A stretch of 62,295 nucleotides of DNA, taken from the NCBI GenBank assembly GCA_965602195.1, contig CBFCYF010000002.1, forward strand, positions 1 through 62,295. Reading direction: 5' to 3'. How positions within the stretch are numbered: position 1 is the stretch's first letter; each line of letters begins with the position of its first letter. Origin of the DNA: an uncultured archaeon. Its GTDB lineage: Archaea > Altiarchaeota > Altiarchaeia > IMC4 > QMZM01. The notes beneath the pieces are model-generated. The model ran no database searches and was not told the origin of the DNA. It saw only the letters and a list, made by a program, of their open reading frames with translations. The position numbers were made by a program, and so were the translations under genes. Of the stretch, positions 1-62,295 are shown piece by piece.

Positions 1-171
1 CCACTATCCATAAATGATCCACAGACTGCTTACTCATCTCCCTTATCACTTCCCGTATGGGCTTATCACGCTTAACAACGGGGAAATCCTGGCTCATTAT
101 TTCCTTGGCAGGAGTCCGATAAAACCTCTTAATCTTCTCTGAAAACTCATCTTTTTCTTTTTCCATTTTGA
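1..171 (-). CDS. CBS-domain protein, N-terminal fragment; the gene runs off the window start
   Basis: ATG at 171-169 on the minus strand; translation MEKEKDEFSEKIKRFYRTPAKEIMSQDFPVVKRDKPIREVIREMSKQ... has the CBS-domain signature (hydrophobic-PVV ... I.EV...M). Partial. Confidence 0.4.
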
Positions 172-317
172 TGCACATTAATCCATAATGATTAATTATT
201 ATAAATGGCCCATATATAAATTAATATTTTTTGTGATTAACTACAGTCTTTTCTCTACTTGAAAAAGAGATAAACTAATATATAATCATATTTATTTAGT
301 CTAAAGGAGATATTCTA

Positions 318-1493
318 TTGATGGCGTTAATTCCGCTTGATGGAAAGGAGACTCCGGAAGAAGCCGGGGGGGAGGTAATTACAAAGAAGAAAGAGCTGGG
401 ATTTGACTTGAATACAGTAGCCATTATCCTAGTCTCCATGATCCTCTTGTTTTCATTACTGTTTTTCCCCCAAACCGTTGAGGGTTATAAGACGCCCATC
501 AACCAGTGGATGTTGATTTTATTATGCATACTTGCTTTAATTGCCTTGATGGTACCGAGAGTTATCGTAAAGTTTCTGGAGTATGAAAGGGGGGTGGTAT
601 TTAGGATAGGCAAGTTCGATAGGATCGCAGGTCCCGGGTGGGCTATAATATTCCCTTTCATGGAGACGTATGCGAGAGTTGATTTAAGGCTGCATGTGTA
701 CACCATAGACCCCCAGGAGGTGGTGACCAAGGATAAGGTGAGATTCCTGATTTCCCCTGAGGTATTTATGTACATATCAAATCCCACAGATGCTGTATTG
801 AATGTTGAGAACGCTAAGGCTGCGACCTTAGGATATATCACTTCTTCTCTGAGACATGTTGGCGGCAACTCAACATCAGACTATATCATATCTCACATGG
901 ATGAGGTATCTCATATGCTTGAGGAGTCAATCCATCACATATCCACTCATCCAGGAAGGGGGTGGGGGGTAAGCGTGCCCCGAGTCAAGCTGACCTTGGT
1001 GAGGTTCCCAGATAGGGTGCAGGATGCTATGCATGAGAAGGTAGCCTCTGAACAGCTAAAGCTTGCTGCTCACGAAAAGGCGGCTGCAACCAAAATAGAG
1101 ATCGATGCCATAAGAGAAGCGGGCGGCAAACTCACTGATCCTGCAATAACCTATATGTATCTGGAGGCCTTGGATAAGATAGCAAGAGGCAGAGCAACCA
1201 AGATTATACTTCCCCTTGAGGTATCTAAGCTTGCAGAAACCATAACAAAAAGAACAGGACAGACCACAGCCCCCCCTGGTTTGCCTCTGGAAACGATAAA
1301 CGAGTATAAGGGCATCATAGACAGCTATGAGAAAAGGCTGAGCAGTATAGAGCATGGGCTGGTCAGGGAAGGAAAAACAGAAGAAAAAAGAGAAAGTGAG
1401 GAACAGAAAGACGTGGGCGCTGAAGAAGAGCGGGATGAGGAATACGATAGAAAGATAAGGCGCATCAAAAAAAGACTTGGGATGGACAGCTGA
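318..1493 (+). CDS. SPFH/band-7 (stomatin/prohibitin-like) membrane protein
   Basis: N-terminal TM helix followed by YERGVVFRIGKF...GPG...IDLR, typical of stomatin/HflK/C; charged coiled-coil C-terminus. Confidence 0.8.
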   Translation: MMALIPLDGKETPEEAGGEVITKKKELGFDLNTVAIILVSMILLFSLLFFPQTVEGYKTPINQWMLILLCILALIALMVPRVIVKFLEYERGVVFRIGKFDRIAGPGWAIIFPFMETYARVDLRLHVYTIDPQEVVTKDKVRFLISPEVFMYISNPTDAVLNVENAKAATLGYITSSLRHVGGNSTSDYIISHMDEVSHMLEESIHHISTHPGRGWGVSVPRVKLTLVRFPDRVQDAMHEKVASEQLKLAAHEKAAATKIEIDAIREAGGKLTDPAITYMYLEALDKIARGRATKIILPLEVSKLAETITKRTGQTTAPPGLPLETINEYKGIIDSYEKRLSSIEHGLVREGKTEEKRESEEQKDVGAEEERDEEYDRKIRRIKKRLGMDS

Positions 1494-1513
1494 GGGTTTA
1501 GAATGCATTATGT

Positions 1514-2155
1514 CTAGCAGGAACCTATGCTAACCCCACAGCTTCCACTTGCGGCGGGGGGGCAAGCTGCACATTCCACACAATAATCCCAGAAATTCTG
1601 GTCGCATTCTAGACTTACATCGAACTTGTTTCCGTCTGCGCAAAAGTTATCGTGGCTGTATACCTCACTTCCTGCGGCAATTATATCTGGGAGAGGTTTT
1701 GAGTCAGATAAGTCATCCTCAAGACATAAGCTGTAGTTGAGGGTAAATACCTTTACCTTGATGTTGCTTAACGTATAATTCAGGGAGTTATCTACTGTAA
1801 GCTCCAGACTCATCTGGTCATCTGGAAGTATACTCTGCCAGTTACGGGCTGTTATGGTTGGGTGAGGCTGAGCTGCAGGTAGCTTATATATCATCGTAAC
1901 TATGGTGCCTGCTATAATTATTATCAACAGCGCTAGTATAACCATTATAATGCCTTTCTTTGCCTCCTCTCTTGCGGCAGGGTTGGTTGCGGTTTTCCAT
2001 TTTACCCCATGCACCACTATCAGGAGCACAGCAAATCCTGCTGCAATTCCATACAGCAGGGATATCATATCTGCTACTGTTTCGCCCATGACTCCTGCCG
2101 TAACCAGATTCGGGATCAATAATATCACCGAAATTTTTATTAATTCTTTTTTCAT
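1514..2155 (-). CDS. Hairpin-motif membrane protein paralog 1 with a Cys-rich C-terminal ectodomain
   Basis: N-terminal leader/TM followed by LYGIAAGFAVLLIVVHGVKWKTATNPAAREEAKKGIIMVILALLIIIIAG (a two-TM hairpin shared with three other proteins); C-terminal region with 8 Cys. Confidence 0.65.
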   Translation of the reverse strand: MKKELIKISVILLIPNLVTAGVMGETVADMISLLYGIAAGFAVLLIVVHGVKWKTATNPAAREEAKKGIIMVILALLIIIIAGTIVTMIYKLPAAQPHPTITARNWQSILPDDQMSLELTVDNSLNYTLSNIKVKVFTLNYSLCLEDDLSDSKPLPDIIAAGSEVYSHDNFCADGNKFDVSLECDQNFWDYCVECAACPPAASGSCGVSIGSC

Positions 2156-2173
2156 TGTTTTTCTTTCAGGGAA

Positions 2174-2476
2174 TCAGAACATCATAGAAACCAGTGCTGC
2201 TGCTATTATTATTATCGCTAGGCCGATGACGACGTTGATTATGCCTCGTTTTGCGTTTTCCCTTACATCAGGGTTGTCTGTTGTTTTATATTTGATTCCG
2301 TGTATTGCTATCAGGAGGATGGCGATCCCGGCTGCGATTCCATATAATATGTAGTTGATGTCTCCTATAGTCTCACTGAATGTCTGTGAAGTCGCAGTTG
2401 TGCTGCCTGCCACCATCTGGGTTGACACTACCGTTAGTATCCTGGTTGTCTGTAGGGGGTGTCTTTTACTTGCCAT
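2174..2476 (-). CDS. Hairpin-motif membrane protein paralog 2 (minimal form)
   Basis: C-terminal YGIAAGIAILLIAIHGIKYKTTDNPDVRENAKRGIINVVIGLAIIIIAAALV; 100 aa; separated from its neighbours by 18 and 5 nt. Confidence 0.65.
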   Translation of the reverse strand: MASKRHPLQTTRILTVVSTQMVAGSTTATSQTFSETIGDINYILYGIAAGIAILLIAIHGIKYKTTDNPDVRENAKRGIINVVIGLAIIIIAAALVSMMF

Positions 2477-2481
2477 GGGTT

Positions 2482-3003
2482 TTAGCCTAGGATGTATTTC
2501 ACAAATTCTACGGCTGTTATTATGAGGATTAATGCGATTATTATGTAGACTATTGATTTTTTTGCATTATCCCGGACCTCGGGGTCTTGGGATGTTAGTA
2601 TGTATATTCCGTTGACGATGAGCATGAGTATTGCGAGTCCGGCGGCGATCCCGTATACTGCTGTTTCGATGTCTTTCAGGAATTTCTTTAGTTCACAGTC
2701 GCCTTGACACTGCCTGCATAATAGTTTTGTTGCTTTTTCAATATCTGTTGTATCTGTTAGGTTTTCGCATTTCTCGCCTAGGATGTTGCAGGCTTCCGGG
2801 TCTGTGATGTTATATAGAAATCCGATGCTATGGCAGTATTCCTCAACTGACAGTGCGGTGCAGCAGCTGTCGCCCATGCATCTTTGGCCTGTGGGGCAGC
2901 CTTTTATCTTGCAGTCGTCGCATATAGCATCTACTGTTGGGACTCCGGACAGGATTACTACTATGAGTAAGAAAATGATCCTATTTTTCGTTGTCTCTGG
3001 CAT
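2482..3003 (-). CDS. Hairpin-motif membrane protein paralog 3 with a signal peptide and Cys-rich N-terminal ectodomain
   Basis: Signal peptide MPETTKNRIIFLLIVVILSGVPTVDA; CxxC-rich domain; C-terminal VYGIAAGLAILMLIVNGIYILTSQDPEVRDNAKKSIVYIIIALILIITA. Confidence 0.65.
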   Translation of the reverse strand: MPETTKNRIIFLLIVVILSGVPTVDAICDDCKIKGCPTGQRCMGDSCCTALSVEEYCHSIGFLYNITDPEACNILGEKCENLTDTTDIEKATKLLCRQCQGDCELKKFLKDIETAVYGIAAGLAILMLIVNGIYILTSQDPEVRDNAKKSIVYIIIALILIITAVEFVKYILG

Positions 3004-3057
3004 TTTAGAGTGGTGATACCATTTCCTGGGTGTCTATAGCATCCAAGAAGTTCCTCT

Positions 3058-3444
3058 TCAGTAAATAGATATGTGACAACTACTATAAAAGTTTATTGGA
3101 GGTAGTAATCGTATCATGATCATTGTCTTGCAATCATTGCTCTCACTCTGTCGCCGGTGTTTTCGGTATGATCTGCTACCGGGGAGACCATAGATAAGAA
3201 GATTTTTTTTGGCGGACTTGAAGGGGTTTACAATATCCTTGCTTATTGCTTGGGTGACGTGGGTGCCTATGAGAACAGCTCTCACTATGTTCCGGATGGC
3301 GGCAAGAAATACAGTTCCACTAACGGTTATCACACCACTATCCACTGAGGTGCCCATGGAATTTGCAACATCATTTACCCTGATGTTCCACGCCATATAG
3401 AAGCCTACGACCCCTGTGAGTATAATGATAAAGATTAATTCCAT
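3058..3444 (-). pseudogene. Truncated PiT-family inorganic phosphate transporter remnant
   Basis: The first ~75 aa (WNIRVNDVANSMGTSVDSGVITV...IGTHVTQAISKDIV) align to the PiT/PHO-4 N-terminal signature [20 protein letters not shown]...GAKVGETIRKGIIDV, but two signature Gly are replaced by R and D. Homology is then lost, and a full transporter would be 330-400 aa. Confidence 0.6.
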
Positions 3445-3621
3445 TGAATAGTAAGGGGATTAACATACCTTAATTCAGGTGTGCTCCAGTGCTTTGTCTA
3501 CTGCCTCTGGGTTATATCCTTCTTCCTTCAATATCTGCTTCAACACTGTTGGGTCCTCTCCCTCCTTCACTTCTTCTTTCACCCAATCTATCATTTCGTC
3601 TTTTTCTTTCTTCTTATCTGC

Positions 3622-4269
3622 TTATTTCTTTCCTTCCAGTCTTTTATAAACCAGAAACAGGATGATGCAGAGGGCTATGATAAATAGAACCACGTATAGG
3701 GTGTAGTCGGTATTCTGGGGGGTGTATGTTCTTCCGCAATCTGTGTCTTCCTCAACCGCACAGTCGGGGTCGCATCTGCCGTCTTCTATTCCATCGCAGT
3801 AGTTGTCCTGCCCTCCAGAGGGACAGTCTAGGGGGCAGTTAATGTAGTTTTCCTTTCTATCTGACTCACATATGGTGTTGTTGTTACAAACCAGAATCGT
3901 TGTCGTATTAGTAGTCGGCCTCACACTAGTCGTACTCGTTGATATGGTTGTTGTGGGTGGACTTTTGACTTTAACGGAGACGCAGTCGGATTTTCCTCCT
4001 TCATCGCATAACACTTTCAGGTAGTATGTTCCTTCTTTTGGGGGTGACCATTTTACTTCGCTACTGGAGATGGTAAATCCGTAGAGGGGTGAGCCCTCAC
4101 ATCGTGTTTCGAATACATCCAGTGATCCGGCTCCGTGTGGGCAATCTGAGGTACACCTGCAGTTGCCTACGTAGCATTCGGGACATGATATTGTGATCCC
4201 GTGTGCTGTTCCCATCAACATCAGTAGTATTATCCCTCCTGTTATCTTGTTCATGGTTTCACCGGGCAT
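3622..4269 (-). CDS. Membrane-anchored Cys-rich surface protein
   Basis: Signal peptide; two Cys-rich modules separated by a Thr-rich linker (SPPTTTISTSTTSVRPTTNTTT); C-terminal TM plus KRLEGKK anchor. Confidence 0.6.
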   Translation of the reverse strand: MPGETMNKITGGIILLMLMGTAHGITISCPECYVGNCRCTSDCPHGAGSLDVFETRCEGSPLYGFTISSSEVKWSPPKEGTYYLKVLCDEGGKSDCVSVKVKSPPTTTISTSTTSVRPTTNTTTILVCNNNTICESDRKENYINCPLDCPSGGQDNYCDGIEDGRCDPDCAVEEDTDCGRTYTPQNTDYTLYVVLFIIALCIILFLVYKRLEGKK

Positions 4270-7200
4270 GTTATGTCTATTACTTCGGTTGATTTAGACC
4301 ACGCGATTGGGTCTTCTAGTTTCGGGTCGGATTCCAGATATGCTCTCCATGATACTTCATAGTCGCCGGGTTCTACGGTAGAACAATAAATGATTCCTGA
4401 GGCGGTCCCTGTTCCTTCTGGGGCTACTGATGTCGAGACGGTTACAATTTTCCCTGTTTTAGTGTTCTTGAACAGGAATAATATGATAATGTCTTCTCCG
4501 GCACTGTTTTCATAATCTAGGTTGCATCTATATCCGCCTTCTATTGGACTACTGACGAAACTGTTGAATGAGTATTTGCCTGGAGTAATTGTGGTTGTTG
4601 TTGTGTCGGAGATGGTTGTTGTGGTGGTATCTGGTGGTGTGGTTGTTGTTGTGTCTGAGGTGGTGGTTGTGGTGTCGGAGATGGTTGTTGTGGTGGTTGT
4701 GGGGCATTCTGGGCATGGGTCAAGTTCTTCCATCAGGTATCTTATGACGTGTCCGCAGTCTGCTCCGTATAGGGTTGTGAATATATGGGCTTCGTAGCAG
4801 GATCCTGTGTTGGGTGTGTTTGGGGTCATTTCCAGGTCTATCCATATCCAGAATTGTTCTCCGCAGTGGGGGCCTTCCCTGATTTCTATCAGGGCCTCCT
4901 GTGATTCTCCGCCGCCTTCTGCACAACCTGTTTGCGTGCATCCTAAGTCTATGATCTTTATGTTATATTTGCTGTCCGTCACCCATGTGGGGTTGCTGTG
5001 GCTGTGGCAATCTGCTGGGATGGTGGTTGTTGTTGTGGTGTCTGATGTGGTTGTTGTTGTGGTGTCGGAGATGGTTGTTGTGGTGTCGGAGATGGTTGTT
5101 GTGGTGGTTGTTGGCGGCGTTCCCGGACAATCCACTGGATCTGTTATGCATGAGCCAAGGGCACAATTTGTAATGGTGCTACACCCCCCATCCATACAAT
5201 AACTCTCAAGAACATCAAGAGGCCAGGGGAGTTCTCGGTCACACCATTCGCAGCTGTTATCCAGGCATTCGTGGCAGTTGTCAAGATCTCCGCATTCTGT
5301 AGGTATCACACAAGCTCCGTTTTTGCATCCGTAGCCGGTTGGGCACGTGATGTCGATGGTTTCTATATAGTATGTGTCGACGCAGTAGTGTTCCCTTAGT
5401 TTATCACCTATGCAGGCGTCTTTTCCTCCTGTTCTGATTCGTGCGTCTCTTTCATTGGCGGCGTGTTTTCTGAAACCATATGTGTGTGCTTGTGTATAAT
5501 AGTCTTTTCCATTATCCGGGTCTGAGCATGGTTGTTTGGTGGAGTCAAATACTCTGCAACTGTCGGTTTCTTGATCCCAGTAGCATGTTGTGATGTCAAG
5601 GCAATTATCCATTGTTTTTTTATCTAAGCATTCACTTGTGTTTATCGTTGTAGTGGTGGTTGTATCTCCCGTTGTAGTAGTGGTTGTATCTCCCGTTGTA
5701 GTAGTGGTTGTATCTCCCGTTGTAGTAGTGGTTGTATCTCCGCAGCATATGTCTCCGCAGCAGCCGCTGGTGCAGTCTTTCACGTATACCCAGTGATAAA
5801 TTGCTGTGGTTGTTGTGGTGTCTGATGTGGTTGTTGTTGTGGTGTCTGATATGGTTGTTGTTGTGTCGGAGATGGTTGTTGTTGTGTCTGATGTGGTTGT
5901 TGTTGTGTCTGATGTGGTTGTTGTGGATGAGCTTGTGGATGATGTGGTGGATGAGCTTGTGGATGATGTGGTGGATGAACTTGTGGATGATGTGGTGGAT
6001 GAACTTGTGGATGATGTGGTGGATGAGGTTGTGGTTGTGTCACAGTCTACAACCTTGAAGCTGTTTTCCTCTTCTGCTTCACACCCGTTTATTATTGCCT
6101 CTACGACAAACCTTCTGGTCCCAGGGATACCAAGATCGTCACTCCACTCATAGACGCCAGTAGTGACCCGTTCAAAGCCGTTCGTAACTAAAATACCATC
6201 TGGGTAGGGGTGGTATGGGTTGTAGAGTATTACCCGATACCAGGATGGGTCTGTCAACTTTCCATCATATCTAAATCTTAGGGTTGCAGTGAATGTATCA
6301 CCTTCACAGTATTCATCCTTATCGAATTTAATTTCTACGGAACAGTCTCCGCCACAGTATACAACCTCAACGCTGTTTTCCTCTTCTGCTTCACATCCCT
6401 CTATTGTTGCTTCTGCATCCACCTCCAGGGTTCCTGTTGCCACCATCGTGAATCTCGCTTCCTGTATACCTTCTGACTTTTTTGTAAAACGATCTGAGTA
6501 ATCGCCTCCATCTACCAGCACCCTCCTCCAGGATGGATCCGTCAAGTCTCCATCATGTTTGAATTTTAGAGTTATTACTACTTCGTCTCCCACACAGTAT
6601 TCTGCTTTGTCAAATTCAATGTCTATGGAACAGTCTGGGGGTGTGCCACACTCACCAATCCAAAAACTTGTGGATGCAGGACTTGTATACGCCATTTGGT
6701 CTGCACTATCATATACCTTCCCAGAGAAGTGGTATGTGCCCTCTGTGGGTGGTACGTACGTCCAAGTATTGGAGCATGTAGTACTAGTCCCAGTGCACTG
6801 ATGGCTGTGCCACAAACCCCCATATTCGGCCTCGAGTTTAGCCATATCTATGTCGTCATACCCATTTATAGTGATATACATTGGCTGCCCGACACAAGGT
6901 GTAGCTGGGGTGTAGCTGAGGGTGCCAGACGGAGGATTATCCTGTGATGCTACGCATACTCCGTCCTCGCATGTTTTTCCTGCGTTACAGTCAGAGTCAA
7001 TGCGGCATTCTACTACATTAACATATACGCATTGTGGGTCTGTCCAACTCTCCTGGGAGCTACTATCAAGTACATAGCCACAGTACTCATATGTGCCTGT
7101 GGTCGACTCTGAGAAATCCCAAAATTTTATGCATTCAGTCTGAGTTCCAGAGCAAGATTGATGGTGCCAGGTGTTACCATACCATGCACTGACTTTAGCT

Positions 7201-7775
7201 ACATCTATATCATCCCTCCCATTTACAGTGATTTCTATCTGCTCCCCAATAAGGGCGGGACCGCCAGATGGCCAGACAGCCAGGAAACCCCAGGGAGGAT
7301 TATCCTGTGATGCTACGCATACTCCGTTTTCGCATGTTTTTCCTGCGTTACAGTCAGAGTCAATGCGGCATTCTACTACATTAACATATACGCATTGTGG
7401 GTCTGTCCAACTCTCCTGGGAGCTACTATCAAGTACATAGCCACAGTACTCATATGTGCCTGTGGTCGACTCTGAGAAATCCCAAAATTTTATGCATTCA
7501 GTCTGAGTTCCAGAGCAAGATTGATGGTGCCAGGTGTTACCATACCATGCACTGACTTTAGCTACATCTATATCATCCCTCCCATTTACAGTGATTTCTA
7601 TCTGCTCCCCAATAAGGGCGGGACCGCCAGATGGCCAGACAGCCAGGAAACCCCAGGGAGGATTATCTCCTGCAACAGAGCCTGCCAGAATAACCGTAAT
7701 CAAAACCAAACATAGGAGTAAACTCTTCCATCTCATTTTACTTCCCTTCCCGTGGCTGATACTATATGACCTCAT
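4251..7775 (-). CDS. Giant secreted adhesin-like surface protein (1174 aa) with a tandemly duplicated domain and Thr/Ser-rich linkers
   Basis: N-terminal signal peptide (a more likely start is M14 at 7736). It carries two identical 121-aa domains (DNPPWGF...CVASQ) plus a divergent third copy, multiple Cys-rich modules, and DTTTTT(S/I), GDTTTTTT and STSSSTTSS linkers. Confidence 0.75.
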   Translation of the reverse strand: MRSYSISHGKGSKMRWKSLLLCLVLITVILAGSVAGDNPPWGFLAVWPSGGPALIGEQIEITVNGRDDIDVAKVSAWYGNTWHHQSCSGTQTECIKFWDFSESTTGTYEYCGYVLDSSSQESWTDPQCVYVNVVECRIDSDCNAGKTCENGVCVASQDNPPWGFLAVWPSGGPALIGEQIEITVNGRDDIDVAKVSAWYGNTWHHQSCSGTQTECIKFWDFSESTTGTYEYCGYVLDSSSQESWTDPQCVYVNVVECRIDSDCNAGKTCEDGVCVASQDNPPSGTLSYTPATPCVGQPMYITINGYDDIDMAKLEAEYGGLWHSHQCTGTSTTCSNTWTYVPPTEGTYHFSGKVYDSADQMAYTSPASTSFWIGECGTPPDCSIDIEFDKAEYCVGDEVVITLKFKHDGDLTDPSWRRVLVDGGDYSDRFTKKSEGIQEARFTMVATGTLEVDAEATIEGCEAEEENSVEVVYCGGDCSVEIKFDKDEYCEGDTFTATLRFRYDGKLTDPSWYRVILYNPYHPYPDGILVTNGFERVTTGVYEWSDDLGIPGTRRFVVEAIINGCEAEEENSFKVVDCDTTTTSSTTSSTSSSTTSSTSSSTTSSTSSSTTSSTSSSTTTTSDTTTTTSDTTTTISDTTTTISDTTTTTTSDTTTTTAIYHWVYVKDCTSGCCGDICCGDTTTTTTGDTTTTTTGDTTTTTTGDTTTTTTINTSECLDKKTMDNCLDITTCYWDQETDSCRVFDSTKQPCSDPDNGKDYYTQAHTYGFRKHAANERDARIRTGGKDACIGDKLREHYCVDTYYIETIDITCPTGYGCKNGACVIPTECGDLDNCHECLDNSCEWCDRELPWPLDVLESYCMDGGCSTITNCALGSCITDPVDCPGTPPTTTTTTISDTTTTISDTTTTTTSDTTTTTTIPADCHSHSNPTWVTDSKYNIKIIDLGCTQTGCAEGGGESQEALIEIREGPHCGEQFWIWIDLEMTPNTPNTGSCYEAHIFTTLYGADCGHVIRYLMEELDPCPECPTTTTTTISDTTTTTSDTTTTTPPDTTTTTISDTTTTTITPGKYSFNSFVSSPIEGGYRCNLDYENSAGEDIIILFLFKNTKTGKIVTVSTSVAPEGTGTASGIIYCSTVEPGDYEVSWRAYLESDPKLEDPIAWSKSTEVIDITCPVKP
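5647..5741. repeat. 24-bp coding tandem repeat x4 (GDTTTTTT)
   Basis: gttgtagtagtggttgtatctccc is repeated four times. Confidence 0.85.
5921..6030. repeat. 27-bp coding tandem repeat x4 (STSSSTTSS)
   Basis: The unit gatgatgtggtggatga(g/a)cttgtg is repeated; similar imperfect ggttgttgttgtggtgtcggagatg repeats occur at about 4596-4720, 5021-5115 and 5806-5900. Confidence 0.8.
6931..7656. repeat. Perfect 2 x 363-bp tandem duplication inside the giant gene
   Basis: Sequence 6931-7293 is repeated at 7294-7656 with no visible mismatches; it encodes the duplicated 121-aa domain. Confidence 0.9.
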
Positions 7776-7777
7776 TT

Positions 7778-8596
7778 TTATTCACACCTATATAACTTAG
7801 AATCGGCACAGCATGTGGCGCCGAAGGTCGGGCACTCACCTCCCTCAACGCATTGTGTTATCGTCGTAGTGGTTGCTGGAGTAGTTGAGGTAGTGGTTGT
7901 ATCCGTCGTCGTAGTGGTTGATGGAGTAGTTGAGGTAGTGGTTGTATCCGTCGTCGTAGTGGTTGCTGGAGCAGTTGTTGTCGTGACTACAGCTTCACAG
8001 TCCAGCAGGCATAACTCATAATAAACCTCGGCGGCCTCATAACATGCCTCTTTAAGTCCACTGCATACGCTGCTGGGATACCCTGCCCTAGTGCAGAGCT
8101 CGTATCTCCCATCACATGTTTCATGACGGTACTCTTTTGTGAGATCACATATCTCCGTGCATGAGGATGTCGCTTGGAGGATATTCACAATCGGCTCCCC
8201 GGAGTAGACTCCGGCATAAGAGCAGTCGGCTTCACCCATATCCTTATGTCCAAGATAGAATATAATGATGTCACTCACCTGCTCCCTGCTGAACCTGCTG
8301 GTGCCCACCGGTTTAGTAGTGTAGTCTCCCACCACCTCATGCACCATAGACCTGAAATCAGCATCTGAGGGGCAGGGAAACGGTTGGTCAGGAGGGCATA
8401 ACCCGACAAGCTCCTCGATTTCGCCGTCACTGAGGGAGGTGTATGTCTTCAGGTAATCCCTCATCTTGTCCTCCACCTCCCTATCAAAGCTCTGGTCAAA
8501 ATCAAAAGCCAAGGAGTTTGAGATCAGGAGCAATAGAGACAACAATATAGACATCAAAATAATTTTATTTCCTATGTTCTTCGTTATATTTAACAT
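7778..8596 (-). CDS. Secreted protein with a Thr-rich C-terminal linker and terminal Cys knot
   Basis: Signal peptide MLNITKNIGNKIILMSILLSLLLLISNSLA; a C-terminal 15-aa repeat TTTTTDTTTTSTTPS; it sits 2 nt upstream of the giant gene. Confidence 0.6.
   Translation of the reverse strand: MLNITKNIGNKIILMSILLSLLLLISNSLAFDFDQSFDREVEDKMRDYLKTYTSLSDGEIEELVGLCPPDQPFPCPSDADFRSMVHEVVGDYTTKPVGTSRFSREQVSDIIIFYLGHKDMGEADCSYAGVYSGEPIVNILQATSSCTEICDLTKEYRHETCDGRYELCTRAGYPSSVCSGLKEACYEAAEVYYELCLLDCEAVVTTTTAPATTTTTDTTTTSTTPSTTTTTDTTTTSTTPATTTTITQCVEGGECPTFGATCCADSKLYRCE
7861..7980. repeat. 45-bp coding tandem repeat of about 2.7 copies
   Basis: tcgtcgtagtggttg(c/a)tggagtagttgaggtagtggttgtatccg is repeated. 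Confidence 0.8.
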
Positions 8597-8663
8597 TTTT
8601 TTTCAGGTTAATGGGATGAGTAATCCTTTTAGGTGGTTAAGCTGCCTCCTCTGGTTCCATGAT

Positions 8664-8978
8664 CTAGCTTACAGTGAGACAGCATTTCTTCAGGTGTTTG
8701 CAGCACTCTTGTGGCGTCACCATGTTGAGTTCCCGGAGTTTTGTGTAGCATGTTCCGGCTTCGTCTGCGGCATTACATGCATCCACCTGGATGTCTGAGA
8801 GGGCTTCGGCTGGTGTCCCAGCTGGTAGCGTTGTTGTTTCCGCTGGCGGTTGCTCCGATGTCTCAGACGAGATAAGAACATATGCAAGTATACAGAGAAC
8901 TGCTATTCCGGTCACAGTAAATATCGTTTTACTCTCCATTCCACTACCTACTGTATTCTTTATTAATATATTATGCAC
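8664..8978 (-). CDS. Small secreted Cys-containing protein
   Basis: TM/signal segment IFTVTGIAVLCILAYVLISS followed by a Thr/Pro linker and 6 Cys; the start is probably the internal MESK. Confidence 0.45.
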   Translation of the reverse strand: MHNILIKNTVGSGMESKTIFTVTGIAVLCILAYVLISSETSEQPPAETTTLPAGTPAEALSDIQVDACNAADEAGTCYTKLRELNMVTPQECCKHLKKCCLTVS

Positions 8979-9017
8979 TAGACTACTATAAAAACATTTC
9001 GTTTGTTTAAGTTACAT

Positions 9018-9587
9018 CTAGATGGTAGTTGTGATGCAACAGTCACCGTAGGTTATGCAGCAGCATTCTACATAATCTACTCCGCAGAAATTATCCAGGC
9101 CGGCGGGAAAGCCGGCAAAGCATGTCCCCCAACCATCATGATCTTTGCATTTAGTTTCTGAATCTGGGCATGATGCCGCAAATACTGCCTCACAGTATTG
9201 GAGTGGCGGCACCCATCCCCCCTCATCACATCCAAAGGGAAGTATGTCTGTATTATCAATTAAATAATTAATCACTGGCAGCGCAACCAAAACTATGATC
9301 ACCCCTATGAAGATATGTGAAATCCTGCCCCGTATATCATTCCTCTGCTCTATATCTTCAGTCGTCATATACTCTATGCCGTACACGATCAAAGCCAGGG
9401 TGGCTAAAAGGCCTATGATCAACCAGATAGTGTCCAGGAGAAAGCAGACTATGTCATTAATTCGGCGTATAATCATATCCACATCAGAGAGTGTTGTGGT
9501 TGGCGTCTGTGCCCAGACTGGGGAAATCAAGGCTGACACCATCAATAATATGAGTACACTCTTCCATAATCTAATCTGTAATCCCAT
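9018..9587 (-). CDS. Hairpin-motif membrane protein paralog 4 with a Cys-rich C-terminal ectodomain
   Basis: Signal peptide; hairpin LIVYGIEYMTTEDIEQRNDIRGRISHIFIGVIIVLVAL aligns with the hairpins of 1514-3003; C-terminus CCCITYGDCCITTTI. Confidence 0.6.
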   Translation of the reverse strand: MGLQIRLWKSVLILLMVSALISPVWAQTPTTTLSDVDMIIRRINDIVCFLLDTIWLIIGLLATLALIVYGIEYMTTEDIEQRNDIRGRISHIFIGVIIVLVALPVINYLIDNTDILPFGCDEGGWVPPLQYCEAVFAASCPDSETKCKDHDGWGTCFAGFPAGLDNFCGVDYVECCCITYGDCCITTTI

Positions 9588-9699
9588 CCTAATAAATTAT
9601 ATGTGACTAGAGAATATAAACGTTTCGCATTATATCCCCCCCTTTTTTTTGCTGTCCAGATTTAAGTAACTATTCCCATAAATTCTTTGGTTTCTAAAA

Positions 9700-11730
9700 A
9701 TGAGCACCCTCATCATCACCGAAAAGCCAAGTGTGGCGGCCAGAATCGCCAGCTCCATCGGAAACGCCGACAAGAAAAGCAAAAACGGAGTCCCCTACTA
9801 TGAAGTCAACGGCGACTATGTTGCCCCAGCAGTAGGACACATACTCTCCCTGGATGAAAAGAAGAAAGCCGGGTGGAGGTATCCTGTATTTGACATAGAG
9901 TGGAAGCCCTCCTACACAGTAAATAAGGGCTCTAAATTCACCAAACAATACTTTAACAACATAAAATCTCTCGCAAAAAAATGTGATTCATATATAAACG
10001 CCTGCGATTATGACCTCGAGGGAGAGGTGATAGGATTTAATGTTATAAAACACATCTGCGAGGTGGACCCCACATCCCCTAAGGTTTTAAGGATGAAGTA
10101 CTCCACCCTTACAAAGGAATCCATAACCCGGGCATATGAAAACCTGGAGTCCCCCAATAAAGGGATGGCGGATGCGGGATTAACAAGACATATCCTTGAC
10201 TGGTACTGGGGCATAAACCTCTCCCGGGCCTTAACCCTGGCTGTCAGACGGGCACGGGGTTACACCACACTGAGTATCGGGAGAGTTCAGGGTCCTGCCC
10301 TGAAGATTCTGGCTGTGAGAGACAGGGAGATAAAGAAATTTAAGCCAACGCCTTACTGGGAGATAGAGATGCTGGCGGTTAAAGACAAAAAAAAGATATC
10401 TGCTATGCATTCAGGAGGCAGGTTCCTGGAGAAAGAGAAGGCGGAGTCTGTTAAGAAGAGATGTGGGAAAACAACTGTCGTGGAAAGCACACGCAGAAGT
10501 AAAATCCAACAAAAACCTCCCTCCCCCTTCGACCTCACCACACTCCAGACAGAGGCATATAAACACCTTAATATCGCCCCCAGGGATACCCTGCAGATCG
10601 CCCAGGAGCTATATACTAACGCATACATCAGCTACCCGAGAACCTCATCCCAGCAGTTACCCAGGGAAATAGATTTCAGAGAGATAATCAGGAAACTCTC
10701 AGGGATATACGGGAAGGAAACAGGCATCCTACTGTCAAAGAAGAAGCTTACCCCCTGTAATGGGAAGAAGAAGGATCCCGCTCACCCAGCCATCCACCCT
10801 ACCGGTGAGACTCCCACGAGCATAGCAGGAGGTAGAAAGAAAATATATGACCTGATATGCCGGAGGTTCTTCGCCACCTTCGGAGACATTGCAGTCAGAG
10901 AAACCATGACCATAAAATTAGATAATAACTCTGAGATATTCATAGCTAAAGGCACCCTAACTGTTGAGAAGGGATGGCATACCCTCTACGGCAGATATGC
11001 TAGATTCAAGGAGGAAGAGTTACCGGAACTCAGAAAAGGCGACAAGCTGAAGGTGGAGAAAATAACCGTATATGGGAAGGAAACCCAGCCACCTAAGAGA
11101 TACACGCCCTCATCCATTATCCGGGAAATGGAGAAGAGAGACCTGGGAACTAAAGCCACACGCTCCCATATCCTGGACATTCTGTTTAAGAGAGGCTATT
11201 TGAAGGGTAAATCCATAGAAGTCACTCCTTTAGGGATGAAGGTGGTTGATACCATGGACAAGTATTGTCCTGAGGTAGTCAGTGTGAAACTAACCCGGAA
11301 ATTCGAGGATGAGATGAAACAGATAGAGTCCGGGAAACTCCCTATGGCGGAAGTTGTTAAGGAGGGGGAGGAAATGCTGATAAAGATATCCAAAGAGTTC
11401 ACGGGGAATGAGAAAGAAATCGGGGAATCCCTGGCGTCCTCTCTGATAAGTACCCGGGAAGAGAAAAAAGAGGGTCTAGGTAAATGCATGAAATGTGATG
11501 GAAACCTTGTCCTTAGAAAATCAAAATTCGGCGGCTATTTCGTCGGATGCGACAGCTACCCCCAATGCAGGTTCACTATTTCTATGCCTAAAGGTAATTT
11601 GAAGGAATCAGGTAAATGTAAGGAATGCGGCTACTCAAAGATAACTGTGTTCAGGGGTAAGGGTAAAAAACCCTGGTCATTCTGCATTAACCCTAAGTGC
11701 CCTACAAAGAAGAGATTCAATGCCCGGTAA
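9700..11730 (+). CDS. topA: DNA topoisomerase I (type IA) with C-terminal zinc ribbons
   Basis: Toprim N-terminus; active-site Tyr context ELYTNAYISYPRTSS; C-terminal CMKCDG...CDSYPQCRF and CKECG...C zinc ribbons. Confidence 0.85.
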   Translation: MSTLIITEKPSVAARIASSIGNADKKSKNGVPYYEVNGDYVAPAVGHILSLDEKKKAGWRYPVFDIEWKPSYTVNKGSKFTKQYFNNIKSLAKKCDSYINACDYDLEGEVIGFNVIKHICEVDPTSPKVLRMKYSTLTKESITRAYENLESPNKGMADAGLTRHILDWYWGINLSRALTLAVRRARGYTTLSIGRVQGPALKILAVRDREIKKFKPTPYWEIEMLAVKDKKKISAMHSGGRFLEKEKAESVKKRCGKTTVVESTRRSKIQQKPPSPFDLTTLQTEAYKHLNIAPRDTLQIAQELYTNAYISYPRTSSQQLPREIDFREIIRKLSGIYGKETGILLSKKKLTPCNGKKKDPAHPAIHPTGETPTSIAGGRKKIYDLICRRFFATFGDIAVRETMTIKLDNNSEIFIAKGTLTVEKGWHTLYGRYARFKEEELPELRKGDKLKVEKITVYGKETQPPKRYTPSSIIREMEKRDLGTKATRSHILDILFKRGYLKGKSIEVTPLGMKVVDTMDKYCPEVVSVKLTRKFEDEMKQIESGKLPMAEVVKEGEEMLIKISKEFTGNEKEIGESLASSLISTREEKKEGLGKCMKCDGNLVLRKSKFGGYFVGCDSYPQCRFTISMPKGNLKESGKCKECGYSKITVFRGKGKKPWSFCINPKCPTKKRFNAR

Positions 11731-12913
11731 TTTCTTCCATAGTGGATATAAACTTCTCCACCTCCCCTAAAGTATTATATAAATAAAGGGATGCCCTGAC
11801 AGAGCCATCTATCCCCAGTATATCCCTCATCAAGGGCATAGCGCAGTGGTCTCCCGATCTAACATCTATATCTCCTTTCACCTCCAGGAGCCTTGCAACC
11901 TCCTCAGGTTCTAAACCATCCACATTAAAGGGCACTATACCTACTCTACTATCTGAGGTTCTGGCTCCATAGAATTCCACCCCCTCACCCGCAATATCCT
12001 CTAATCCAGCTACTAGTTTCTTAACCAATCTCCTCTCATGGCTCTCTATTTCATCCATACCCACATCCTTAAGGTAATTAACTGCTCTTTCAAATCCTAT
12101 GGCTCCTGCGATATTCGGGGTTCCTGCCTCCCACCTATCTGCTGTTTTCTTTAGTTCATATCCCTCCATTGATACGTCTGCGACGGTTCCTCCCCCTAAA
12201 ACGCCCGGCTCCATGTCATCTACCAGATCCTCCCTTATATATAATCCGCCGACTCCTGTGGGCCCAAGCATTTTATGGGCTGAGAAGGCGAAGAAATCAC
12301 ACCTAATTTTTTTTACATCCACCTTTATGTGGGGGGCTGATTGAGCCCCGTCAACCAGGAACAGGCAGCTGTTATCCTGGCAGATCCTCCCTATATCCTC
12401 TACTGGTGCTATGGAGCCCAATACATTGGAGATATGGCCTACAGCAACCAGCTTTGTTTTGTCGTCGATCACCTCCCTGAAGTCCTCAACGTCAAGGACA
12501 CCCTCATAGCTGGGCTTGATTGTGGTTAACTCAACACCCTTCTTCCTCAGCCTTAACCATGGGAGTAGATTGCTGTGATGTTCCAGCAGGGTTGTGACTA
12601 TCCTGTCTCCCTTCTCCCAACCTAAACTTAATGCAACTAAATTTATACCTTCGGTTGTATTTTTGGTGAACGCCAGTTCCCTCTCATCTGCGTTGATGAA
12701 TCCTGCTACAGTACTCCGTGCTCTTTCATATCTATCGGATGCAGTTTGGGATATACGGTAACTACCCCTGTGTATATTCGCCCTATACCCTCTATAGTAT
12801 CCCATGATGGAGTCAAGAACAGGCTCCGGAGTTAATGTGGAGGCTGCACTATCCATGTATATCATGCCCTGCTTAAGTATAGGGAAGTCCTCCCTGATTC
12901 CCTCCACATCCAT
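11717..12913 (-). CDS. sufS: Cysteine desulfurase (class V aminotransferase, SufS/CsdA-like)
   Basis: PLP-Lys motif FSAHKMLGPTGVGGLYI; conserved HHSN and catalytic-Cys region RSGDHCA. Confidence 0.8.
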   Translation of the reverse strand: MDVEGIREDFPILKQGMIYMDSAASTLTPEPVLDSIMGYYRGYRANIHRGSYRISQTASDRYERARSTVAGFINADERELAFTKNTTEGINLVALSLGWEKGDRIVTTLLEHHSNLLPWLRLRKKGVELTTIKPSYEGVLDVEDFREVIDDKTKLVAVGHISNVLGSIAPVEDIGRICQDNSCLFLVDGAQSAPHIKVDVKKIRCDFFAFSAHKMLGPTGVGGLYIREDLVDDMEPGVLGGGTVADVSMEGYELKKTADRWEAGTPNIAGAIGFERAVNYLKDVGMDEIESHERRLVKKLVAGLEDIAGEGVEFYGARTSDSRVGIVPFNVDGLEPEEVARLLEVKGDIDVRSGDHCAMPLMRDILGIDGSVRASLYLYNTLGEVEKFISTMEEITGH

Positions 12914-12973
12914 ATTATTTAATTGTTACTTCACAAGTATTATATTAGTCTATCAGGGCCCGTGAGCTCAGCT

Positions 12974-13029
12974 CTCGGAGTTAGCCGAGGACTAAGGTGT
13001 GTTTCGCCCTTCAGGGGCTCAAGCACACT
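12974..13029 (+). repeat. Partial copy (5' half) of the ~123-bp structured repeat family
   Basis: ctcggagttagccgaggactaaggtgtgtttcgccc...ctcaagcacact matches the units at 29880-30127. Confidence 0.7.
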
Positions 13030-13107
13030 TATTTAACATAAAAATCACAACCTTAATCGTTCAGCAGACTCAACAAATAAAAAAAAAAATTCAGGGGCGT
13101 CCTCTCA

Positions 13108-13283
13108 GGGCCCGTGGCTCAGCATGGTTAGAGCGCTCGACTGATAATCCCGATGCAGTCATAAGACACCCTAAGGAACCCTCCTTTTTGTCTGTGAACT
13201 GTCCACAGGGAATACCTAGTGTTCCTTGTACCCTCCAGGGATTAGTAATCGAGAAGTCCGGAGTTCAAATCTCCGCGGGCCCA
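13108..13283 (+). tRNA. tRNA-Ile(GAT) with a ~101-nt intron at the canonical 37/38 position
   Basis: Exon 1 GGGCCCGTGGCTCAGCATGGTTAGAGCGCTCGACTGATA; exon 2 ATCGAGAAGTCCGGAGTTCAAATCTCCGCGGGCCCA. The 7-bp acceptor, D, anticodon (CTCGA/TCGAG, loop CTGATAA) and T arms all pair. The intron is about 13147-13247. Confidence 0.8.
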
Positions 13284-13347
13284 CCTTTCTTTTAGGAAAA
13301 GAAACGTGGACGAAAGAAAAAGGAATTCGCTTCGCGAATTCAATATT

Positions 13348-13686
13348 TTAACTTAAATACTTTTCCCTGGTTTTTTTGACTGTTCCGGAGACTCCGAGAA
13401 CATGGGGTATTACCCTGATTTCATTGATTTCCTTCATCAAAGCAAGAGCTGCCCTAACATCATCCACACATCGATTATTAACTTTAAGGATGCCTCTCTG
13501 GTTTTCCTTATCCCACTCCATCATCCAGAGGCTGGTTTCACTAACGCCTCTCTCCCCTAGAAACCTAAGGGAGCTCCGCCAGACAGCCTTCGTAACATCC
13601 TCCCGGCAGAACCTGTGACCTGATATTAACTCAAATGCCAGGTATCGGTTCCTCTCCCGCATCGTGGAAGGTATAGGCTTAAGCAT
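13348..13686 (-). CDS. rnp2: RNase P protein component 2 (Pop5/Rpp14 family)
   Basis: ERNRYLAFELI...VWRS...LGVSGTVKK matches the archaeal Pop5 pattern (RYIAFEV...GVSGTIKR). Confidence 0.7.
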   Translation of the reverse strand: MLKPIPSTMRERNRYLAFELISGHRFCREDVTKAVWRSSLRFLGERGVSETSLWMMEWDKENQRGILKVNNRCVDDVRAALALMKEINEIRVIPHVLGVSGTVKKTREKYLS

Positions 13687-13776
13687 TTTTCATCCCTCAG
13701 ATAGAATAATTATTTACGATTAGTATCTAATATAACTCTCTGTGAGATATATGAATGCCCACATAGGGTGGCACAG

Positions 13777-13888
13777 CAACTGCCACAGCCAGTTGACATC
13801 TGGGTGCTACATTCGCTACGCTCAGCAGCACTCAACTGCCACAGCCAGTTGACATCTGGGTGCTACATTCGCTACGCTCAGTAGCACT
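13777..13888. repeat. 2 x 56-bp tandem direct repeat upstream of tRNA-Arg
   Basis: caactgccacagccagttgacatctgggtgctacattcgctacgctcag(c/t)agcact is repeated with 1 mismatch. Confidence 0.85.
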
Positions 13889-13917
13889 TAACAAACAAAA
13901 AAAACAACGTAACGCCC

Positions 13918-13991
13918 GCATAGGGTAGCATGGATATCCTGGGGGATTGCGGATCCCCTGACTCGGGTTCAAATCCCGGTGCGGGCAAACA
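13918..13991 (+). tRNA. tRNA-Arg(GCG)
   Basis: GCCCGCA acceptor pairs with TGCGGGC; anticodon arm GGGGA-TTGCGGA-TCCCC gives anticodon GCG; T arm TCGGG-TTCAAAT-CCCGG; discriminator A. Confidence 0.8.
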
Positions 13992-14147
13992 CTTGTGGGC
14001 TCGTTTCCCAACGACACACTGCGGTTTCAATACTTAAGCTTCGTTGAAAACCGTTGATCCCTGTTTAGGCTAATTTTTTCCGGCAACAAATCCCGGCACA
14101 TGTCCAGCTGATCTACCAGTTAATTCATCAGATAATCCCTTTAAAAG

Positions 14148-14900
14148 TTATTCATCGTTATCGCAGATGTTGTTAACATTTTTATCCAAGCAGCAGCCTC
14201 TGCCGTGGCGGATGTAAGGTGGATTGCAGACGACTTTCTTCGCTTCCGGTTCCTCTCTGCTAAACCCAATGAGACGCTTCATCTCCCCCACCACCGACTT
14301 GACGATGTTGACAACCTCGCCGACGGCCTCCTTCACAAACCCAGTTGCTCTCTCAATGATTCCCCGCTCTTTTTCCGGCGACTCACCGGCTCCCGCCAAC
14401 AACCCCTCCACCTGCACAAACTCTCCCTCCAGCTTCATAGACTCCAAGACTGGCTGAGCCTCCCAAGCATATCCGATGAGGTCCTCCTCCTGAGCGGAGA
14501 CAGTCGCCAGATACAACCGACCCCCAGCTGTGAAGACGTCATTGATGACGTAGACGTCAGGGTCGTTGGGGAGGTTAGACATGAAACGCATTGTTTTCTG
14601 GCCCGCAACATCCCCTGAGGGCATGTCCCTCAACAGGGCTCCAAACGTCTCAAGTTGCTTGCGGTACAAACGAATGGCGTCGCTGCCGCTTCCATTAAGA
14701 GGCACCCACGTCGCTGACAAGAGGACATCTCCAGGTTTTTCTGTGTGGGTGAGGGAGAGCATGTTATCTGTTTTGCCGCTGATACGCCAGCGGTTGCTGT
14801 ACTCCAAGGTGATGCCGTTGGTTTCGGCGGTGTGGGTTGCGGCACCTGATGTGAACAACAACACAAACACCACCCCCAAAATCATCTTCTTTAAGTTCAT
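14148..14900 (-). CDS. Secreted hypothetical protein in the GC-rich island
   Basis: Signal peptide MNLKKMILGVVFVLLFTSGAATHTA; C-terminal Cys cluster; a 4-nt ATGA overlap with the upstream gene. Confidence 0.6.
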   Translation of the reverse strand: MNLKKMILGVVFVLLFTSGAATHTAETNGITLEYSNRWRISGKTDNMLSLTHTEKPGDVLLSATWVPLNGSGSDAIRLYRKQLETFGALLRDMPSGDVAGQKTMRFMSNLPNDPDVYVINDVFTAGGRLYLATVSAQEEDLIGYAWEAQPVLESMKLEGEFVQVEGLLAGAGESPEKERGIIERATGFVKEAVGEVVNIVKSVVGEMKRLIGFSREEPEAKKVVCNPPYIRHGRGCCLDKNVNNICDNDE

Positions 14901-17647
14901 TTTGATGTTGGAATAAATGTTTGAATAACACTATTTGCGACATTGTGAACATCACGGCTTCCCTCACGAGTCTTGACGTCGCCGGGTCTCCCGTTCAAGT
15001 ATCCCACCCATGTGTTGACGACTGCCGTATCCCCCCCGGGTGATGTGCGCAACATGCCGATGTGCTGAAGCTTGTCGTTGTAGTCTGCGATGTGGCGAAG
15101 CATGTGGCCCTGGGACTGGGCGAGCGTTTGCTGGCTCTGAAGCATCTGGTTGAAGGCCCTACGTGCGCCGGCATCGTCGCCGTCCCTAATGGCTTGGGCT
15201 GCCTGTTGCTCGTATCTTAGTGTCTGGTCGGCTTGGGACAGCACATTACGCCTGCGGGGGACGTTCTCCTGGCTGAAGGCGCCGACTCGGCTCCTGCTGC
15301 TCTGGACTTCACTCACATAGTTGGTGTTGCCCTTTACGTTCCCCTTAAAGTCGTTGAAGTTGCGGGTTGTGCTGGAGGCGCGGGCTACGCCGACGTTGTT
15401 GGCTACGTTGTTGTCGCGGTTTTTCTGCCCCCTGATCGTGTTCTCCAGGCGGTCGAGGTTGTCCATGCCGTAGGCGCCGCGCATCAAAGCCTGCTGGTTG
15501 AGGCCGATGAACTTGAAGACGCCGCTCATCGCGTTCATGGTTCCCTCAATAGCGCCGGTTGCCTCGTAGCCGAGGAAGTGGTCGCTTATCTTGATGATTT
15601 CGTTGTACATCTTATTCTTCATGGGGCCTGTCATCTTCTGGGCGATGTATTGTTTGATTGCTGTGGTCCCCGCCACGTAGACTGAGTTCGGGACGTAGTT
15701 TTTGATGGCGTCGGTCACTATCTTCTCATATCCCTGGATTGCGTAGAGGCTGTCGATGACTGCGGCTCCGGAGCGGGTCCGGTAGATGGACTTACCTATC
15801 TTGTCTACTCTAAACGCAGCCGAAAGTCCCCCTTGGAGCGTCGACTGTGAGGTCAAGCCGAGGCGCTGGGCCAAGCCCAGGTTTGCGGCGCGGCCGAGCT
15901 GCGCCGACGGCCCGAACGTGAGAAAGGTGTCCCAAGCGGAAAACTGGCGTGAAACAAAGTCTGCTTCGTTGTACTTAAGAATCTCTGTGTCGAAGTAGTC
16001 GCGTCCGATGTCGATGTTATACTGGGTCTTGTCGCCGTTGCGTATTGCGTTGACGTCTACGTTTCTGAAGGCGTCCCAGATGCGCTGTCTGAGCTTCTGG
16101 GCTTGGTCGTCTGTTAAGTCCTTCCCGTAGTGTTCCTTGATCACCTCCTTCAGTCTGTCCTTGCTGAACTTGTTCATTTCCTCAAAGGTGACCCCCTGGC
16201 GACGCAGGTCTTCTACCAGCTTGATGCCTGCTATCTGGCGGGTGGCCTCGTCCACCTGGAGGTCGGCCATGTCCCCGAGTATGTCGTAGTAGCCAGCTAG
16301 TGCCCCTATACTCTCTCCTACGCCTGTGGTGGCGACGTCGATGAGGATGTTGCCGATGCCCGCCTCGCCGTGGCTGTTGAGTTTGTCGTTGAATAACCTA
16401 GCGGTTTTGCTCATGTCCACTGAGAGGTGGTCACGGATGCGCTGCAGGTATTCGAGTTCGACGTTTTGGATGATGCGATTGGCAAAGAGGTTGTCTGGCT
16501 CTTCCTCAAGGATCTTGCGTGCGCTGTGGAGGGCCATGCGGGTGTCGCCTTCCATCTGCTGGCGGAAGACGTTTAGGGTGAGGGCGTCGACTCGGGCGCG
16601 TGGGTTGGCTGTGAGCTTGGGGAGCATCTCGTCGAACTTGTGGGTGGCTCCGCAGCGGAGCGTTAAACTCAGGTGGGTCATGTCGAGCTCTGTGCGGAGG
16701 AGGTTCAGGTAGTTAGAGTATTCATCACGGTGTTTGTAGTCGAAGAAGCCTCCATCCATGTTGTCGAGGATTTCATAGAGCTTTGAGGCTTGTCGCTCGA
16801 ATTCTTCAAGCAACTTGTCCTGCTCCTCACGGAGACGTTCAAGGTCCTTTTTGGCTTCTTCTTTATCTTCCTCTGATCCGTGCTTGAGCATCCATTCAGC
16901 GTCCCTGATCTGGGAGAGGATGTAGTCTGCTTCAGCGTAGAGGTCTTTAATGTCTTTGAGGAATCGGTTCTTCAAGGCTAGGTAGTCGACGACGTTGCGG
17001 GTGATGGCCCGTACTATCTTCTGTTGCTCGGTTTCCTCGGTCTCGACGCAGACGCATTCGTTGGGTTCGCTGTCTTCCTGCGAGAACTCGGTGCCTGGTT
17101 CCCGCTTGCAGACGTCCTCACATGATTCGCAGCCGTCGGCTGTCATCTGCCAGCCTACTTCGCAGATGCCTGTGCAGTCCCCTGAGTCGTCGATGACGCC
17201 TATCATATGTTCGCCTTTCTTCCGCCAATATTTGTCACATTCATCCTCTTCTTCGCTGTCGTATTCGCGGGCGGTGGATGTGGTCGGCGGCGAGGTCAAG
17301 GTCGTCGTCTCGCCGGGGCAGGGTTCATCGGGGAGGACGCATTTAATGAGGTAGCTGCCTGGACAAAAGTTGCCGCACTTCTTGCGGTCGAAGCTCTCGT
17401 AGTCTACAGGTCTTCTACAAGCTTTTGAGTACTTGTCCTCTTCCGGGTCGTCGATGTTGTCATTGGCAGCGCAGATGCAGGCCCGAGTGTAGCTCCAGTG
17501 GGCGTGGGGGCGGTTGTTGCAGTCCTCCTGTACACATCCCACACCGCTCATACGCTGCCAAGTAAAATCGGGAGGGCATTCGACTGCAGTAACACAGTTG
17601 GCCAACAAAAACAGGGAGAGCACGGTTACATAAAGCCTTTCTGTCAC
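14897..17647 (-). CDS. Large secreted protein (916 aa) with a Cys-rich N-terminal domain and long alpha-helical/coiled-coil region; GC-rich island
   Basis: Signal peptide MTERLYVTVLSLFLLANCVTA; 20+ Cys in the first 200 aa; the rest is helical. Local GC is about 55-58%, against about 40% elsewhere. Confidence 0.65.
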   Translation of the reverse strand: MTERLYVTVLSLFLLANCVTAVECPPDFTWQRMSGVGCVQEDCNNRPHAHWSYTRACICAANDNIDDPEEDKYSKACRRPVDYESFDRKKCGNFCPGSYLIKCVLPDEPCPGETTTLTSPPTTSTAREYDSEEEDECDKYWRKKGEHMIGVIDDSGDCTGICEVGWQMTADGCESCEDVCKREPGTEFSQEDSEPNECVCVETEETEQQKIVRAITRNVVDYLALKNRFLKDIKDLYAEADYILSQIRDAEWMLKHGSEEDKEEAKKDLERLREEQDKLLEEFERQASKLYEILDNMDGGFFDYKHRDEYSNYLNLLRTELDMTHLSLTLRCGATHKFDEMLPKLTANPRARVDALTLNVFRQQMEGDTRMALHSARKILEEEPDNLFANRIIQNVELEYLQRIRDHLSVDMSKTARLFNDKLNSHGEAGIGNILIDVATTGVGESIGALAGYYDILGDMADLQVDEATRQIAGIKLVEDLRRQGVTFEEMNKFSKDRLKEVIKEHYGKDLTDDQAQKLRQRIWDAFRNVDVNAIRNGDKTQYNIDIGRDYFDTEILKYNEADFVSRQFSAWDTFLTFGPSAQLGRAANLGLAQRLGLTSQSTLQGGLSAAFRVDKIGKSIYRTRSGAAVIDSLYAIQGYEKIVTDAIKNYVPNSVYVAGTTAIKQYIAQKMTGPMKNKMYNEIIKISDHFLGYEATGAIEGTMNAMSGVFKFIGLNQQALMRGAYGMDNLDRLENTIRGQKNRDNNVANNVGVARASSTTRNFNDFKGNVKGNTNYVSEVQSSRSRVGAFSQENVPRRRNVLSQADQTLRYEQQAAQAIRDGDDAGARRAFNQMLQSQQTLAQSQGHMLRHIADYNDKLQHIGMLRTSPGGDTAVVNTWVGYLNGRPGDVKTREGSRDVHNVANSVIQTFIPTSK

Positions 17648-17969
17648 ATCACACCACCTCGTTTAAAATATTTATTTTCTTTCCCTCCTTAAATAGCTGA
17701 AAGTAGTGTCCAGCCTTCACACCAGCTCATCATCTGATTTTTTGAAATCTCCATCATCATACCTATTATCTATTATTATTTAAAGAAAAAAAATCGAGTT
17801 TACAGCAGAGCAAGAATATGAGGTTTGAAAATCACTTGTTTCTCATCCTCCGGCTCCAGATTACCTCACCTATTAAGTCCTAAAGTGGTAGCTATCAAAC
17901 AAACAAAAGGTTTTTATAGAAGCGGGTCTAATTATTTACAGTTGTAAAAAAGTTAAACGACAATCTTAA

Positions 17970-18548
17970 ATGAAAAGATTCAGACTTATTGTTGACGGGG
18001 ATGTAACTGGTGTTAGATATAGAGATTATGTGCAAAAAACAGCGTTAAAGCACAAACTTCACGGATCTGTTGAAAACATGAAGGACCGAACAGTGGAGAT
18101 AATCTGTGAGGGGGGAGACAAGAACATTCACAACTTCATCGAAGAACTAAAGGATGCTGAGGGGGAAGGGAGATGGCATATTGAAGGCTATCCTAATGCT
18201 GAGGTGAATAAAGTCCAGGCCATAGAAGAGAAGTCAACAGGTAAATTCACAACATTTGAAATAAAACATGGCAGCATGGAAGAGGAACTAGGTGACCAGA
18301 TGGGTGCGTCATACAATATTCTGCTCGATTACGCTTCATCTATAAGAAAAATAGATGAAAAATATGGCGTCATATCTGTAAACATGGAGGCGTCAGCCAA
18401 GGCAATAACATTACTCAGTGGGACATTAACAAAACTTAACACCACTCTTGAGGATGATAGGAAAGCTATGAAGTCTGACCGGGAGATGATGAAAAACCTA
18501 GCTGAGAAGATAGAGAAAAGCATAGCGGCCCTTTCTAGTAGAAAGTAA
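17970..18548 (+). CDS. Acylphosphatase-like domain protein with a coiled-coil C-terminus
   Basis: N-terminal RLIVDGDVTGVRYRDYVQKTALKHKLHGSVENMKDRTVEIICEG resembles the acylphosphatase fold motif (V.G.VQGV.FR...A..LGL.G.V.N..DG.VE). Confidence 0.5.
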   Translation: MKRFRLIVDGDVTGVRYRDYVQKTALKHKLHGSVENMKDRTVEIICEGGDKNIHNFIEELKDAEGEGRWHIEGYPNAEVNKVQAIEEKSTGKFTTFEIKHGSMEEELGDQMGASYNILLDYASSIRKIDEKYGVISVNMEASAKAITLLSGTLTKLNTTLEDDRKAMKSDREMMKNLAEKIEKSIAALSSRK

Positions 18549-18614
18549 TATCGTATTTCTCCTCCTCCAGCTCCAAGATTGCCTCCTTTCAGTCAGAAGT
18601 ATCCGCTGAATCAA

Positions 18615-19556
18615 TGTACTATCCCCCCACATATGTTACACTTTTGATTTTGAGTGTAAATAAGTATGAGGTGGGTTAGTATGAAGCTTTCAGTAAAACA
18701 GAGGTTTTGGATTGTTAAGCGGCGCTTGCAGGGGGTGAGTGTCGTTTTTATCTGCCGGCAGGCAGGGATTAGTAGGCGTACCTTTTATTATTACTGGCTT
18801 AGGTTCCAGCGTGAGGGGTGGAAGGGTCTTGGAATAAAGTCCCGCAGGCCTCATACGATCCATCGGACACCCCAGGAGACGGTTGATTTAGTAATTGAGT
18901 TGCGTGAAACCAAGGGGTGGGGCCCTTCAAGGATTGAAGGATACTTACATCAGAACAAACCGGAAGGGGTTAAGTTGGTTGGCCACAACACGATATATAG
19001 AATCATCAAGCAGGCAGGTCTTAACAACCCACTTGATAAGCCCCGGAAGACTTGGGGTAAAAAACGTTTCCAGAGAAGCAAACCAAACGAGATGTGGCAG
19101 GCAGACTGGAAGCTTACAAGAGAAGATGAATGGATGATTACCTATCTAGATGACTATAGTCGGTTCATACCCTCAAGCCAGGTGTTTGAAAATGCAAACA
19201 CAGAGAATGCACTAGCTGTGCTGGAGGAAGCAATGGATGAACACGGCACACCCAAGCAGATACTAACCGATCAGGGAGCTCAGTTCTACACCTGGCAGGA
19301 AGATGGAAAAACCAAATTCACAAAATACCTGGAACGCAAGGATATACAGCACATAGTAGCAAGCAAGAGAAGACCAACAACGATAGGTAAAGTGGAGCGC
19401 TTCCACAGATCTTATGAAGAAGAAGCTTGGCGATACTCTAACCATGGGATGTACATACAACATTACAACTACGAACGTCCACATCAGGCGTTAGATTATT
19501 TAACGCCTGCAGGCGTATATTTTAAAGAAGTGTAACATATCTCAGGGGATAGTACA
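18615..19556 (+). mobile_element. IS481-family insertion sequence (942 bp)
   Basis: 12-bp perfect terminal inverted repeats TGTACTATCCCC (18615-18626 and 19545-19556) starting with TGT; a single HTH+rve transposase ORF; flanked by a 16-bp direct duplication gtatccgctgaatcaa (18599-18614 and 19557-19572). Confidence 0.8.
18666..19535 (+). CDS. IS481-family transposase (HTH plus DDE integrase core)
   Basis: N-terminal HTH (GISRRTFYYYWLRF); DDE residues in WQADW, YLDDYSR and KVERFHRS. Confidence 0.8.
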   Translation: MRWVSMKLSVKQRFWIVKRRLQGVSVVFICRQAGISRRTFYYYWLRFQREGWKGLGIKSRRPHTIHRTPQETVDLVIELRETKGWGPSRIEGYLHQNKPEGVKLVGHNTIYRIIKQAGLNNPLDKPRKTWGKKRFQRSKPNEMWQADWKLTREDEWMITYLDDYSRFIPSSQVFENANTENALAVLEEAMDEHGTPKQILTDQGAQFYTWQEDGKTKFTKYLERKDIQHIVASKRRPTTIGKVERFHRSYEEEAWRYSNHGMYIQHYNYERPHQALDYLTPAGVYFKEV

Positions 19557-19635
19557 GTATCCGCTGAATCAAATCAAATATTTATATATCTGTCGCCCCA
19601 TTATTCTATGGACATAATTAATTTTCAGAATAGAG

Positions 19636-20331
19636 GTGATTAAAAAAAAAATGGAGTATAAGATAAGAGGAACAACCCTACAGGTTGCGGACATCGAATT
19701 AGAAGAAGGAGAATCAGTATACACTGAATCCGGAGGCATGGCATGGATGTCCCCCAACATCAACATGGAAACCAACACCAAAGGAGGACTCATGAAAGGC
19801 CTGGGAAGAATGTTTGCAGGAGAATCACTATTCATGACCACCTACACCTGCAACAGCGGCACCGCTATGATCTCCTTCGCCAACGAATTCCCAGGAAAAA
19901 TAATCCCTATGGAACTAGCTGAAGGAGAAACCATCATCGCCCAAAGAGACGCCTTCATGTGCGCCCAATCATCCGTAAACCTCGCCGTACACTTCAGAAA
20001 AAAAATAGGGGCAGGACTATTCGGAGGAGAAGGCTTCATCATGCAGAAACTAACCGGGCCCGGAATGGTGTTCATCGAACTAGCAGGAGAAGTCACAAAA
20101 TACAACCTCGAAGAAGGCCAAGTACTGAAAGTAGACCCCGGACACATAGGAGTATTCCAGCCCACAGTAGAATTCGACATAACAAGAGTGAAAGGAATGA
20201 AAAACATCCTATTCGGAGGAGAAGGACTATTCCTTGCAACACTCAAAGGCCCCGGCAACGTATGGCTACAATCCATGCCCATCCCCAACCTAGCAGCAAG
20301 AATAGCTAGATTCATACCCGCAAAAGGATAA
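19636..20331 (+). CDS. AIM24/DUF124 (TIGR00266) family protein
   Basis: Repeated GEGLF/GPG...V.L motifs and a length of about 230 aa are typical of DUF124. Confidence 0.45.
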   Translation: MIKKKMEYKIRGTTLQVADIELEEGESVYTESGGMAWMSPNINMETNTKGGLMKGLGRMFAGESLFMTTYTCNSGTAMISFANEFPGKIIPMELAEGETIIAQRDAFMCAQSSVNLAVHFRKKIGAGLFGGEGFIMQKLTGPGMVFIELAGEVTKYNLEEGQVLKVDPGHIGVFQPTVEFDITRVKGMKNILFGGEGLFLATLKGPGNVWLQSMPIPNLAARIARFIPAKG

Positions 20332-20340
20332 AACATAGAC

Positions 20341-20583
20341 ATGGATATCCTAAGCACAGCGGCGGCGATACTGGCCGCCCTATTCCTTCTTATATTCCTG
20401 CTGGGAATCCTCGCCGCCCTATTCACGCCGGTGATGAGCCTAATAACCCTCCTACTAGATCTCATACTGCCCCCAATAGCATCACTCTACTACAAAATCT
20501 TTAAGAAAGAAGATGATACAGGAAAAAAGCAAGGACCTAAAGCAACAAATTACTCAATAAAACAGGGAGAGGAAATCAAATAA
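20341..20583 (+). CDS. Small membrane protein
   Basis: Two hydrophobic helices; begins 10 nt after the AIM24-like gene. Confidence 0.4.
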   Translation: MDILSTAAAILAALFLLIFLLGILAALFTPVMSLITLLLDLILPPIASLYYKIFKKEDDTGKKQGPKATNYSIKQGEEIK

Positions 20584-21522
20584 TTACTCCCCACTCAACC
20601 TCTTCCACAACGCAGATGCCATGAAGGGCAGAATTAATGTAGCATCACCGTCCACTGTTACGAATTTAGCATCCTCCTTCAGTTTACCCCAGGAAATGGC
20701 CTCACTCATCCTGGCCCCCGATAAACTACCGTCATACTCGGATGCTGTAGTAACATACACGGAGTAATCCAGGCCTTCATTAAACTGATTCCACCAGATG
20801 GTGTGGTGCTTGGAGATCCCGCCCCCCACCATAAGGGCGCCCGTCTTATCCGCCCCGAACACGATATCTGCAAGCCTCTGCTCATCAAGGAACAGGTTAA
20901 TCTTGAAATCCCTGTGGGTCTGCCAGAAAAGCCACAGCTGGAAGCCAACCGACCCATCAAACATCCCCGGAATAAACACTGGAATCTGATTCTTCCACGA
21001 CCAGTATATTATCGATTCCTCCCGCCTCTCCACATCCCCAAGCATCCTGCCAATCTCCCATACAAGCTCATACCCTGAAACCTCCTTTCTCTTAGAGTAG
21101 ATATCCAACAACATAGGCTGTATCTTCTCCTCAAGGATGATGCCGTAGGACTCATTCGGGATCAGGACGTTGCCAAGCCTGTTAATCCCCCTCCCATGCA
21201 GGTCCCGGTCATCCATAGAAAAGCTTCCATGATAATAATCCTTCCACAACCTAGCCAGATCATGATCAAGTGTCCCTGCGGTTGTTACCACCACATCAAA
21301 CAGTTTCTCCTTCACAAGATCCCTGATAATCCCCCGGGTCCCTGTGGCTGTGATGCAGGCTGGGAAAGAAAGAAATTTCACGCACCCCTCCGCCTGCATT
21401 TTCTCAAGAATATCAACTCCCCGAGCCAGCTTCCTGGCAGTGAAGCCACCACAATAGCTCATATTCCTCACCAGGGCGTCTACCTCGTTCTCTTCCATGG
21501 AGAGGTCTTTAACTGGATCCAT
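20584..21522 (-). CDS. dys: Deoxyhypusine synthase
   Basis: YWSWKNQIPVFIPGMFDGSVG, GGGISKHHTIW and EYDGSLSGARMSEAISWGKLK match eukaryotic/archaeal DHS. Confidence 0.85.
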   Translation of the reverse strand: MDPVKDLSMEENEVDALVRNMSYCGGFTARKLARGVDILEKMQAEGCVKFLSFPACITATGTRGIIRDLVKEKLFDVVVTTAGTLDHDLARLWKDYYHGSFSMDDRDLHGRGINRLGNVLIPNESYGIILEEKIQPMLLDIYSKRKEVSGYELVWEIGRMLGDVERREESIIYWSWKNQIPVFIPGMFDGSVGFQLWLFWQTHRDFKINLFLDEQRLADIVFGADKTGALMVGGGISKHHTIWWNQFNEGLDYSVYVTTASEYDGSLSGARMSEAISWGKLKEDAKFVTVDGDATLILPFMASALWKRLSGE

Positions 21523-22786
21523 TATCAGAGTTCTCTATCGCTACCTCATCCACCACAGGCTGAAACATGAAATATTTCTCCACATACTTTTTCATCTCAT
21601 CATCTGAGATACAGGATGTTCTCCCCTCCTTATCATAGAGTTTATGGATGTCTCTGTGTATGGCAGTAATCCTCGAGTCTCTCTTATCTATGCTCACCTT
21701 TATCCCCATCAATTTCTCTGCCACCTCCTCCACCCTCTTCATTATAACCGCCGTTCCAGATGAATCCCCCACCATCAATTTCCTCTCACCCCCCACCAAT
21801 TCCGGGGGAAATGACTCGTAGGTGAAGGGGTTTTTAATCACGCCTGCCGTATGGATTCCGGATTCATGAGCGAAAATGAAGTCACCAACAACAGCCTTAT
21901 TTCTGGGGACATGGACTCTCACCTCCTTCTCCATATATCTTGCGAATTCCACCAGATACTCGAGATTGTATCTCCTGAAACCCTTAACTCTCTGAGCGAA
22001 AAACAATAGTATCTTCTCCAGTTCAGCGTTCCCCGCCCGCTCCCCTATCCCGAGAAAGGTTAGGTTAGACCAGTTGGCTCCATGCCAGTAAGCAGAAAGT
22101 GAATTAGCAATCCCCAGACCAAAGTCGTCGTGGACATGGGTTTCTATATTCCTGACATTGATTTTCTTCAGTTCCTGCACAATCCGTGGAATCCCATAGG
22201 GGAGGCCGGCTTCATTAAATGGGACGCCCAGGCCCAGTGTATCACATAATCTGATAACCGCATCAGGGGATCTCTCCATGATTTTCTCGGTGAATGGAAG
22301 GAGAAAATCAAAGTCTGCTCTTGTCATATCCTCAAGATGGCATCTCACCCTTAAACCATGGTCTAAGGCGTAATCCAGTGCCTTCAGGTATCTGCTTTCT
22401 GCTTCCTCTGCGTTTTTGAAGCCTATTTTGTCGAACATATGGGAGTCTGATACCGACATAAGTATTCCGGTTTCCTCCATCCCGTCCATCGCAAGCACCA
22501 AGTCGATGTCTTCCTCCCTGGCTCTGGCCCACCCAGTTACCTCAGGGAACTCATATCCTCTATCCAGCATCTCCCTAGCCACCAGCTTGTCTCTGTCGTT
22601 GTAGAGAAAGCACTCCATCTTCTCGATCCCTATCTTACTCAGGTATTCATAGATCTCCAGTTTGTTTCTCCTGGTCATCACAATACCTGGCATCTGGGCT
22701 CCATCCCTGATGGTGCTGTCTGATACCTTTATCTTTTGACCCTGTGGCAATTCCAGCTTCGGCATCTCCTCATAGCTTCGATACAT
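21509..22786 (-). CDS. HMGL-like (DRE-TIM metallolyase) enzyme; isopropylmalate/homocitrate/citramalate synthase family
   Basis: DSTIRDGAQ (compare DTTLRDGEQ), HxH metal motif HVHDDFGLGIANSL, and GERAGNA. Confidence 0.6.
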   Translation of the reverse strand: MYRSYEEMPKLELPQGQKIKVSDSTIRDGAQMPGIVMTRRNKLEIYEYLSKIGIEKMECFLYNDRDKLVAREMLDRGYEFPEVTGWARAREEDIDLVLAMDGMEETGILMSVSDSHMFDKIGFKNAEEAESRYLKALDYALDHGLRVRCHLEDMTRADFDFLLPFTEKIMERSPDAVIRLCDTLGLGVPFNEAGLPYGIPRIVQELKKINVRNIETHVHDDFGLGIANSLSAYWHGANWSNLTFLGIGERAGNAELEKILLFFAQRVKGFRRYNLEYLVEFARYMEKEVRVHVPRNKAVVGDFIFAHESGIHTAGVIKNPFTYESFPPELVGGERKLMVGDSSGTAVIMKRVEEVAEKLMGIKVSIDKRDSRITAIHRDIHKLYDKEGRTSCISDDEMKKYVEKYFMFQPVVDEVAIENSDNGSS

Positions 22787-22835
22787 TTTCAGTTAAACCA
22801 ATATATATTCGAATCCAAGTTGAAAAATGAGTTGA

Positions 22836-23714
22836 TCATCTCCTCATCCTGCCGCCTATGATGTCGACGAAGGAATCGAAGAGGGGGGCGTCGGTTCTCA
22901 CAGAAAAAAAATCCACTCCCGCTTCGTTACAGATTCCCTGGATACTGGAGATGTGATCCTCCAGCCTCCTCCTGTATTCCCTCTTGAAAGCAGGGCTCAG
23001 GTAGGTTCTCCTGGAATCAAGGCTCTCCATATCCTCAAAATCTATGTCATCCCCCCACATCAAATCAATCTCGCCCGGATCAAGAACCTGAATAAGAACC
23101 GCCTCCTCCGAGTATCTTGCCACCCTATAAATACCCTCCCTAAGGGAATCAATAGGCTCTATGAAATCAGATATTATCACAATAAATGATCTTGATTTAA
23201 TCATCTTCGTGTACTCCTCAATACACACTGCAAGATTTGTATGGCCTTCCTGCTCTGATCCGTTAAGTACCTCAATCATCCTGAAGAAGTGATTCTTCCC
23301 CTTCCTTGCCGGCATCACCTCCATCACCTTATCTGAATAGAGAGCTGAAGAGAATTTCTCGTAATTATTCAATGCTATATAAGCAAATCCTGCCGCAATA
23401 CTCCCACCGTAATCAAATTTCCTCATCCCCGACGCATAAAAATCCATACTGGCACTGGAATCAATCAGAATCCTTAATATCATATCTTTCTCCTCCTCAA
23501 ATCTCCTGATATAAAGCTTTTCCGTCCTCCCATAAAGCCGCCAGTCAATAGTCTTAAAGTCATCTCCCGGATAGTATCCCCTGTGATCTGATAAATCCGT
23601 GCCCCTTCCCTGCTTTATCGATCTTCTGCTGCCCATATATATGTCTGAAACCCTACGTTTCACCAGGAAATTTAATCTCTTCAACGCTTCCAAGAAGCTG
23701 GAATCAATAGCCAT
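22836..23714 (-). CDS. DUF58 (vWA-like) protein, MoxR partner
   Basis: Immediately downstream of MoxR with a 2-nt gap; typical length and ILIDSSASM vWA-like motif. Confidence 0.6.
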   Translation of the reverse strand: MAIDSSFLEALKRLNFLVKRRVSDIYMGSRRSIKQGRGTDLSDHRGYYPGDDFKTIDWRLYGRTEKLYIRRFEEEKDMILRILIDSSASMDFYASGMRKFDYGGSIAAGFAYIALNNYEKFSSALYSDKVMEVMPARKGKNHFFRMIEVLNGSEQEGHTNLAVCIEEYTKMIKSRSFIVIISDFIEPIDSLREGIYRVARYSEEAVLIQVLDPGEIDLMWGDDIDFEDMESLDSRRTYLSPAFKREYRRRLEDHISSIQGICNEAGVDFFSVRTDAPLFDSFVDIIGGRMRR

Positions 23715-23715
23715 C

Positions 23716-24741
23716 CTATTTCTTCTTTATGATTCTCTCAATAACCTCGTCAGCAGAAATCCCCCTCCTCTCAGACTCAAAGTTCAGGATAATCCTATGT
23801 CTCAGGACCGGGAAAGACATCGCATTTATGTCCTCCTTCGTCACATAATTCCTTCCGTTGATTAACGCCCTGGCCTTACTTGCCATAACAAGACCTATGG
23901 ATGCTCTGGGTGAAGCACCGTAATCCAGATACATTTTAGCAATTTTACTATTTTTGGGTCTGGTTTTGGTTATTATATCTATGGCATAATTCTTGTTATC
24001 ATTGGATATGGGCATCTTCCTTATCAATTCCTGGATTGCGAGCAGATCATCCCTGCCCATGATTTCCTCAGTATCCGGAAATTTTTCTCCGGTGTAGAGA
24101 TCAACGATCTTATATTCATCATCCCTTGTGGGGTAATTAATGATGATCTTCAGGAGGAACCTATCTAACTGTGCCTCCGGCAGCGGATATGTTCCCTCCA
24201 TCTCAATTGGATTCTGGGTAGCTAGGACAAAGAATGGTTTATCCAGTTGATGAGTGGATGTTCCTATCGAGACCTGTCTTTCCTGCATGGCCTCCAATAA
24301 AGCTGATTGGGTTTTGGGTGTCGCCCTGTTGATCTCGTCTGCAAGAAGGATGTTGGTGAATACAGGACCCTTCTCAAACTTGAAGAACTTCTTCCCGTCT
24401 TTCTCCTCAACGATGTATGTTCCGGTAATATCCGAGGGCATCAGGTCTGGTGTGCATTGTATCCTCTTAAACCTGAGATCCATTATACCTGCCAGGGTAC
24501 TTACCATAAGGGTTTTTCCAAGACCCGGGAATCCCTCCAATAGGATATGGTTTCCAGTGAACACGGCGACGAGAATCTGCTCAATAACATCATCCTGTCC
24601 CACAACCACTTTACCTATCTCATGGACGATACCTCTGTAGATATCCTTCATCTTAGGATAGATATCTTTCAAATCTTTATCCGCCTCATCATCTTTTTTT
24701 ATCTTCTCTATATGACCCCAAATACTTTCCCCTATTTTCAT
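23716..24741 (-). CDS. MoxR-family AAA+ ATPase
   Basis: Walker A LLEGFPGLGKT; Walker B LLADEINRA. Confidence 0.85.
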   Translation of the reverse strand: MKIGESIWGHIEKIKKDDEADKDLKDIYPKMKDIYRGIVHEIGKVVVGQDDVIEQILVAVFTGNHILLEGFPGLGKTLMVSTLAGIMDLRFKRIQCTPDLMPSDITGTYIVEEKDGKKFFKFEKGPVFTNILLADEINRATPKTQSALLEAMQERQVSIGTSTHQLDKPFFVLATQNPIEMEGTYPLPEAQLDRFLLKIIINYPTRDDEYKIVDLYTGEKFPDTEEIMGRDDLLAIQELIRKMPISNDNKNYAIDIITKTRPKNSKIAKMYLDYGASPRASIGLVMASKARALINGRNYVTKEDINAMSFPVLRHRIILNFESERRGISADEVIERIIKKK

Positions 24742-24746
24742 TTTTT

Positions 24747-25652
24747 TTACTTCTCCAATACCTTCTGTAGCGATTCAAAATATGTTCTTATTAACTCCCG
24801 GTACTCCACAGGTTCTTGTTCGGGAGTCTCATAACCTTTACCCTCAACCTGCGGAAATTCCTTATCTACCTTCTTAAAGGTGGACTCCTTTATGTCGATC
24901 CTGCCTCCATACTCCGGGTGCATCTCCATCTTAATATCCTGCCCGGATATCTTTGCAGAAGATGGTTCCCCGAATATCTCAGGATCTGGGGAAGCTCCGG
25001 CTCCACCTCCTTTATCTGTTTGTGGCCCCTCGTTCATCCCAGGCTCCTCACCCCCCCCCTCACCGCCTACTTTCTCCTCCTCCTCTCCGGTGCTATAATT
25101 TCCCACATCAAACTCCTCCGTCCCCCACTTATCTCCGTTTGTAATTGTGGGAATACGTTCCTTGATGGAATCCCAGATATTACCGTCCAACTCTAAACCA
25201 AGAATAAATCCCTCAAAAGCTAGGATGTCCATGCCCACAATAGTGAATGTGAGAAAAACAATTATGAAGCTTTTCACCACAAATCTCTTAGTAGCTAAGA
25301 ATGAGGAGTATCTAATCTTATCTATACGTTTGCCCACATCAGAGGTTAAATCCTTGATTATTACATTCGTCCTCCCCCTGTTGTCGTAGGCTGTCTGAAG
25401 TCTCTCATCCAGGGAGGGATATTCCTTCACTACTATCTCTATCACCTGTCTGTTATGAACCCTGTAAAGCGCGTGAGCGATGAGATACAAAACGGAGGGG
25501 GCAAGTGAGTAGTATGCGGGGACTTCAAGGAGTTCCAGGACTATGAATAAGGCAAGGAAGACTATTATAGCATTCACAATCACCTCAAATACATGTATCT
25601 CCCAGCAGGCCTTCCCTATCTCTGTAAGTTTCCTGGTCACCGAATTTTTCAC
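24747..25652 (-). CDS. Membrane protein with a Gly/Glu-rich C-terminal tail (MoxR operon)
   Basis: Four TM helices and an acidic low-complexity tail. Confidence 0.5.
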   Translation of the reverse strand: MKNSVTRKLTEIGKACWEIHVFEVIVNAIIVFLALFIVLELLEVPAYYSLAPSVLYLIAHALYRVHNRQVIEIVVKEYPSLDERLQTAYDNRGRTNVIIKDLTSDVGKRIDKIRYSSFLATKRFVVKSFIIVFLTFTIVGMDILAFEGFILGLELDGNIWDSIKERIPTITNGDKWGTEEFDVGNYSTGEEEEKVGGEGGGEEPGMNEGPQTDKGGGAGASPDPEIFGEPSSAKISGQDIKMEMHPEYGGRIDIKESTFKKVDKEFPQVEGKGYETPEQEPVEYRELIRTYFESLQKVLEK

Positions 25653-25653
25653 A

Positions 25654-26382
25654 TCACACCTTCCTCAACTCACTTATTTTTTCGATTATGGAGTCTATTA
25701 TTGCCTCCAGAGCATCAACATTATCTTTTAAATCACCAAACTCTTCCTCCAACTCCTCCAAGTTATCTAGAGCGCTGGAGGAGCGATTTTGATTGATGCA
25801 CTCTTCTATCTCACTGATACTATCATTGCAGTTTTCTATATTCTCATATATCCCGTCTTTATCATCATGTAATCTATCGTGTGCGGAGTCAGAATACGTG
25901 CGCAGTTTACCCCCAATATTCTTCAATTTCACGACGTCGTTCTTGACCTCTTTCAGCTCAATCTCCTTCAGTTCTTTATCCTTTTCGCACACCCCCAACT
26001 CTTGTTCGCTATTGGAATATTTCAGCTCATATTCATCTCTCTCATCTCTCGTTTTTGAGAGACTCTCACCTAAAGCTTCCTTCTCCCCCCTCACATCCTC
26101 ATAGTAATCCCCTAAAGAGGAGGCCTTCTGCTTAGAGAGGTTCAGTTCATTAATAATATCCAGTAAAATCTGCTCTTTTTTCTGTAATTCCGCACTCTTG
26201 GTTTCTACTTCACTGATGGTATTGTTTAATCTATCTCTTGTCTCCTCCATCTCATCCAACACTGTGCGGTGCTTCAGACCTAAATTCTCATAGGTTTCCT
26301 GGTAGTAAAATGCCATCCCCACCATACTCATCAGGAGGGTGATCAACAAACCCAGGAGTATGAAATTCACATCCCTTTTCAT
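25654..26382 (-). CDS. N-terminally anchored coiled-coil protein (MoxR operon)
   Basis: One TM helix followed by about 200 aa of heptad-rich sequence. Confidence 0.5.
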   Translation of the reverse strand: MKRDVNFILLGLLITLLMSMVGMAFYYQETYENLGLKHRTVLDEMEETRDRLNNTISEVETKSAELQKKEQILLDIINELNLSKQKASSLGDYYEDVRGEKEALGESLSKTRDERDEYELKYSNSEQELGVCEKDKELKEIELKEVKNDVVKLKNIGGKLRTYSDSAHDRLHDDKDGIYENIENCNDSISEIEECINQNRSSSALDNLEELEEEFGDLKDNVDALEAIIDSIIEKISELRKV

Positions 26383-26427
26383 TTTAGTATACCATTACTT
26401 ATTTTGTAGTTCATCTAATTATTTATT

Positions 26428-27231
26428 ATGCCCTCAAAAGCCAAGGTTGGGGATTATATGACTGAGAAGGTCCACTCCATCAGCTATAATGCCACCATCG
26501 AGGAGGCTATAACTGGTTTCCTTGACTCCACCCACCAGAATTTTCCTGTGGTAAGGAGCGGCAATCTGGTTGGAATAATCACGGCAAAGGATTTACTCAG
26601 GAATTATAATAACCCTAAAAAGAGGGTGAAGGATATCCTGAAAAGAAAACTGGCGGTTGCAAGACCCGATCTCGGCTTAGATGATGCGGCCAGAATCCTC
26701 TTCAGATACGGGTATAATAAATTGCCGGTGGTTAACGGAAACGGTAAATTGGTGGGGATTATCTCCAACGCCGATATCCTGAGATCACACATAGAGAGGG
26801 TAACCCCCCGGAAGGTAAAGACGGTTAGGCGTCTAATTGAGTCCGAGCACGGGGTGAGGATTGAGGTAATGAGATACTCTGTTCCTGTAAGCAAATTACA
26901 TCCAACCCAGGATAAGATATACGCTGATGAGCTCGAGGGCAGGGAATATGAATTAAAGAGGGGGTTGGCTGAGCCAATCATAGTAGTGAAGAGAAGAAAC
27001 CGCTACATATTAGTTGATGGGCATCATAGGGCGGTTGCAGCGAAAAATCTTGGTATTGATGAGTTAATGGCTCATGTACTTAAGTTCGACGGTGCAGGGG
27101 AGTTGGGGATGGAAAAATCTGCCAGAGAAAAAAACCTCATAACCTTAGATGATATAAAGATAATAGATTATGCCCAGCATCCTCTGGTTGAGATAACCAC
27201 AAAGTTGATTAAGAGAAGAGATCTGGAGTAG
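26428..27231 (+). CDS. CBS-pair plus ParB/Srx-like nuclease domain fusion protein
   Basis: Two CBS motifs (NFPVV, KLPVV) followed by a ParB-type YILVDGHHRAVAAKNLG. Confidence 0.65.
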   Translation: MPSKAKVGDYMTEKVHSISYNATIEEAITGFLDSTHQNFPVVRSGNLVGIITAKDLLRNYNNPKKRVKDILKRKLAVARPDLGLDDAARILFRYGYNKLPVVNGNGKLVGIISNADILRSHIERVTPRKVKTVRRLIESEHGVRIEVMRYSVPVSKLHPTQDKIYADELEGREYELKRGLAEPIIVVKRRNRYILVDGHHRAVAAKNLGIDELMAHVLKFDGAGELGMEKSAREKNLITLDDIKIIDYAQHPLVEITTKLIKRRDLE

Positions 27232-27290
27232 ACAAGAAATCCGCTTTTAAAACAAAAAATCTAAGATATTAACCCTCATTTTTTCAGAAG

Positions 27291-27668
27291 ATGAATCTAC
27301 TAAAATTTAGGCAGGGATATAAGGAGTGGGAGATATCCTATAATGTTGAACTTGATTTTGAATACACCGCTGATCTGGAAAAAAAGATAACCCACATAGT
27401 ACTGCATCAACTATCCCCCAAAAGGAGTGTCAGGATTCCCTGGGGGATATTCCAACCTTATCTATGTGGAAAGGAGGGGGTTTATGTTGATGCCTCCGGT
27501 CTGAGGATTAAGTCGGCTGCCGGGAAAATAGAGGTCTCTGATTCCAGGTTTCTTAATATAAAAATACATGAGGATCAGAGAAAAGCTATTATGGTGGCTG
27601 AGAAGAGGGCAGTGGAGAATATCTCCACATCCGTGGAGAATATACTGACGAGATTTACGGGGAGGTAG
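27291..27668 (+). CDS. Hypothetical protein
   Basis: ORF only; abuts the next gene. Confidence 0.35.
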   Translation: MNLLKFRQGYKEWEISYNVELDFEYTADLEKKITHIVLHQLSPKRSVRIPWGIFQPYLCGKEGVYVDASGLRIKSAAGKIEVSDSRFLNIKIHEDQRKAIMVAEKRAVENISTSVENILTRFTGR

Positions 27669-27669
27669 T

Positions 27670-28062
27670 ATGGGTGGGTTTCTTGAGTGGTCTGAAAGGA
27701 ATTCTAGGGTAGTATGGTCTGCTACTGCCCTCTATATGCTGTTAATATTCCTCATATCATCCGTATCCTATCCTCCTCAGCCGTTGCCTCTGAAGGGATA
27801 TGCTCCGATCATAGAGCACATGTTTGAGTTTGGAATCCTTGGTTTCCTGCTTTATACATCATTCAAGATTAATAAAAACACGCAAAGGAATGCTTTTATT
27901 CTGGCTGTATCTGCTGCCATCCTGTATGGGATCTCTGACGAGATTCATCAGGCGTTCGTTCCAGGCAGAGTTCCGGATTTAGCTGACGTGCTGGCAGATT
28001 CTATTGGGGCAATCATTGCCATAACAATAGTGAACTCAAAGATGAGAGTAAGAAGTCAATGA
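27670..28062 (+). CDS. VanZ-like membrane protein
   Basis: GISDEIHQAFVPGRVPDLADVLADSIGA matches the VanZ motif. Confidence 0.5.
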   Translation: MGGFLEWSERNSRVVWSATALYMLLIFLISSVSYPPQPLPLKGYAPIIEHMFEFGILGFLLYTSFKINKNTQRNAFILAVSAAILYGISDEIHQAFVPGRVPDLADVLADSIGAIIAITIVNSKMRVRSQ

Positions 28063-28937
28063 GTTAGATCCAGGCCGAGGTCTCTGGCTGCATTCAGGGC
28101 CTCATTGTATTGCCCGAAATCAAGCCTCCCTCTTAATTCCGGGTAGTCCATCGCCCTGTACATTGGCCTGTATTGTGCCATGATATTCACCTTAGCTGAT
28201 TCGGTATTCTCTGCTATCCATTCTAATATGGGGATCGTGCAACACTCAAGGTGACCTGGCAACATCAGATGCCTGATGAGTAATTCAGCTTGTTTTGCAG
28301 CTATTCCATGGTTTCTCTCTGTTATCCTCATATAATCCCTGACATCAGATAGTCTTTCGGCGCATTCATCATTTCCGTATTTGAAGTCTGTGAGATAGAC
28401 GTCAACTACACCATCCAGTAGGTTCATGGCGTCTTCTGTCAGATACATGTTGGAGTTCCATACCTGGGGGGTGTTCTTATCCAGAGCCTCCAACACCTTA
28501 AGGATGTAGGCGATGTTGGGTGTTGGGTCTCCCCCAACCCAGTTCACGTTCCTCGCCGTTCTGCTTTCGATTAATCTTGCCAGGCCACCGGGTTTGATGT
28601 AGGATCCCCTGTCCGGGTGTTGGCTTATATCCCAGTTCTGGCAGTAAACGCATCTGAATGTACAGCCTGCAAAGAATATTGTGTGGGAGGGAACCAGCTC
28701 CGGCTCCTCACCTATGTGGATGAACTCAGAGGATATCCTGGGTTCCAGAACCCTGCAGTAGCCTACGTCTCCTATGAGTCGGTTAACCTTGCATCTTCTT
28801 TCGCAGAAGTGGCAACATTCCATAATATTCTTTGCCTCCTCAACCTTATCCTGGAGATTCCCGCACAGTAGATAACGTGCTTTTTCCTTTCCTTCAAGGA
28901 TGGAGAAATACCTACTGAGTGGTTTTTTATCTTTCAT
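28056..28937 (-). CDS. Radical SAM enzyme, AmmeMemoRadiSam-type (PFL-activase-like)
   Basis: N-terminal CHFCERRCKVNRLIGDVGYC (C-x2-C-x3-C...G-x2-G-x-C); CX3CX2C cluster CTFRCVYC. Confidence 0.6.
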   Translation of the reverse strand: MKDKKPLSRYFSILEGKEKARYLLCGNLQDKVEEAKNIMECCHFCERRCKVNRLIGDVGYCRVLEPRISSEFIHIGEEPELVPSHTIFFAGCTFRCVYCQNWDISQHPDRGSYIKPGGLARLIESRTARNVNWVGGDPTPNIAYILKVLEALDKNTPQVWNSNMYLTEDAMNLLDGVVDVYLTDFKYGNDECAERLSDVRDYMRITERNHGIAAKQAELLIRHLMLPGHLECCTIPILEWIAENTESAKVNIMAQYRPMYRAMDYPELRGRLDFGQYNEALNAARDLGLDLTH

Positions 28938-28968
28938 ATTGAATAATTAGGTATATATTTTACATAAA

Positions 28969-29736
28969 ATGGATGATGTTATGATAAGAATACTGGAGAG
29001 ACCCCAGTTGGAGAATACCATTATGGTGGAGGGGTTGCCGGGGATAGGTTTGGTTGGGAAGCTGGCAGCAGACCATATGCTGGATGAATTAAATGCCAAG
29101 AAGTTTGCTGAATTATATTCCTATTACCTGCCTCCCCAGATCAACATCAAGCAGGACAATACGGTTGATCTGGTGAACATGAGCTTTTACTATAAAAAAG
29201 GAGACAAAAACGATTTAATCATCCTGTTGGGTGATTTCCAGGGGATAACCCCTGACAGCCAGTATCTTATCGCAGATAGGACCCTGGATTTTGCAGAAGA
29301 GTTTAATGTAGGGAGGCTATTCACTTTAGGGGGTCTGGGAACTGGTGCTATAACTAAAACACCTAAGGTTTTTGGAGCGGCCACGAGCCGTGAGTTGGTG
29401 GAGGAACTAGGCAGGAATGGGGTGGTATTCAGGGGGAATGGCGCTATTTTCGGGGCCTCGGGTTTATTGCTTGGCCTTGGAATGCTTAGGGGGATGGAGG
29501 CTGCATGCCTTATGGGTGAAACCCACGGGCAGATAATTGATGCCAAGTCTGCGGAGTCTGTTCTCATAGTCCTTACCAAGATTCTTGGAATCGAGGTCGA
29601 TATGGCTGCCTTAGAGGAGAAAGCAAAGAAGACGGAGGAGCAGATGAAGCAGGTGAGTAGCATGATGGAGGAACAGAAGAAGGCAGTGGATAGAGCTCAG
29701 AAGTTCGCGGACGAGATCCCTTCTTACATCAGGTAG
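28969..29736 (+). CDS. PAC2-family protein (proteasome assembly chaperone-like)
   Basis: VEGLPGIGLVGKLAADHMLDEL is typical of PAC2/COG1938. Confidence 0.5.
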   Translation: MDDVMIRILERPQLENTIMVEGLPGIGLVGKLAADHMLDELNAKKFAELYSYYLPPQINIKQDNTVDLVNMSFYYKKGDKNDLIILLGDFQGITPDSQYLIADRTLDFAEEFNVGRLFTLGGLGTGAITKTPKVFGAATSRELVEELGRNGVVFRGNGAIFGASGLLLGLGMLRGMEAACLMGETHGQIIDAKSAESVLIVLTKILGIEVDMAALEEKAKKTEEQMKQVSSMMEEQKKAVDRAQKFADEIPSYIR

Positions 29737-29845
29737 AACTGGCAACTCGGTCAGTGGGACCAATCGTAGCGCACGTTCCACCTTTCGCTAACGAAAAAAA
29801 TCTTCGATTTTTGAGTTCCTAAAATCGGCAAAGCTGATTTTCCAG

Positions 29846-30127
29846 AGCCTTTGAAAAAGGCTGCTCGGACTTAGCCGAGCTCGGAGTTAGCCGAGGACTA
29901 AGGTGTGTTTCGCTTTTGCTCAAGCACACTGAATGAGTTTAGTTCAGGGGGGTTGAACAAAGTGAATGCCCCCCCTTTCGCCAGCCTTTCTTAAAGGCTG
30001 TTCGGAGTTTGCCGAGGACAAAGGTGTGTTTCGCCCCTCCGGGGGCTCAAGCACACTGAATGAGTTTAGTTCAGGGGGGTTGAACGAAGTGAATGCCCCC
30101 CCTTTCGCCAGCCTTTCTTAAAGGCTG
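29846..30127 (+). repeat. Tandem array of about 2.3 copies of a ~123-bp structured repeat (possible ncRNA or MITE-like element)
   Basis: Unit A 29880-30000 and unit B 30001-30127 are about 93% identical. Each ends in the hairpin cagcctttcttaaaggctg and contains a G7/C7 stem. A T-tract follows at 30141-30150. Confidence 0.75.
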
Positions 30128-30765
30128 CTTTTGAGGTATATTTTTTTATAGTAGTTGTAGTTCAGTAAACTTGCCAGGAGTAGATAGAGAAGCCATCTCC
30201 AGGGAGGCATGAGGTTGAAGTAGGTCTGGATTTTCCCCAGAGGAGAGAAGTGTTCCCTGAACTCGTCGTCTGTCATCTTCCAGCCGTAGGTTTCTGTTTT
30301 GTTCTTTATGGTGTCGTTTCTCATCACGTAAACATGAGCTTCTTGTCTGATGATCTCCTCCCTGTAGCATCTGCCGTATTTCTCCTTGGTGTATCTATAA
30401 ACTGCTTTAGTCAGTATCGCCAGATCCTCGCAGTCGCCGGCTCCTTTATCTATTGTCTCATGGGGGTACGCCCAATACTCTACATTCCAGTAGATTTCAT
30501 GATCATGCATCTCCTGTATTCTTTCATGAACATAGCTTTCCGGTCTCTCACGGCTGTAGTTGTAGGCCTCTTCTGCAAACTCTATGAACCGGGGGTCGTC
30601 GACAACCACCATAGCCTCGATTCCATGAGACTGCCTGCATAGTTGCTCAAGGAATAACAGGGGGTTGGGGAATGATATCAGAAGGAACAAAAACAGGTTC
30701 ATGGAAACTATAACTGCAATCCTCAGGTACCATGTCCTACCTACAAGTCTCACCCACCCACTCAT
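30118..30765 (-). CDS. Membrane protein, possibly transglutaminase-like cysteine peptidase
   Basis: GAGDCEDLAILTKAVYRY...EAHVYV...ND gives a weak Cys-His-Asp core; N-terminal TM. The start was moved to the internal Met to avoid a 53-nt overlap with lig. Confidence 0.3.
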   Translation of the reverse strand: MSGWVRLVGRTWYLRIAVIVSMNLFLFLLISFPNPLLFLEQLCRQSHGIEAMVVVDDPRFIEFAEEAYNYSRERPESYVHERIQEMHDHEIYWNVEYWAYPHETIDKGAGDCEDLAILTKAVYRYTKEKYGRCYREEIIRQEAHVYVMRNDTIKNKTETYGWKMTDDEFREHFSPLGKIQTYFNLMPPWRWLLYLLLASLLNYNYYKKIYLKSSL

Positions 30766-30778
30766 CTTTTCAATACCT

Positions 30779-32470
30779 TTATGCTTTGAAGATATCCTCC
30801 ACTCTCGCGATCGTCTCCGCATCACCCACACCCTTGTCCTGCCTGATTCTCACCAGTCTAGGGAACCTTAGCGCATATCCTGAGGTGTATGTGGGGGATT
30901 TCTGGATTTCCTCATATGCGACCTCCACAACAATCCTTGGTTTCAGTGTTACCTCCGTGCCCTCCTGCCTCACAACATCATCTCCCAGAAGTTGAGTCAT
31001 ATCTTTCAGTTGCTCATCGGTAAATCCGGTGCCCATCCTTCCGATCGTGAGCAGTTCTCCGGTATCCGGGTCCAGTGTCGCAAGAAGAAATGAGCCCAGC
31101 CAGTGAGCCCGCCTACCCTCACCCCAGGTGGCTCCCACAATCACCAGATCCAGAGTCTCCATTACTGGCTTGATTTTATACATGTAGCCAACCCTTGAAC
31201 CAGGCTGATAGGGGGCATCAAGGTTCTTGGCTATAACCCCCTCATGCCCCTTCTCAATAGCGAGTGAATAGAATCCCTCAGCCTCCTTGGGATTATCTGT
31301 GAGTAGATGCTCAGCCAGTCTAAAATCAGGGCTTTCCTCTACTATGCTCTCCAGGATATTTCTTCTCTTTGCGAATTTCTCATCTATTATGTTATGTCCC
31401 CTGTAATAAACAATATCAAATAAATTGATTTCAACCGGAATCTTATCCACCATCTCCCTGATATGATATTTTCTCTTAATCCGCCTGGATAGATCCTGGA
31501 AAGGCCGGGGTCTCCTATTTCCTTTGGATTTTATGGCCACCAACTCACCTTCAACGATCACATCATCCTCCCTTAGATTCTCTTTGGCGGATTTTACTAT
31601 CTCAGGGAACTGCTTGGTTACGTTCTCCAGTCTCCGGGTGAACAGGAGGACCCCATCATCCGTCTTATGGATCTGGAGTCGTACACCATCATATTTAATC
31701 TCAAAGGCTGCGGGGGAGAACTTATCTAGGGCTTCCTTGATGCCGCCTACTTTCTTAGCCAGCATCACCTCTATAGGCCTTCCGCAGGTGATATCCACCT
31801 TCCCTAAACCCGTGTTTCCCTCTGATTTCGCAATCCTTGTCACCTCTCCAAGATCAGATGTAAGGGCATAAGCTCTATCCACCAGTTTCGAATCCGCCTT
31901 AAATGCCTGGGATATGGCATCTTTCACAATACCATCGCCCACCCCCAGCCTCAACTCCTGAAGTATCAACCTTACGATGTATCTGCTCTCCATGGGCTCG
32001 GCAAAGGATAGTAGTTCCTTGATGTAGCCTATTTTTTTCTCCTGACTCTTCATCCCTGTTAGTCCAGCTAGTTTATCCAGATTACTATAAACCTTGCCTA
32101 GGGTTAATTTCTCCACAAAAAGAGTGGTCTGGGTCTTCCTGATGAGAACTTCCTCCGCCACCAAACCAATATCCCCCTTAACCCTCAGCTTATCTTCCAC
32201 ATCCTGCTGGGAGATACCTGCGATATCGGCAATTGCTTTGATCATCAGTTTACTTCCTATCCCCAGCTCTTTTCCACTCCACCCGGGGAACACCTTCCCT
32301 CTCAGAAATAATAGAACAATGGGTAGGGAATCCTCCGGAACATCACCCAGGAATCTGGAGATTATGTCTGTCATCTCCAGTCTTCCTGCGACATTCTCCA
32401 GTTCCCTAAATACCTTGGCGAGAACAAAAAAATCCATCTTGGGGGGGGATACATCAAACAGATTCCACAC
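30779..32470 (-). CDS. lig: ATP-dependent DNA ligase
   Basis: KxDG adenylation motif EIKYDGVRLQIHK; OB-fold region; about 560 aa. Confidence 0.9.
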   Translation of the reverse strand: MWNLFDVSPPKMDFFVLAKVFRELENVAGRLEMTDIISRFLGDVPEDSLPIVLLFLRGKVFPGWSGKELGIGSKLMIKAIADIAGISQQDVEDKLRVKGDIGLVAEEVLIRKTQTTLFVEKLTLGKVYSNLDKLAGLTGMKSQEKKIGYIKELLSFAEPMESRYIVRLILQELRLGVGDGIVKDAISQAFKADSKLVDRAYALTSDLGEVTRIAKSEGNTGLGKVDITCGRPIEVMLAKKVGGIKEALDKFSPAAFEIKYDGVRLQIHKTDDGVLLFTRRLENVTKQFPEIVKSAKENLREDDVIVEGELVAIKSKGNRRPRPFQDLSRRIKRKYHIREMVDKIPVEINLFDIVYYRGHNIIDEKFAKRRNILESIVEESPDFRLAEHLLTDNPKEAEGFYSLAIEKGHEGVIAKNLDAPYQPGSRVGYMYKIKPVMETLDLVIVGATWGEGRRAHWLGSFLLATLDPDTGELLTIGRMGTGFTDEQLKDMTQLLGDDVVRQEGTEVTLKPRIVVEVAYEEIQKSPTYTSGYALRFPRLVRIRQDKGVGDAETIARVEDIFKA

Positions 32471-32684
32471 TCTTTATCTCAGGGATTTCCTTCTTTAATG
32501 TGGCTTCCACAAAGGCTTTGAGGGTCATCTGGGAGATGGGACAACCAGCGCACGCACCCTTCAGCCGCACCTTCACAACCCCATCATCTACATTCACAAG
32601 TTCGATGTCTCCTCCATGATCCTGTAATGCGGGCCTTATTTTTTCCAGAGCCTCATCCACACACTTTTTGATATCCTTAGCCAT
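32454..32684 (-). CDS. NifU-like (Nfu C-terminal domain) Fe-S assembly protein
   Basis: GGDIELVNVDDGVVKVRLKGACAGCP. Confidence 0.75.
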   Translation of the reverse strand: MAKDIKKCVDEALEKIRPALQDHGGDIELVNVDDGVVKVRLKGACAGCPISQMTLKAFVEATLKKEIPEIKSVESV

Positions 32685-32759
32685 TTACTTTCTTTATTAA
32701 ATTGGATATGCATCTATTTAAACACATGCTGTGTTTACCTCCCCGGTTATGGTTTGCAA

Positions 32760-33308
32760 TCACCATGGTGTCTTCTTTAATTTTCTCAGCCATGCCGTGA
32801 AATTAGCTGCCACATGGATTACTGGCGTTATAACAATCAGGACATAGAATCTGTCGTAGTTGATTTCTCCCAGGAGAAGCCAGGAGAAGAAGATTGCGCC
32901 GAAGAAAAAATCCAGTTGATCCAGCAGGGGGGCGGGGTCTCCTCTTCCCAACCCACTCATCCTCTTCACAAAGGACGCAGCCATATCCCCCACCAAGGCT
33001 CCTGTGGATAGCATGAAGGCAAGAGGCACCGTCATGGTATAGAGTTCAAGATTCTCTATATGAATTCCTGGATGAATGATCTGCTGGATTAAACCCGCCA
33101 GGGTTCCGAGAGTGATTCCGGCAATCAGACCCCTCCATGTCTTCCCGTCACCAAGGATCCTCACACCCCACAGGCGTTTCCCTCCGTCCACTGGTTTGCC
33201 GTATTTCGCAAGTACCCTGACTTTTGACACCTCAACGGGGGCTGAATTAGCCACATAAGCTGGCAGGATAAACCACAGTGCATCGATGAGTCTCAGCCAC
33301 AAATCCAT
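32760..33308 (-). CDS. carS: CDP-archaeol synthase (DUF46)
   Basis: LPAYVANSAPV and DGGK...GDGKTWRG motifs; 5 TM. Confidence 0.55.
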   Translation of the reverse strand: MDLWLRLIDALWFILPAYVANSAPVEVSKVRVLAKYGKPVDGGKRLWGVRILGDGKTWRGLIAGITLGTLAGLIQQIIHPGIHIENLELYTMTVPLAFMLSTGALVGDMAASFVKRMSGLGRGDPAPLLDQLDFFFGAIFFSWLLLGEINYDRFYVLIVITPVIHVAANFTAWLRKLKKTPW

Positions 33309-33363
33309 AATATTTAATCGTCTTGGATATTAATAAGCTACAGCAAATAATTAATGACCTACG

Positions 33364-34575
33364 ATGAAAATCCTGCTCATATTATGTGACGGAATCGGCG
33401 ACAGGCTGACTGACGGGAAGACACCCCTTGAGGTTGCCCGAACCCCCTACATGGATAAGATGGCGGCAAGTGGGGTAGCTGGGATAATGGATACTGTGAG
33501 GGCGGGTGTGAGACCCGGAAGCGACACAGCCCACCTGTCACTGTTTGGCTATGACCCGTTCAGGGTGTACACGGGGAGAGGCCCTTTTGAGGCTGCGGGT
33601 GTCGGCCTGAAGCTGGATGCGGGAGATGTAGCAATCCGCTGCAATTTCGCTACCTTAGAGGATGGAAGGGTAGTGGACAGGAGGGCTGGTAGGCAGGAGG
33701 AAGGTCTTGCGGACCTGGCGGGGGAGCTTCATAATCTAAAGATCAGTGATGCAGAAATTATCTTCAAAAAGTGTGCAGGTCACAGAGCCGTCTTGGTCCT
33801 CAGGGGGGAACACCTATCATCTGCTGTAACGGACACAGATCCTGAGGGATCTAATGTTCCGTGGAACAGGTCAAGGTCAACAGACGGAGGAGAGGAATCC
33901 AAGAGAACAGCGCAGATACTGAATGAATTCACCCAGAAGAGCATAGATGTTTTCCAGAACCACACCCTAAACCGGGAGAGAGTGAGGAGGGGGAGTTTAC
34001 CTGCTAACATAATCCTTTCCCGGGGGGCTGGAATAAAGCCGGAGCTTGAAAGTTTTGAGGAGAGATATGGGGTTAAGGGAGCATGCATATCAGCTACCAC
34101 GCTCATAAGGGGGGTATGCTCTAGCATCGGGATGGATATAATAGATGTCCCCGGAGCTACAGGTCATGTGGACTCCAACATAGCGGGGAAGGCTCAGGCG
34201 GCGATCAACGCACTGAAAAAACATGATTTTGTTTTTCTGCATCTGAAGGGAACCGATGAGGCCAGCCATGATGGAAGTTTCCAGAAGAAGAAGGAGATGA
34301 TAGAGAGAATCGACGGGGAGGTGATAAAGTCGATTCTGGAGGATGTAGGTGACACTACTATTGCGTTGACAGGGGACCACTCTACGCCTGTGGGTATAGG
34401 GCAGCATTCTGCGGATCCGGTGCCTTTAGTGATTACAGGTGATGTGAGAGTCGATTCCGTAAAGAGATTCGATGAGAGAAGCTGCTCTAGTGGAGGTATG
34501 AACAGAATCTGTGGGAGGGATTTGATGGCTATTCTCCTGGATTTAAGTGATAATGCCCGTCTCTTCGGAGCCTAA
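33364..34575 (+). CDS. apgM: 2,3-bisphosphoglycerate-independent phosphoglycerate mutase, archaeal type
   Basis: [14 protein letters not shown] and LTGDHSTP are metalloenzyme motifs. Confidence 0.85.
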
Positions 34576-34973
34576 TTAATCTCATTGGATACTGCCTTCA
34601 ATATGTCGCTGTTGGAGATGACACCCACTATGTTGCCGTTCTCAACCACTGGAAATCTCCTGATGTTTGCTCTTTGCATGATCCTGGCAACGTCTCCAAT
34701 GCGCATATCAGGGGTGACTGAAAGCAGAGGGTAGGACATTATATCAAGTGCCTTGGTTTTGTCGATATCCTCTTTATCGAGCAATATCCTGATTAGCACA
34801 TCTTTCCTGGTTACCATCCCATATTTTCCTTCCGGCTTGGAGATCTCCACTATAACACTGGTTACATGCTTATCTCTCATCTCCTTCATAATGCCGGATA
34901 GTGACGTGTCTGTGGGAACAGTTGCTACGTCCCTAGCCATAATGTCTTCAACATTAATCCTAAATTTTTTCAT
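34572..34973 (-). CDS. CBS-pair domain protein
   Basis: Two CBS motifs (VTSVIV, RRFPVV). Confidence 0.7.
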   Translation of the reverse strand: MKKFRINVEDIMARDVATVPTDTSLSGIMKEMRDKHVTSVIVEISKPEGKYGMVTRKDVLIRILLDKEDIDKTKALDIMSYPLLSVTPDMRIGDVARIMQRANIRRFPVVENGNIVGVISNSDILKAVSNEIN

Positions 34974-35024
34974 TGTAATTATATGTGGGAAATGCTATAA
35001 ATATCATTCCTTCAATATAGTATC

Positions 35025-35996
35025 ATGGAGAAGTACAGGGCTCAGCAGCTGGCAAAGTGGCTGGACATCACAGATCAACAGTTAGACATACTGATGTCTA
35101 TCTACAGGCTGCAGGTGGATGGGGTGGAGACCTCCCCGAAACACATAGCCGGGCAATATATAGCTGATTACGGTGGGGGCCTCCAGAAATCCAATCTCTT
35201 TGCTCAGATCAGAAATCTTATAGCTGAAGGCCTTGTGATTAAGGAAAAAAAGGGAGTTTACTGCGTAAATCTGGATACAATGGATCATATCCTTGGCACC
35301 AGGAGATCGGAGCTGGAAGGAGAACTACATGAGTTCGATCAGATATCAAGCGAAGCCAGAGAGTATTTCAAAAAAACGGTTCTTTCAACCATAAAACACT
35401 CCGCGGATTTTCTCACCTATAGTGATCTCTACAAGGCGATAACAATGTCCATCAAAAACGCCACAACCCTATATCTGACCTGTGATTTCCCCACCATCGC
35501 GTACCCTTATTCAACAGCAAAGGGCATAGGCAGAGATAACTATACCAAGGCTATATGGGATAGATGCTTCGACAAAAACGAGTTAGAGGTGAAATACCTG
35601 ACCAATCTCGATGTGGACCTTCCCTTCAACCACGCCCTTAGGATATGCGGCGACCGCCAGACAGCATGCTCTGAGACGAAATTAATAATAGAGCAGCTTG
35701 CAAACCAGTCACGGATATATTCAATGCTGGACATCCGCTATACTGAGGATCTCCACTGCCTGGATGTTGTCATTCCCGAGAAAAACGAACCCAGGGAATT
35801 CTTCCTTTATGCTAAAGACGAGCACAAAAATATCCTCGGAGGATTCCATATCCGCTCAGCGGAGACCTCAATAAGCGCGAAGAATATGTTCCTCCATGGG
35901 TTCGAATACGCAGAACCGTTGAGGGGTCTTAAAGGGGGGGAAATCCTTAAGGGCGTGAGAGAGCGCCTTGAAAAGAAGTACATGGTTACCGGTTGA
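35025..35996 (+). CDS. Hypothetical protein, possible N-terminal winged-helix
   Basis: ORF only; no recognised catalytic motifs. Confidence 0.4.
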   Translation: MEKYRAQQLAKWLDITDQQLDILMSIYRLQVDGVETSPKHIAGQYIADYGGGLQKSNLFAQIRNLIAEGLVIKEKKGVYCVNLDTMDHILGTRRSELEGELHEFDQISSEAREYFKKTVLSTIKHSADFLTYSDLYKAITMSIKNATTLYLTCDFPTIAYPYSTAKGIGRDNYTKAIWDRCFDKNELEVKYLTNLDVDLPFNHALRICGDRQTACSETKLIIEQLANQSRIYSMLDIRYTEDLHCLDVVIPEKNEPREFFLYAKDEHKNILGGFHIRSAETSISAKNMFLHGFEYAEPLRGLKGGEILKGVRERLEKKYMVTG

Positions 35997-36008
35997 TTTT
36001 ACTGTCTC

Positions 36009-37271
36009 CTACCTATCCTGCCCTTTCAATAATTCTCTGGCTCTATCTACTCTGATATTGCCTTCCTCAACCAGGATTCCGGCGATTTCATCTATCTTCT
36101 TACCTTGTGCCCCGGCCATCACGGCAATATTCCTTGCATGCAGTGACATATGACCTCTCTGAATTCCCTCTCCCGCCAATGCCTTCAGTGCTGCAAGGTT
36201 TTGAGCCATACCAACTGCTGCTGCCACCTCACATAGTTCCCGGGCCGTCTTAACCCCTAGGATCCTGAGGGATGCTTTTGCTATGGAGTTCATTGTGGCC
36301 CCCCCCACTATACCGAGAGCTAATGGCATCTCAATCACGCCTTTCAGGTTTCCCTCATCATCTCTTTCCCAGCGGGTTAGTGGGCAATAGACTCCATCCC
36401 GGCAGGCGTATGAATGAGCCCCGGCCTCAACTGCCCGTGTGTCGTTTCCGGTGGCCACAGCAATCGAGGTGACCCCGTTCATCACCCCCTTATTGTGGGT
36501 TACGGCCCTGTATGGGTCGAATCTTGCAAATTCATACGCCATAAGAATTCCTTCCATCAACTCCTCCCCCAATATTTTCTCGGGTATGGTGGCTTCTGCT
36601 TTTGTAATTCTTTCCACGCAGTAATTCGACAGAATCTTTAAATATATTCTTCCCCCAGTAACATCCTCTATGTATGGGGCTGCTGCCTCGCACATGGTGT
36701 TCACGACATTTGCCCCCATGGCGTCTTTCACATCCACCAGCAGGTGGACGATAACCATAAATCCCTTGTCTGTGGATATAATCCGCACCTTAAGGTCCTC
36801 TGCTCCACCCCCCAGTTTGATAAGGATTGGGTCTTTTTTATTCGCTATCTCAAGAATCTCCTGCTTATTCCTGAGTATTTTTTCAGCTGCCTCATCAGGG
36901 TTCCCTGCGATGAGCTGGATCTGGCCTATCATCACTGCTTTACTGCTGTGGGTTTTGAAGCCGCCTCCTGCTCTAACCATTTTCGCTCCATTGCTTGCTG
37001 CTGCCACCACCGATGATTCCTCGGTTGCCATCGGAATCAAATAATCTCTTCCGTTAATCAGGAAGTTCACTGCTATCCCTAAAGGGATCTCGATCTTGCC
37101 TATGACGTTCTCTATCATCCCCTCTGCTTCTTCCATCGGGATGCCTTCCTCTATCGCTTCTATATCCGCATCCTCAAGTCCTGAGAATTCACTCACCGCT
37201 TTGAGTCTTTCCTTCCTGCTTAACTTGTAGAAGCCCGGTATACGTGAGGTTCTCTCATCTGTCATCTTCAA
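36009..37271 (-). CDS. hmgA: HMG-CoA reductase
   Basis: ENVIG, DAMGAN and GIVGG motifs. Confidence 0.85.
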   Translation of the reverse strand: MKMTDERTSRIPGFYKLSRKERLKAVSEFSGLEDADIEAIEEGIPMEEAEGMIENVIGKIEIPLGIAVNFLINGRDYLIPMATEESSVVAAASNGAKMVRAGGGFKTHSSKAVMIGQIQLIAGNPDEAAEKILRNKQEILEIANKKDPILIKLGGGAEDLKVRIISTDKGFMVIVHLLVDVKDAMGANVVNTMCEAAAPYIEDVTGGRIYLKILSNYCVERITKAEATIPEKILGEELMEGILMAYEFARFDPYRAVTHNKGVMNGVTSIAVATGNDTRAVEAGAHSYACRDGVYCPLTRWERDDEGNLKGVIEMPLALGIVGGATMNSIAKASLRILGVKTARELCEVAAAVGMAQNLAALKALAGEGIQRGHMSLHARNIAVMAGAQGKKIDEIAGILVEEGNIRVDRARELLKGQDR

Positions 37272-37310
37272 TATGATAATTAAGAAGGAGTAAAAATAAG
37301 GGAGGGGGCT

Positions 37311-40300
37311 TCATTCATAAACTGTTATGTTAACTGGTTTACTCTTATCCGATATGTCTGGATTATAATATTCATACACCTTCGACTCGGGCGTCTTTGC
37401 TTTTATGGGGTAAAGTGCTTTTAGCCTGTAGGTGAATTCCAGAGGCTTATTTGAACTTATACCGCTCACATACAATATAAGTTGTCTGCCTGTGATCTCA
37501 TATCTATCTACTGCCTCCATGCTCTTAAGCTCTTCCAGGTCTCCTGCAACAACAGAGAATCCAGGTGGAATGCCTAAATCAATTATCACCAGATTAGCTG
37601 CTCCCACCCCGTTGTATGAGGCCTTGACTTTTACTTCAGCCATATCGTTGATCCTGATGTCTGTCGTATCGTATTCCACGTCGATCTTGATTATCTTATC
37701 TGTTGATTCTGTTTTCTCCCAGGGGACATAATATTTTCCAGCTATCTGATAAAATAGGAGTCCTTCACCTTCGTATTCTATCCTGACCTTATTTAATCCC
37801 TCCCGTGTATAGCTTTCCAGATCGATTAGCTGCAGTACCTCGTTGTTTGATTCATCTATGTTGATTCTTGATGCCTTTGCATCATTGATAAACACATCTA
37901 CTACCCCCTTACTACCTGCTTGTTGTAGATGCTCTGCCGCGTAAATTAAGGCCTTTAATGAGAGAACTGTTGCTTGAGTTGAACTATAAGTGCCGAAACT
38001 ATCCTTCTGCTTGATGAGGTAGTTCAACATTTTAACTGCTTTCCCGGGGTTTTTCCCAGCCTTCATATGTGCTAAGGCTGTGAGGGCGGTGATCTCAATG
38101 TCTCTGATACTGCCCTTCGACCCCATTATCGTTCTATCCGTGCTTTCTCCACCACTACTCCAGTGTATCGTATCATTATCCTCTATTTTTGTTTCATCTA
38201 ATTTACTTAGTATGGACTCTACTACCTTTCCGTCTCTGCCATACTCAACCAAGGCGTTTGCGCATAGTGCCAGAGTGTATTCGTCACTGGTTCCTGAGTT
38301 AATATTTTCTTTAATGTAGGATACTGCGTTATCTATCTTATTGCCCCTGTAGTCGCTATTAACCAGGCTCCATGTTATGAGACATGTTGCCGTTAATTTA
38401 GAGCGGGCCATATCCCGGGAGAAATCCACTAGATGACCTTTGGCCTCCCATGAACCGTCACTATTCTGCTGCTCTAGAATCCAGTTCTGTGTTCTTGGGA
38501 TCAGCTCCTCATCTATGTTATAGACCTCAGACATATCCTGAAATTCCATCAGACCGTATGCAGTTAAAATCAGTTTAGGTGGAGGGCTCCCAAACAGGGA
38601 GAACCCACCTGGGGTGTCTGTCTCAAAAGTGAGTAGTCTCTGGTAACCTGTCGCAACATATCCCTCAGCCTTCATCTGCAGTTCCGGGGTTATCTGTTCC
38701 GTCCTTTTCATGTAGTCCAATATCAATACATTCGGGTAGGTTATGGAGGTGGTCTGTTCAAAACACCCGTGAGGTACCCTGAATATATTATCAAGTCCAT
38801 CAACAACCTGGCTGAAGTATCCTGGATAAATCTTCACAAGAATCTTTGATGCATCATCTACGCTGTACTCTGGGATGTATACCTCCTCCTCTATAATACC
38901 CTCAAGCCGGCCATTTGTTGTTGCATAGGTTTCCTCCCCATCCGGAACAACCTCTATCTGCCGTGAAATAGCATCGCTTTTCTCTGTTCCATACGCGTAG
39001 ACCGTGAATTTATGCGGTCCATGCTTCAGTACTTTAATGTGATAGTATGTAACTGTGACCTCACTTGGGTTTAATCTGACTGTCTTCTCTTTCTCATCCA
39101 TTAACTCAAACCAGTATCCCTCCATTAGCTCCAAGCGTATATCCTGGGGCTTATCCAGGTAGTTGTATAGTGCTACTGGAACCCATACCTCATCTCCCTG
39201 GGTCAGGGTTCGGGGCAGATCAACATCAATAAAGAAATCCTGGAATACCAGAATCCCTTTATCTGTGCCGCCTAATCTACCGTCTAATGTGGAGGCTATG
39301 GCACTAAGCCTCCATGAGGTTATGGAGTCAGCCATCTTCAACTCTATGGTTGCTTTACCCTCCTCATCTGTTATCAATGACGGGTTGCTGTACAGGGTTT
39401 CAGGGAAAAACTGTCGGAGGTAAGGCGTGGCTCCCCCCACAGTATCTGCCTCCTCCGTGTCAGGGTACTGCTTGGAAGCCCCATCATATGTCTCTGACCA
39501 GAAGCCAGCGGAACCGCTGCCTGAGGTTCCCAGCTTGAATACCCCCAGCTGCCATATCACTATTGCCCCAAAGAAGACTATAGACAGGATGATGATGAGC
39601 AAAGCCACGGAAAAGAACACAGCCAAAAATTTCTTTCCTATGGCTTTCTCCTTCGTCTTTCCCTTAACGCCTCTCTTTCTGTTTCTAATCCACTTGCAGA
39701 TACCATATATGCCATATAATGGAGTAACTATGAGAACAAGCAGTAAAGCTATGCCTATCACCATAAAATACAGTTGGAGGATGCCAAAGATCATGGTTGA
39801 TGTCGTGTGATCAACATTTATCTGGAGGAATACAACCAGGATAATGAGTATAAACATCAGGAATATCCCCAGGATAAAACCCAGCATAGGGGCAAGAATC
39901 AATAATTGAATTATCCTGTTTTTACCTGATGCGATCTCAACCAGACCGTATATGAGGAGAACTGGATACGCTAGGAGAATTAATATCAGGATTATAATGC
40001 CCACAAGATACAGTTTCCCTGTGTAATCCTTCTTCTGGTCCTCTATCCTGTTTTTCTTTGATATGAATGTGTCTTCCATTATATCGAAGTCGGTTACCTC
40101 CTCAATGGATGCCATATAGGCTCTTGCAACGTCTTCCTCCTCCACCTCTATCTCCGGTCTGATTACTGGGGTTTCCCCTGGTTCTTCTTTCCTTGGCTTG
40201 ATTATCTCTGTGAGTTGAACGTTTTTTATCTGGAATCGCGGCTCAAGAATTTCTTTTTCGAAAAGAAAGTATATCTTCTCAAAGCCGGGCTGTATTTCCT

Positions 40301-42602
40301 TTAGGGCATAAACTGATTCATCAACTATATTAACTCCTAGGGCCGACTGAACCCCGCCGTCCTCATCGCTGACCCTGAAGGATATCTCAGCTTCTTCCCC
40401 TGGAAGATAAACCTCCTTGTCTGTTTCAACATCAATATCCAGATCCCTTGGCATATAAACAATGACTTTCTTAACGTCCCTTACTATGTCCGTGGACCTT
40501 AAAATTTTGTATGTGTGGATCTCAAGGTTTCCTATCATATCAGGTGTTATCTCCAGGTTAACTACGCCTCTGCCACCCTCCAGCTCCAATGCCTTCGTCA
40601 ATATCGTCTGCTTGTTCTTTATCACATCCACGTATGCTGTTTTTGTTCCAACAGAACCGGATGAATAAACGTTAAGGATTGATGTATCCCCAACATAGTA
40701 TATTGGCTTATCCGTATGGAAGATTATCTGCTCTCCTCCCGCTTCTGTAGAGAGATGTTCTGTCTTGGATGATGCTCTCCCTGACTTGTCTCTTGCTGTA
40801 ACACTGATTTTATAGTTTCCTCCCTCAGATGGAGTGAATTTAAATGAACCCACCCCAAGAGTGTTTGTCTCTCCCTTCTTGCTGTTTACAGTTAATGTGG
40901 TTTTAGCCGGTGATTGATCCGGGTAGGTTGTTACCACATATACTGTGTTCTCCATCCCCACCTTCAGCTTGTTTCTCTCAGGTATTATGTGGATGTTTAT
41001 GGGATGTTTTGATACAGGCACTGTTTCAACGATGGTTTCCCTGTGATTTGTGCTGTCTGTGACTGAGACATTTAAAAGAAGTAAAGCGTTGCCTTTCTCC
41101 AGGGGCAGGCCAACGAGGTACTCTGGGAGCTTTACCTCGAAATCAAAGTTTCCGAATTCATCTGTTTTTCCGGTGACGTGGGCGTGTTTCTTCACATCTA
41201 TTTCATACGCGGATACGGTGACATCAACGTTCGCGTTGGAAACCGCTTTGCCGAAGAAGTATTGTGCCGAGAGAAAGCCTTTCAGTGTCTCAGATGGTAG
41301 ATAAAAGTCGCTGTCTGTCTCGAAATCTATCCTGTATTTAGGCAGCACATATTTCTCGACTTTGATCTTCTTCTCCTGTTCATCCAGGGATGTCAGGGCC
41401 CTTACAGTGTATCTTCCCGTAAGTACTTCATCTGCCAGGGTAAACTCTGCTGATGAGATGCCGTAGTCGTTGGTTTGGGTGATGAGCTTGAATACTTTAT
41501 TGGATTTGGAGTCTTCAACCTCCAATGTGATGTTTTCGTTGGCATAGGGTTTCAGGTTAAATGGATTTAATACAAGGGCTCTTATGTGTATCTCCTGCGT
41601 CGGTTGATAGATTGGTTTATCTGTGGTGAGAAGTATCTTAGCCTTTCGCCTTATCTCCACATTTTTCTCTATTAAGTCCGGGCCAGCCTTTATTATTAAC
41701 CTGTATTCCCCGGGAGCTATATCCTCCGGGACATTAAACTTTACATCCACAGTCCCAGTATCTGAGGTTTTCCCTTGGTAGAGTATCTTCTCGTATCTGT
41801 TCAATAAATCCCCTTTAGTTATCTTCACCTCAATATCTGTGTTTTCTATTGGGTTACCGTTCACAGATTCCCTGGCAATGACTCTCAGTGAGGCTGTTGA
41901 GCCTGAGATGAATTTACTGTGAGCGAATACGAGTGTCTGCTGTTCGCTTGTGAAATGCTCAAGGTTGTAGATGTAGAATGTATATGAAAGAAAGGATATC
42001 AGGAAGATGACGACAGCGTATCCAATATATTTTCTGTTGAGTTTTGGTTTCCCGTGTCTTTTAAGGTAAAAAAATACTGTGGCGAGGCAGATAATAGTGA
42101 TCATCACATATACGGGGGTTAAATCAACACCTGCTTCCTTTTCTGCTTTTCCCTGGGGTTTCAGGGTGGTTGTTATTTTATTTGCTGCTGCTCCTGAGCT
42201 ATCCATGGGACCCCATATTCTGCCGGTACTGCTGCGGATTATGCCTGTAATCTGGTTTTCATGAACTAATGTAACTTTGAAATCATAGCTGTCTACTCCG
42301 GGCATAGCGCAGTTTGGATGGGCGGCCACATTTAAGGTGAATGTGTCTCCTGCGGCAACAACTGTTTCTGTGGCGGTGATTCTTCCGCAACGGAGGCCAT
42401 TGTTTTCCACATAGCTGTCTTTGGGATATACTTTTATGTTTGACCCTGCGGCATTCATAAATACAATCGCCCCTGAACCATCATCGCTGAAGGCGTGGTC
42501 TATGGGCCTCTGTGCGGATACTAAAACAGAAAACGGAAAGATCAGGATACATAACATGAGAATAAGTTTATAACTGATTTTTGGTTTTCCCCTATTCATC
42601 AT
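37311..42602 (-). CDS. Alpha-2-macroglobulin-like giant protein (1763 aa) with internal membrane-spanning segments
   Basis: N-terminal signal/TM; MG-like beta-rich regions; a cluster of 4-6 TM helices at about aa 875-1010; C-terminal thioester-domain-like region with HGCFEQT (compare the GCGEQ thioester) and an A2M receptor-domain-like tail. Confidence 0.65.
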   Translation of the reverse strand: MMNRGKPKISYKLILMLCILIFPFSVLVSAQRPIDHAFSDDGSGAIVFMNAAGSNIKVYPKDSYVENNGLRCGRITATETVVAAGDTFTLNVAAHPNCAMPGVDSYDFKVTLVHENQITGIIRSSTGRIWGPMDSSGAAANKITTTLKPQGKAEKEAGVDLTPVYVMITIICLATVFFYLKRHGKPKLNRKYIGYAVVIFLISFLSYTFYIYNLEHFTSEQQTLVFAHSKFISGSTASLRVIARESVNGNPIENTDIEVKITKGDLLNRYEKILYQGKTSDTGTVDVKFNVPEDIAPGEYRLIIKAGPDLIEKNVEIRRKAKILLTTDKPIYQPTQEIHIRALVLNPFNLKPYANENITLEVEDSKSNKVFKLITQTNDYGISSAEFTLADEVLTGRYTVRALTSLDEQEKKIKVEKYVLPKYRIDFETDSDFYLPSETLKGFLSAQYFFGKAVSNANVDVTVSAYEIDVKKHAHVTGKTDEFGNFDFEVKLPEYLVGLPLEKGNALLLLNVSVTDSTNHRETIVETVPVSKHPINIHIIPERNKLKVGMENTVYVVTTYPDQSPAKTTLTVNSKKGETNTLGVGSFKFTPSEGGNYKISVTARDKSGRASSKTEHLSTEAGGEQIIFHTDKPIYYVGDTSILNVYSSGSVGTKTAYVDVIKNKQTILTKALELEGGRGVVNLEITPDMIGNLEIHTYKILRSTDIVRDVKKVIVYMPRDLDIDVETDKEVYLPGEEAEISFRVSDEDGGVQSALGVNIVDESVYALKEIQPGFEKIYFLFEKEILEPRFQIKNVQLTEIIKPRKEEPGETPVIRPEIEVEEEDVARAYMASIEEVTDFDIMEDTFISKKNRIEDQKKDYTGKLYLVGIIILILILLAYPVLLIYGLVEIASGKNRIIQLLILAPMLGFILGIFLMFILIILVVFLQINVDHTTSTMIFGILQLYFMVIGIALLLVLIVTPLYGIYGICKWIRNRKRGVKGKTKEKAIGKKFLAVFFSVALLIIILSIVFFGAIVIWQLGVFKLGTSGSGSAGFWSETYDGASKQYPDTEEADTVGGATPYLRQFFPETLYSNPSLITDEEGKATIELKMADSITSWRLSAIASTLDGRLGGTDKGILVFQDFFIDVDLPRTLTQGDEVWVPVALYNYLDKPQDIRLELMEGYWFELMDEKEKTVRLNPSEVTVTYYHIKVLKHGPHKFTVYAYGTEKSDAISRQIEVVPDGEETYATTNGRLEGIIEEEVYIPEYSVDDASKILVKIYPGYFSQVVDGLDNIFRVPHGCFEQTTSITYPNVLILDYMKRTEQITPELQMKAEGYVATGYQRLLTFETDTPGGFSLFGSPPPKLILTAYGLMEFQDMSEVYNIDEELIPRTQNWILEQQNSDGSWEAKGHLVDFSRDMARSKLTATCLITWSLVNSDYRGNKIDNAVSYIKENINSGTSDEYTLALCANALVEYGRDGKVVESILSKLDETKIEDNDTIHWSSGGESTDRTIMGSKGSIRDIEITALTALAHMKAGKNPGKAVKMLNYLIKQKDSFGTYSSTQATVLSLKALIYAAEHLQQAGSKGVVDVFINDAKASRINIDESNNEVLQLIDLESYTREGLNKVRIEYEGEGLLFYQIAGKYYVPWEKTESTDKIIKIDVEYDTTDIRINDMAEVKVKASYNGVGAANLVIIDLGIPPGFSVVAGDLEELKSMEAVDRYEITGRQLILYVSGISSNKPLEFTYRLKALYPIKAKTPESKVYEYYNPDISDKSKPVNITVYE

Positions 42603-42647
42603 ATAATGTTAATGAGTATATTAGGATAAATATCTTTCGCTTTAAAA

Positions 42648-43430
42648 ATGAAGGGACAACATAAAAAACTGAGGGAGATTATTTCGGGGAAGATGGGGGT
42701 GGTTGTTGCTTTTTCTGGGGGGGTTGACAGCAGCGTTGTCGCCAGGCTGGCAAAAGACGTGCTTGGAGGTGATTCTGTTGCGGTCACCATCAACTCCGTT
42801 GTTTTATCCAGGGCTGATCTTGTGAACGCCAGGAAGATGGCGGATGAGATAGGGATAAAGCACAGGGTTGTGGAATATGATATCCTGAAAGATGAGGATT
42901 TCGCAAAAAATTCCTGTGACAGGTGTTATTTCTGTAAGAGGTATTTCTCAGGGATCCTGAATGAGATCGGAAAGGATATGGGTTTCGGCTGCGTTATGGA
43001 CGGAACCAACGCCGATGACTTACTTCAGAACCGACCTGGTTTGAGGGCGATAAAGGAGGCGGGGATTATATCGCCTCTGGCGGAGGCGGGAATAGGAAAA
43101 GAAGAGGTGAGGAAGATCGCAGAAAATCTGGGATTGAGCTGCTATAACAGGCCCTCAAACACCTGCCTTGCCACAAGAATCCCTGTTGGTGTAGTGATAA
43201 CTGTGGAGGAGCTGGGGAAAATAGAGAAAGCTGAGGAGTTCCTTGGGGATCTCGGGGTGAGGGATCTGAGGGTCAGATGTATGGGGGCTCTTGCGAGGAT
43301 AGAGGCAGATACTGAATATCTTCCTATTTTATCGGAAAAATATAATGAAATAGTGGATAGATTCCTGGAGCTGGGATTCAAACATGTAACTTGCCACCCC
43401 TACAGCCTGCGACGTGAACCTGACTTATAA
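42648..43430 (+). CDS. PP-loop ATP pyrophosphatase, LarE/TIGR00268-like
   Basis: SGGVDS PP-loop; internal CDRCYFCKRYF Cys cluster; about 260 aa. Confidence 0.5.
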   Translation: MKGQHKKLREIISGKMGVVVAFSGGVDSSVVARLAKDVLGGDSVAVTINSVVLSRADLVNARKMADEIGIKHRVVEYDILKDEDFAKNSCDRCYFCKRYFSGILNEIGKDMGFGCVMDGTNADDLLQNRPGLRAIKEAGIISPLAEAGIGKEEVRKIAENLGLSCYNRPSNTCLATRIPVGVVITVEELGKIEKAEEFLGDLGVRDLRVRCMGALARIEADTEYLPILSEKYNEIVDRFLELGFKHVTCHPYSLRREPDL

Positions 43431-43453
43431 TTCCACCCACCCTATAATCTTCT

Positions 43454-44251
43454 ATGGGCCAACTTAAGAGTTATGATTTTGTTCTGGATAGATACATTAG
43501 ATCCATCGAGTGGCTGAGGGAGGAATTCAGCGATATGGATGATTTGGCGGATGTGGTTATGGGAATACGGGACTGGGATGATGCGGTTTGTGTTGAGTTC
43601 GGAGGAAAGAGTTTATTGGTGAGTGTGGATGGTCCCTACAAGAAGAGACTTGTGATGAAGTCGGCCCTAATACATGCATCCACTGATGTGGTGGTTAAGG
43701 GGGGGGAACCCTTATTTGCCTTAGACACCCTGATTGGAGGTAAAGACGAGATAAGGGAAATGGCTCTCAGCCTTAAAAATCAGGCGTTGGCGATGGAGAT
43801 CCCTCTTTTAGGTGGAAACACCATGTTTGAGGATGATGCAGCCCCCAGAGCTAATATCACGGTTGTGGGTGAGCTGGTAACTGATGAGCCCATACGGGAC
43901 TCCGGGGCCCGGGAGGGAGATTTCCTTGTTGTTGTCGGGGAGCCGATCTGGGGAAGCCAGAAGCAGAGGATCGATAAAGCCAGCAACCTGTTTGAGACAT
44001 GGTTCGATATCCTACCTGCTATACGGGTGAATGCGGCAAAAGATGTGACCAAAGGTGGCTTGGCGGCAACCATCTACGAGATCTGTGAGAAATCAGGGGT
44101 TGAATTTAAACTCGAGGACAGTATCCCGTTTCCCATGACCAGAAACCTCGACAACTTCCTGATCTCCATCTCCCCCGATGATTACAGTAAGGCAAAGAGG
44201 ATATGTGGGAAAACAAGGTGTTGGATAGTAAAGATCGGGGAGGTTTTTTAA
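43454..44251 (+). CDS. AIR synthase-related (PurM-like fold) protein
   Basis: DWDDAVCVEF...LVSVDG matches the PurM N-domain pattern (GDDAA...D). Confidence 0.45.
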   Translation: MGQLKSYDFVLDRYIRSIEWLREEFSDMDDLADVVMGIRDWDDAVCVEFGGKSLLVSVDGPYKKRLVMKSALIHASTDVVVKGGEPLFALDTLIGGKDEIREMALSLKNQALAMEIPLLGGNTMFEDDAAPRANITVVGELVTDEPIRDSGAREGDFLVVVGEPIWGSQKQRIDKASNLFETWFDILPAIRVNAAKDVTKGGLAATIYEICEKSGVEFKLEDSIPFPMTRNLDNFLISISPDDYSKAKRICGKTRCWIVKIGEVF

Positions 44252-44302
44252 CGATTCTCGGAAAAAGCTCTATTTTATTACTGTTTTCCTTATTTAAGTA
44301 TA

Positions 44303-44626
44303 ATGGCAACAAAAAAAGTATCTAAGAAAGGAGTTTTTGTCAGGATACTGGTCTTGGATGTTCTTAAGCCCCACAAACCCAATATACTTGAATTCGGCAG
44401 GATTCTGGGCCAGGAGGAGTCTGTAGACAGCCTGAATATATCCGTCTATGCGGTGGATGAAAAAACGGAGTCGGTTAAGGTGGTTTTGGATGGATATAAC
44501 ATAGACTCTGACGCCATAGAGAAGCTTATTGAGAAAGAGGGGGCTGCTATCCATTCCATGGACAAAGTGGTGTTGGGTGAGAGGAAGGTAATTGAGGTGC
44601 CTTCCGTCGAAGTTGGCATTAGATAA
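44303..44626 (+). CDS. DUF211 (COG1888) archaeal small protein
   Basis: RILVLDVLKPHKPNILEF...SVKVVLDG...AIHSMDKVVLG matches the family pattern RLVLDVLKPH.P...TE..K..IEG...GG.IHSIDEVV.G. Confidence 0.6.
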   Translation: MATKKVSKKGVFVRILVLDVLKPHKPNILEFGRILGQEESVDSLNISVYAVDEKTESVKVVLDGYNIDSDAIEKLIEKEGAAIHSMDKVVLGERKVIEVPSVEVGIR

Positions 44627-44636
44627 TCATTGAGAG

Positions 44637-45221
44637 ATGAACTTACAGTATCTGATCAATATTCTCAGGGAGGAGGGAATAGCTCGTCGTTTCTTTGTTA
44701 TGAACTCCTTTGATGGTGTTTTAACTGTTTTAGGGGTTATTACGGCGATGTATCTCTCCGGCGAAAGCGATTCTCGTATTATATTGCTTTCCTGTTTCGC
44801 CCCTGCGGTGGCGTTGATGATCTCCGGTATCTGGAGCGCCTATGCCATTGAGAAAGCTGAGAGGGCGTTGGAGTTAAGGAGGTTGGAGAAGCAGATGCTT
44901 GTGGATCTGGGGGAGACCGCGATAGGCAAGAAGCTGGACACACTGGTTTTTATGGACAGCCTCATTAATGGATTGTCTCCCCTGATTGTTTCTCTTGTGA
45001 TAATCTTTCCTTTTATCCTCTCTCATATGGAAATAATTGATCTGGCTTCAGCCTTTCTATATGCCCTCCTACTGGTACTTATCTGTTTAACTCTCCTGGG
45101 TTTTTTTGTAGGTAAGGTTGGAGGAGAGAACATGCTTAAGAGCGGGATAAAAATGTTGATTGCAGGAGTATGTGTGGGTTTAATTCTTGTGGTGCTTAAT
45201 TCATATGTCCTGCCCATGTGA
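44637..45221 (+). CDS. Membrane protein (5-6 TM)
   Basis: Hydrophobic profile; 10 nt after the DUF211 gene. Confidence 0.45.
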   Translation: MNLQYLINILREEGIARRFFVMNSFDGVLTVLGVITAMYLSGESDSRIILLSCFAPAVALMISGIWSAYAIEKAERALELRRLEKQMLVDLGETAIGKKLDTLVFMDSLINGLSPLIVSLVIIFPFILSHMEIIDLASAFLYALLLVLICLTLLGFFVGKVGGENMLKSGIKMLIAGVCVGLILVVLNSYVLPM

Positions 45222-45251
45222 GATAAAAACGGAGGTAATCTGATATATCCT

Positions 45252-45851
45252 TCAGGAGTATCTCACTCTTTTTTCGATCGTGCTTATCCTGTCAATAATT
45301 TTTTTTCTTTCTGGGGGATTATAGCCTTCAATGATGTACTTCCATATATCCTCCGACATACTAGCATGCGCCGCATTCAGGGATTTCTTCAGGACCACGA
45401 GATCCATTGCCTTATCCTCCACCCTGGTTGACATAACCCCTAAACCAAAATCAATTAAATAGATTCCTCCCTCCCCCAGAATCATATTAGATGAGGTTAA
45501 ATCATTATGGATGATGTTGTGTTCATGTAATCTCGCCACTATTTCCCCCACCTCCTTTGCTATTTTAGATATCTCTTCTCTCCCGCAGGAGTCAAAGAAA
45601 TCCTTCAGCGACCTTCCCTTAATATAATCCATCTCAATACTCCTGTCTTTAACGTCAACATTATACACTGAGGGGACAGGAACCCCCACCCTCTTTGCCT
45701 TCTTAAGTAGCCTGAATTCTCTTTTTGTTCTCATGGCTCGCAGTTTCTCATCTAATTCCTTAACTCTATATTCCTTCCTTACCCTGCACTTAACGAGCTT
45801 TCCCTTATGACAGTAGAGGTCAGCCTCAGCGCCCTTATCTATTAAATCCAT
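45252..45851 (-). CDS. bud32: Kae1-associated kinase Bud32 (RIO-type)
   Basis: IIHNDLTSSNMIL and IDFGLG. Confidence 0.8.
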   Translation of the reverse strand: MDLIDKGAEADLYCHKGKLVKCRVRKEYRVKELDEKLRAMRTKREFRLLKKAKRVGVPVPSVYNVDVKDRSIEMDYIKGRSLKDFFDSCGREEISKIAKEVGEIVARLHEHNIIHNDLTSSNMILGEGGIYLIDFGLGVMSTRVEDKAMDLVVLKKSLNAAHASMSEDIWKYIIEGYNPPERKKIIDRISTIEKRVRYS

Positions 45852-45934
45852 CCCCCAACCACTATTTTTTTTGTTTAACTCTAAATATATTCTTCTATTG
45901 AATTATTCATTCAATCCATATATCTAACCTTAAT

Positions 45935-46192
45935 GTGCAGAAAATGGATCTAGATCAAGTTATAGAAAAGATGGGTGAGGCTTCGCAGGATTACTCCATG
46001 CCGGCGAGGGTAAGGCGGACATTAGATGAGGTGGCTGCAGAGCTTATGGCTGATGACCAGGACACAGCAGTTAAGGTAACCACAGCCATATACAATCTGG
46101 ATGATATCGTGGAGGATGTGAATATCTCCATGCACGCCAAGACTGTTCTCTGGGACATCATAAGCGATCTGGAATCCATAAGGGGGCAATAA
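45935..46192 (+). CDS. UPF0147-family small protein
   Basis: About 85 aa; MPARVRR...AIYNLDDI...MHAKTVLWDIISDLESI pattern. Confidence 0.45.
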   Translation: MQKMDLDQVIEKMGEASQDYSMPARVRRTLDEVAAELMADDQDTAVKVTTAIYNLDDIVEDVNISMHAKTVLWDIISDLESIRGQ

Positions 46193-46194
46193 AA

Positions 46195-47160
46195 TTGACA
46201 TCCATAGATCAACGACTTAATCTCATTGAAAGAAACACCGCTGAAATTGTTACCGGGCAGGAGCTAAGGGATCTCCTTAAGGAAAAGAAAACCCCTGTAA
46301 GCTATTGTGGATATGAGGTCTCCGGCCCCATACACATAGGAACCCTGATAGCAATTAATAAGCAACTGGATTTTCTTAATGCGGGTTGTAAGGTAATAGT
46401 GCTTCTTGCTGATCTACACACTCACCTGAACAGGAAGGGAGATGAGCAGTTCATAAAGGAGATGGTGGAATACTGGAGGAATTCACTTATGGCTCTGGGG
46501 TTGAAGAAGGCGGAATTTGTGTTAGGCACTGAATTTGAGCTGGGTGAGGACTATGTGTATGATGTCCTGGATTTGGGGTTGCTGACTAACGTGAAGAGAG
46601 CAGTTAGGAGTATGCAGGAGATTGCCAGGGATATCGAGCACGCCAGGGTTTCTCAGATGATTTATCCCCTGATGCAGATTGCGGACATAAAGGCGTTGGG
46701 GGTGGATATTGCTTGCGGGGGGATGGAGCAGAGGAAGATTCATATGCTGGCAAGGGAACTTCTGCCTTCCATAGGTTACAGGAAACCGGTTTGCGTGCAC
46801 ACCCCACTCTTATGTTCACTTCAGGGGCCCGGGTCGAAGATGTCCTCAAGTAAGCCGGAAACCATGGTGAGGATAGATGATTCCCCCGATGAAATAAGGA
46901 AAAAGGTAAATAATGCCTACTGCCCTCCCAAGGTGGAGGGAAATCCCATCCTCGAGATATGCAGGTATCTTATTTTCCCGAGGACGGGCAGTTTGGAGGT
47001 TAAGAGACCCGAGAAATTCGGAGGCGATATTGTTTTTGATTCCTATCCTGAACTGGAGAAGGCGTATATGGAAAAGAGACTGCATGCCATGGATTTAAAG
47101 AACTCGGTGGCCGGGAATCTGATGGAGATGCTTGAGCCTGTGAGGGATAACGTTGGCTGA
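46195..47160 (+). CDS. tyrS: Tyrosyl-tRNA synthetase (archaeal short form)
   Basis: HIGT (HIGH) and KMSSS (KMSKS) motifs; GGMEQRKIHMLARELLP is identical to M. jannaschii TyrRS. Confidence 0.9.
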   Translation: MTSIDQRLNLIERNTAEIVTGQELRDLLKEKKTPVSYCGYEVSGPIHIGTLIAINKQLDFLNAGCKVIVLLADLHTHLNRKGDEQFIKEMVEYWRNSLMALGLKKAEFVLGTEFELGEDYVYDVLDLGLLTNVKRAVRSMQEIARDIEHARVSQMIYPLMQIADIKALGVDIACGGMEQRKIHMLARELLPSIGYRKPVCVHTPLLCSLQGPGSKMSSSKPETMVRIDDSPDEIRKKVNNAYCPPKVEGNPILEICRYLIFPRTGSLEVKRPEKFGGDIVFDSYPELEKAYMEKRLHAMDLKNSVAGNLMEMLEPVRDNVG

Positions 47161-47165
47161 CTAAT

Positions 47166-47681
47166 ATGGAATCTAACATATGGCTTGGTGCTCTGATTCA
47201 TCCCGCTGAGACGTTCAGGGCTGAGAAGGAGAGGGCGTCTGTGGGGGATGCGCTGAATAACGTTGCAGTTGCTGGATTAATAGTCAGCGTAGTCTTCGGA
47301 CTCCTATTCTGGTCTCCGTTTGGACTTTTTGGACTTGCTATTGGCATCATATTACCCCCTATTTTCATCACCCTATCATTTCTATTTGAGTCCCTGGCCT
47401 TCTTCATCACAGCAAAAATTCTCGGAGGTAAAGGCGACTTCAGCACACAGACCTATCTGATGTCCTTATTCACAACCCCGTTGGTTGTACTATCCCTGGT
47501 AAGGCTTATTCCAAATGGGTGGATTCTTTACCTACCAATAGCACTTTATTGCCTCCAGCCTCTTACCCTAGCCTTAAGAGAAAGCCATGGGTTTAGTATA
47601 ATAAGGGCTGTATTAGCATGGCTAATGCCTAATATAATTCTGAGTCTGATACCTGTTCTGCTTAACATGCCGTTTTATTGA
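47166..47681 (+). CDS. Membrane protein, Yip1-like
   Basis: Four or five TM helices; 5 nt after tyrS. Confidence 0.35.
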   Translation: MESNIWLGALIHPAETFRAEKERASVGDALNNVAVAGLIVSVVFGLLFWSPFGLFGLAIGIILPPIFITLSFLFESLAFFITAKILGGKGDFSTQTYLMSLFTTPLVVLSLVRLIPNGWILYLPIALYCLQPLTLALRESHGFSIIRAVLAWLMPNIILSLIPVLLNMPFY

Positions 47682-47834
47682 TTTAATTAATTCCAGCCTG
47701 AAATCAGTACTCATCCTTAATCTGAACTGGAAAACGCGCGCCTGGAAGCTTCATCCTGCTAATCTAAAGAAAGCTGTGGCGAATAAAACTGGCGGAGGTG
47801 TTCGCTTATAACTAACACAGCCGTATATAGTAAT

Positions 47835-48170
47835 ATGGACCTGGACCTAGGATCAGAAACACTTATTTTTGCGTTCTTCATCATCCAGAGCCTGTTTTTC
47901 ACCCTATTCCTCCTCTATTTTGTACACTCTATGAGTCGTACTGGGAAAGGAGTTCTGCGGTGCAGGATATTTCGCAATGCAACTCCTGTGGTTAAGGCTT
48001 TCTATCAGCTCTTTATGGGGGCGTCGTTCTCATACATCCTCTTTCTGATCTACTTCATCAACCCTCTGTACATAGAACTCTTTATACTTGGGGAGGTGGT
48101 TCTGGGTCTTTCCCTGATTGGTTTCGCATACCTGACAGTCCCCCTGTTCACCTACAAGAAACCGAAATGA
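47835..48170 (+). CDS. Small membrane protein
   Basis: Three TM helices. Confidence 0.35.
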   Translation: MDLDLGSETLIFAFFIIQSLFFTLFLLYFVHSMSRTGKGVLRCRIFRNATPVVKAFYQLFMGASFSYILFLIYFINPLYIELFILGEVVLGLSLIGFAYLTVPLFTYKKPK

Positions 48171-48188
48171 GGAGATATATTTTTTTCC

Positions 48189-49388
48189 TCACATATACCT
48201 TCCAAGCCTGGTCTGAGAGAACTCAATATATCTTTCGGCGTTGAATCCCGCTAAATTAGGGAGTTTTTCCTTAGGGGTGTAGATCCCGAAGGTAATTTTC
48301 TCCCTCTCCGTTTTCTCTAATGTTCCTGCTAACTCAGAGACCTCATTAATAAGTTTCAGCTCCCCATCCCCCCCCTCCACAAGAATCTTGAACTCCGACA
48401 TCTTGGCTTCCGGTATGTCCAAAAGCAGGTATCCCTCATCTATTGCGTAATCCTGAGCTATCTTATCCTGGATCTTAACTCTCTCCCCCACGAGATCCTC
48501 TCTGAAGCCCTCATCCACCAGACTCAGTCTCTCACTGTAGGCTGTCTTAAATAATCTCCTATTATCTATTCTTTCCATCATATCCCCGGGGTAGCCTCCA
48601 GCATTTCTCAGCTTATACACTAAATCAATGTCGTCCATGCTTATAAATTCCCTATAAGTTAGTTGTTTATCCCTGATTAGTTTATTTAATGCCTCCTTAA
48701 ACATAGCTTCTACGATTCTCTTCGTATGGTGCCTGTAGACGGTCTCATACATCATGTTCCTGCTGATGAGAAGAGACTCCACAGCCTCCAGGCTGCCTCT
48801 CTTTATCACCACATCACCCTTCACCAGCTTTATTCCCTGGATTATCCTGTCCATATCAATAACTCCGTATGCTACTCCTGCGTAGTAGGAATCCCTGATC
48901 AGATAATCCATTTTATCGGCGTCTATCTCTGAGGAGATTATCTTCCCCAGCCTACCTCTTCCGTTGATTAACTCTGATATGGCTCTAGGGTCTATGCCAT
49001 GTTTTTTTAGAATATCTGAGATATTTGTTTCCCTGATGAGGTGGATACTCAGCTCCTCATGAGAGTGGCCCATCTCGATGAGGACATCATCTGATGTGTG
49101 TGAAAACGGGCAATGCCCTATGTCATGGAGTAAACCTGCTACCTCCAACTTTATTCTGTCGTCATCACTTAACTCCAGGTTTTCGGCGATTAATCCCGCT
49201 ATGTACATAACCCCCAGTGAATGCTCGAATCTCGTGGAATTCATTGCGGGATAAACCAGGAAGCACAGACCATTCTGTTTTATGTGCCGCATCCTCTGGA
49301 CTTGCGGGGTATCTAAAAGCTCAAGCTCCACCTCATTTAAGGGGATCGTCCCGTGGATGGGGTCGCGGATATGTTTTATGGGCTTCAT
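48189..49388 (-). CDS. HD-domain phosphohydrolase (dNTP triphosphohydrolase-like)
   Basis: FEHSLGV...AGLLHDIGHCPFSH HD motif. Confidence 0.75.
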   Translation of the reverse strand: MKPIKHIRDPIHGTIPLNEVELELLDTPQVQRMRHIKQNGLCFLVYPAMNSTRFEHSLGVMYIAGLIAENLELSDDDRIKLEVAGLLHDIGHCPFSHTSDDVLIEMGHSHEELSIHLIRETNISDILKKHGIDPRAISELINGRGRLGKIISSEIDADKMDYLIRDSYYAGVAYGVIDMDRIIQGIKLVKGDVVIKRGSLEAVESLLISRNMMYETVYRHHTKRIVEAMFKEALNKLIRDKQLTYREFISMDDIDLVYKLRNAGGYPGDMMERIDNRRLFKTAYSERLSLVDEGFREDLVGERVKIQDKIAQDYAIDEGYLLLDIPEAKMSEFKILVEGGDGELKLINEVSELAGTLEKTEREKITFGIYTPKEKLPNLAGFNAERYIEFSQTRLGRYM

Positions 49389-49544
49389 CTCTGCTAATTA
49401 ATCTGTTAAAATATGGGACTTACAGGGTAATATACCTACGTAAGCACACCAGTATCTTCTATGAACCTAGGATTTATTGTGTTAAACACCGCACACATGA
49501 TGGAGAATAACACTCATTGCTTTGGTGGATGGGAGCTCGTAGTC

Positions 49545-50954
49545 TCACCCAAGATACTCCTCTTCAACTATGATTTCATCAATAATCTTATCCACTTTCC
49601 CCTGTTCATCAGCAACAATTTTCTGTGCAGTTAACATGCCCATCTCCATAGAGTGATCCATGTTGTTGTAGCGGAATAGACCGTTTCTGCCTATGGTTTT
49701 CAGGTTCCTGATTTTGTTCAGGAAGTTTAGCACTCGCTCAAGGTTCTCTTTATAGTTCAGGTCATAGAGCGGGTATGTGTAATCTTCCCGCTCAACAAAC
49801 GCGTCCACCACACTATCTCTGTTGAATAAGCCGATTGCCTCAAAGTCCGATATGCATCTGTCGATCAGTTCCTCATCACTCATACACCATTTTTTATCTT
49901 TATAGTCGCAGGTGAGGTCTATACATAAAAGGGTGTTATCTGGGGGTGTGTTATTTACGCTGAATTTACTTACCTCATTTATTCTGTTGGCGAAAATATC
50001 GCCTTCCGGGAAGTATATCCAGGTGTTGTCACTTATCTCCTTCCTGTTGAGTGCTATGTACACGAAGATGCAGGCCTTAAACCTGAGTTTGGTTGCGCTG
50101 TCTGAGATAATATCCGGTACCGGGGATCTAAGTGACTTAACCAGGTTTGTTATTGGTATAGTGGAGATAAACATTTCGGCGTCTAGCTCATATTCTCTAC
50201 CGTCTCTGGAATAAACTACCTCCTTAACTAGGTTGTCTTTCATGTTGAGGCCGGTGATCTTGCAATTCAACATCACCTCCCCCCCATTTTTCTTTATTTC
50301 CTTCTCCAGTATCCTTGAGATTTCCCCTATCCCTCCGTGTTTGGGGTAACGGAACTCCAGTGCATACGTCCTGGGTCCGTTTTTTGACTTGAGGATGGTG
50401 TTTTTAACGGCGTTCCAGAGACTCACCACGCTTATCCTCTGGGCTGCCCAGTCTGCTGCTATGTTGGAGGGGTGGGTTCCCCATGTCTTTGCGGTATACG
50501 GCCCAAAGTATATGTCATAGAATGTTTTACCGAAACGGTTTTTGATCCAGCTTTCAAAGGAGGTGTCTTTTTTCCGCAGCATCCTGTGGGACACTGTCGC
50601 CTTGATATAATCTACCACTATACTCATGGATGTCTTCAGAGGCATCTTGGTGAGGGTGCTGAATATCTTTGGGGGATATTCAAAGAACCTCCCCTGCATG
50701 TATATGCTGCTCTTCCTTGGCATCACAAGCAGGTTATCCCCCAGTATCTCTTTAATTGCATCAACAAGCTGATTGTTTTTTGTGAAGAACCGGTGGCCTC
50801 CCAGGTCATATGTGTATCCTTTGCGGTTGAAGCTTCTTGCTAAACCCCCAACAGAATCCTCTTTCTCCAGGACTGTTACATCCACCCCGTTCTTTGACAA
50901 AACCCACCCAGCACTTAATCCCGCCACTCCCCCACCCAAGACAACAACTTTCAT
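49545..50954 (-). CDS. FAD-dependent oxidoreductase (amine oxidase/protoporphyrinogen oxidase-like fold)
   Basis: N-terminal Rossmann VVVLGGGVAGLSAG...EKEDSVGG. Confidence 0.6.
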   Translation of the reverse strand: MKVVVLGGGVAGLSAGWVLSKNGVDVTVLEKEDSVGGLARSFNRKGYTYDLGGHRFFTKNNQLVDAIKEILGDNLLVMPRKSSIYMQGRFFEYPPKIFSTLTKMPLKTSMSIVVDYIKATVSHRMLRKKDTSFESWIKNRFGKTFYDIYFGPYTAKTWGTHPSNIAADWAAQRISVVSLWNAVKNTILKSKNGPRTYALEFRYPKHGGIGEISRILEKEIKKNGGEVMLNCKITGLNMKDNLVKEVVYSRDGREYELDAEMFISTIPITNLVKSLRSPVPDIISDSATKLRFKACIFVYIALNRKEISDNTWIYFPEGDIFANRINEVSKFSVNNTPPDNTLLCIDLTCDYKDKKWCMSDEELIDRCISDFEAIGLFNRDSVVDAFVEREDYTYPLYDLNYKENLERVLNFLNKIRNLKTIGRNGLFRYNNMDHSMEMGMLTAQKIVADEQGKVDKIIDEIIVEEEYLG

Positions 50955-50959
50955 CTCTC

Positions 50960-51523
50960 TTATTCGTTCTGATAGCCTTCTTCTTTTTCCCTCATCTTGA
51001 CTATTAAACCTACTTTCCAGTATGTTTGGATATCCACAATCTTAAAGTATTTACTTAGAGTATTAATCCATTCATCCTGTCTCAGGTTTGTTTCATGTGT
51101 TTCTTTCCACATCCCCCCTACTGTTCTCTCCCAGAAAAACCATATTATTCTCCAAAGTAAACTATTGTCCGGTGTTGATATGATGAAGATGCCCTCATCC
51201 CTCAGTACCCTGTGAATATCCCTCAATGCCAGATCTAAATCAGTGATATGCTCAAGAACCTCCATTGCAACAATGATGTCAAAGCTTTTTTCCGCAAAAG
51301 GTATGCTATATATGTCTCCCTGTTTAAAATCAAATCCAGGTGCGCATTCTTTTATGTCCATCCCGGTTCCGTAACCCAAGTATTTTATGAAGGAACCGTC
51401 CTCCATTGAATCACAGGGCTTTCCGCAGCCAATATCCAGGAGATCCCCCCTCGTGTCTCCAATTAATTCCTTCACTCTTCCGTATCTGCCATAATGGTAT
51501 CTCTCCCTTAACCTATCAAGCAT
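50960..51523 (-). CDS. Class I SAM-dependent methyltransferase
   Basis: LDIGCGKPCDS motif I; DIIVAMEVLEH. Confidence 0.7.
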   Translation of the reverse strand: MLDRLRERYHYGRYGRVKELIGDTRGDLLDIGCGKPCDSMEDGSFIKYLGYGTGMDIKECAPGFDFKQGDIYSIPFAEKSFDIIVAMEVLEHITDLDLALRDIHRVLRDEGIFIISTPDNSLLWRIIWFFWERTVGGMWKETHETNLRQDEWINTLSKYFKIVDIQTYWKVGLIVKMREKEEGYQNE

Positions 51524-51537
51524 TTAAAAAAACCTCC

Positions 51538-52434
51538 TCATGGGACATAGTATATCTTAGTATCATAGCTGCCATAAAAACCAATATTTGATTCATTTAT
51601 TACCTTCACGAGATTCCAGTTTGGGGGGGGATTCCAGATAAATTCCGGCAATGTGTTTCTGAGCCTAGGTACCTCAACATACCCTCTGGATGCTCCAACA
51701 ACAACATATGAGTCTTTAATCGCCTTCGGATTTCTAATTTTTGCCACATCCTTCAAGTACTCTGTCCTCTCATATCCAAGAAAAAAATCCAGTTTTCCAA
51801 GGGTGTCTCGATCAGCGTATATATTCTTTTCCTCTTGTTTCTTGAGGTAGTCTGCTGTTAATCTGAAATCAGACATTGCTTCATTCATATACGTAGATAT
51901 TTTTTCTATGTAATAAATTGAGGTGAGCAGCAGGAATAAAACGCTCATGGTTAGTATTATCCTCCTGAATGGTAGTCTATTTTCCAGTAGGAGGAATGAC
52001 ACAATAAGGGATGCAGGAATCGTTATTATAGTCAGAAACCGCCATATTCTCTGAATCAGGGTGTACTCGAATGGATTCATGGTGCCGTATTGCATGTAAA
52101 GGAGCACGGGGATTAACCATACCAACAGGATAAATGCTTTCTTTTTCCATCTGACTATGATGTAGATGCTTGCAGCGACGACAAAGTAGAAGAAATACCC
52201 GAAGAAGTTGAAGTAGTCTGAGTTCTGATTCAAGAGGGTTTTAGGGTAATAGTTCAGGTCTCTGTTAACTCCAGCCAGTGTTGGGATGTAGTGTCCGGTT
52301 TCAGAATGGAGTCTTAGGAGCGGGTTGTTGTTTGTTATCAGATACAAGATGCCCTCTAAACAGAGGATTGTCACAAAACCCAGGGCAACCAAAAGATATG
52401 CTTTTCTTATCTCAAAGACATCTTTAATGTTCAT
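51538..52434 (-). CDS. Polytopic membrane protein
   Basis: About 8 TM helices; overlaps the next gene by 4 nt. Confidence 0.5.
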   Translation of the reverse strand: MNIKDVFEIRKAYLLVALGFVTILCLEGILYLITNNNPLLRLHSETGHYIPTLAGVNRDLNYYPKTLLNQNSDYFNFFGYFFYFVVAASIYIIVRWKKKAFILLVWLIPVLLYMQYGTMNPFEYTLIQRIWRFLTIITIPASLIVSFLLLENRLPFRRIILTMSVLFLLLTSIYYIEKISTYMNEAMSDFRLTADYLKKQEEKNIYADRDTLGKLDFFLGYERTEYLKDVAKIRNPKAIKDSYVVVGASRGYVEVPRLRNTLPEFIWNPPPNWNLVKVINESNIGFYGSYDTKIYYVP

Positions 52435-53618
52435 TTTTCCAGTTCATAGCTCATTTCAACGTATTCATCACTACCTTTAATTATCCTTAATTTCGCATAA
52501 CTGCCTTCTATTGTTCTGACGCAGACAACATTTGAGGGATTAGTTGATGCGTATGATCCCGTATAATCCACGTCGGAGCATTTTATGTCCTTAAAGGAAC
52601 CGTTGACCTCTGCGATTCTATCAACATCCTCGCTTAATGAATGCAGCCTCCTACCTCCATAGAGAGAGTATTCTAGATCCTCCACTATGCCGTTGTATCC
52701 CCTACTCCTCTTGTTAGTGTACAGGTTGCTCTCAATATCCCAGTATATATCCTTATCTAATCTGAAGGAATACAACCTTACAATCCCTGCACCATATAAT
52801 ACTGTGCCGTTATGGGTAATCGCTGGATTCCTGGCTTTCATCTTATCCCCTCCACTCAAGCCAGTTCCAGGAGGTTTTATGAAACTCAGGGTGTATGGAA
52901 AAAGCAGTATACCTAAAAAGACAAACACTATAAAAGAAAATACCAGAAACCTCCATATTTTATTGCTTATCCCATGCAAGGGTTCATCTTCCGGAGTTTC
53001 CTTGCCTGATACAATAAACCTGAAGTTAAATACCCTATCCAGCAAAAAATATGTGGGAAAGAATAACAGGATTAGTAACGCAAGGCCCTTAACCAACCAT
53101 GCTAATCCAATTGAGACTCCGCTGAGGTAGTAGTATATTGAATTACCGTATCTTTCCCCATAAAGGAATAAACAAACCGAGAGGCCCATAAAGAATGCAA
53201 CCGGGATATCAGGAACCAACGTAGTTGAATAAACCACATCAACCGGGAAGAATGACATAAAGAAGGCTGCTAGCAAAGCTACTTTTTCGTTGAATAATGT
53301 CTTTCCGATGTAAAATGCCACCAGGATCCCGCCGAGAGAGCACAGGAGGATGTATAGGGATGCCGAGAAATCACTAACACCGAATATCCAAAAGAAAAAC
53401 GCTATTGGATAATGCATCATGTGTCTAACAGCAAAAATCCATCCATTAAACCTGAATCTTCCCTCCACCACCTCATGGGCGAGGTTTACATAACAAAGAT
53501 CATCATTCAGATTTAAACCAATGAAATAATTGTATCTCAGCAAGACTGCAAAAACCACAATTAATATCAACCAAAACTCGGCTTTCACTTCCCCCAGCTT
53601 TTTCATAAAATTTCTCAT
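52431..53618 (-). CDS. GT-C glycosyltransferase (ArnT/PMT-like)
   Basis: Multi-TM N-terminus with an acidic DD loop motif; C-terminal soluble domain. Confidence 0.45.
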   Translation of the reverse strand: MRNFMKKLGEVKAEFWLILIVVFAVLLRYNYFIGLNLNDDLCYVNLAHEVVEGRFRFNGWIFAVRHMMHYPIAFFFWIFGVSDFSASLYILLCSLGGILVAFYIGKTLFNEKVALLAAFFMSFFPVDVVYSTTLVPDIPVAFFMGLSVCLFLYGERYGNSIYYYLSGVSIGLAWLVKGLALLILLFFPTYFLLDRVFNFRFIVSGKETPEDEPLHGISNKIWRFLVFSFIVFVFLGILLFPYTLSFIKPPGTGLSGGDKMKARNPAITHNGTVLYGAGIVRLYSFRLDKDIYWDIESNLYTNKRSRGYNGIVEDLEYSLYGGRRLHSLSEDVDRIAEVNGSFKDIKCSDVDYTGSYASTNPSNVVCVRTIEGSYAKLRIIKGSDEYVEMSYELEK

Positions 53619-54331
53619 CTCAACAAACCAATCCGTATCTTCAATGCCATTATGAAGAAATTTATTGCCTCAATCCTGGATAATTTAGATGTCCCCAGGT
53701 GTCTATCGTTGAAGACAATAGGGATCACGCCAATATTAAATCCCTCATACGTCGATTTCGCCAGCATCTCCAGCTGAAATCCATAGCCGTCTGACTCAAC
53801 CTTATCGAGATAGATCTTATCTAAAACCTCCCGCGTATACACCCTGTATCCTGATGTAAGATCATCCACATTTACGCCTGCAATATATCTGCCGATAAGG
53901 TTACCGCCCCACGAAATCATTTTCCGATACCAGCTCCAGCCAACAACCTTTCCCCCCTTAATCCTTCTGCTGCCTACAACCACCTCAAATCCCTCACCTA
54001 TCTTCTCTATAAATTCCGGGATATACCTGGGGTCATGACTTAAGTCAGCATCCATCTCAAATATAAGGTCTGCTCCATCCTCCAAGGCCTTCTTAAAGCC
54101 GGCAATATATGCGGAGCCGATGCCCAGCTTCCTCTCTCTCTTGATTAATGTTACTGGATATTCCCTGCCTAGTTCGTCCACCATCTCTGATGTGCCGTCC
54201 GGGGAGTTGTCATCAACCACAATCAAGCTGCCTTCCATCCCGTTGTCCCTAAACACGTTGAAGATTCTGGGAATCAATTTCCCAATATTCTCCCGTTCAT
54301 TATAGGTTGGCAGAACCACTATCGTCTTCAC
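53615..54331 (-). CDS. GT2 dolichol-phosphate sugar synthase (Dpm1-like)
   Basis: VVLPTYNERENI and DADLSHDP. Confidence 0.8.
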   Translation of the reverse strand: MKTIVVLPTYNERENIGKLIPRIFNVFRDNGMEGSLIVVDDNSPDGTSEMVDELGREYPVTLIKRERKLGIGSAYIAGFKKALEDGADLIFEMDADLSHDPRYIPEFIEKIGEGFEVVVGSRRIKGGKVVGWSWYRKMISWGGNLIGRYIAGVNVDDLTSGYRVYTREVLDKIYLDKVESDGYGFQLEMLAKSTYEGFNIGVIPIVFNDRHLGTSKLSRIEAINFFIMALKIRIGLLR

Positions 54332-54990
54332 TTCCTGAACACCTCAACCAGGATCCTCTTCATTATAGTGAATCCGTCATGGAATGTCCTTAGTTTACCC
54401 TCGCCAGAGGCTCTGGCTTTTTCATAACTGGGCACCTCTAAAACCCTGAGTTTGTTTTTTGCGGCCTTTATTGAAATCTCTGTTTCGATGCCGAAACCGT
54501 CAGACTCCAGCCCCAGCTTATCTATGCAATCCCTCCTAAAGGATCTGTAACCGTAACAGAGATCAGAGTAATTCATACCCCAGAATGTATTCACCAGAAA
54601 AACAAAGAACTTGTTCCCCAAGGTTCTTATTAACGTCATATCCTCTGTTCCACCTCCCTGGATGAATCTGGAGCCCATGCAGACATCAAATCCTGACTCA
54701 ATTCCGGTTACTAGGAGGGGGATCTCAGAGGGTACGTGTGAGCAGTCGGCGTCCATTATGATTACTATATCCCCCTTCGCTTCCGCCATCCCCCGCCTTA
54801 ATGCGGAGCCTTTCCCCACGTCATCATAAATAATTCTGACGTGGTATCTCTCTGCTATCTCCACCGTCTTGTCTTTGGAGTGGGCATCCACCACTATGAT
54901 TTCATCAATGTAGTCTGGGAGATCCTTAAGAACCGTGGAAATGTTATCTTCCTCATTTAATGTGGGGATTATCACAGAGATCGTGCTCAT
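54328..54990 (-). CDS. GT2 glycosyltransferase
   Basis: SVIIPTLNEE and DADCSH. Confidence 0.8.
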   Translation of the reverse strand: MSTISVIIPTLNEEDNISTVLKDLPDYIDEIIVVDAHSKDKTVEIAERYHVRIIYDDVGKGSALRRGMAEAKGDIVIIMDADCSHVPSEIPLLVTGIESGFDVCMGSRFIQGGGTEDMTLIRTLGNKFFVFLVNTFWGMNYSDLCYGYRSFRRDCIDKLGLESDGFGIETEISIKAAKNKLRVLEVPSYEKARASGEGKLRTFHDGFTIMKRILVEVFRK

Positions 54991-55823
54991 CTCTTTCGCC
55001 CCCTAAACTGGAAATAAACAAAAACAGATGATAGGATTAGGAGCATCCCCAGCAGAGATAACAATATCAAGTCCATGGAGGATGATTCAGGGAGGGTTTC
55101 ATCCGGGGGAGGTTCATCTGAAATCTTTATCGTTCCCATTGCAATGTGGGAGTAATGCATTTCCCCCTCATCATACTCAGCTGAAGCAAAAACAGCGTAT
55201 GTGCTTCCTGTAAGAGCACCGAAGGAGGCTATACTGAAATCTATTGAGGTATTGCCCTTTCCCTCTATTGTGACCGACTTAACATCCTCCGGTGTTTCCA
55301 CCTCTCTGGGCAGCATCAACCTGACGGTTATGTCATGGCTTTTTTCATCCATGTTTTTGATTTTCAGCGTTACCCGTCCTCTTCCGTTGGGGGTAATTGC
55401 TGTGGAGGAGAGTCTGGGGAAGATATCTGAGACATCCTCTTCTTTAATCACAAGATAGGTGGGGGATATGGAGGAAAACCCATACCCGTTAGCATCCTTA
55501 TAGTCTGTGAGAAGAGCAATGTAGTATCTTCCTGGTTTTACCCCCTCATCTATCGATACGGTGAAATTAATTGATTTGTTTTCATCAGGGCCCAACTCAT
55601 TTATGAAAACAGGATTTGAACTGAATCCTTCAGGGAGAATCAGGGATTGCTGCAGATCATATGCTGTCTCATCCCCTTGATTATAAATGATGACACTTAA
55701 TTTTGTTTCATCCCCTAAAATAGGATTCCCTACACCGACAGTTGAAGATATTGTTATGTAGGTTCCATCCACCAACCCCCCCGCAAACACAAGGATGATC
55801 AGAAAAAACATCAATTTTTTCAT
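54987..55823 (-). CDS. Cell-surface protein with a signal peptide and C-terminal TM anchor
   Basis: Signal peptide MKKLMFFLIILVFAGG; a beta-rich ectodomain; C-terminal LILLSLLGMLLILSSVFVYFQFRGRKR. Confidence 0.55.
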   Translation of the reverse strand: MKKLMFFLIILVFAGGLVDGTYITISSTVGVGNPILGDETKLSVIIYNQGDETAYDLQQSLILPEGFSSNPVFINELGPDENKSINFTVSIDEGVKPGRYYIALLTDYKDANGYGFSSISPTYLVIKEEDVSDIFPRLSSTAITPNGRGRVTLKIKNMDEKSHDITVRLMLPREVETPEDVKSVTIEGKGNTSIDFSIASFGALTGSTYAVFASAEYDEGEMHYSHIAMGTIKISDEPPPDETLPESSSMDLILLSLLGMLLILSSVFVYFQFRGRKR

Positions 55824-55925
55824 TTTTTTAGTATTCTCTTTAACACATTTATTCCCTGAATTATTAATTATAACTACTTACCTCAAATTTATTAATTATA
55901 ACTCATTATCCCAAATAAAGTCAAG

Positions 55926-57494
55926 ATGGTTAAAAAACCTAAAGGAGAGTCTGGATCGGTTCAAGATGCAGGGTATAATGCCGACTACTATGAAACAGAA
56001 GTGGAGTCTTATAATATCTCTGTAGGGAACATAACTCTGCAGGTCATCATCAAGGATGTGGGGGATTACGTGCCTCACTATCAGATCGTACTGCCGGAAA
56101 TAGATCATGTAACCAGCGCCTTGTTAGAGGAAACAAAACACAGTCTTGTGGGTGAGGTTAGGATGCCGGGGGGTCAGAAAGTAAGTGACTCCGAGGAGGC
56201 CACAGAACTCAGGGTGAAGTTCCTGAATAAAGCAAGGGAAAAGTTGAAGAACGTTCTGCGGAAGGCATCTGAGAACGACATCAACATGCTAAGCAGGAAA
56301 TTAGTGAATGATATGGTTGGTTTAGGGGACATCGAATATCTCCTGGAGGATGCCTTTCTGGAAGAAGTTGTGGTTAATAACAGCAGAGATATGGTCTGGA
56401 TTTTCCATAAAAGATACGGGTGGTTGAAGACAAACATAAGCATATCCTCGGAGGATAAGATAATGAACTATTCCTCCAGGGTCGCAAGACAGGTGGGCAG
56501 GGAGATAACCCACCTCGAACCTCTACTTGATGCTCATCTAACTACTGGAGACCGGGTGAATGCCACTCTATTCCCCATATCCACAGGGGGTAATACTCTC
56601 ACTATAAGACGATTCTCCAGGACTCCCTGGACTATAGTACATATGCTCCGTCCTGACTTCGGCACAATAAGTTTTGAAGCTGCTGCTTTCCTATGGCTCG
56701 CAGCAGAATATGAGCTGAGCATGCTAGTCACAGGAGGAACTGCATCAGGAAAGACATCTATGCTTAACGCAATGATGCCTTTTATGCCCGCAAATCAGAG
56801 AATAATATCGATTGAGGATACCCGGGAGTTGAATCTCCCAAACTTTCTTCACTGGATACCTCTGTCAACAAGAGCAGCAAACCCCCGGGGGGAAGGTGAG
56901 GTGTCAATGCTCGACTTGGTTGAGAACGCCCTCAGGATGAGACCCGACAGGATTATTGTAGGGGAAGTCAGAAGAAAGAGAGAAACGGAGGTAATGTTTG
57001 AGGCAATGCATACCGGCCACTCCGTTTACGGAACATTCCACGCTAATAGAGCCTATGAGGTTATAGAGAGGATCACGAGCCCGCCCATGAATATTCCCCC
57101 CGTGGTTACGGGTTCACTACAACTGATTGTTAGTCAGCATATAAACCGGAGGACTAAACAGAGAAGAACCTTCGAGATCGTGGAGTTGGTAAGGAAAGAG
57201 GGGGGCGGTATGCCAGAACTAAACACGGTGTATCAATGGAACTCCAAAACAGACGAGGTAGAGCCAGTAAACCCAAGTAAAAGACTCAACGAGGAATTAC
57301 GGTTGTTTACGGACATGAGCGATAGGGATATAGAAGAGGATCTGCAAGGAAAGCAGAGGATTCTGAAATGGCTCTTGGAGAGAGATATTACCGACGTTAA
57401 TGATGTAGGGAAGATAATCACCGAATACTATATCGACAAAAGCACAGTACTTGACCTTGTGGAGAGCGATAAAGATTTAGGTCTTGAGGTCTAA
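55926..57494 (+). CDS. Type IV pilus/archaellum-type secretion ATPase (FlaI/TadA-like)
   Basis: Walker A TGGTASGKTS; Walker B RIIVGEVR; His box. Confidence 0.85.
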   Translation: MVKKPKGESGSVQDAGYNADYYETEVESYNISVGNITLQVIIKDVGDYVPHYQIVLPEIDHVTSALLEETKHSLVGEVRMPGGQKVSDSEEATELRVKFLNKAREKLKNVLRKASENDINMLSRKLVNDMVGLGDIEYLLEDAFLEEVVVNNSRDMVWIFHKRYGWLKTNISISSEDKIMNYSSRVARQVGREITHLEPLLDAHLTTGDRVNATLFPISTGGNTLTIRRFSRTPWTIVHMLRPDFGTISFEAAAFLWLAAEYELSMLVTGGTASGKTSMLNAMMPFMPANQRIISIEDTRELNLPNFLHWIPLSTRAANPRGEGEVSMLDLVENALRMRPDRIIVGEVRRKRETEVMFEAMHTGHSVYGTFHANRAYEVIERITSPPMNIPPVVTGSLQLIVSQHINRRTKQRRTFEIVELVRKEGGGMPELNTVYQWNSKTDEVEPVNPSKRLNEELRLFTDMSDRDIEEDLQGKQRILKWLLERDITDVNDVGKIITEYYIDKSTVLDLVESDKDLGLEV

Positions 57495-58389
57495 ATTAAA
57501 TCAGATCGCTATATATATAAAAATGGAATCACCTTTTAATTCAGAAGAATTTCAAAAATCTGCAGCAGCCTTTAAACCCAGCGCAAAGCATATAGCGCTG
57601 GTTTTCCCGGAGCTGGAATGGGATCTGAGGAGATCTGAGTACAATATACATGCGGTTCCTTATCTGTCTATGGCTCTCCTCATATCATTCCTTGTTTTTG
57701 TTTTCTCTTTTGTGTTGCTAACAATGCCTTTACTGGCAACAAAAAGCCAAGCCGACACCTATCTGGTTGGTTCCATACCCTTTGCCCTGTCTATCTCTGC
57801 CTTCGTTTACCTCCTGTTACTACCTAAACTGAAGCTGATGAGAAGAGGTAGAGCTGTTGAGAGGGATCTTGAATTTATGCTTAAGGACATGCAGGTGCAA
57901 TTAACTGCCGGTGTCCCCTTATTTAATTGCCTTGCCAACATAGCGAATGGAGGTTATGGCGAATGCTCTGCTATAATAACAGAAATAGTTGGGGAGATTC
58001 AATCAGGAGCCTCCATGGCGGATGTTCTGAACGAGTACGGAATGTCCTCTCCCTCAGAGCATTTCAGAAGGGCTTTATGGCAAATATCTAACGCCATGAG
58101 AGTCGGCTCAGATATAAAAACGGCTATAGGGGCTATATCCAATGATATCCGTGAGGAGAAAGAAAACCAGATAAAAAGCTATGGGAAAGAACTCAGCCTG
58201 TGGGGTCTGGTTTATATGATGCTGACTATTGTTGCACCATCCATGGGGGTAACTCTACTGCTGATACTATCAAGTTTTTTAGGATCATCCTCCATTAATG
58301 AATTAACATTTTGGGGTGTTCTTGCCGGGATAATAGTCTTTCAGTTGCTGTTCATAACCATCATAAAAAGTAAAAGACCGTTTGTCTAA
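57484..58389 (+). CDS. TadB/FlaJ-like membrane protein (T2SS F domain)
   Basis: T2SSF-like helical domain between TM segments; the start is probably the internal MESP at 57523. Confidence 0.65.
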   Translation: MRSKLNQIAIYIKMESPFNSEEFQKSAAAFKPSAKHIALVFPELEWDLRRSEYNIHAVPYLSMALLISFLVFVFSFVLLTMPLLATKSQADTYLVGSIPFALSISAFVYLLLLPKLKLMRRGRAVERDLEFMLKDMQVQLTAGVPLFNCLANIANGGYGECSAIITEIVGEIQSGASMADVLNEYGMSSPSEHFRRALWQISNAMRVGSDIKTAIGAISNDIREEKENQIKSYGKELSLWGLVYMMLTIVAPSMGVTLLLILSSFLGSSSINELTFWGVLAGIIVFQLLFITIIKSKRPFV

Positions 58390-58394
58390 AAAAA

Positions 58395-59555
58395 ATGAAA
58401 AAAAAAGATATAACAAAAATTGTCTATGCAGTACCCATCATCCTACTGAAGGTGTTGTTATATCCCTTCACCTTAATTGCGAGATTTTTTAGATGGTTAA
58501 CTACTGCCATCATCAGTGTTCTGAGGCCCGCCATGGCTATTATCACAAAATTTATCCTTTCACTTCACCTAAAGCTGGGTTTCTTATTCCCCTCGAATAC
58601 CAGAAAATGGCTACACAACATTTTTATATACTCTGGGATTACTCAAAACCCTGAGGAGGCATTGGGTGTGACACTACTCTACAGCCTTATGTTCCCTATA
58701 GTCACTGCCTTGATTACTCTTTTTTTTATGGATTTTCCTATTGAGTTGGTTATTTCATCCTTTATTGCCGTATTTCTTGCGGTATGGGTGCTTATGTACA
58801 TAATACTCCAGGTTATGATTGACCGACGAACTACTAACATAGAACATGTGCTGCCTGATCTGTTGTCATTAATAAGCCAGAATATGAGGGCAGGGATGAC
58901 ACCATATAATGCATTATGGGCTGCTTCGAGACCAGAATTTGGGCCGCTGGCATTAGAACTGCAAATCGTTGCCCAAGATACTCTAGCCGGAGTCTCTCTA
59001 GAGGATGCATTGCTGAACGTCACTAAACGAGTAAAATCTGCAAAATTGGATAGATGTATCAGATTAATGGTTCAGGGGATGAGATCCGGAGGTGAACTCC
59101 CCTCAGTACTGCAGGAAATTGCAGAGGGCATCAGATCAGAACAAAACCTAAAAAAGAGGATGGCAGCCGAAACGACATCACAGGTATTATTCATTGTGTT
59201 TGCATTAGTAATCGGCGCACCCATGTTGTTTGCCGCCTCTCATCAATTCGTCACCGTATTCGCTCAAACGTTTTCTTCCATAGGTCTGTCGGAGGGCACA
59301 TCACGCGGAGATTCCTTAATACAGCTAGAGGGATTCGCTATTGAACCAGGATTTTTCTCTCTCTACGCCATCTGTGTGTTAATCGTCTCCTCTTTCTTTG
59401 GTTCATTAATAATAAACATCATGAAAAATGGCGAGATGCTTTCTGCCTCGGGAATAACCCTCATCCCCCTGCTCATGGTTCTCTCCGTAGCTGTCTTCTG
59501 TGTGCTGGATACTCTTCTCGGTTCCTTATTCCAGGGTATGATCTCAACCATCTGA
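58395..59555 (+). CDS. TadC/FlaJ-like membrane protein (T2SS F domain)
   Basis: Second T2SSF-like domain (LLSLISQNMRAGMTPYNALW...). Confidence 0.65.
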   Translation: MKKKDITKIVYAVPIILLKVLLYPFTLIARFFRWLTTAIISVLRPAMAIITKFILSLHLKLGFLFPSNTRKWLHNIFIYSGITQNPEEALGVTLLYSLMFPIVTALITLFFMDFPIELVISSFIAVFLAVWVLMYIILQVMIDRRTTNIEHVLPDLLSLISQNMRAGMTPYNALWAASRPEFGPLALELQIVAQDTLAGVSLEDALLNVTKRVKSAKLDRCIRLMVQGMRSGGELPSVLQEIAEGIRSEQNLKKRMAAETTSQVLFIVFALVIGAPMLFAASHQFVTVFAQTFSSIGLSEGTSRGDSLIQLEGFAIEPGFFSLYAICVLIVSSFFGSLIINIMKNGEMLSASGITLIPLLMVLSVAVFCVLDTLLGSLFQGMISTI

Positions 59556-59660
59556 CTTTGTAAAAGAAAGCGTTGGCGGAAAGAAAAGGAATCTGCTCAA
59601 CCCTTTCTTTGTAAAAGAAAGCGTTGGCGGAAAGAAAAGGAATCTGCTTCCAGCAGATTC
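59556..59660. repeat. 2 x 42-bp direct repeat (51-bp period) ending in a 9-bp-stem hairpin
   Basis: ctttgtaaaagaaagcgttggcggaaagaaaaggaatctgct occurs at 59556-59597 and 59607-59648, followed by the hairpin gaatctgct-tcc-agcagattc. Confidence 0.85.
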
Positions 59661-59687
59661 ACTGTTTGGTATTAACTCCGTCAAATC

Positions 59688-59790
59688 TACGTAATACCTA
59701 TAAAATTTGTGTAGTAGATACTGAAATATATTATATCTGTATTACGTAATAGTACCGAATGCTATCGAAAAGTGTGACGTATTACGTAAA
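59688..59790. promoter_or_regulatory. Array of three (T)TACGTA(A) palindromes
   Basis: TACGTA at 59688, ATTACGTAAT (a perfect 10-mer) at 59741-59750, and TTACGTAA at 59782-59789, all in a convergent 3'-3' intergenic region. Confidence 0.4.
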
Positions 59791-59843
59791 ACAGGCAGAG
59801 TTAGAGCTTTAGGCGTTCTATTTCTCCGGTGTTTCAGTCACAA

Positions 59844-60515
59844 TCATCCGAGTATCTCATGGGGGCTGTTTTCTCCAAACCTTAACTTAAATGATTCTGT
59901 GGCGAGAAAGCCGGAGCAGTGTCTCGGCAGGGCGTATTCAACGCCCAAGGCCTTAATTTGTGACACAACATCCCCTATCATCTCCTTGTTACTGCCTGTT
60001 AGGTGGAAGCCGCCCATCACCGTATCCACGTCCGGATTTAACTCCTTTGCCTTTCTTGTAATTTCGACGATGCCGGGATGCGCACATCCCGTAATCAATA
60101 AGTTCCCCGCAATAAGGGATTGCTCCCTGATCTGATCTCCTAGTTCACCGGTAGTTAACGTGTTCTCTGTGATATGGAAGGGTTCTGAGACCTCGATCAA
60201 TTCCGCCTTCTCTCTGATGGCTGATTTCAGTTCCTCTGAAAATGACTTTAGGGCGTATACCCTTAAGTTTGAGTTCTTTCCCAGGATAAAGGGTAAACCG
60301 CCTATGTGATCCCAGTGCTCATGGGACAAAAACACCATCCCGATATCCTCTGCCCTGATGTCTAAAGCATACATATTCCTTCCTAGAATATCCGGGTTGC
60401 CTCCAGTATCAAACAGAATATTTTCTCCGTTGATCTCCACAAGGCAGGAAAAGCCCCATGCTTTCTCCAGGTTTTTTATCATGTTGTCATAAAGAATCCT
60501 AACCCGCATTTCCAC
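59844..60515 (-). CDS. Metallo-beta-lactamase fold hydrolase
   Basis: HEHWDHIGG motif. Confidence 0.8.
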   Translation of the reverse strand: MEMRVRILYDNMIKNLEKAWGFSCLVEINGENILFDTGGNPDILGRNMYALDIRAEDIGMVFLSHEHWDHIGGLPFILGKNSNLRVYALKSFSEELKSAIREKAELIEVSEPFHITENTLTTGELGDQIREQSLIAGNLLITGCAHPGIVEITRKAKELNPDVDTVMGGFHLTGSNKEMIGDVVSQIKALGVEYALPRHCSGFLATESFKLRFGENSPHEILG

Positions 60516-60681
60516 ACCTCATACACTATTAGAGCTAATCCTTAAGTAAACAGCTTTGTTAAAGAGACATAGAAGAGCACGGAAATACTCACAGAGGGAT
60601 ATAGAGAACGCCCTGCGCCATGTTGTGTTAAACATCGACTAGTAAAAAAATAATCTGTGAACCCCTACTCACAGTTGTTCA

Positions 60682-61164
60682 TTACCTCTTATACCCTATC
60701 TTCGTCAGAAACTCCTGTCTCTCCTCTGTTTCTTTCTCGTCCTCAACACCTAATGGGGTTTCGCCGTCTATCACTCCGAGAATGCCTCTTCCTTTTTCTG
60801 TTTCTGCAACGAGAATCTGGAGGGGGTTGGCTGTTGCGCAGAATATCCTACATACCTCGGGACAGTTTTTTATCTGGTTCAATACGTTTATCGGGAAGCA
60901 GTCTTTCAGGAATATGATGAAGGAGTGTCCTGCCCCTATTTTTCTGGCGTTTCTGGTTGCCAGATCCACTAGTTGGGGGTCGGTACCTTCCTTCCTGATA
61001 AGTCTGTCGCCTGATGCCTCACAGAAAGCCAGCCCGAATTTAATCCCAGGCACTGCCGTAACCAGAATTTCATAGAGGTCCTCCACGCTTTTGATGAAAT
61101 GCGTCTGTCCTAAAATAAGATTCAGGGACTCTGGATTCTCTATATCTAATACCTCGGTTTCCAT
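60682..61164 (-). CDS. Conserved hypothetical protein (possibly the adenosine-specific kinase-like family)
   Basis: ORF only; the family assignment is tentative. Confidence 0.3.
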   Translation of the reverse strand: METEVLDIENPESLNLILGQTHFIKSVEDLYEILVTAVPGIKFGLAFCEASGDRLIRKEGTDPQLVDLATRNARKIGAGHSFIIFLKDCFPINVLNQIKNCPEVCRIFCATANPLQILVAETEKGRGILGVIDGETPLGVEDEKETEERQEFLTKIGYKR

Positions 61165-61279
61165 CTTGTTACCTTAATTCTTAAATTAGATATAGGAAAA
61201 TAAAACACAGTATCTGAGGTTAAAAAAAATTGCTTCGCAATTTTTAACTTGTATACTTTCGTATACAATAAAAAATCAG

Positions 61280-61735
61280 CTATCCCTTAATTCTCTCAAG
61301 TGCATTATCATCTATGCTGTGCTCGAATTTCACAACGTCGTGGACTGGGTAGGCTTCCATTGGCATAACCTCCAGCTTGGTTAGGAATTCCTCGAGGCCT
61401 TTATGGTTATCAGGGGTTAATACCTCGACTATGATCTTCCCATCAAATGTCCTGAATACTTTTCTCACTTCCTCGAATTCAGCTATGTGTCGTGCTATGC
61501 CTTTGGATCGTAGGGGGGGTGCTTCGATCAGGATGAAACCCATCTGCAGACCCAGCTCATGGGGGTGTAGGATTGCGGAGAATTTCTTTATTATGCCTTT
61601 TTTCACTAGTCTCTCCGCTCTTGTGAAAACGGTTGTGTGGGGTACACCCAGCTTTTGCCCGAGTTCACGGAAACTTAGTCTTGCGTCTTTCTGGAGGTGT
61701 TTTATTATGTTCAGGTCTAGATTATCGATTTTCAT
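61280..61735 (-). CDS. Lrp/AsnC-family transcription regulator
   Basis: HTH LDLNIIKHLQKDARLSFRELGQKLGVPHTTVFTRAERL; the start was moved to MKIDNL. Confidence 0.7.
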   Translation of the reverse strand: MKIDNLDLNIIKHLQKDARLSFRELGQKLGVPHTTVFTRAERLVKKGIIKKFSAILHPHELGLQMGFILIEAPPLRSKGIARHIAEFEEVRKVFRTFDGKIIVEVLTPDNHKGLEEFLTKLEVMPMEAYPVHDVVKFEHSIDDNALERIKG

Positions 61736-61834
61736 TATTGTATAATATATTGGGTTTATAGTATATAAATAGACAATATCTGGATGAAGAAACATAAATC
61801 CAAATAATATCTAAAAAATCCAGAAAGCAGAAAC

Positions 61835-62257
61835 TCAGCCGACAACACTATCCTTCACCTCATTAAGCACCCCCTCAACAACCCTATACAACCTTCTGAC
61901 ATCTCTCAAAGAAACATTATACGCCAGAGCCCTGTCACTCCTACCCACCCTATAAACAGCATAAAGTTTACTGAACTTACCTCTGCTTATCCCCCGCGCC
62001 ACCACATACTCCTCAAATCCCTGGCGGCTGTAGTCTTTGTTTCTAAGGATACAACGTATCATATACATTCCACGCAATCTGAGGATCAGGGAATAAACTG
62101 CTCCTGCAAGGTCGCCGTCCAGCTCCAGATCCCTGGCTACATCCAGCGTCATCTCCACATTCTCATAATACCTGCTTATCTCATCTGGGCCCAGCCTGTA
62201 ATCTCTTAGGCTTTCAAGCAGTGTTTCGTTCATGATCGGTATTGCTTCCCGTATCAT
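61835..62257 (-). CDS. Hypothetical protein
   Basis: ORF only. Confidence 0.35.
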   Translation of the reverse strand: MIREAIPIMNETLLESLRDYRLGPDEISRYYENVEMTLDVARDLELDGDLAGAVYSLILRLRGMYMIRCILRNKDYSRQGFEEYVVARGISRGKFSKLYAVYRVGRSDRALAYNVSLRDVRRLYRVVEGVLNEVKDSVVG

Positions 62258-62295
62258 GGTGTGGTATGTGGCGGGGTTTTCTTTGATGTATTTCT

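Follow-up and report, generated by a model that had tools for sequence, protein, structure and literature searches.

A cluster of VirB2/TrbC-family pilin and surface-protein genes in an Altiarchaeales archaeon, probably a module of a T4SS-derived surface apparatus

Introduction

Four of nine neighbouring genes on a contig from an uncultured archaeon encode proteins with a common two-helix membrane hairpin, and their presence beside genes for Cys- and Thr-rich proteins raises the question of what these products build at the cell surface. A preliminary description had called the hairpins 'pilin-like' and suggested a novel filament or attachment apparatus. We analysed a 62,295-nt stretch of the contig (the window), to which the locus and hairpin searches were confined, and compared its gene families with those of related loci. 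We read the locus as a probable module of pilins and adhesins, chromosomally encoded, within a T4SS-derived surface apparatus of an Altiarchaeales archaeon.

Results

Organisation of the locus

The ORF listing and the hairpin alignment confirmed the nine-gene, same-strand locus with four shared hairpins at 1514-9587 (Table 1). The spacings from 1514 to 9587 are, in order, 18, 5, 54, 177, -19 (an overlap), 2, 67 and 39 nt, so that the gaps of '46 nt or less' first reported outside the PiT region were mostly borne out, with larger ones beside the PiT fragment (54 nt) and separating the 272-aa and 104-aa ORFs (67 nt). The PF01384 match of the 128-aa PHO4/PiT ORF covers only profile positions 3-62 of 350, and this ORF is likely to be a pseudogene remnant dividing the locus in two, while the eight other ORFs are all intact.

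Table 1. Genes of the locus and the adjoining Band_7 gene, with positions in the window.
Feature	Position	Strand	Basis
Band_7/SPFH (stomatin-like) membrane protein	318..1493	+	PF01145
Pilin fusion, 213 aa	1514..2155	-	PF18895
Plain VirB2/TrbC-type pilin, 100 aa	2174..2476	-	PF18895, PF04956, NF045849
Pilin fusion, 173 aa	2482..3003	-	PF18895, PF04956
PiT/PHO4 N-terminal fragment, 128 aa	3058..3444	-	PF01384, partial
Anchored surface protein, 215 aa	3622..4269	-	Cys-rich repeat and TM anchor
Giant secreted protein, 1174 aa	4251..7775	-	Composition, repeats
Secreted protein, 272 aa	7778..8596	-	Composition
Small anchored Cys-rich protein, 104 aa	8664..8978	-	L012 homologue
Pilin fusion, 189 aa	9018..9587	-	PF18895

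Assignment of the hairpin proteins to the VirB2/TrbC pilins

The four hairpin proteins, each with a predicted signal or leader segment and two hydrophobic helices, could be aligned over ~70 residues, with identities of 46, 34 and 23% to the 100-aa protein. A hairpin profile compared with the six-frame translation of the window matched these four ORFs (E 1e-30 to 1e-35) and, marginally, one further stretch of 32 codons (57663-57758, minus strand; E 0.0077, 12 bits), and the clustering of the four is therefore not due to chance. All four passed the Pfam cutoff for PF18895 (T4SS_pilin; 26.6 bits) and two of the four that for PF04956 (TrbC/VirB2; 27.9 bits), and close homologues are named 'TrbC/VirB2 family protein' or 'pilin' by NCBI. 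These profile matches place the four proteins in the VirB2/TrbC family of T4SS pilins, so that 'pilin-like' applies in the strict sense. Structure searches with the hairpin model returned generic helical hairpins only, and profile searches against PDB sequences (E up to 10) returned no protein named as a pilin.

VirB2 pilins have both ends outside and the loop in the cytoplasm. Given this topology and probable insertion of the hairpins via the Sec pathway, the Cys-rich modules fused to them N-terminally (173 aa) or C-terminally (213 aa and 189 aa) would face outward.

The 100-aa pilin comprises a leader and hairpin without an ectodomain, and scored 53.5 bits with PF18895, 36.4 bits with PF04956 and 40.8 bits (cutoff 40) with the NCBIfam model NF045849, 'Mbov_0395 family pilin-like conjugal transfer protein'. 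Its AF2 model has helices at 28-65 and 69-99, with a mean pLDDT of 89-97 over residues 41-90 and of 69 and 83 at the ends. An 88%-identical relative is named 'TrbC/VirB2 family protein [Ca. Altiarchaeales]' at NCBI, and short unfused pilins across the group (~70 mature residues) are up to 56-70% identical to the 100-aa protein, which is a candidate structural subunit.

In the 213-aa fusion (PF18895 37.7 bits), a signal peptide and a hairpin at ~22-90 precede a C-terminal ectodomain of ~120 aa with 8 Cys; mean pLDDT in AF2 was 87-96 for residues 31-90 and mostly below 50 (maximum 54) for the C-terminal domain, for which reason no fold was assigned to the latter. Its gene is kept beside the 100-aa gene in L001-L003. 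The 173-aa fusion (PF18895 48.0 bits, PF04956 31.1 bits) has a signal peptide, an N-terminal Cys-rich domain of ~75 aa (12 Cys) and a hairpin at 102-172, an architecture that recurs at 45% identity over ~146 aa in L013 (159 aa) and L005/P0032, and as the N-terminal part of larger fusions of 759 aa (L014) and 535 aa (L013). The 189-aa fusion, with a signal peptide, a hairpin at ~41-111 and a C-terminal Cys-rich domain of ~75 aa, scored above the cutoff for PF18895 (33.6 bits) and below that for PF04956 (23.2 bits), and has homologues in L014 (372 aa and 325 aa) and L012 (229 aa).

Cys- and Thr-rich surface proteins accompany the pilins

The non-hairpin, non-PiT proteins contain 5.5-7.9% Cys and 11.6-17.3% Thr, against window medians of 1.2% and 5.1%, and each has an N-terminal hydrophobic segment, to which the 215-aa protein adds a C-terminal TM; composition and hydrophobic segments thus agree with their earlier description as secreted or anchored surface proteins. 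In the 215-aa protein a signal peptide, a small beta-type domain, a Thr-rich linker and a single Cys-rich repeat of ~50 aa (8 Cys) lead to the C-terminal anchor, with no Pfam, NCBIfam or PDB match. Repeats of this type occur one to five times just before a C-terminal TM in eight related loci (L005, L013, L014, L015, L017, L018, L019 and L022), and in the last five of these the gene lies between those for a giant and VirB6-like proteins.

The giant (65 Cys, 17% Thr; no Pfam domains found) has three N-terminal domain copies of ~120 aa each and a conserved domain at the C-terminus, besides paired beta-type domains, Cys-rich modules and extended Thr/Ser tracts, and its gene contains a 363-bp tandem duplication (2.0 copies, 99% identity) and several microsatellite-like arrays coding for Thr. 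The N-terminal domain shares 42% identity with the ectodomain of the 325-aa pilin fusion of L014, where it is joined to a pilin hairpin, and the C-terminal domain shares 45% with the end of a 762-aa protein of L013; a weak match (25% over 230 aa, E 2e-7) links the N-terminus to the giant encoded in the T4SS operon of L017, and the 669-aa homologue in L001 carries CARDB. In the 272-aa protein (16 Cys, 16% Thr) the signal peptide is followed by a domain containing Cys, a tract rich in Thr and a Cys-rich C-terminus, and the Pfam matches were only sub-threshold, low-complexity mucin-like ones. The 104-aa protein, with an N-terminal anchor and a Cys-rich C-terminus, pairs with the 189-aa pilin fusion and shares 48% identity with an 82-aa ORF of L012 that immediately adjoins the counterpart of that fusion.

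The Band_7 protein (PF01145, 90.7 bits), whose gene is convergent with the pilin trio, shares 68% identity with the product of the Band_7 gene that directly follows VirB4 in L017/L023 and 60% with a Band_7 protein encoded close to VirB4 in L039; a Band_7 gene also adjoins the pilins in L002. Band_7 is a recurring neighbour of T4SS genes in the relatives.

The gene mix and the T4SS machinery in related contigs

The pilin trio is found in the same order, at 86-91% nucleotide identity, in three other assemblies. More distantly, both L013 and L014 have pilin fusions together with several proteins homologous to the 215-aa one and a protein related to the giant, and L012 retains the 189-aa and 104-aa pair. 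Since distant Altiarchaeota show this gene mix again, in housekeeping surroundings, the neighbourhood did not arise by chance. The genes beside the pilins come from families found repeatedly with such pilins across Altiarchaeota.

Genes for VirB4, VirB3/PrgI and VirB6-like proteins were found in no frame of the window. Related Altiarchaeota-type contigs carry a pilin, a PrgI-like (VirB3-like) protein, VirB4 and five or six VirB6-like paralogues, adjoined by a giant, a 215-aa-type protein, Band_7 and a PMT-type glycosyltransferase. In L017/L023 the pilin (49 bits), PrgI (33 bits) and VirB4 (P-loop_TraG 89 bits, AAA_10 59 bits, DUF87 52 bits) are followed by Band_7, and the giant and a Cys-rich-repeat anchored protein are placed ahead of the five or six VirB6-like paralogues. 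Three features led to the VirB6-like call: the number of TM segments, resemblance to the protein encoded upstream of PrgI-VirB4 in L006, and, close to the N-terminus, a pilin-type hairpin scoring below threshold, a trait that CedA and VirB6 are reported to have (PMC9905601).

VirB4 at 56-100% identity was found in 33 metagenomic loci, and pilin genes lie beside PrgI and VirB4 in ~18 of these, which are most of those long enough to show neighbours. VirB4 is followed by pilin genes in about a dozen longer loci (three to five pilin genes in six of them), the VirB4-linked pilins include 750-900-aa hairpin proteins (hairpin C-terminal in both of two checked), and PMT_2 genes flank VirB4 loci. Operons with a giant and VirB6-like paralogues in L015 and L018-L022 had no VirB4 within the available flank of up to 10 kb on each side. 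The protein families of the locus are linked to VirB4, PrgI and VirB6-like genes in L017/L023, L028, L029 and L039, and the synteny in relatives anticipated for this locus was therefore found.

Discussion

A probable satellite pilin and adhesin module

The locus looks like a satellite of a relaxase-less, T4SS-derived apparatus whose motor genes are located elsewhere in related genomes. We propose that a VirB4/VirB6-type machine, whose genes would lie elsewhere in the genome, pulls the 100-aa pilin out of the membrane and assembles it into a short pilus or stalk of the conjugative type, with the fused paralogues as minor, tip or base subunits displaying disulfide-bonded modules. The giant, 272-aa, 215-aa and 104-aa proteins, probably O-glycosylated on their Thr tracts, could make up an adhesive coat or a surface for contact. 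The apparatus probably serves cell-cell or cell-surface contact rather than plasmid conjugation, no relaxase or coupling protein having been seen in the related loci with annotated genes; DNA uptake or protein transfer of the Ced/Ted kind is a further possibility. Counted against this reading are the lack of VirB4, PrgI and VirB6-like genes in the window, the absence of VirB4 from the available flanks of the L015 and L018-L022 operons, the generic results of the hairpin structure searches, the lack of a solved pilin among the profile matches and the predicted status of the filament, and also the large fusions and multi-hairpin proteins, which would be difficult to arrange in a helical filament of the VirB2 type.

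A possible, clearly less favoured explanation is that the hairpin was co-opted in Altiarchaeota as a two-helix, N-out/C-out membrane anchor showing ectodomains (Cys-rich modules, PKD, proteases and adhesin domains), so that the locus would encode surface proteins without a pilus. The pilin hairpin is joined to PKD and a papain-type protease in a 623-aa protein of L013 (PF18895 27.8 bits; Peptidase_C1 E 8e-31) and a 592-aa protein of L017, and its position varies (N-terminal, central or C-terminal) in fusions of up to 759-898 aa. The members closest to the window pilins are mostly large fusions or multi-hairpin proteins, and all 23 of the family's best representatives worldwide have 4-17 tandem hairpins per chain. 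The many large fusions fit an anchor as well as they fit a filament, and the absence of an assembly ATPase from the window and the solitary pilin genes amid housekeeping genes in L004, L009 and L010 also favour the anchor. Against it, the short unfused pilins are strongly conserved, as expected of a polymerising subunit, and pilin genes directly adjoin PrgI and VirB4 in ~18 of the 33 related VirB4 loci. Anchor and filament are not mutually exclusive.

It is very improbable that the locus is a remnant or the cargo of an integrated conjugative element or plasmid, with decaying pilins and unrelated surface genes. The truncated PiT gene, the indel by which window positions 3148-4160 are absent from the close relatives L001 and L003, an IS481-type transposase ~9 kb away, two tRNA genes 3.5-4.3 kb away and the lack of an ATPase in the window would suit such an origin, but the GC content of the locus (0.44-0.47) matches most of the remaining window, integrase, relaxase and coupling protein were found neither in the window nor in related loci with annotated genes, the non-PiT ORFs are undamaged, the families co-occur in housekeeping contexts of distant Altiarchaeota and the trio keeps its order and identity in other assemblies. 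A chance juxtaposition of membrane and secreted proteins that are unrelated and have no common function, to which the pseudogene fragment and 177-nt spacer splitting the locus and the variable accessory content (the giant being 669 aa in L001 and 1174 aa here) might point, has hardly any likelihood and is largely refuted by the conserved co-occurrence of the gene families (L012, L013, L014 and L017), by domains common to the pilin fusions and the giant, and by four paralogues within 8 kb where the rest of the window has one marginal match.

Comparison with known systems

The preliminary description held that no characterised system has this combination, which overstated its novelty. Pfam and NCBIfam both contain the core family, which the NCBI pipeline had already named, and pilin arrays of Patescibacteria (PMC12102498), the Ced and Ted systems (PMC9905601) and nanohaloarchaeal giants (PMC10266531) have been described.

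Hami share the lineage and a role of surface appendages in cell-cell attachment. The hamus subunit of Ca. Altiarchaeum hamiconexum, a beta-rich protein of 97 kDa, bears an S_layer_N signature and has no described pilin-like membrane hairpin (PMC4460559); this signature was absent from all nine locus proteins and a nearby 916-aa protein, and identity with a hamus locus was rejected.

The giant SPEARE-type proteins of nanohaloarchaea (PMC10266531) are likewise membrane-anchored, adhesin-like, extracellular and genetically tied to T4SS (VirB4/TraG) ATPases, and the archaeon that carries them engages in intimate cell-cell interactions. In that system giant and ATPase domain form a single fusion, the terms 'VirB2' and 'pilin' are both absent from the text of that paper, and no sequence homology was found to the window giant, which lacks Pfam domains.

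The conjugation module of the Mycoplasma ICE pairs Mbov_0395 pilin-like proteins (NF045849) with Mbov_0396 TM proteins (NF045889). The 100-aa pilin passes the former model narrowly and weakly matches that of the partner, which fits a T4SS of the type found in single-membrane organisms, whereas the other three window pilins score below the NF045849 cutoff, and the relaxase-like function and integrase of that mobile element were not seen here.

Ced and Ted of Crenarchaeota are chromosomal T4SS-derived pili that import DNA, built from CedA1/TedC pilins, CedA/TedA and CedB/TedB (PMC9905601). Compared by gene content, they resemble the Altiarchaeota loci as domesticated archaeal chromosomal T4SS with a VirB2-like pilin, a VirB4-like ATPase, a VirB6-like channel with a pilin-resembling N-terminus, no relaxase and components sometimes at distant loci. 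The Altiarchaeota loci differ from Ced/Ted in having a PrgI-like protein and many pilin paralogues and fusions, and no HerA, Rad50 or ParA genes were seen nearby.

Relaxase-less arrays of 2-11 divergent VirB2-like pilin paralogues with ~25% mean identity have been described in Patescibacteria (CPR; PMC12102498). As here, those pilins are defined by PF18895 and PF04956, and their divergence is comparable with the 23-46% identity in the window; both groups have the minimal set of VirB4, PrgI/VirB3 and VirB6, usually lack a relaxase and are chromosomal, with a supposed role in cell-cell contact, and a distant homologue of the window pilins, P0036 (L006/L007), is located in a Patescibacteria-type T4SS locus. 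The present system differs in its archaeal (Altiarchaeales) host, in the five or six VirB6-like paralogues of the relatives, in operons that include Cys-rich-repeat anchored and giant surface proteins, in the distance of the window's pilin genes from VirB4, and in pilins that carry ectodomains (Cys-rich, PKD or protease) or are strung together as multi-hairpin proteins. Hairpins so fused, or repeated up to 17 times per protein, had no description in the literature searched, and it is this usage of the hairpin, in ectodomain fusions (including PKD-papain protease) and in up to 17 repeats, that is the unusual aspect of the Altiarchaeota pilins.

Layout of the locus and family assignment of its hairpin proteins

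The locus at 1514-9587 comprises nine minus-strand ORFs of 213, 100, 173, 128, 215, 1174, 272, 104 and 189 aa, separated in that order by 18, 5, 54, 177, -19 (an overlap), 2, 67 and 39 nt. The compact same-strand arrangement of the preliminary description holds, except that two of the gaps (54 and 67 nt) exceed the 46 nt it had allowed. The four paralogous hairpins it recognised are borne out by a segment of ~70 residues common to the 213-, 100-, 173- and 189-aa proteins, with identities of 46, 34 and 23% when the 100-aa protein is taken as reference. A profile of this hairpin run against the six-frame translation of the whole window matched these four ORFs (E 1e-30 to 1e-35), the sole further match being marginal (E 0.0077, 12 bits, 32 codons at 57663-57758). 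As had been proposed, the 128-aa ORF is a PiT remnant, since it covers just the first ~60 positions of the PHO4/PiT transporter profile of Pfam. The partners described as Cys- and Thr-rich are strongly enriched in both residues (Cys 5.5-7.9%, window median 1.2%; Thr up to 17%, window median 5.1%), and a hydropathy scan placed an N-terminal hydrophobic segment in every Cys-/Thr-rich non-hairpin protein. A scan for sigma-70 promoters and intrinsic terminators was disregarded as not meaningful for archaeal DNA.

All four hairpin proteins passed the T4SS_pilin model PF18895 (53.5, 48.0, 37.7 and 33.6 bits; cutoff 26.6), and the TrbC/VirB2 model PF04956 (cutoff 27.9) was passed by the 100-aa (36.4 bits) and 173-aa (31.1 bits) proteins, with the 213- and 189-aa proteins below cutoff. 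The 100-aa protein also passed NCBIfam NF045849, the model of a pilin-like protein that serves conjugal transfer in mycoplasma ICEs. By these sequence criteria the four hairpins are members of the VirB2/TrbC pilin family. Clear homology to a non-filament family had been named as grounds for abandoning the filament idea; the homology is clear, but the family is a filament family. The statement that no characterised system resembles the locus went too far, the core family being already known and annotated.

Hydropathy scanning called a leader and two TM segments in three of the four hairpin proteins; in the 100-aa protein only the two hairpin helices were called, the leader being too weakly hydrophobic. 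The hairpin loops are K/R-rich. AlphaFold2 gave a confident two-helix hairpin for the 100-aa protein (36-sequence alignment; block-mean pLDDT 89-97, residues 41-90) and a confident hairpin for the 213-aa protein (block-mean pLDDT 87-96 across residues 31-90), the ectodomain of the latter averaging mostly below 50 and giving no usable model. In fold and sequence searches against solved structures the two-helix hairpin was too simple a fold for discrimination, and PDB sequence searches with two hairpin profiles (A2 and A5), the giant 1174-aa protein and the 215-aa protein returned nothing relevant. VirB2 pilins have both termini outside and a cytoplasmic loop (PMC9905601), and on this topology the Cys-rich modules of all three fusions (N-terminal in the 173-aa protein, C-terminal in the 213- and 189-aa proteins) would be extracellular.

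Assembly machinery in relatives

Pfam scans of the larger ORFs and six-frame tblastn found no VirB4 in the window, and Pfam scans of the larger ORFs with six-frame searches found no PrgI/VirB3 or VirB6-like gene there; with these three absent, the window does not hold a complete type IV secretion system (T4SS) or mating-pair-formation set. The synteny with VirB4 and VirB6 for which a search of related genomes had been suggested exists in relatives, where the same families lie beside VirB4 or VirB6-like genes; VirB4 is encoded with a pilin in the related contig L017/L023 and in the metagenomic loci L024, L027-L029, L033-L036 and L039-L043. A VirB4 immediately beyond the left edge of the window, at the place that it has upstream of Band_7 in L017, was considered and rejected, because positions 1-317 encode the beginning of a minus-strand gene that continues past this edge and because in L002, a close relative, an aminotransferase occupies the same position.

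In the related locus L005, five polytopic VirB6-like paralogues with 7-10 TM segments come after a pilin gene, and several of these paralogues match the pilin model below threshold in their N-terminal part; a pilin-like N-terminus has been reported for CedA and VirB6 (PMC9905601). One of these paralogues is similar to a protein that a CPR-type locus encodes upstream of PrgI-VirB4, and one VirB6-like paralogue had a weak precomputed TrbL_3 match that a Pfam rescan at E <= 0.01 did not reproduce. A search with the VirB6-like paralogues retrieved 17 proteins, and all 7 that carried organism labels were from Altiarchaeota/Altiarchaeales. The genes form a conserved operon, in which a giant VWA protein is followed by a Cys-rich-repeat anchored protein and then by five or six VirB6-like genes. 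On L017/L023 this operon lies 3.5 kb from a second one with the order PMT_2, pilin (49 bits), PrgI-like (33.1 bits; cutoff 27), VirB4 (P-loop_TraG 89, AAA_10 59 and DUF87 52 bits) and Band_7, the last being 68% identical to the window Band_7 that abuts the genes of the 213-, 100- and 173-aa pilins.

Scanning metagenomes with the L017/L023 VirB4 yielded 33 loci (56-100% identity), typically in the order VirB6-like, PrgI, VirB4 and then one to five pilin genes, often with PMT_2 upstream and, in L039, with Band_7 nearby. Their pilin genes include some for 750-900-aa proteins with the pilin hairpin, which was C-terminal in both of the two checked. Several flanks carry genes 53-77% identical to window genes, so these contigs come from related organisms. 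No integrase, relaxase or coupling protein was seen among the annotated genes of these VirB4 loci. In related T4SS loci (L017, L024, L026 and L039), VirB4 and Band_7 have as a recurrent neighbour a protein of ~590 aa that joins an Mrr-type restriction endonuclease domain to a PAP2 membrane phosphatase.

Relatives thus possess such a machine in company with these families, and this genome presumably does too. We consider it probable that the locus contributes pilins and adhesins to a T4SS-derived apparatus that is chromosomal and has no relaxase. In this reading the subunit that polymerises would be the plain 100-aa pilin, and the three pilin fusions would be minor subunits displaying disulfide-bonded modules. 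A putatively glycosylated adhesive coat would be made up of the giant together with the 272-, 215- and 104-aa proteins. The likely output would be cell or surface contact, perhaps including DNA uptake of the Ced/Ted kind.

Possible roles of the hairpins as anchors or as building blocks

The main alternative, possible if doubtful, is that the hairpin here serves instead as a membrane anchor. In favour of this, a VirB2-type hairpin fused to PKD and a papain protease exists, and among the 5624 relatives found by a hairpin-profile search of 1.84 billion representatives the best 23 are all 430-1775 aa long with 4-17 tandem hairpins, chains that do not fit easily into a classical VirB2 filament. Pilus module and anchor may both be true readings, for different paralogues.

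In these fusions the VirB2-type hairpin is joined either to PKD and Ig-like domains together with a cysteine protease of the papain family (Peptidase_C1, E 8e-31) or to PKD alone. In the poly-hairpin proteins (P0054-P0076, among them P0054 with 1775 aa and P0067 with 563 aa) short Cys-containing linkers separate the hairpins; these chains may be either processed polyproteins or giant polytopic proteins. One poly-hairpin cluster includes a protein named from Ca. Altiarchaeales, P0198 (MCK4491598.1), which seems to share its submission with the closest relative of the window.

A broader and rather unlikely reading takes the VirB2 hairpin as a general Altiarchaeal building block, whose plain forms, forms with adhesin, Cys-rich or protease ectodomains, and covalently linked poly-hairpin chains would co-assemble through a minimal VirB4/PrgI/multi-VirB6 machine into a decorated filament or stalk. 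The product might be a lipid-containing filament or an envelope-spanning stalk, possibly bridging both membranes, and would display enzymes and adhesins toward neighbours, surfaces or episymbionts. If true, this would be a T4SS pilus with functionalised subunits, a kind not described before.

Conservation of the gene mix and genomic setting

In three close relatives (L001-L003; 86-91% identical in nucleotide sequence) the giant is retained as a 669-aa protein with CARDB, along with the three adjacent pilins and Band_7, and there is a deletion relative to 3148-4160 of the window. This segment of ~1 kb, absent from L001 and L003, accounts for the bulk of the 215-aa gene and the PiT fragment and is an indel polymorphism within the locus. 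The giant gene carries Thr-coding repeat arrays and a 363-bp tandem duplication (2.0 copies, 99% identity) that duplicates its N-terminal domain, and this duplication, with the size gap to the L001 homologue, points to rapid remodelling.

Among loci of more distant Altiarchaeota, L013, on a 382-kb scaffold, has four pilin-domain proteins (159, 263, 535 and 623 aa), with the genes of four 215-aa-protein homologues interspersed among theirs and a relative of the giant in the flank; L014 has four (146-759 aa) and one 215-like protein; and L012 has adjacent homologues of the 189- and 104-aa proteins. The 173-aa architecture (Cys-rich N-domain and hairpin) is kept as a unit at 45% identity, the N-terminal domain of the giant (~120 aa, three copies) is 42% identical to a pilin-fusion ectodomain in L014, and the 50-residue, 8-Cys repeat present once before the C-terminal anchor of the 215-aa protein occurs in 1-5 copies in homologues. 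Absence of synteny in relatives had been named as a sign of a fortuitous arrangement; with the same gene mix in L012, L013 and L014 the arrangement is not fortuitous, and a chance neighbourhood is very improbable. In L004/L012, L009 and L010 a plain pilin gene, solitary and well conserved, always has the same housekeeping genes around it (trp operon, AAA_22 (Orc1/Cdc6-like?) and methyltransferase before the pilin, ScpB after it), an arrangement that recalls the origin-proximal T4SS genes noted in CPR bacteria.

NCBI labels homologues of the 100-aa protein as Candidatus Altiarchaeales or Altiarchaeota, and all five loci found in a species-representative genome collection were from Altiarchaeales/Altiarchaeota MAGs. 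The intron-containing tRNA gene, found by Rfam and missed by ARAGORN, fits an archaeal origin of the window. Outside the locus the window is ordinary chromosome, with genes for topoisomerase, cysteine desulfurase, DNA ligase, CDP-archaeol synthase, deoxyhypusine synthase, HMG-CoA reductase and a class Ib tRNA synthetase of tyrosyl/tryptophanyl type, and the GC of the locus (0.44-0.47) is in line with most of its surroundings. Of the components of a conjugative element (ICE or plasmid), neither relaxase nor type IV coupling protein (VirD4/TraG) was found in the window or among the genes annotated in L017, L028, L029, L033, L035 and L043, where flanks of up to 10 kb were covered. That the locus is a decaying mobile element is very improbable.

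Two other surface systems were compared with the locus. Type IV pilus pilins have a class III signal peptide and a single N-terminal hydrophobic helix and are assembled by PilB/FlaI and TadC-type proteins; the locus pilins have two TM helices after the leader, and match T4SS, not type IV pilus, families. The window does encode a type IV pilus/archaellum-type assembly set, which is a separate surface system 46 kb away. The glycosylation cluster adjoining that set has GT2 and PMT_2 genes whose homologues flank VirB4 loci in the relatives L029, L030 and L039.

The hamus subunit is a beta-rich secreted protein of ~97 kDa with an S_layer_N-type N-terminus, and on the SM1 hamus contig an acylphosphatase gene adjoins the hamus gene (PMC4460559). 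Pfam gave no S_layer_N match in any of the nine locus proteins or in a neighbouring 916-aa secreted protein (14897-17647), which lies beside an acylphosphatase gene and was rejected as a hamus subunit, being helical-looking and without S_layer_N. Its N-terminus is Cys-rich and the long rest of the protein looks helical, and the GC of the two-gene region to which it belongs is raised (0.51-0.54 against ~0.41-0.49 elsewhere in the window).

Coordinates of features in the window and in related loci
Feature	Coordinates	Strand	Content
Tandem duplication in giant gene	window 6931-7667		
tRNA gene	window 13108-13283	+	intron ~100 nt
Secreted proteins	window 14148-17647	-	250 and 916 aa, without Pfam family
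IS481-family transposase	window 18666-19535	+	rve and HTH domains
Alpha-2-macroglobulin-type protein	window 37311-42602	-	1763 aa; MG2, MG3, A2M bait region, TED, receptor-binding domains
Glycosylation cluster and neighbours	window 50960-55823	-	PMT_2, two GT2; methyltransferase, CARDB surface protein
Type IV pilus/archaellum-type set	window 55926-59555	+	T2SSE ATPase, two T2SSF
VirB6-like operon	L005:505-6443; L015:10001-15739; L017:7081-13124; L021:7157-13584		paralogues ~300-790 aa; VWA giant 1800-2100 aa
Mrr-PAP2 fusion	L017:13121-14884; L024:4674-6170; L026:3467-5281; L039:12929-14692		
Hairpin-PKD (protease) fusions	L013:4094-5965; L017 start (592 aa); L015:2371-3039		adjoin giant/VirB6-like operon
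Solitary pilin	L004/L012:8116-10844; L009:7579-10901; L010:1543-5273		

Relation to known systems

Altiarchaeota are abundant subsurface carbon fixers with a double membrane, form biofilms via hami and are hosts of episymbiotic Huberarchaeota; to our knowledge, their surface machinery beyond the hamus is largely undescribed. If the reading of the locus as parts of a T4SS-derived apparatus is correct, Altiarchaeota carry such an apparatus on the chromosome without a relaxase, with a pilin module diversified by ectodomain fusion, which is unreported for VirB2 pilins. A literature search of incomplete coverage found no paper linking Altiarchaeota with VirB2, VirB4, TrbC, pilin or type IV secretion, and no description of VirB2-family occurrence or expansion in Altiarchaeota, of ectodomain or protease fusions, of tandem poly-hairpins or of an operon in which several VirB6-like genes accompany a Cys-rich-repeat anchor. 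Cryo-ET, proteomics and metatranscriptomics would find concrete targets in the conserved mature pilin of 70 residues, in the Cys-rich repeat anchor and in the VirB4 operon, and for the T4SS field the structural question arises whether VirB2-type filaments with large appended domains or tandem-subunit chains are possible.

The closest described systems are the T4SS of Patescibacteria, in which VirB2 genes come in arrays (PMC12102498), and Ced and Ted (PMC9905601), with mycoplasma ICE modules and the nanohaloarchaeal SPEARE/VirB4 proteins (PMC10266531) as more distant parallels. The Altiarchaeal locus would add to the picture from Ced/Ted, CPR bacteria and nanohaloarchaea of conjugation machinery repeatedly domesticated for cell-cell interaction. 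Ced and Ted are reported to have no recognisable sequence similarity even to each other (PMC9905601), and the likeness of the Altiarchaeal locus to them appears to be architectural only.

Follow-up and report, generated by a model that had tools for sequence, protein, structure and literature searches.

To our knowledge, the Ced and Ted systems of the Thermoproteota are the only ones for which archaeal conjugation-type pili have been described to date. The VirB2-like pili of both systems have been solved (Beltran et al. 2023, PMC9905601); their components can be split between distant loci, and the signal peptide of TedC is cleaved (PMC9905601). Among bacteria, tandem arrays of divergent VirB2 genes occur in Patescibacteria, Bartonella, and Anaplasma, and the monoderm MPF-FATA systems are not known to build VirB2 pili, according to a report on the first of these groups (Quinonero-Coronel et al. 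2025, PMC12102498).

The 62,295-nucleotide stretch of Altiarchaeal DNA that we analyzed (hereafter, the window) contains four open reading frames (ORFs) whose inferred products share a two-helix hairpin module (Table 1). As an earlier note on this DNA had claimed, the module is common to all four and can be aligned over approximately 66 residues; relative to the 100-aa protein it is 56% identical in the 213-aa protein and 41% and 21% identical in the remaining two. A profile derived from the module and run against all six-frame ORFs of the window of at least 35 aa recovered exactly these four and no further ORF. The motif that had been put forward, YGIAAGxAILLIxxHGIKYxTxxNPxxRExAKKxI, is a close fit in three of the proteins but a loose one in the 189-aa protein, which has WLIIGLLATLALIVYGIEYMTTEDIEQRNDIRGRI in its place. 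The latter protein matches the T4SS_pilin family PF18895 independently (33.6 bits, E 4e-8, against a cut-off of 26.6), and the sharing of the module is thus not due to chance. The positions described for the module also hold: it is N-terminal, behind a signal peptide, in the 213-aa protein, C-terminal in the 100- and 173-aa proteins, and central in the 189-aa protein. Three of the genes stand in tandem, separated by gaps of 5 and 18 nt in an operon-like packing. The fourth, 6 kb upstream and oriented in the same way, is the first gene of a minus-strand cluster, with a TATA-like sequence (TTTATATT, picked out by eye) approximately 35 nt upstream of its ATG.

Table 1. Pilin-module genes and their cysteine-rich neighbors in the window
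Feature	Coordinates	Strand	Details
Pilin-module protein, 213 aa	1514..2155	-	Signal peptide; hairpin aa 25-92, nt 1880-2083
Bare VirB2/TrbC-family pilin, 100 aa	2174..2476	-	Module aa 35-100, nt 2177-2374
Pilin-module protein, 173 aa	2482..3003	-	C-terminal hairpin aa 105-173, nt 2485-2691
215-aa protein	3622..4269	-	17 Cys; signal peptide, Cys/Asp-rich repeat, C-terminal TM anchor
Giant secreted protein, 1174 aa	4251..7775	-	65 Cys; tandem 121-aa repeats, poly-Thr linkers
Secreted protein, 272 aa	7778..8596	-	16 Cys; Thr-rich; no assigned function
Small protein, 104 aa	8664..8978	-	7 Cys; one N-terminal hydrophobic segment
Divergent pilin-module protein, 189 aa	9018..9587	-	Central hairpin aa 45-112, nt 9252-9455

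All four proteins exceed the cut-off of PF18895, with scores of 37.7, 53.5, 48.0, and 33.6 bits for the 213-, 100-, 173-, and 189-aa proteins, respectively, the second of these (E 2.5e-14) being the best Pfam match of the set. The 100-aa (36.4 bits) and 173-aa (31.1 bits) proteins also pass the cut-off of 27.9 bits for PF04956 (TrbC/VirB2); the other two fall below it, at 15.5 and 23.2 bits. The sole pilin family of NCBIfam matched by any of the four, and matched by all of them, is that of Mbov_0395 (NF045849, pilin-like conjugal transfer protein), whose equivalog cut-off of 40 is passed by the 100-aa protein (40.8 bits) and missed by the other three (39.5, 25.3, and 25.1 bits). The nearest database homologue of the 100-aa protein, at 88% identity, is annotated as [quoted passage not shown] The earlier note had taken the resemblance to T4SS pilins to be topological only. 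Its VirB2/TrbC reading is borne out, but the resemblance proves to be one of sequence homology, with scores above curated Pfam cut-offs. As judged by their sequences, then, the four ORFs on this Altiarchaeales chromosome encode paralogues that belong to the VirB2/TrbC (T4SS_pilin) family. This family assignment is already present in databases, where public pipelines have made it, and the advance reported here therefore lies in context and architecture rather than in a new fold or family.

Structural comparisons did not discriminate. Two profiles of the module, when run against PDB chain sequences, retrieved no solved pilin chain at E ≤ 10, and a Foldseek search of the PDB with the AF2 model of the 100-aa protein gave no match of any kind at E ≤ 1e-3. 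The weaker Foldseek matches were only generic helical hairpins (the DHp domains of histidine kinases and encapsulin cargo proteins); a hairpin of two helices is too simple for a fold search to tell families apart.

By hydropathy, each of the four proteins consists of a signal-like segment and two transmembrane segments, together with additional domains in three of them. The AF2 model of the 100-aa protein (pLDDT 83) is a helical hairpin of residues 8-65 and 69-99, and that of the 173-aa protein (pLDDT 76) is a small Cys domain followed by a hairpin of residues 87-137 and 141-172. The 100-aa protein has a weakly signal-like N-terminus, the hairpin module, and no cysteines. The 213-aa protein carries a 121-aa C-terminal ectodomain with eight cysteines behind its hairpin, the 173-aa protein has a signal peptide and then an N-terminal ectodomain with 12 cysteines ahead of its hairpin, and the 189-aa protein has a signal peptide and a 77-aa C-terminal tail with 11 cysteines. 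All of these cysteines lie before the first or after the second transmembrane segment, and none lies in the loop. The cysteines are thus confined to portions beyond the hairpin, on the side of the membrane where the signal peptide lies, and the extra domains can be expected to face outward. The segment joining the helices had been described as a short basic loop. Short it is, but its basic charge is not uniform: counted by hand over the inter-helix stretch of the four proteins, the net charge is +3, +2, 0, and -2, and the positive-inside rule thus backs the topology in only two of the four. A loop Arg is invariant in the four proteins and nearly invariant across 28 family members, and a loop Lys is likewise nearly invariant across the 28. 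The placement of the cysteines is consistent with a cytoplasmic loop and with both termini on the outer side, with partial support from charge.

A search with a five-sequence alignment as the query identified eight related genome loci, all of them from Altiarchaeales or Altiarchaeota MAGs. These loci contain arrays of one to four module genes, the products of which are 96 to 759 aa in length, some with PKD or transglutaminase-like domains. Full-length orthologues of the 173-aa protein (43-45% identity) are found at L005 9506-9985, L006 3918-6197, and L005 6981-8588, and homologues of the 189-aa protein at L006 10308-11426, L006 1332-2309, L002 11517-12413, and L003 19473-20162. The C-terminal domain of the 213-aa protein is evidently variable, since its homologues in L001-L006 can be aligned over the module only.

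Some of the cysteine-rich neighbors of the pilin genes likewise have counterparts at these loci. Homologues of the 104-aa protein (45-60% identity) adjoin pilin genes of the 189-aa type (L002 13175-13441 and L003 19182-19430); in Pfam the protein matches no family above threshold. The giant protein, which matches no Pfam family, has N-terminal repeats that are 38-43% identical to the ectodomain of the pilin-module protein at L006 1332-2309, and its C-terminus matches L005 11861-14149, which adjoins a pilin array. The repeat of the 215-aa protein is found again (44-72% identity) in genes that stand between pilin genes (L002 10681-11544, several in L005, and L006 2333-3892). The 272-aa protein has one N-terminal hydrophobic segment and only sub-threshold, mucin-like matches in Pfam; its gene is 2 nt from the next gene on the same strand.

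The window had been said to contain no other T4SS component, and this was confirmed: Pfam scans of the larger ORFs and tblastn with an Altiarchaeal T4SS core locus found no VirB4, PrgI/VirB3, VirB6, coupling protein, or relaxase in the 62 kb. A T2SSE ATPase (55926-57494) was considered as a VirB11 and rejected, as it is accompanied by two T2SSF genes and a PilB3_C domain and thus belongs to type IV pilus machinery. Two orphan secreted proteins of 916 and 250 aa (14148-17647) were set aside as T4SS parts, having no Pfam match and no similarity to Altiarchaeal core proteins.

In other Altiarchaeota, paralogues and orthologues of the window proteins are encoded with VirB4 and other T4SS parts. 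At five loci (L008-L012), paralogous pilin genes are immediate neighbors of genes for PrgI/VirB3-like and VirB4-like proteins. In L008, two pilin genes are directly preceded by genes for a PrgI-like protein (33.2 bits) and a VirB4-like protein; the latter scores 90.5 bits with PF19044 and 308.9 bits with the NCBIfam family for Firmicutes CD1110-type VirB4, whose cut-off is 325. Mbov_0397 is matched by two Altiarchaeal proteins, in its N-terminal part by the PrgI-like one and over the remainder by the ATPase. L009 and L012 have a gene order in common, namely, polytopic proteins, PrgI, VirB4, an ORF of 51-55 aa, two to three pilins, SepRS, ThrRS, RpiA, and prefoldin. The contigs of L010 and L011 are 1.36-1.56 Mb long, and there eight module genes flank VirB4, including forms of 211-442 aa whose N-terminal domains contain 18-32 cysteines; Cys-rich fusion forms of the window type are, in other words, found next to VirB4 in other Altiarchaeota, among housekeeping genes. 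Cluster representatives of the Altiarchaeal VirB4 number more than 100 (58-83% identity). Apart from two, those that bear an organism name are from Altiarchaeota or Altiarchaeales, and one is on a contig of 1.39 Mb from Altiarchaeales IMC4. Sister-MAG accessions (KAU03_ locus tags, MCK449...) were absent from the 18 VirB4 clusters that were inspected. These loci show that the Altiarchaeota have retained a chromosomal VirB4/VirB3-like core, which is conserved and accompanied by a large number of diversified VirB2-type pilins.

How does the locus compare with described systems? Like VirB2/TrbC pilins in general (PF04956, PF18895), the window proteins have a signal peptide, two hydrophobic helices, and a short polar loop with basic residues, and here too paralogues (in other Altiarchaeota) are encoded beside VirB4 and VirB3-like genes. 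They differ in their archaeal host, in the fusion of three of the four to Cys-rich, presumably extracellular domains of 77-121 aa, in the location of the window genes away from any motor, and in having no profile similarity to solved pilin chains. The likeness extends to the Patescibacteria, as described in PMC12102498: the arrays belong to the same Pfam family (PF18895), with a mean identity of 25% there against 21-56% over the module here; the T4SS is chromosomal, its VirB4 is related to monoderm systems, and no relaxase is annotated nearby; and the pilin genes commonly, though not invariably, lie close to virB4. The genes of the window also fall under the definition of an array in that text (at least two PF18895/PF04956 genes, tandem or interrupted, with low mutual identity). 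The host here, unlike there, is an archaeon, and SepRS and ThrRS are part of the synteny of the Altiarchaeal locus; ectodomain fusions and giant Cys-rich proteins, prominent here, go unmentioned in the accessible text.

With Ced and Ted (PMC9905601) the Altiarchaeal system has in common that it is archaeal, chromosomal, and apparently a domesticated minimal T4SS, with a VirB4-like ATPase, a polytopic membrane protein, and a VirB2-like pilin, but it has multiple ectodomain-bearing paralogues where those systems have one bare pilin. A signal peptide on the pilin, as in TedC, and a probable scattering of components over separate loci are further points of agreement. HerA, Rad50, and ParA genes were not seen beside the Altiarchaeal core loci, and the VirB4 of L008 scores 52.9 bits with CedB (NF041017), the cut-off for which is 700. 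The resemblance to CedA1 that the earlier note had pointed out for the hairpin proteins was not upheld as membership by the search at E ≤ 10 for solved pilin chains, in a PDB set that may not contain those of Ced and Ted. The Altiarchaeal system is not of the Ced type, and Ced and Ted would be functional analogies only. The integrative conjugative element (ICE) of Mycoplasma, which encodes the pilin-like Mbov_0395, the TM protein Mbov_0396, and the VirB4 Mbov_0397, resembles it in the matches to NF045849 and Mbov_0397; it differs in that only one of the four window proteins reaches the equivalog cut-off, in the chromosomal, non-ICE context, and in the ectodomain fusions.

We favor, with a probability of roughly 60%, the view that the four genes form a dispersed array of pilins that have diversified, one of them without and three with an ectodomain, and that the array serves a chromosomal T4SS of the monoderm (MPF-FATA-like) type. 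The pilin-module proteins would enter the membrane via Sec by means of an N-terminal signal peptide, which would probably be cleaved, with sites predicted after VTA, VDA, and VWA, and would reside in the cytoplasmic membrane as a two-helix hairpin with the short Arg-containing loop in the cytoplasm and both ends outward, an arrangement that would put the Cys-rich N- or C-terminal domains outside the cell. The pilins would be handled by a VirB4-like ATPase together with a PrgI/VirB3-like protein and polytopic membrane proteins, all encoded in this genome presumably outside the window; this machinery would extract them and most likely polymerize them into a filament of the conjugation type. The 100-aa protein, which is bare, is a candidate for the major subunit, and the three ectodomain forms may be surface-decorating or minor subunits that display their extra domains on the filament. 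Together with the putatively co-transcribed Cys/Thr-rich secreted proteins, the pilins would have a role that is likely to be variable adhesion or cell-to-cell contact, and possibly DNA exchange as in Ced and Ted. Against a pilus, the ectodomains of 77-121 aa (and of up to several hundred residues in relatives) may be sterically incompatible with the tight helical packing of known T4SS pili, and the closest relatives of the Altiarchaeal VirB4 are the monoderm MPF-FATA systems, for which VirB2 pili are not known (PMC12102498). The lack of VirB4, PrgI, and VirB6 in the window, the uneven loop charge, and the structural searches that fail to discriminate also weigh against this view.

The packing problem would vanish if the hairpin were a mere membrane anchor and the proteins were non-polymerizing surface proteins that show Cys-rich adhesin or matrix domains on the cytoplasmic membrane, independently of a T4SS motor, an explanation that we consider unlikely but deserving of serious attention. 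It would accommodate the sizeable ectodomains of three of the four proteins as well as the PKD, transglutaminase-like, or Cys-rich domains of relatives. It would also suit the window cluster, which lacks a motor and consists mostly of secreted or anchored Cys-rich proteins that share domains with pilin ectodomains, and the housekeeping contexts of some module genes, such as those adjoining ScpB in L001 and L003. However, the bare 100-aa form has nothing to anchor and is yet conserved, and fusion proteins built like those of the window are encoded immediately next to VirB4 and PrgI in L009-L011. In addition, the family-wide conservation of an Arg and a Lys in the loop points to something beyond generic anchoring.

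Very unlikely, in our judgment, is the possibility that the genes are left over from an integrated conjugative element or plasmid, that is, a mobile T4SS module and not a system of the host. In NCBIfam the best matches are indeed to ICE or conjugation families (Mycoplasma ICE Mbov_0395 and Mbov_0397; CD1110), the cluster contains a truncated PHO4 gene, and at a distance of 9-10 kb from its distal end at 9587 there are an IS481-type integrase and a tRNA-Arg. But topoisomerase and cysteine desulfurase genes intervene between integrase and cluster, the cluster is flanked by housekeeping genes, and its GC content of 0.44-0.47 matches that of the window, with no composition anomaly over 1.5-9.6 kb. 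Relaxase, coupling protein, and VirB4 are missing from the window, and mobile relatives were found neither in plasmids (tblastn) nor in phages (megablast of 1400-9700) nor among IMG/VR viral contigs. Meanwhile, the synteny of the VirB4/pilin core with SepRS, ThrRS, RpiA, and prefoldin across the Altiarchaeota, at 58-83% identity, indicates vertical inheritance.

That the family match is a compositional artefact of two hydrophobic helices in four unrelated small membrane proteins, as might be supposed from the spurious low matches that TM families draw (several unrelated ones, at E 1e-4 to 0.4, with these same proteins) and from the structure and PDB-sequence searches that yield no pilin, is already disfavored, and to the point of being scarcely credible, by scores of up to 53.5 bits, above curated cut-offs in two independent libraries, by the conservation of a specific polar loop motif, and by homologues that repeatedly adjoin VirB4 and PrgI.

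Returning to the dispersed pilin array, we offer tentatively, and at somewhat less than even odds, a wider proposal: that the Altiarchaeota, members of which are abundant in subsurface biofilms, possess a vertically inherited, chromosomal, relaxase-less T4SS with a radiated repertoire of VirB2-type pilins that builds decorated conjugation-type filaments for adhesion or for DNA or protein exchange in such biofilms. It would join Ced and Ted as a third filament system of archaea derived from a T4SS, and would be the first whose pilins display ectodomains. Neither fused pilin architectures nor an Altiarchaeota T4SS was found in the literature that could be searched. If the proteins polymerize, T4SS pilins would be shown to be able to carry sizeable surface domains, a contact or DNA-exchange apparatus would be indicated in an uncultivated archaeal group, and the monoderm-type T4SS of CPR bacteria would be linked with an archaeal counterpart. 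A connection with the hami, the grappling-hook appendages of Altiarchaeum, is argued against by the hamus subunit, which is reportedly a large S-layer-like protein.

Finally, the pilin repertoire in this wider proposal would comprise bare forms, forms whose ectodomains vary (Cys-rich, PKD, or transglutaminase-like), and putative single polypeptides with 4 to 17 concatenated hairpins.

The four genes to which the earlier note had attributed a shared two-helix hairpin are all present, on the minus strand (see the table), and their products can be aligned across a module of ~66 aa in which a polar loop joins two hydrophobic helices. Relative to the 100-aa protein, our reference, the modules of the other three are 56%, 41% and 21% identical, and three of the proteins conform well to the motif proposed for the set, the fourth loosely. 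When the six-frame ORFs of the window were all searched with a profile made from the module, these four were matched and no others. As had been described, the module is N-terminal in one protein, C-terminal in two and central in one; the loop between the helices was also found, but it is not basic in every case, having a net charge (counted by hand from the printed sequences) of +3, +2, 0 and -2. A loop arginine, together with a lysine, is nearly invariant among 28 diverse family members. All four proteins combine a signal-like segment at the N terminus with two transmembrane helices, and the ectodomain cysteines (8, 12 and 11) all lie before TM1 or after TM2, with none in the loop. AF2 yielded a confident helical hairpin for the 100-aa protein (pLDDT 83) and a confident hairpin with a small N-terminal cysteine domain for the 173-aa protein (pLDDT 76). 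Pilin orthologues keep the hairpin and not the ectodomain, and the alignment of the 213-aa protein with its relatives is limited to the module.

Whereas the resemblance to type IV secretion system (T4SS) pilins had been considered topological only, the Pfam and NCBIfam scores show that it is sequence homology. The four proteins score 37.7, 53.5, 48.0 and 33.6 bits against T4SS_pilin (PF18895; cut-off 26.6), two of them pass the TrbC/VirB2 cut-off of 27.9 (PF04956; 36.4 and 31.1 bits), and the scores against the Mbov_0395 pilin-like family (NF045849; cut-off 40) are 40.8, 39.5, 25.3 and 25.1 bits. Judged by sequence and architecture, then, they are members of the T4SS_pilin/TrbC-VirB2 families. 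Public pipelines have already named these proteins; the 100-aa protein is 88% identical to its closest homologue in the databases, a [quoted passage not shown]. The only matches in a fold search were generic hairpins, and no solved pilin came from it or from a PDB sequence search; neither search discriminates.

All four genes belong to a single minus-strand cluster running from 9587 to 1514, across which no anomaly in GC content was seen. The cluster's accessory genes have conserved associations with pilin genes elsewhere in the Altiarchaeota. The 104-aa protein adjoins a pilin of the 9018-9587 type at two related loci (L002 and L003). Genes interspersed among the pilin genes of L002, L005 and L006 carry the Cys/Asp repeat of the 215-aa protein, and a pilin-module protein at L006 has an ectodomain homologous to the N-terminal repeats of the 1174-aa protein. 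An ORF that separates the pilin triplet from the Cys-rich genes matches the PHO4 phosphate-transporter profile (350 positions) over positions 3-62 only; it resembles a truncated gene remnant and suggests a past rearrangement or insertion here.

Features of the window considered in this analysis
Feature	Coordinates	Strand	Description
Cluster gene 1	9018-9587	-	divergent pilin, 189 aa
Cluster gene 2		-	Cys-rich protein, 104 aa
Cluster gene 3		-	secreted protein, Cys/Thr-rich, 272 aa
Cluster gene 4		-	secreted repeat protein, 1174 aa, 65 Cys
Cluster gene 5	3622-4269	-	Cys-rich protein, 215 aa, C-terminal anchor
Cluster item 6	3058-3444	-	128-aa ORF resembling a truncated PHO4 remnant
Cluster genes 7 (three tandem pilin genes)	1514-3003	-	gaps of 5 and 18 nt
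Pilin of triplet	2482-3003	-	173 aa
Pilin of triplet	2174-2476	-	100 aa
Pilin of triplet	1514-2155	-	213 aa
tRNA-Arg(GCG)	13914-13987
Orphan secreted protein	14148-14900		250 aa, no Pfam match
Orphan secreted protein	14897-17647		916 aa, 20 Cys, no Pfam match
IS481-type integrase (rve)	18666-19535
MoxR-type AAA ATPase (AAA_3), DUF58/VWA protein, DUF7502 protein	22836-25652	-	in a row
Alpha-2-macroglobulin	37311-42602	-	1763 aa; MG2, MG3, bait-region, thioester (TED) and receptor-binding domains
T2SSE ATPase, then two T2SSF membrane proteins	55926-59555	+	T2SSE PF00437 123 bits, with PilB3_C

Linkage to secretion machinery was found in the lineage and not in the window. The earlier note had seen no other T4SS component there, and VirB4, PrgI/VirB3, a VirB6-like protein, a coupling protein and a relaxase are indeed all absent from it. 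At one related locus (L008) a PrgI-like gene and a gene for a 757-aa VirB4-like ATPase (PF19044, 90.5 bits; also DUF87 and AAA_10) lie directly upstream of two pilin genes. Two different Altiarchaeota (L009 and L012; contigs of 537 and 174 kb) have a common gene order: large polytopic proteins, a zinc-ribbon protein, a 400-aa protein, PrgI/TraC-like, VirB4, a 51-55-aa ORF, two or three pilins, SepRS, ThrRS, RpiA and prefoldin; L007 shows the pilin-SepRS end of this same locus. On two larger contigs (L010 and L011; 1.56 and 1.36 Mb) eight module genes flank VirB4. Some of their products, 211-442 aa long, bear an N-terminal domain with 18-32 Cys or PKD, the architecture class of 2482-3003. In both of the large polytopic proteins encoded upstream of PrgI-VirB4 in L009 (325-5322 and 5781-7829), the multi-TM region includes a T4SS_pilin-like hairpin that scores below threshold (16-17 bits). 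These proteins matched no known family and are candidate VirB6/CedA-like channel proteins. The altiarchaeal ATPase is of the monoderm (MPF-FATA) kind, scoring 308.9 bits against CD1110-type VirB4 and 257.7 bits against Mbov_0397 of the Mycoplasma ICE. Against CedB it scores 52.9 bits, the cut-off being 700, and the likeness to CedA1 that had been drawn does not extend to membership in the Ced/Ted DNA-import systems.

How might such pilins be used? The topology of VirB2-family pilins is established, and together with the cysteine positions it suggests that in the membrane the loop would be cytoplasmic and both termini outside, so that N-terminal and C-terminal fusions alike would reach the exterior. 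Were a pilus to form, its lumen would be lined by the loop and its surface by the termini. As major subunit, the bare 100-aa protein is the strongest candidate, the three fusion proteins may be decorating or minor subunits with variable adhesive surfaces, and the co-transcribed secreted Cys-rich proteins are possible partners or cargo. By analogy only, a role in cell-to-cell contact can be imagined, possibly with DNA exchange as in Ced/Ted (PMC9905601). A competing view, which we consider improbable but to be taken seriously, is that the hairpin is merely a membrane anchor: pilus packing may not accommodate large ectodomains, and VirB2 pili are not known from MPF-FATA systems.

The window is archaeal chromosome, with housekeeping genes that include those for deoxyhypusine synthase, ATP-dependent DNA ligase, HMG-CoA reductase and CDP-archaeol synthase, and the eight related loci all derive from MAGs of Altiarchaeales or Altiarchaeota. 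For the altiarchaeal VirB4 there are over 100 cluster representatives, with identities of 58-83%; those with a named organism are from Altiarchaeota or Altiarchaeales in all but two cases, and one is from Altiarchaeales IMC4, on a 1.39-Mb contig. This high conservation and the synteny with housekeeping genes indicate that the T4SS is a vertically inherited host system. They also make an origin in a mobile element very unlikely, as do the lack of any annotated relaxase or coupling protein within 10 kb and of any plasmid, phage or viral relatives found for the pilin or cluster DNA. That the match to pilin families is a compositional artefact is very unlikely, because above-threshold scores were obtained in two libraries and adjacency to VirB4 recurs.

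The closest described situation is that of Patescibacteria, whose T4SS have VirB2 arrays. Diversification of tandem VirB2 genes has precedents in Patescibacteria, Bartonella and Anaplasma (PMC12102498). In the literature searched, no paper joined Altiarchaeota and VirB4; a few touch on both Altiarchaeota and type IV secretion, but only in passing. We therefore regard the system as a variant of known T4SS, a monoderm-type lineage that is archaeal and chromosomally fixed and whose ectodomain-bearing pilins form a dispersed repertoire.

The top matches of an exhaustive profile search outside the window (P0129, 1775 aa; P0130-P0141, among them P0132, 1382 aa) were "poly-pilins", each a single polypeptide in which 4-17 VirB2-like hairpin modules follow one another in tandem. 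Their repeat comprises a cysteine, TM1, a W-M-S/T-S-D-D-P-x-x-R-x-x-A-K loop, TM2 and a Cys-containing linker. We know of no description of pilins concatenated in this way. The 90% cluster of P0132 includes KAU03_03175, from an Altiarchaeales MAG that also has near-identical homologues of the window pilins.

Finally, we note several other features of the window. The T2SSE/T2SSF genes form an assembly locus of the archaeal type IV pilus type. This filament system is distinct from that of T4SS pilins, and the ATPase is not VirB11. The tRNA-Arg(GCG) gene is followed by a stretch of higher GC content (0.51-0.54 versus ~0.45) in which the two orphan secreted proteins are encoded, and the interval from 13914 to 19535 may be an integrated island. 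The MoxR-type trio is a MoxR-VWA chaperone-like module, and the alpha-2-macroglobulin is of a kind uncommon in archaea.

Follow-up and report, generated by a model that had tools for sequence, protein, structure and literature searches.

In archaea, tRNA genes are the standard sites of integration, and direct repeats of part of the tRNA are the standard footprint at such sites (PMC8371274, PMC3293823, PMC9897764). Caldiarchaeum subterraneum, for instance, has an intact tRNA-Thr gene preceded by a 5′ fragment of the same tRNA (positions 1-27), with an inserted mobile segment between the two (PMC3293823). Direct repeats also flank casposons, some of which insert at tRNA gene ends and whose target-site duplications measure 1-27 nt (median 15), and the CRISPR repeat is duplicated at each spacer insertion (PMC4046053). 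Orphan tRNA fragments mark past integration and confuse the annotation of tRNA genes (PMC9897764), and they are central to models for the origin of interrupted and split tRNA genes in archaea (PMC3293823).

We analysed a 62,295-nt stretch of DNA from an uncultured, Altiarchaeota-like archaeon (the whole stretch is referred to here as the window), in which a sequence-only reading had claimed that both tRNA genes, tRNA-Ile and tRNA-Arg, are preceded by degenerate copies of their own 5′ ends. Both copies were confirmed, and the similarity was found to extend upstream of the mature 5′ end into the leader (CTATCA against CTCTCA for Ile, AAT against AAC for Arg). The repeated block comprises 22-23 nt, made of 3-6 leader bases and tRNA positions 1-16 (Ile) or 1-20 (Arg). 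The positions first given were off by 4-6 nt: the pseudo-Ile copy starts at 12956 and not at 12962, and tRNA-Arg starts at 13914 and not at 13918; the pseudo-Arg copy reads GCCCACATAGGGTGGCA from 13757. Likewise, the distance between copy and gene, put at 146-161 bp, is 152 nt for Ile and 157 nt for Arg when measured from start to start. The features of the region are listed in Table 1.

Table 1. Features of the two tRNA loci and of a further array in the window (P, upstream intergenic region; A1 and A2, upstream and functional copies of the repeated block; X, inserted segment; E, two-hairpin element described in the text)
Feature	Position	Strand	Content or basis
P_Ile, intergenic promoter region where the divergent gene for cysteine desulfurase begins	12914..12949	+	Now precedes only the pseudo-5′ end
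A1_Ile, pseudo-5′ end	12950..12972	+	CTATCA + GGGCCCGTGAGCTCAGC; leader -6..-1, positions 1-16, one extra base
X_Ile, inserted segment, 129 nt	12973..13101	+	One complete E (~12975-13035), spacer, 5′-truncated E 3′ end with A-rich tract (13058-13091), 10 more bases
A2_Ile, functional copy of the block	13102..13123	+	Leader CTCTCA + tRNA-Ile positions 1-16; alignment
tRNA-Ile(GAU)	13108..13283	+	Rfam RF00005, 51.9 bits
tRNA-Ile trailer module, two hairpins	13284..13345	+	CCTTTCTTTT/AAAAGAAA, then GGAATTCGC-TTCG-GCGAATTC
Gene for RNase P protein subunit Rpp14/Pop5, flanked by the two tRNA genes	13348..13686	-	Pfam PF01900, E = 4.9e-20
P_Arg, intergenic region from Pop5 start to pseudo-Arg copy	13687..13753	+	62/66 identical to L004
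A1_Arg, pseudo-5′ end	13754..13776	+	AAT + GCCCACATAGGGTGGCACAG; alignment; 21/23 match in L004
X_Arg, inserted segment, 134 nt	13777..13910	+	Two 56-bp E units (13777-13832, 13833-13888) and A-rich tail (13889-13910)
Leader AAC + tRNA-Arg(GCG), functional copy	13911..13987 (tRNA 13914-13987)	+	Aragorn; Rfam 53.7 bits
Further E copies, inside a 127-bp tandem repeat	29865..30127	+	Between two convergent genes, no tRNA nearby

For tRNA-Ile, the upstream copy gave a local alignment score of 34, against a maximum of 23 when the upstream region was shuffled 2000 times with dinucleotides preserved, and of 22 anywhere else in the 62-kb window on either strand. The result for tRNA-Arg was mixed: the score of 25 exceeded the shuffle maximum of 22, but two unrelated places in the window reached 24-25 and the match (17/20) is therefore marginal when taken alone. 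In the close relatives L003/L004, however, the Arg copy is identical to the gene at 21 of 23 positions and scores 36. The same layout recurs in three other close-relative assemblies, L003 (ENA), L004 (an NCBI MAG) and L005 (Logan), the last of which covers the Arg side, its contig ending 115 nt upstream of tRNA-Ile and short of the Ile copy; the layout is therefore no assembly artefact. Both matches lie on the correct side of their gene with the same layout, and analogous cases occur in other genomes. Together, the shuffle test and the comparison with relatives effectively refute a chance resemblance, which we regard as scarcely credible.

The P_Ile stretch is identical to L004 at 41 of 42 positions. 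P_Arg, a putative promoter, contains a TAATATAA box centred ~26 nt upstream of the pseudo-Arg copy. The homologues of the intervening Rpp14/Pop5 protein are named Altiarchaeota, and none on record is the exact protein of the window. tRNA-Ile carries an intron of ~101 nt after position 37 (~13147-13247; i(40,101) with the intron option of Aragorn), and its two-hairpin trailer module, which gave a weak sub-threshold Rfam match to CRISPR-DR63, is also present 3′ of tRNA-Ile in L001 and L017 and 3′ of tRNA-Pro in L028. Just past the 3′ end of tRNA-Arg begins a 3.5-kb island with a GC content of 0.55-0.57 against ~0.46 in its flanks, and the window and L004 diverge in sequence from this 3′ end onwards. 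The nearest transposase, an IS481-like DDE enzyme, is encoded at 18666-19535, outside the repeats.

Each copy had been described as being followed by a repeat, a "structured repeat" at Ile (the complete E of X_Ile) and a 56-bp tandem at Arg. This is correct, and the two repeats were found to belong to one family of two-hairpin elements, here named E, the inserts of the window consisting of E followed by an A-rich tract. The complete E in X_Ile has a folding z of -3.0, and the right ends of both inserts can be aligned (CGYTCAGYAG(C)ACTYAACAAAYAAAAAAAA). At its 5′ end, E directly abuts the old tRNA fragment; its left end is always the first hairpin, and its right end is variable, with a tail of 13-66 nt before A2. 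The window has E at 12.97, 13.78 and 29.88 kb; the first two of these three sites are each within 150 nt 5′ of a tRNA gene, and the window holds no other tRNA genes. Related copies occur in other Altiarchaeota (L004, L012/L013, L036 and L106). No terminal inverted repeats or constant element end were found at the loci, and Rfam searches of 12900-14100 and 29750-30200 at an E-value of <=10 returned nothing relevant to E. Analysis of hairpin 2 by RNAalifold on a MAFFT alignment gave no consensus because the stems were misaligned; the structural conservation of E therefore rests on single-sequence folds and on compensatory changes identified by eye, such as GTGCTAC/GTAGCAC versus GAGCCAC/GTGGCTC.

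A free or circular form of the insert, or an attP-like junction, was sought in viral contigs (IMG/VR) and none was found: scans with the hairpin of the structured repeat, a degenerate 56-bp motif and the Arg 5′ block gave 0 or 18 matches, and the 18 were at chance level by an nhmmer profile of the E family. An empty site for the 29.9-kb array was also sought via homologues of the PAC2 gene and none was found; the contigs of the closest relatives end 47 nt past the gene, and in more distant relatives the PAC2 homologue has a different neighbour. Several candidate identities for the inserts were set aside. An IS200/IS605-type origin was dropped because the E copies have no common preceding target sequence, and CRISPR-like arrays, suggested by L012/L013 and L106, were dropped because the "spacers" are mutually homologous and 40-70 nt long. 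A retroposon-like reading, with an A-rich tail adjoining the repeat, fits the Arg insert only; the Ile insert, where 10 bases lie between tail and repeat, and those of L036, L001 and L106 do not conform. Lastly, we rejected the view that X is what remains of a degraded tRNA copy, since the similarity is not above that of shuffles, and X is therefore foreign to the gene.

Comparison with relatives revealed five empty tRNA-Ile sites, at which the intact gene directly follows the intergenic region with no upstream copy. In L011, L112 and L113 the start of the cysteine desulfurase gene is followed by a promoter region of ~50 nt and an intact tRNA-Ile, and in L104 and L106 an intact tRNA-Ile follows its upstream intergenic region among other neighbouring genes. 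L106 and L001 form a clean pair of empty and filled sites, with a common topA-proximal promoter sequence that precedes the real tRNA in the former and the pseudo-half in the latter. These empty sites concern tRNA-Ile only, no comparable tRNA-Arg locus being available, and the genome contributes two tRNA genes to the comparison. Upstream copies are absent from most orthologous loci.

Rates of change were compared between the window and L004, where 29 of 201 4-fold degenerate sites differ (14%). X_Arg shows 2 substitutions in 134 positions and X_Ile 1 substitution in 110 aligned sites, together with two indels; the inserts are far more conserved than silent sites and are under strong constraint. 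The pseudo-Ile copy is identical in the two genomes. The pseudo-Arg copy differs at 3 of 23 positions (13%); it evolves at about the neutral rate and is decaying. This copy carries G14, which violates the universal A14, and in the window also A5, which breaks pair 5-68 (an A5-C68 mismatch), and it is therefore incompatible with a working tRNA.

Events of this kind are recurrent in Altiarchaeota and affect both ends of tRNA genes. Among ~25 distinct tRNA loci near Pop5, copies of the 5′ end were found upstream only: those of Ile and Arg in the window, one in L001 (22 nt) and one in L036 (28/28 nt). Copies running from the T-loop to the 3′ end were found downstream only, at five other tRNA genes (L003/4, L017, L028, L031 and L034). 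Wrong-side and reverse-complement controls scored <=21 with one exception, L017 at 26, because the 3′ end of its tRNA plus trailer resembles a tRNA 5′ start. In L106, the target is a non-tRNA hairpin, and a 31-nt direct repeat (94% identical) flanks E in the order A1, E, tail, A2. The flanking repeats thus measure 22-23 nt in the window, 22 in L001, 28 in L036 and 31 in L106, over few sites.

We tentatively propose that the pseudo-halves may be earlier 5′ ends of tRNA-Ile and tRNA-Arg that were stranded at older promoters by small insertions, a reading that is quite possible although still short of probable. The upstream copies themselves are most likely decaying insertion scars and no working tRNA parts. 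In the lineage of the window, a non-coding segment of ~130 nt would have been inserted into the D-loop region of each tRNA gene, in the fixed order of one or two copies of E followed by a TATA-like tract rich in A. The insertion would have duplicated, or brought in, ~22 nt of target sequence (the leader bases and tRNA positions of the repeated block). From 5′ to 3′, the locus would then consist of the old promoter with the original 5′ end of the tRNA (A1), next E, and finally a new promoter and a second 5′ end (A2) that leads into the remainder of the gene. The intact gene would now be driven from the A-rich tract of the insert, E would be a putative terminator or insulator against transcripts from the old promoter, and the upstream copy would have no function.

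Flanking repeats of 22-31 nt would fit either att-type site-specific recombination or the staggered-cut (Cas1- or casposase-like) integration of a tiny non-autonomous cassette; possible agents are integrases, whether att-type or staggered-cut, and illegitimate recombination. Several observations sit less easily with insertion: the repeats enclose 129-134 nt of non-coding DNA and no recombinase, E has no constant right end, and the length of the repeats, which in some 3′ cases exceeds 31 nt, is unusual for an enzyme of fixed stagger. E might also be the visible part of undescribed tiny archaeal cassettes (~60-135 nt) whose directional insertion duplicates 22-31 nt of the target, although we consider this distinctly unlikely. 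Each cassette may comprise a terminator-like double hairpin and a promoter-like A-rich tail, and the targets may be tRNA gene ends together with other hairpin-forming sites, the 22-31-nt stagger being otherwise typical of Cas1-type integrases.

The sequence-only reading had offered three explanations, of which a footprint of recombination or integration is the best supported in outline: the empty sites, the expected side, the boundary at the tRNA 5′ end and the island past tRNA-Arg agree with it, but no element or integrase lies between the repeats. A second, a duplicated promoter or leader, is not supported, as only 3-6 leader bases are common to copy and gene and the two upstream regions are unrelated. 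Integration in its ordinary form, with the loci as remnants of a virus or plasmid, the tRNA 5′ part as attB, the copies as attL and attR and the element nearly all deleted, appears somewhat improbable to us; the surviving ends would be E at attL and the promoter at attR. Partial tRNA direct repeats are as expected of archaeal integration sites, the T-loop (position -21), a classical integrase sublocation, is where the 3′-end copies of other loci start, and both the GC-rich island and the divergence of L004 beyond tRNA-Arg would suit such an origin. The pseudo-half of L001 carries A9 and G23, as does the tRNA-Ile allele of L017/L104, whereas its intact copy is the other allele, which hints at different sources for the two copies. 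Integrase or cargo was nevertheless found at 0 of 9 loci, with repeat spacings of <= ~300 nt in a search within 400 nt, and the inserts at different tRNAs come from one non-coding family that also occupies non-tRNA host sites (29.9 kb, L012/L013 and L106). The strong constraint on the inserts, without decay, likewise argues against remnants, and the viral contigs yielded no attP-like junction. Local illegitimate recombination with no mobile element is an alternative that we find rather doubtful. It could have proceeded by tandem duplication of a tRNA plus trailer, with subsequent deletion of most of the upstream copy, or by a homology-facilitated route with a related strain bearing a different tRNA upstream region as donor; if the tRNA itself were the same in donor and recipient and all differences lay beyond it, the repeat would automatically be bounded at the 5′ end of the tRNA. 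In both routes the junctions would lie at hairpin bases. The intergenic regions are indeed rich in short tandem duplications (16, 56, 64, 127 and 363 bp), L017 looks like a ~147-nt tandem duplication of a tRNA 3′ end plus trailer, and the hairpin 3′ of the L001 pseudo-half resembles the trailer of its own tRNA. E-like elements or trailer hairpins directly abut intact tRNA 3′ ends in L004 and L036, so that "A1 then E" might just as well have arisen from a tRNA copy by internal deletion. Similarities are also present at the junctions, between GTRGCAC of the Arg copy and GTAGCAC at the end of the E unit and as GAGCTC at Ile. Against these points, each of four independent cases would require either a pair of precise events or a junction placed exactly where E begins; X has no trace of the remaining tRNA and is not repeated downstream of the intact genes; and the constant polarity of A1, E, tail and A2, seen also at the non-tRNA site of L106, suggests a directional mechanism.

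A function for the copies, as split-tRNA halves, alternative 5′ exons or processing-regulating leaders that pair with the 3′ strand of the acceptor, is very improbable. The near-equal spacing of copy and gene (also 153 nt in L036), the unchanged pseudo-Ile copy, small dyads at the junctions (GTGGCA-N7-TGCCAC and GAGC-TCA-GCTC) and the inclusion of the L001 copy within a long hairpin (z = -4.1) would be in keeping with such a role. Yet the copies end in the D-loop, with no anticodon arm or bulge-helix-bulge partner, and the Arg region folds no better than shuffles (z = -1.0). The defects of the Arg copy and its 13% change between close relatives also speak against function, as does the absence of copies from most orthologous loci. 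The proposal that the copies are relics of split tRNA genes, the third offered before, is unsupported on the same grounds, and a search for matching 3′ halves found no other tRNA or tRNA fragment within the window.

Under the preferred reading of the copies as insertion scars, a conserved hairpin-repeat family now appears to supply the upstream control region of tRNA genes. Should a dedicated insertion mechanism exist, this would be a new type of small cassette that is both mobile and regulatory; should there be none, the loci would still offer a clean natural record of how essential single-copy tRNA genes had their promoters replaced. If the cassette reading were true, such insertions would have rewired tRNA promoters and made stand-alone 5′ and 3′ fragments, a possible source of split tRNAs.

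Among known systems, split and permuted tRNA genes such as those of Nanoarchaeum equitans and Caldivirga maquilingensis share with these loci a stand-alone 5′ piece followed by structured sequence. Here, in contrast, the piece ends in the D-loop, lacks both a 3′ partner and a complementary leader and has lost conserved nucleotides, and the same tRNA has a complete gene at a distance of 150 nt. The long flanking direct repeats recall casposons, and CRISPR repeats are of similar length to the repeats found here. Unlike casposons, however, the loci show neither terminal inverted repeats nor a gene for Cas1 or PolB, and the inserts are short (~70-135 nt) with variable right ends; casposons occupy the final 4-7 nt at the 3′ end of the tRNA and stay out of the gene, whereas the D-loop region is entered here. 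As a short, structured and sometimes tandem intergenic family, E resembles MITE and REP elements and "mobile promoters", and it apparently gives the adjacent gene regulatory sequence, its hairpins being terminator-like and the A-rich tract TATA-like. A typical MITE is bounded by terminal inverted repeats and duplicates 2-10 bp of its target; the flanking repeats here are 22-31 nt long, and tRNA genes hold two of the window's three sites within them. In the presence of a terminal tRNA copy in direct orientation on the matching side, the loci are comparable to the att repeats of archaeal elements such as SSV1 and pNOB8-type plasmids, and as with att-flanked archaeal elements the copy is bounded at the tRNA end and relatives have an uninterrupted "empty" site. 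The closest case is tRNA-Thr-F of Caldiarchaeum, where the fragment is likewise upstream (Sugahara et al. 2012, PMC3293823). There, the insert spans 1.8 kb and includes a putative recombinase gene, whereas here it consists of 129-134 nt of hairpin repeats with no recombinase and belongs to a host-wide, selectively constrained repeat family. A partial tRNA repeat at an insertion site is thus a known arrangement, and its occurrence on a scale of ~150 nt with no element body is a new form of it.

The window belongs to an archaeon of the Altiarchaeota. Its tRNA-Ile and tRNA-Arg genes, the sole tRNA genes within the 62 kb, lie on either side of the gene for the RNase P subunit Rpp14/Pop5, and the names on the closest homologues of this Pop5 include Candidatus Altiarchaeota and Altiarchaeales. 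Each tRNA gene is preceded by a partial copy of its own 5′ end: CTATCA-GGGCCCGTGAGCTCAGC matches CTCTCA-GGGCCCGTGGCTCAGC (13102-13123) at a spacing of 152 nt (12950/13102), and AAT-GCCCACATAGGGTGGCA matches AAC-GCCCGCATAGGGTAGCA (13911-13930) at 157 nt (13754/13911). Both resemblances had been noticed in the sequence-only reading, although its positions 12962 and 13918 were wrong by 6 and 4 nt, respectively. A check on chance similarity suggested with that reading, carried out by local alignment with 2000 dinucleotide-preserving shuffles per upstream region as the background, placed both copies above the shuffle maxima. The Ile match scored 34 (shuffle maximum 23; best elsewhere in the window 22) and the Arg match 25 (shuffle maximum 22), the latter being marginal when taken alone since two unrelated places in the window reached 24-25. 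The same layout was found in a close relative represented by three assemblies (loci L003, L004 and L005, the last covering the Arg side only, since no more than 115 nt upstream of tRNA-Ile are present on its contig), with a Pop5 96% identical to that of the window. The Arg copy of this relative was identical to its tRNA-Arg gene at 21/23 positions (AACGCCCGCATAGGGTGGCACGG), with a score of 36. Based on the shuffle test and the shared layout, the partial tRNA copies are real and not an assembly artefact.

Features of the window discussed in the text
Feature	Position	Strand	Remarks
Region with an ORF of 1174 aa and the small protein beside it	4251-9587		ORF rich in short tandem repeats
363-bp repeat (x2)	6931-7667		within the 1174-aa ORF
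Small protein matching T4SS pilin (TrbC/VirB2) families	9018-9587		adjoins the 1174-aa ORF
Topoisomerase I (topA)	9700-11730	+	
Cysteine desulfurase (cysDes)	11717-12913	-	
Upstream copy, Ile	12950-12972		
Structured repeat	12975-13035		family E
tRNA-Ile(GAU)	13108-13283	+	
tRNA-Ile intron, ~101 nt	13147-13247		canonical 37/38 position
Two-hairpin trailer module	13284-13345		CCTTTCTTTT..AAAAGAAAGG, then GGAATTCGC-TTCG-GCGAATTC
Pop5 (small gene)	13348-13686	-	
Upstream copy, Arg	13754-13773		
56-bp tandem	13777-13888		family E
tRNA-Arg(GCG)	13914-13987	+	
Match to tRNA-Arg T-arm	14087		10 nt, exact (CAAATCCCGG)
Compositional island	14100-17650		GC 0.55-0.57 vs ~0.46 in flanks
ORF with HTH and rve (DDE integrase core) domains	18666-19535		resembles IS481-family transposase
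127-bp tandem repeat (2 copies)	29865-30127		between convergent genes, one PAC2-family

The upstream copies are probably non-functional. Both stop in the D-loop, and the Arg copy has a G at position 14, which is an A in tRNAs; in the window its A5 also disrupts the pairing with C68. Neither a 3′ half nor any further piece of a tRNA was found in the window. The earlier suggestion of split-tRNA relics is not supported, given these same features.

The structured repeat and the 56-bp tandem that had been reported to follow the copies were both confirmed, and proved to belong to one family, here called E. An E unit comprises hairpin 1 (stem of 5-6 bp, loop of 6-7 nt), a short linker and hairpin 2 (7-10 bp), with either ACTTAA or a T-rich tail behind it. 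A nhmmer profile built from E copies identified three sites only in the window, namely both tRNA upstream regions and 29865-30127. At the last of these, the 127-bp unit is made of an E element, a G7/C7 hairpin and a AGCCTTTCTTAAAGGCT hairpin; in the closest relatives (L108, L109), the contigs stop 47 nt past the PAC2 gene, short of this array. In related loci, the profile detected E relatives directly 3′ of tRNA-Arg in L004, after the pseudo-half in L036, after Pop5 in L106 and, as 64-nt tandem units, after Pop5 in L012/L013, while an E-like two-hairpin sequence directly after tRNA-Ile in L036 was recognised by eye and folding. The stems of E copies differ by paired changes (GTGCTAC/GTAGCAC vs GAGCCAC/GTGGCTC; CAACTG/CAGTTG vs GAACTG/CAGTTC and GAACCG/CGGTTC), which argues for conservation of the structure; these changes were read by eye from folds, as automated consensus folding of a MAFFT alignment failed. 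The two window inserts are homologous at their right ends too (Ile CGTTCAGCAGACTCAACAAATAAAAAAAAAAA; Arg CGCTCAGTAGCACTTAACAAACAAAAAAAAC). Based on these ends and on the presence of E in both inserts, one cassette type, E followed by an A-rich tract, fronts two different tRNA genes. No Rfam family matches this cassette.

Over 90 loci around Pop5 homologues were collected and scanned for tRNA genes and copies of tRNA ends, and the upstream copy was absent from most relatives. In L011, L112 and L113, which keep the cysDes, tRNA-Ile, Pop5 synteny, ~50 nt separate the cysDes start from the intact tRNA; in the window this position is taken by the pseudo-half, at a distance of 45 nt. The cleanest empty/filled comparison is that of L106, where a topA-proximal sequence (CCTAATTTTTATGG..AATCGAATA..) is followed by the real tRNA-Ile, with L001, where the same sequence leads into a pseudo-half of 22 nt, separated from the real tRNA by 69 nt of unrelated, hairpin-forming DNA. 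In a third independent case, L036, 28 nt identical to the tRNA-Ile 5′ end precede the gene at a spacing of 153 nt (1878/2031), with E directly after this copy; the spacing is nearly equal to both window spacings, and that in L001 is 92 nt. Since the intact tRNA of relatives sits there, and given the L106/L001 pair, the tRNA-Ile upstream copy most likely marks a former gene start beside the older promoter; the empty sites concern tRNA-Ile only. The event has occurred several times, in different lineages. In L001 (3557-3648, minus strand), the pseudo-half and insert form one long imperfect hairpin (-31.4 kcal/mol, z = -4.1), in which the pseudo-half pairs with GGGCTACAGGC near the insert end, suggesting a fold-back type of rearrangement in this lineage.

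Several other variations were observed among these loci. The tRNA-Ile genes of L106, L008/L010, L112/L113 and L036 contain introns of 84-105 nt whose ends are alike (ATCCC...GGGATNATAA), and those of L001, L011, L017, L104, L030, L031 and L034 contain none; the intron is a presence/absence polymorphism within Altiarchaeota, independent of the pseudo-halves. The trailer module is conserved, with compensatory changes, after tRNA-Ile in several genomes and after tRNA-Pro in L028 (loci L001, L017, L028 and L106), and is present three times after Pop5 in L106. Its hairpin 2 gave a weak, sub-threshold Rfam match to CRISPR-DR63 (27.6 bits vs a gathering score of 37). L002 (4124-4341, minus strand) carries a tRNA-like T-arm and acceptor 3′ strand, called by Aragorn as tRNA-Glu with a 122-nt intron and not reported by Rfam at the gathering threshold, and may be an unusually interrupted tRNA gene.

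Copies of the opposite end were also found: five tRNA genes (tRNA-Arg in L003/L004, tRNA-Ile in L017, L031 and L034, tRNA-Pro in L028) are each followed, 60-270 nt downstream, by a copy of their sequence between the T-loop and the last base (21-39 nt). The intervening DNA is rich in hairpins and contains a recurring motif, GGGAGGGTCAGGATGGCCCC..GGGGACATGAAAG, in both L031 and L034. Controls (5′ queries against downstream sequence, 3′ queries against upstream sequence, reverse complements) scored ≤21, except for L017 at 26, because its tRNA 3′ end and trailer resemble the tRNA 5′ start. Overall, a partial copy of one end was found near ~9 of the ~25 distinct tRNA loci sampled, on the matching side every time.

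Between the window and L004, 29/201 4-fold degenerate sites of cysDes and Pop5 differ (14%). The pseudo-Arg copy shows 3/23 differences, which is about neutral, and the pseudo-Ile copy 0/23, which is uninformative. With only 2/134 differences in the Arg insert and 1/110 plus two indels in the Ile insert, the inserts are conserved well above neutral expectation. This would fit inserts that now carry the upstream control region of the tRNA, the alternative being concerted evolution among E copies. Counted from the mature 5′ end, each insert has an A-rich tract, at -33 to -17 for Ile and at -26 to -10 for Arg. At about the distance required of a TATA box, this tract is by position a putative promoter; AT-rich boxes at suitable distances upstream of both pseudo-copies are, by position, putative promoters as well.

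The resulting order (old promoter, old 5′ end, E, tail, new 5′ end, rest of gene) would be that of a small cassette inserted with duplication of its target. We rank this reading first in its general form; more specifically, a tiny non-autonomous cassette would have entered at a staggered cut. The 22-31-nt flanking repeats, the constant polarity and a non-tRNA case all favour it: in L106 (2032-2159, same in L107), 31 nt of a trailer hairpin are directly repeated, at 94% identity, on the two sides of E, in the order repeat, E (hairpin 1 directly against the repeat), short tail, repeat, as in the window. Casposons provide a precedent for long target duplications near archaeal tRNA genes (PMC4046053). 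However, E lacks terminal inverted repeats, and the inserts vary in where they end on the right.

Att-type site-specific recombination is a serious rival, whose closest precedent is a tRNA-Thr 5′ fragment (positions 1-27) in Caldiarchaeum subterraneum, separated from the intact gene downstream by 1.8 kb that include a putative recombinase (PMC3293823). The tRNA-Arg gene resembles an integration hotspot, with the 3.5-kb GC island starting just past it, and beyond the 3′ end of tRNA-Arg the sequences of L004 and the window differ. Within the island lie two minus-strand ORFs (250 and 916 aa), for which no Pfam or PHROG match was found. Yet neither an element body nor an integrase lies between any of the repeats, and archaeal integrases favour 3′ ends (PMC8371274). 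Illegitimate recombination, either by tandem duplication and deletion or with DNA of another strain, is an equally serious contender: short tandem duplications abound in these intergenic regions, E-like elements abut intact tRNA 3′ ends and the junctions show short similarities. It would nevertheless require junctions at the exact first base of E in four independent cases, and the inserts bear no trace of the remaining tRNA. All three mechanisms agree in making the pseudo-halves scars; to this extent the integrative-element footprint proposed earlier holds, but without integrase or cargo between the repeats.

Compared with known systems, the window copies work like the partial-tRNA repeats of integration sites. 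They represent neither an integrated element, having no cargo or integrase, nor a split tRNA. The E family seems to have taken over the tRNA upstream region. What is new relative to known partial-tRNA repeats is that the scars lie on the 5′ side, on a 150-nt scale, recur in Altiarchaeota and are tied to a conserved two-hairpin repeat family.
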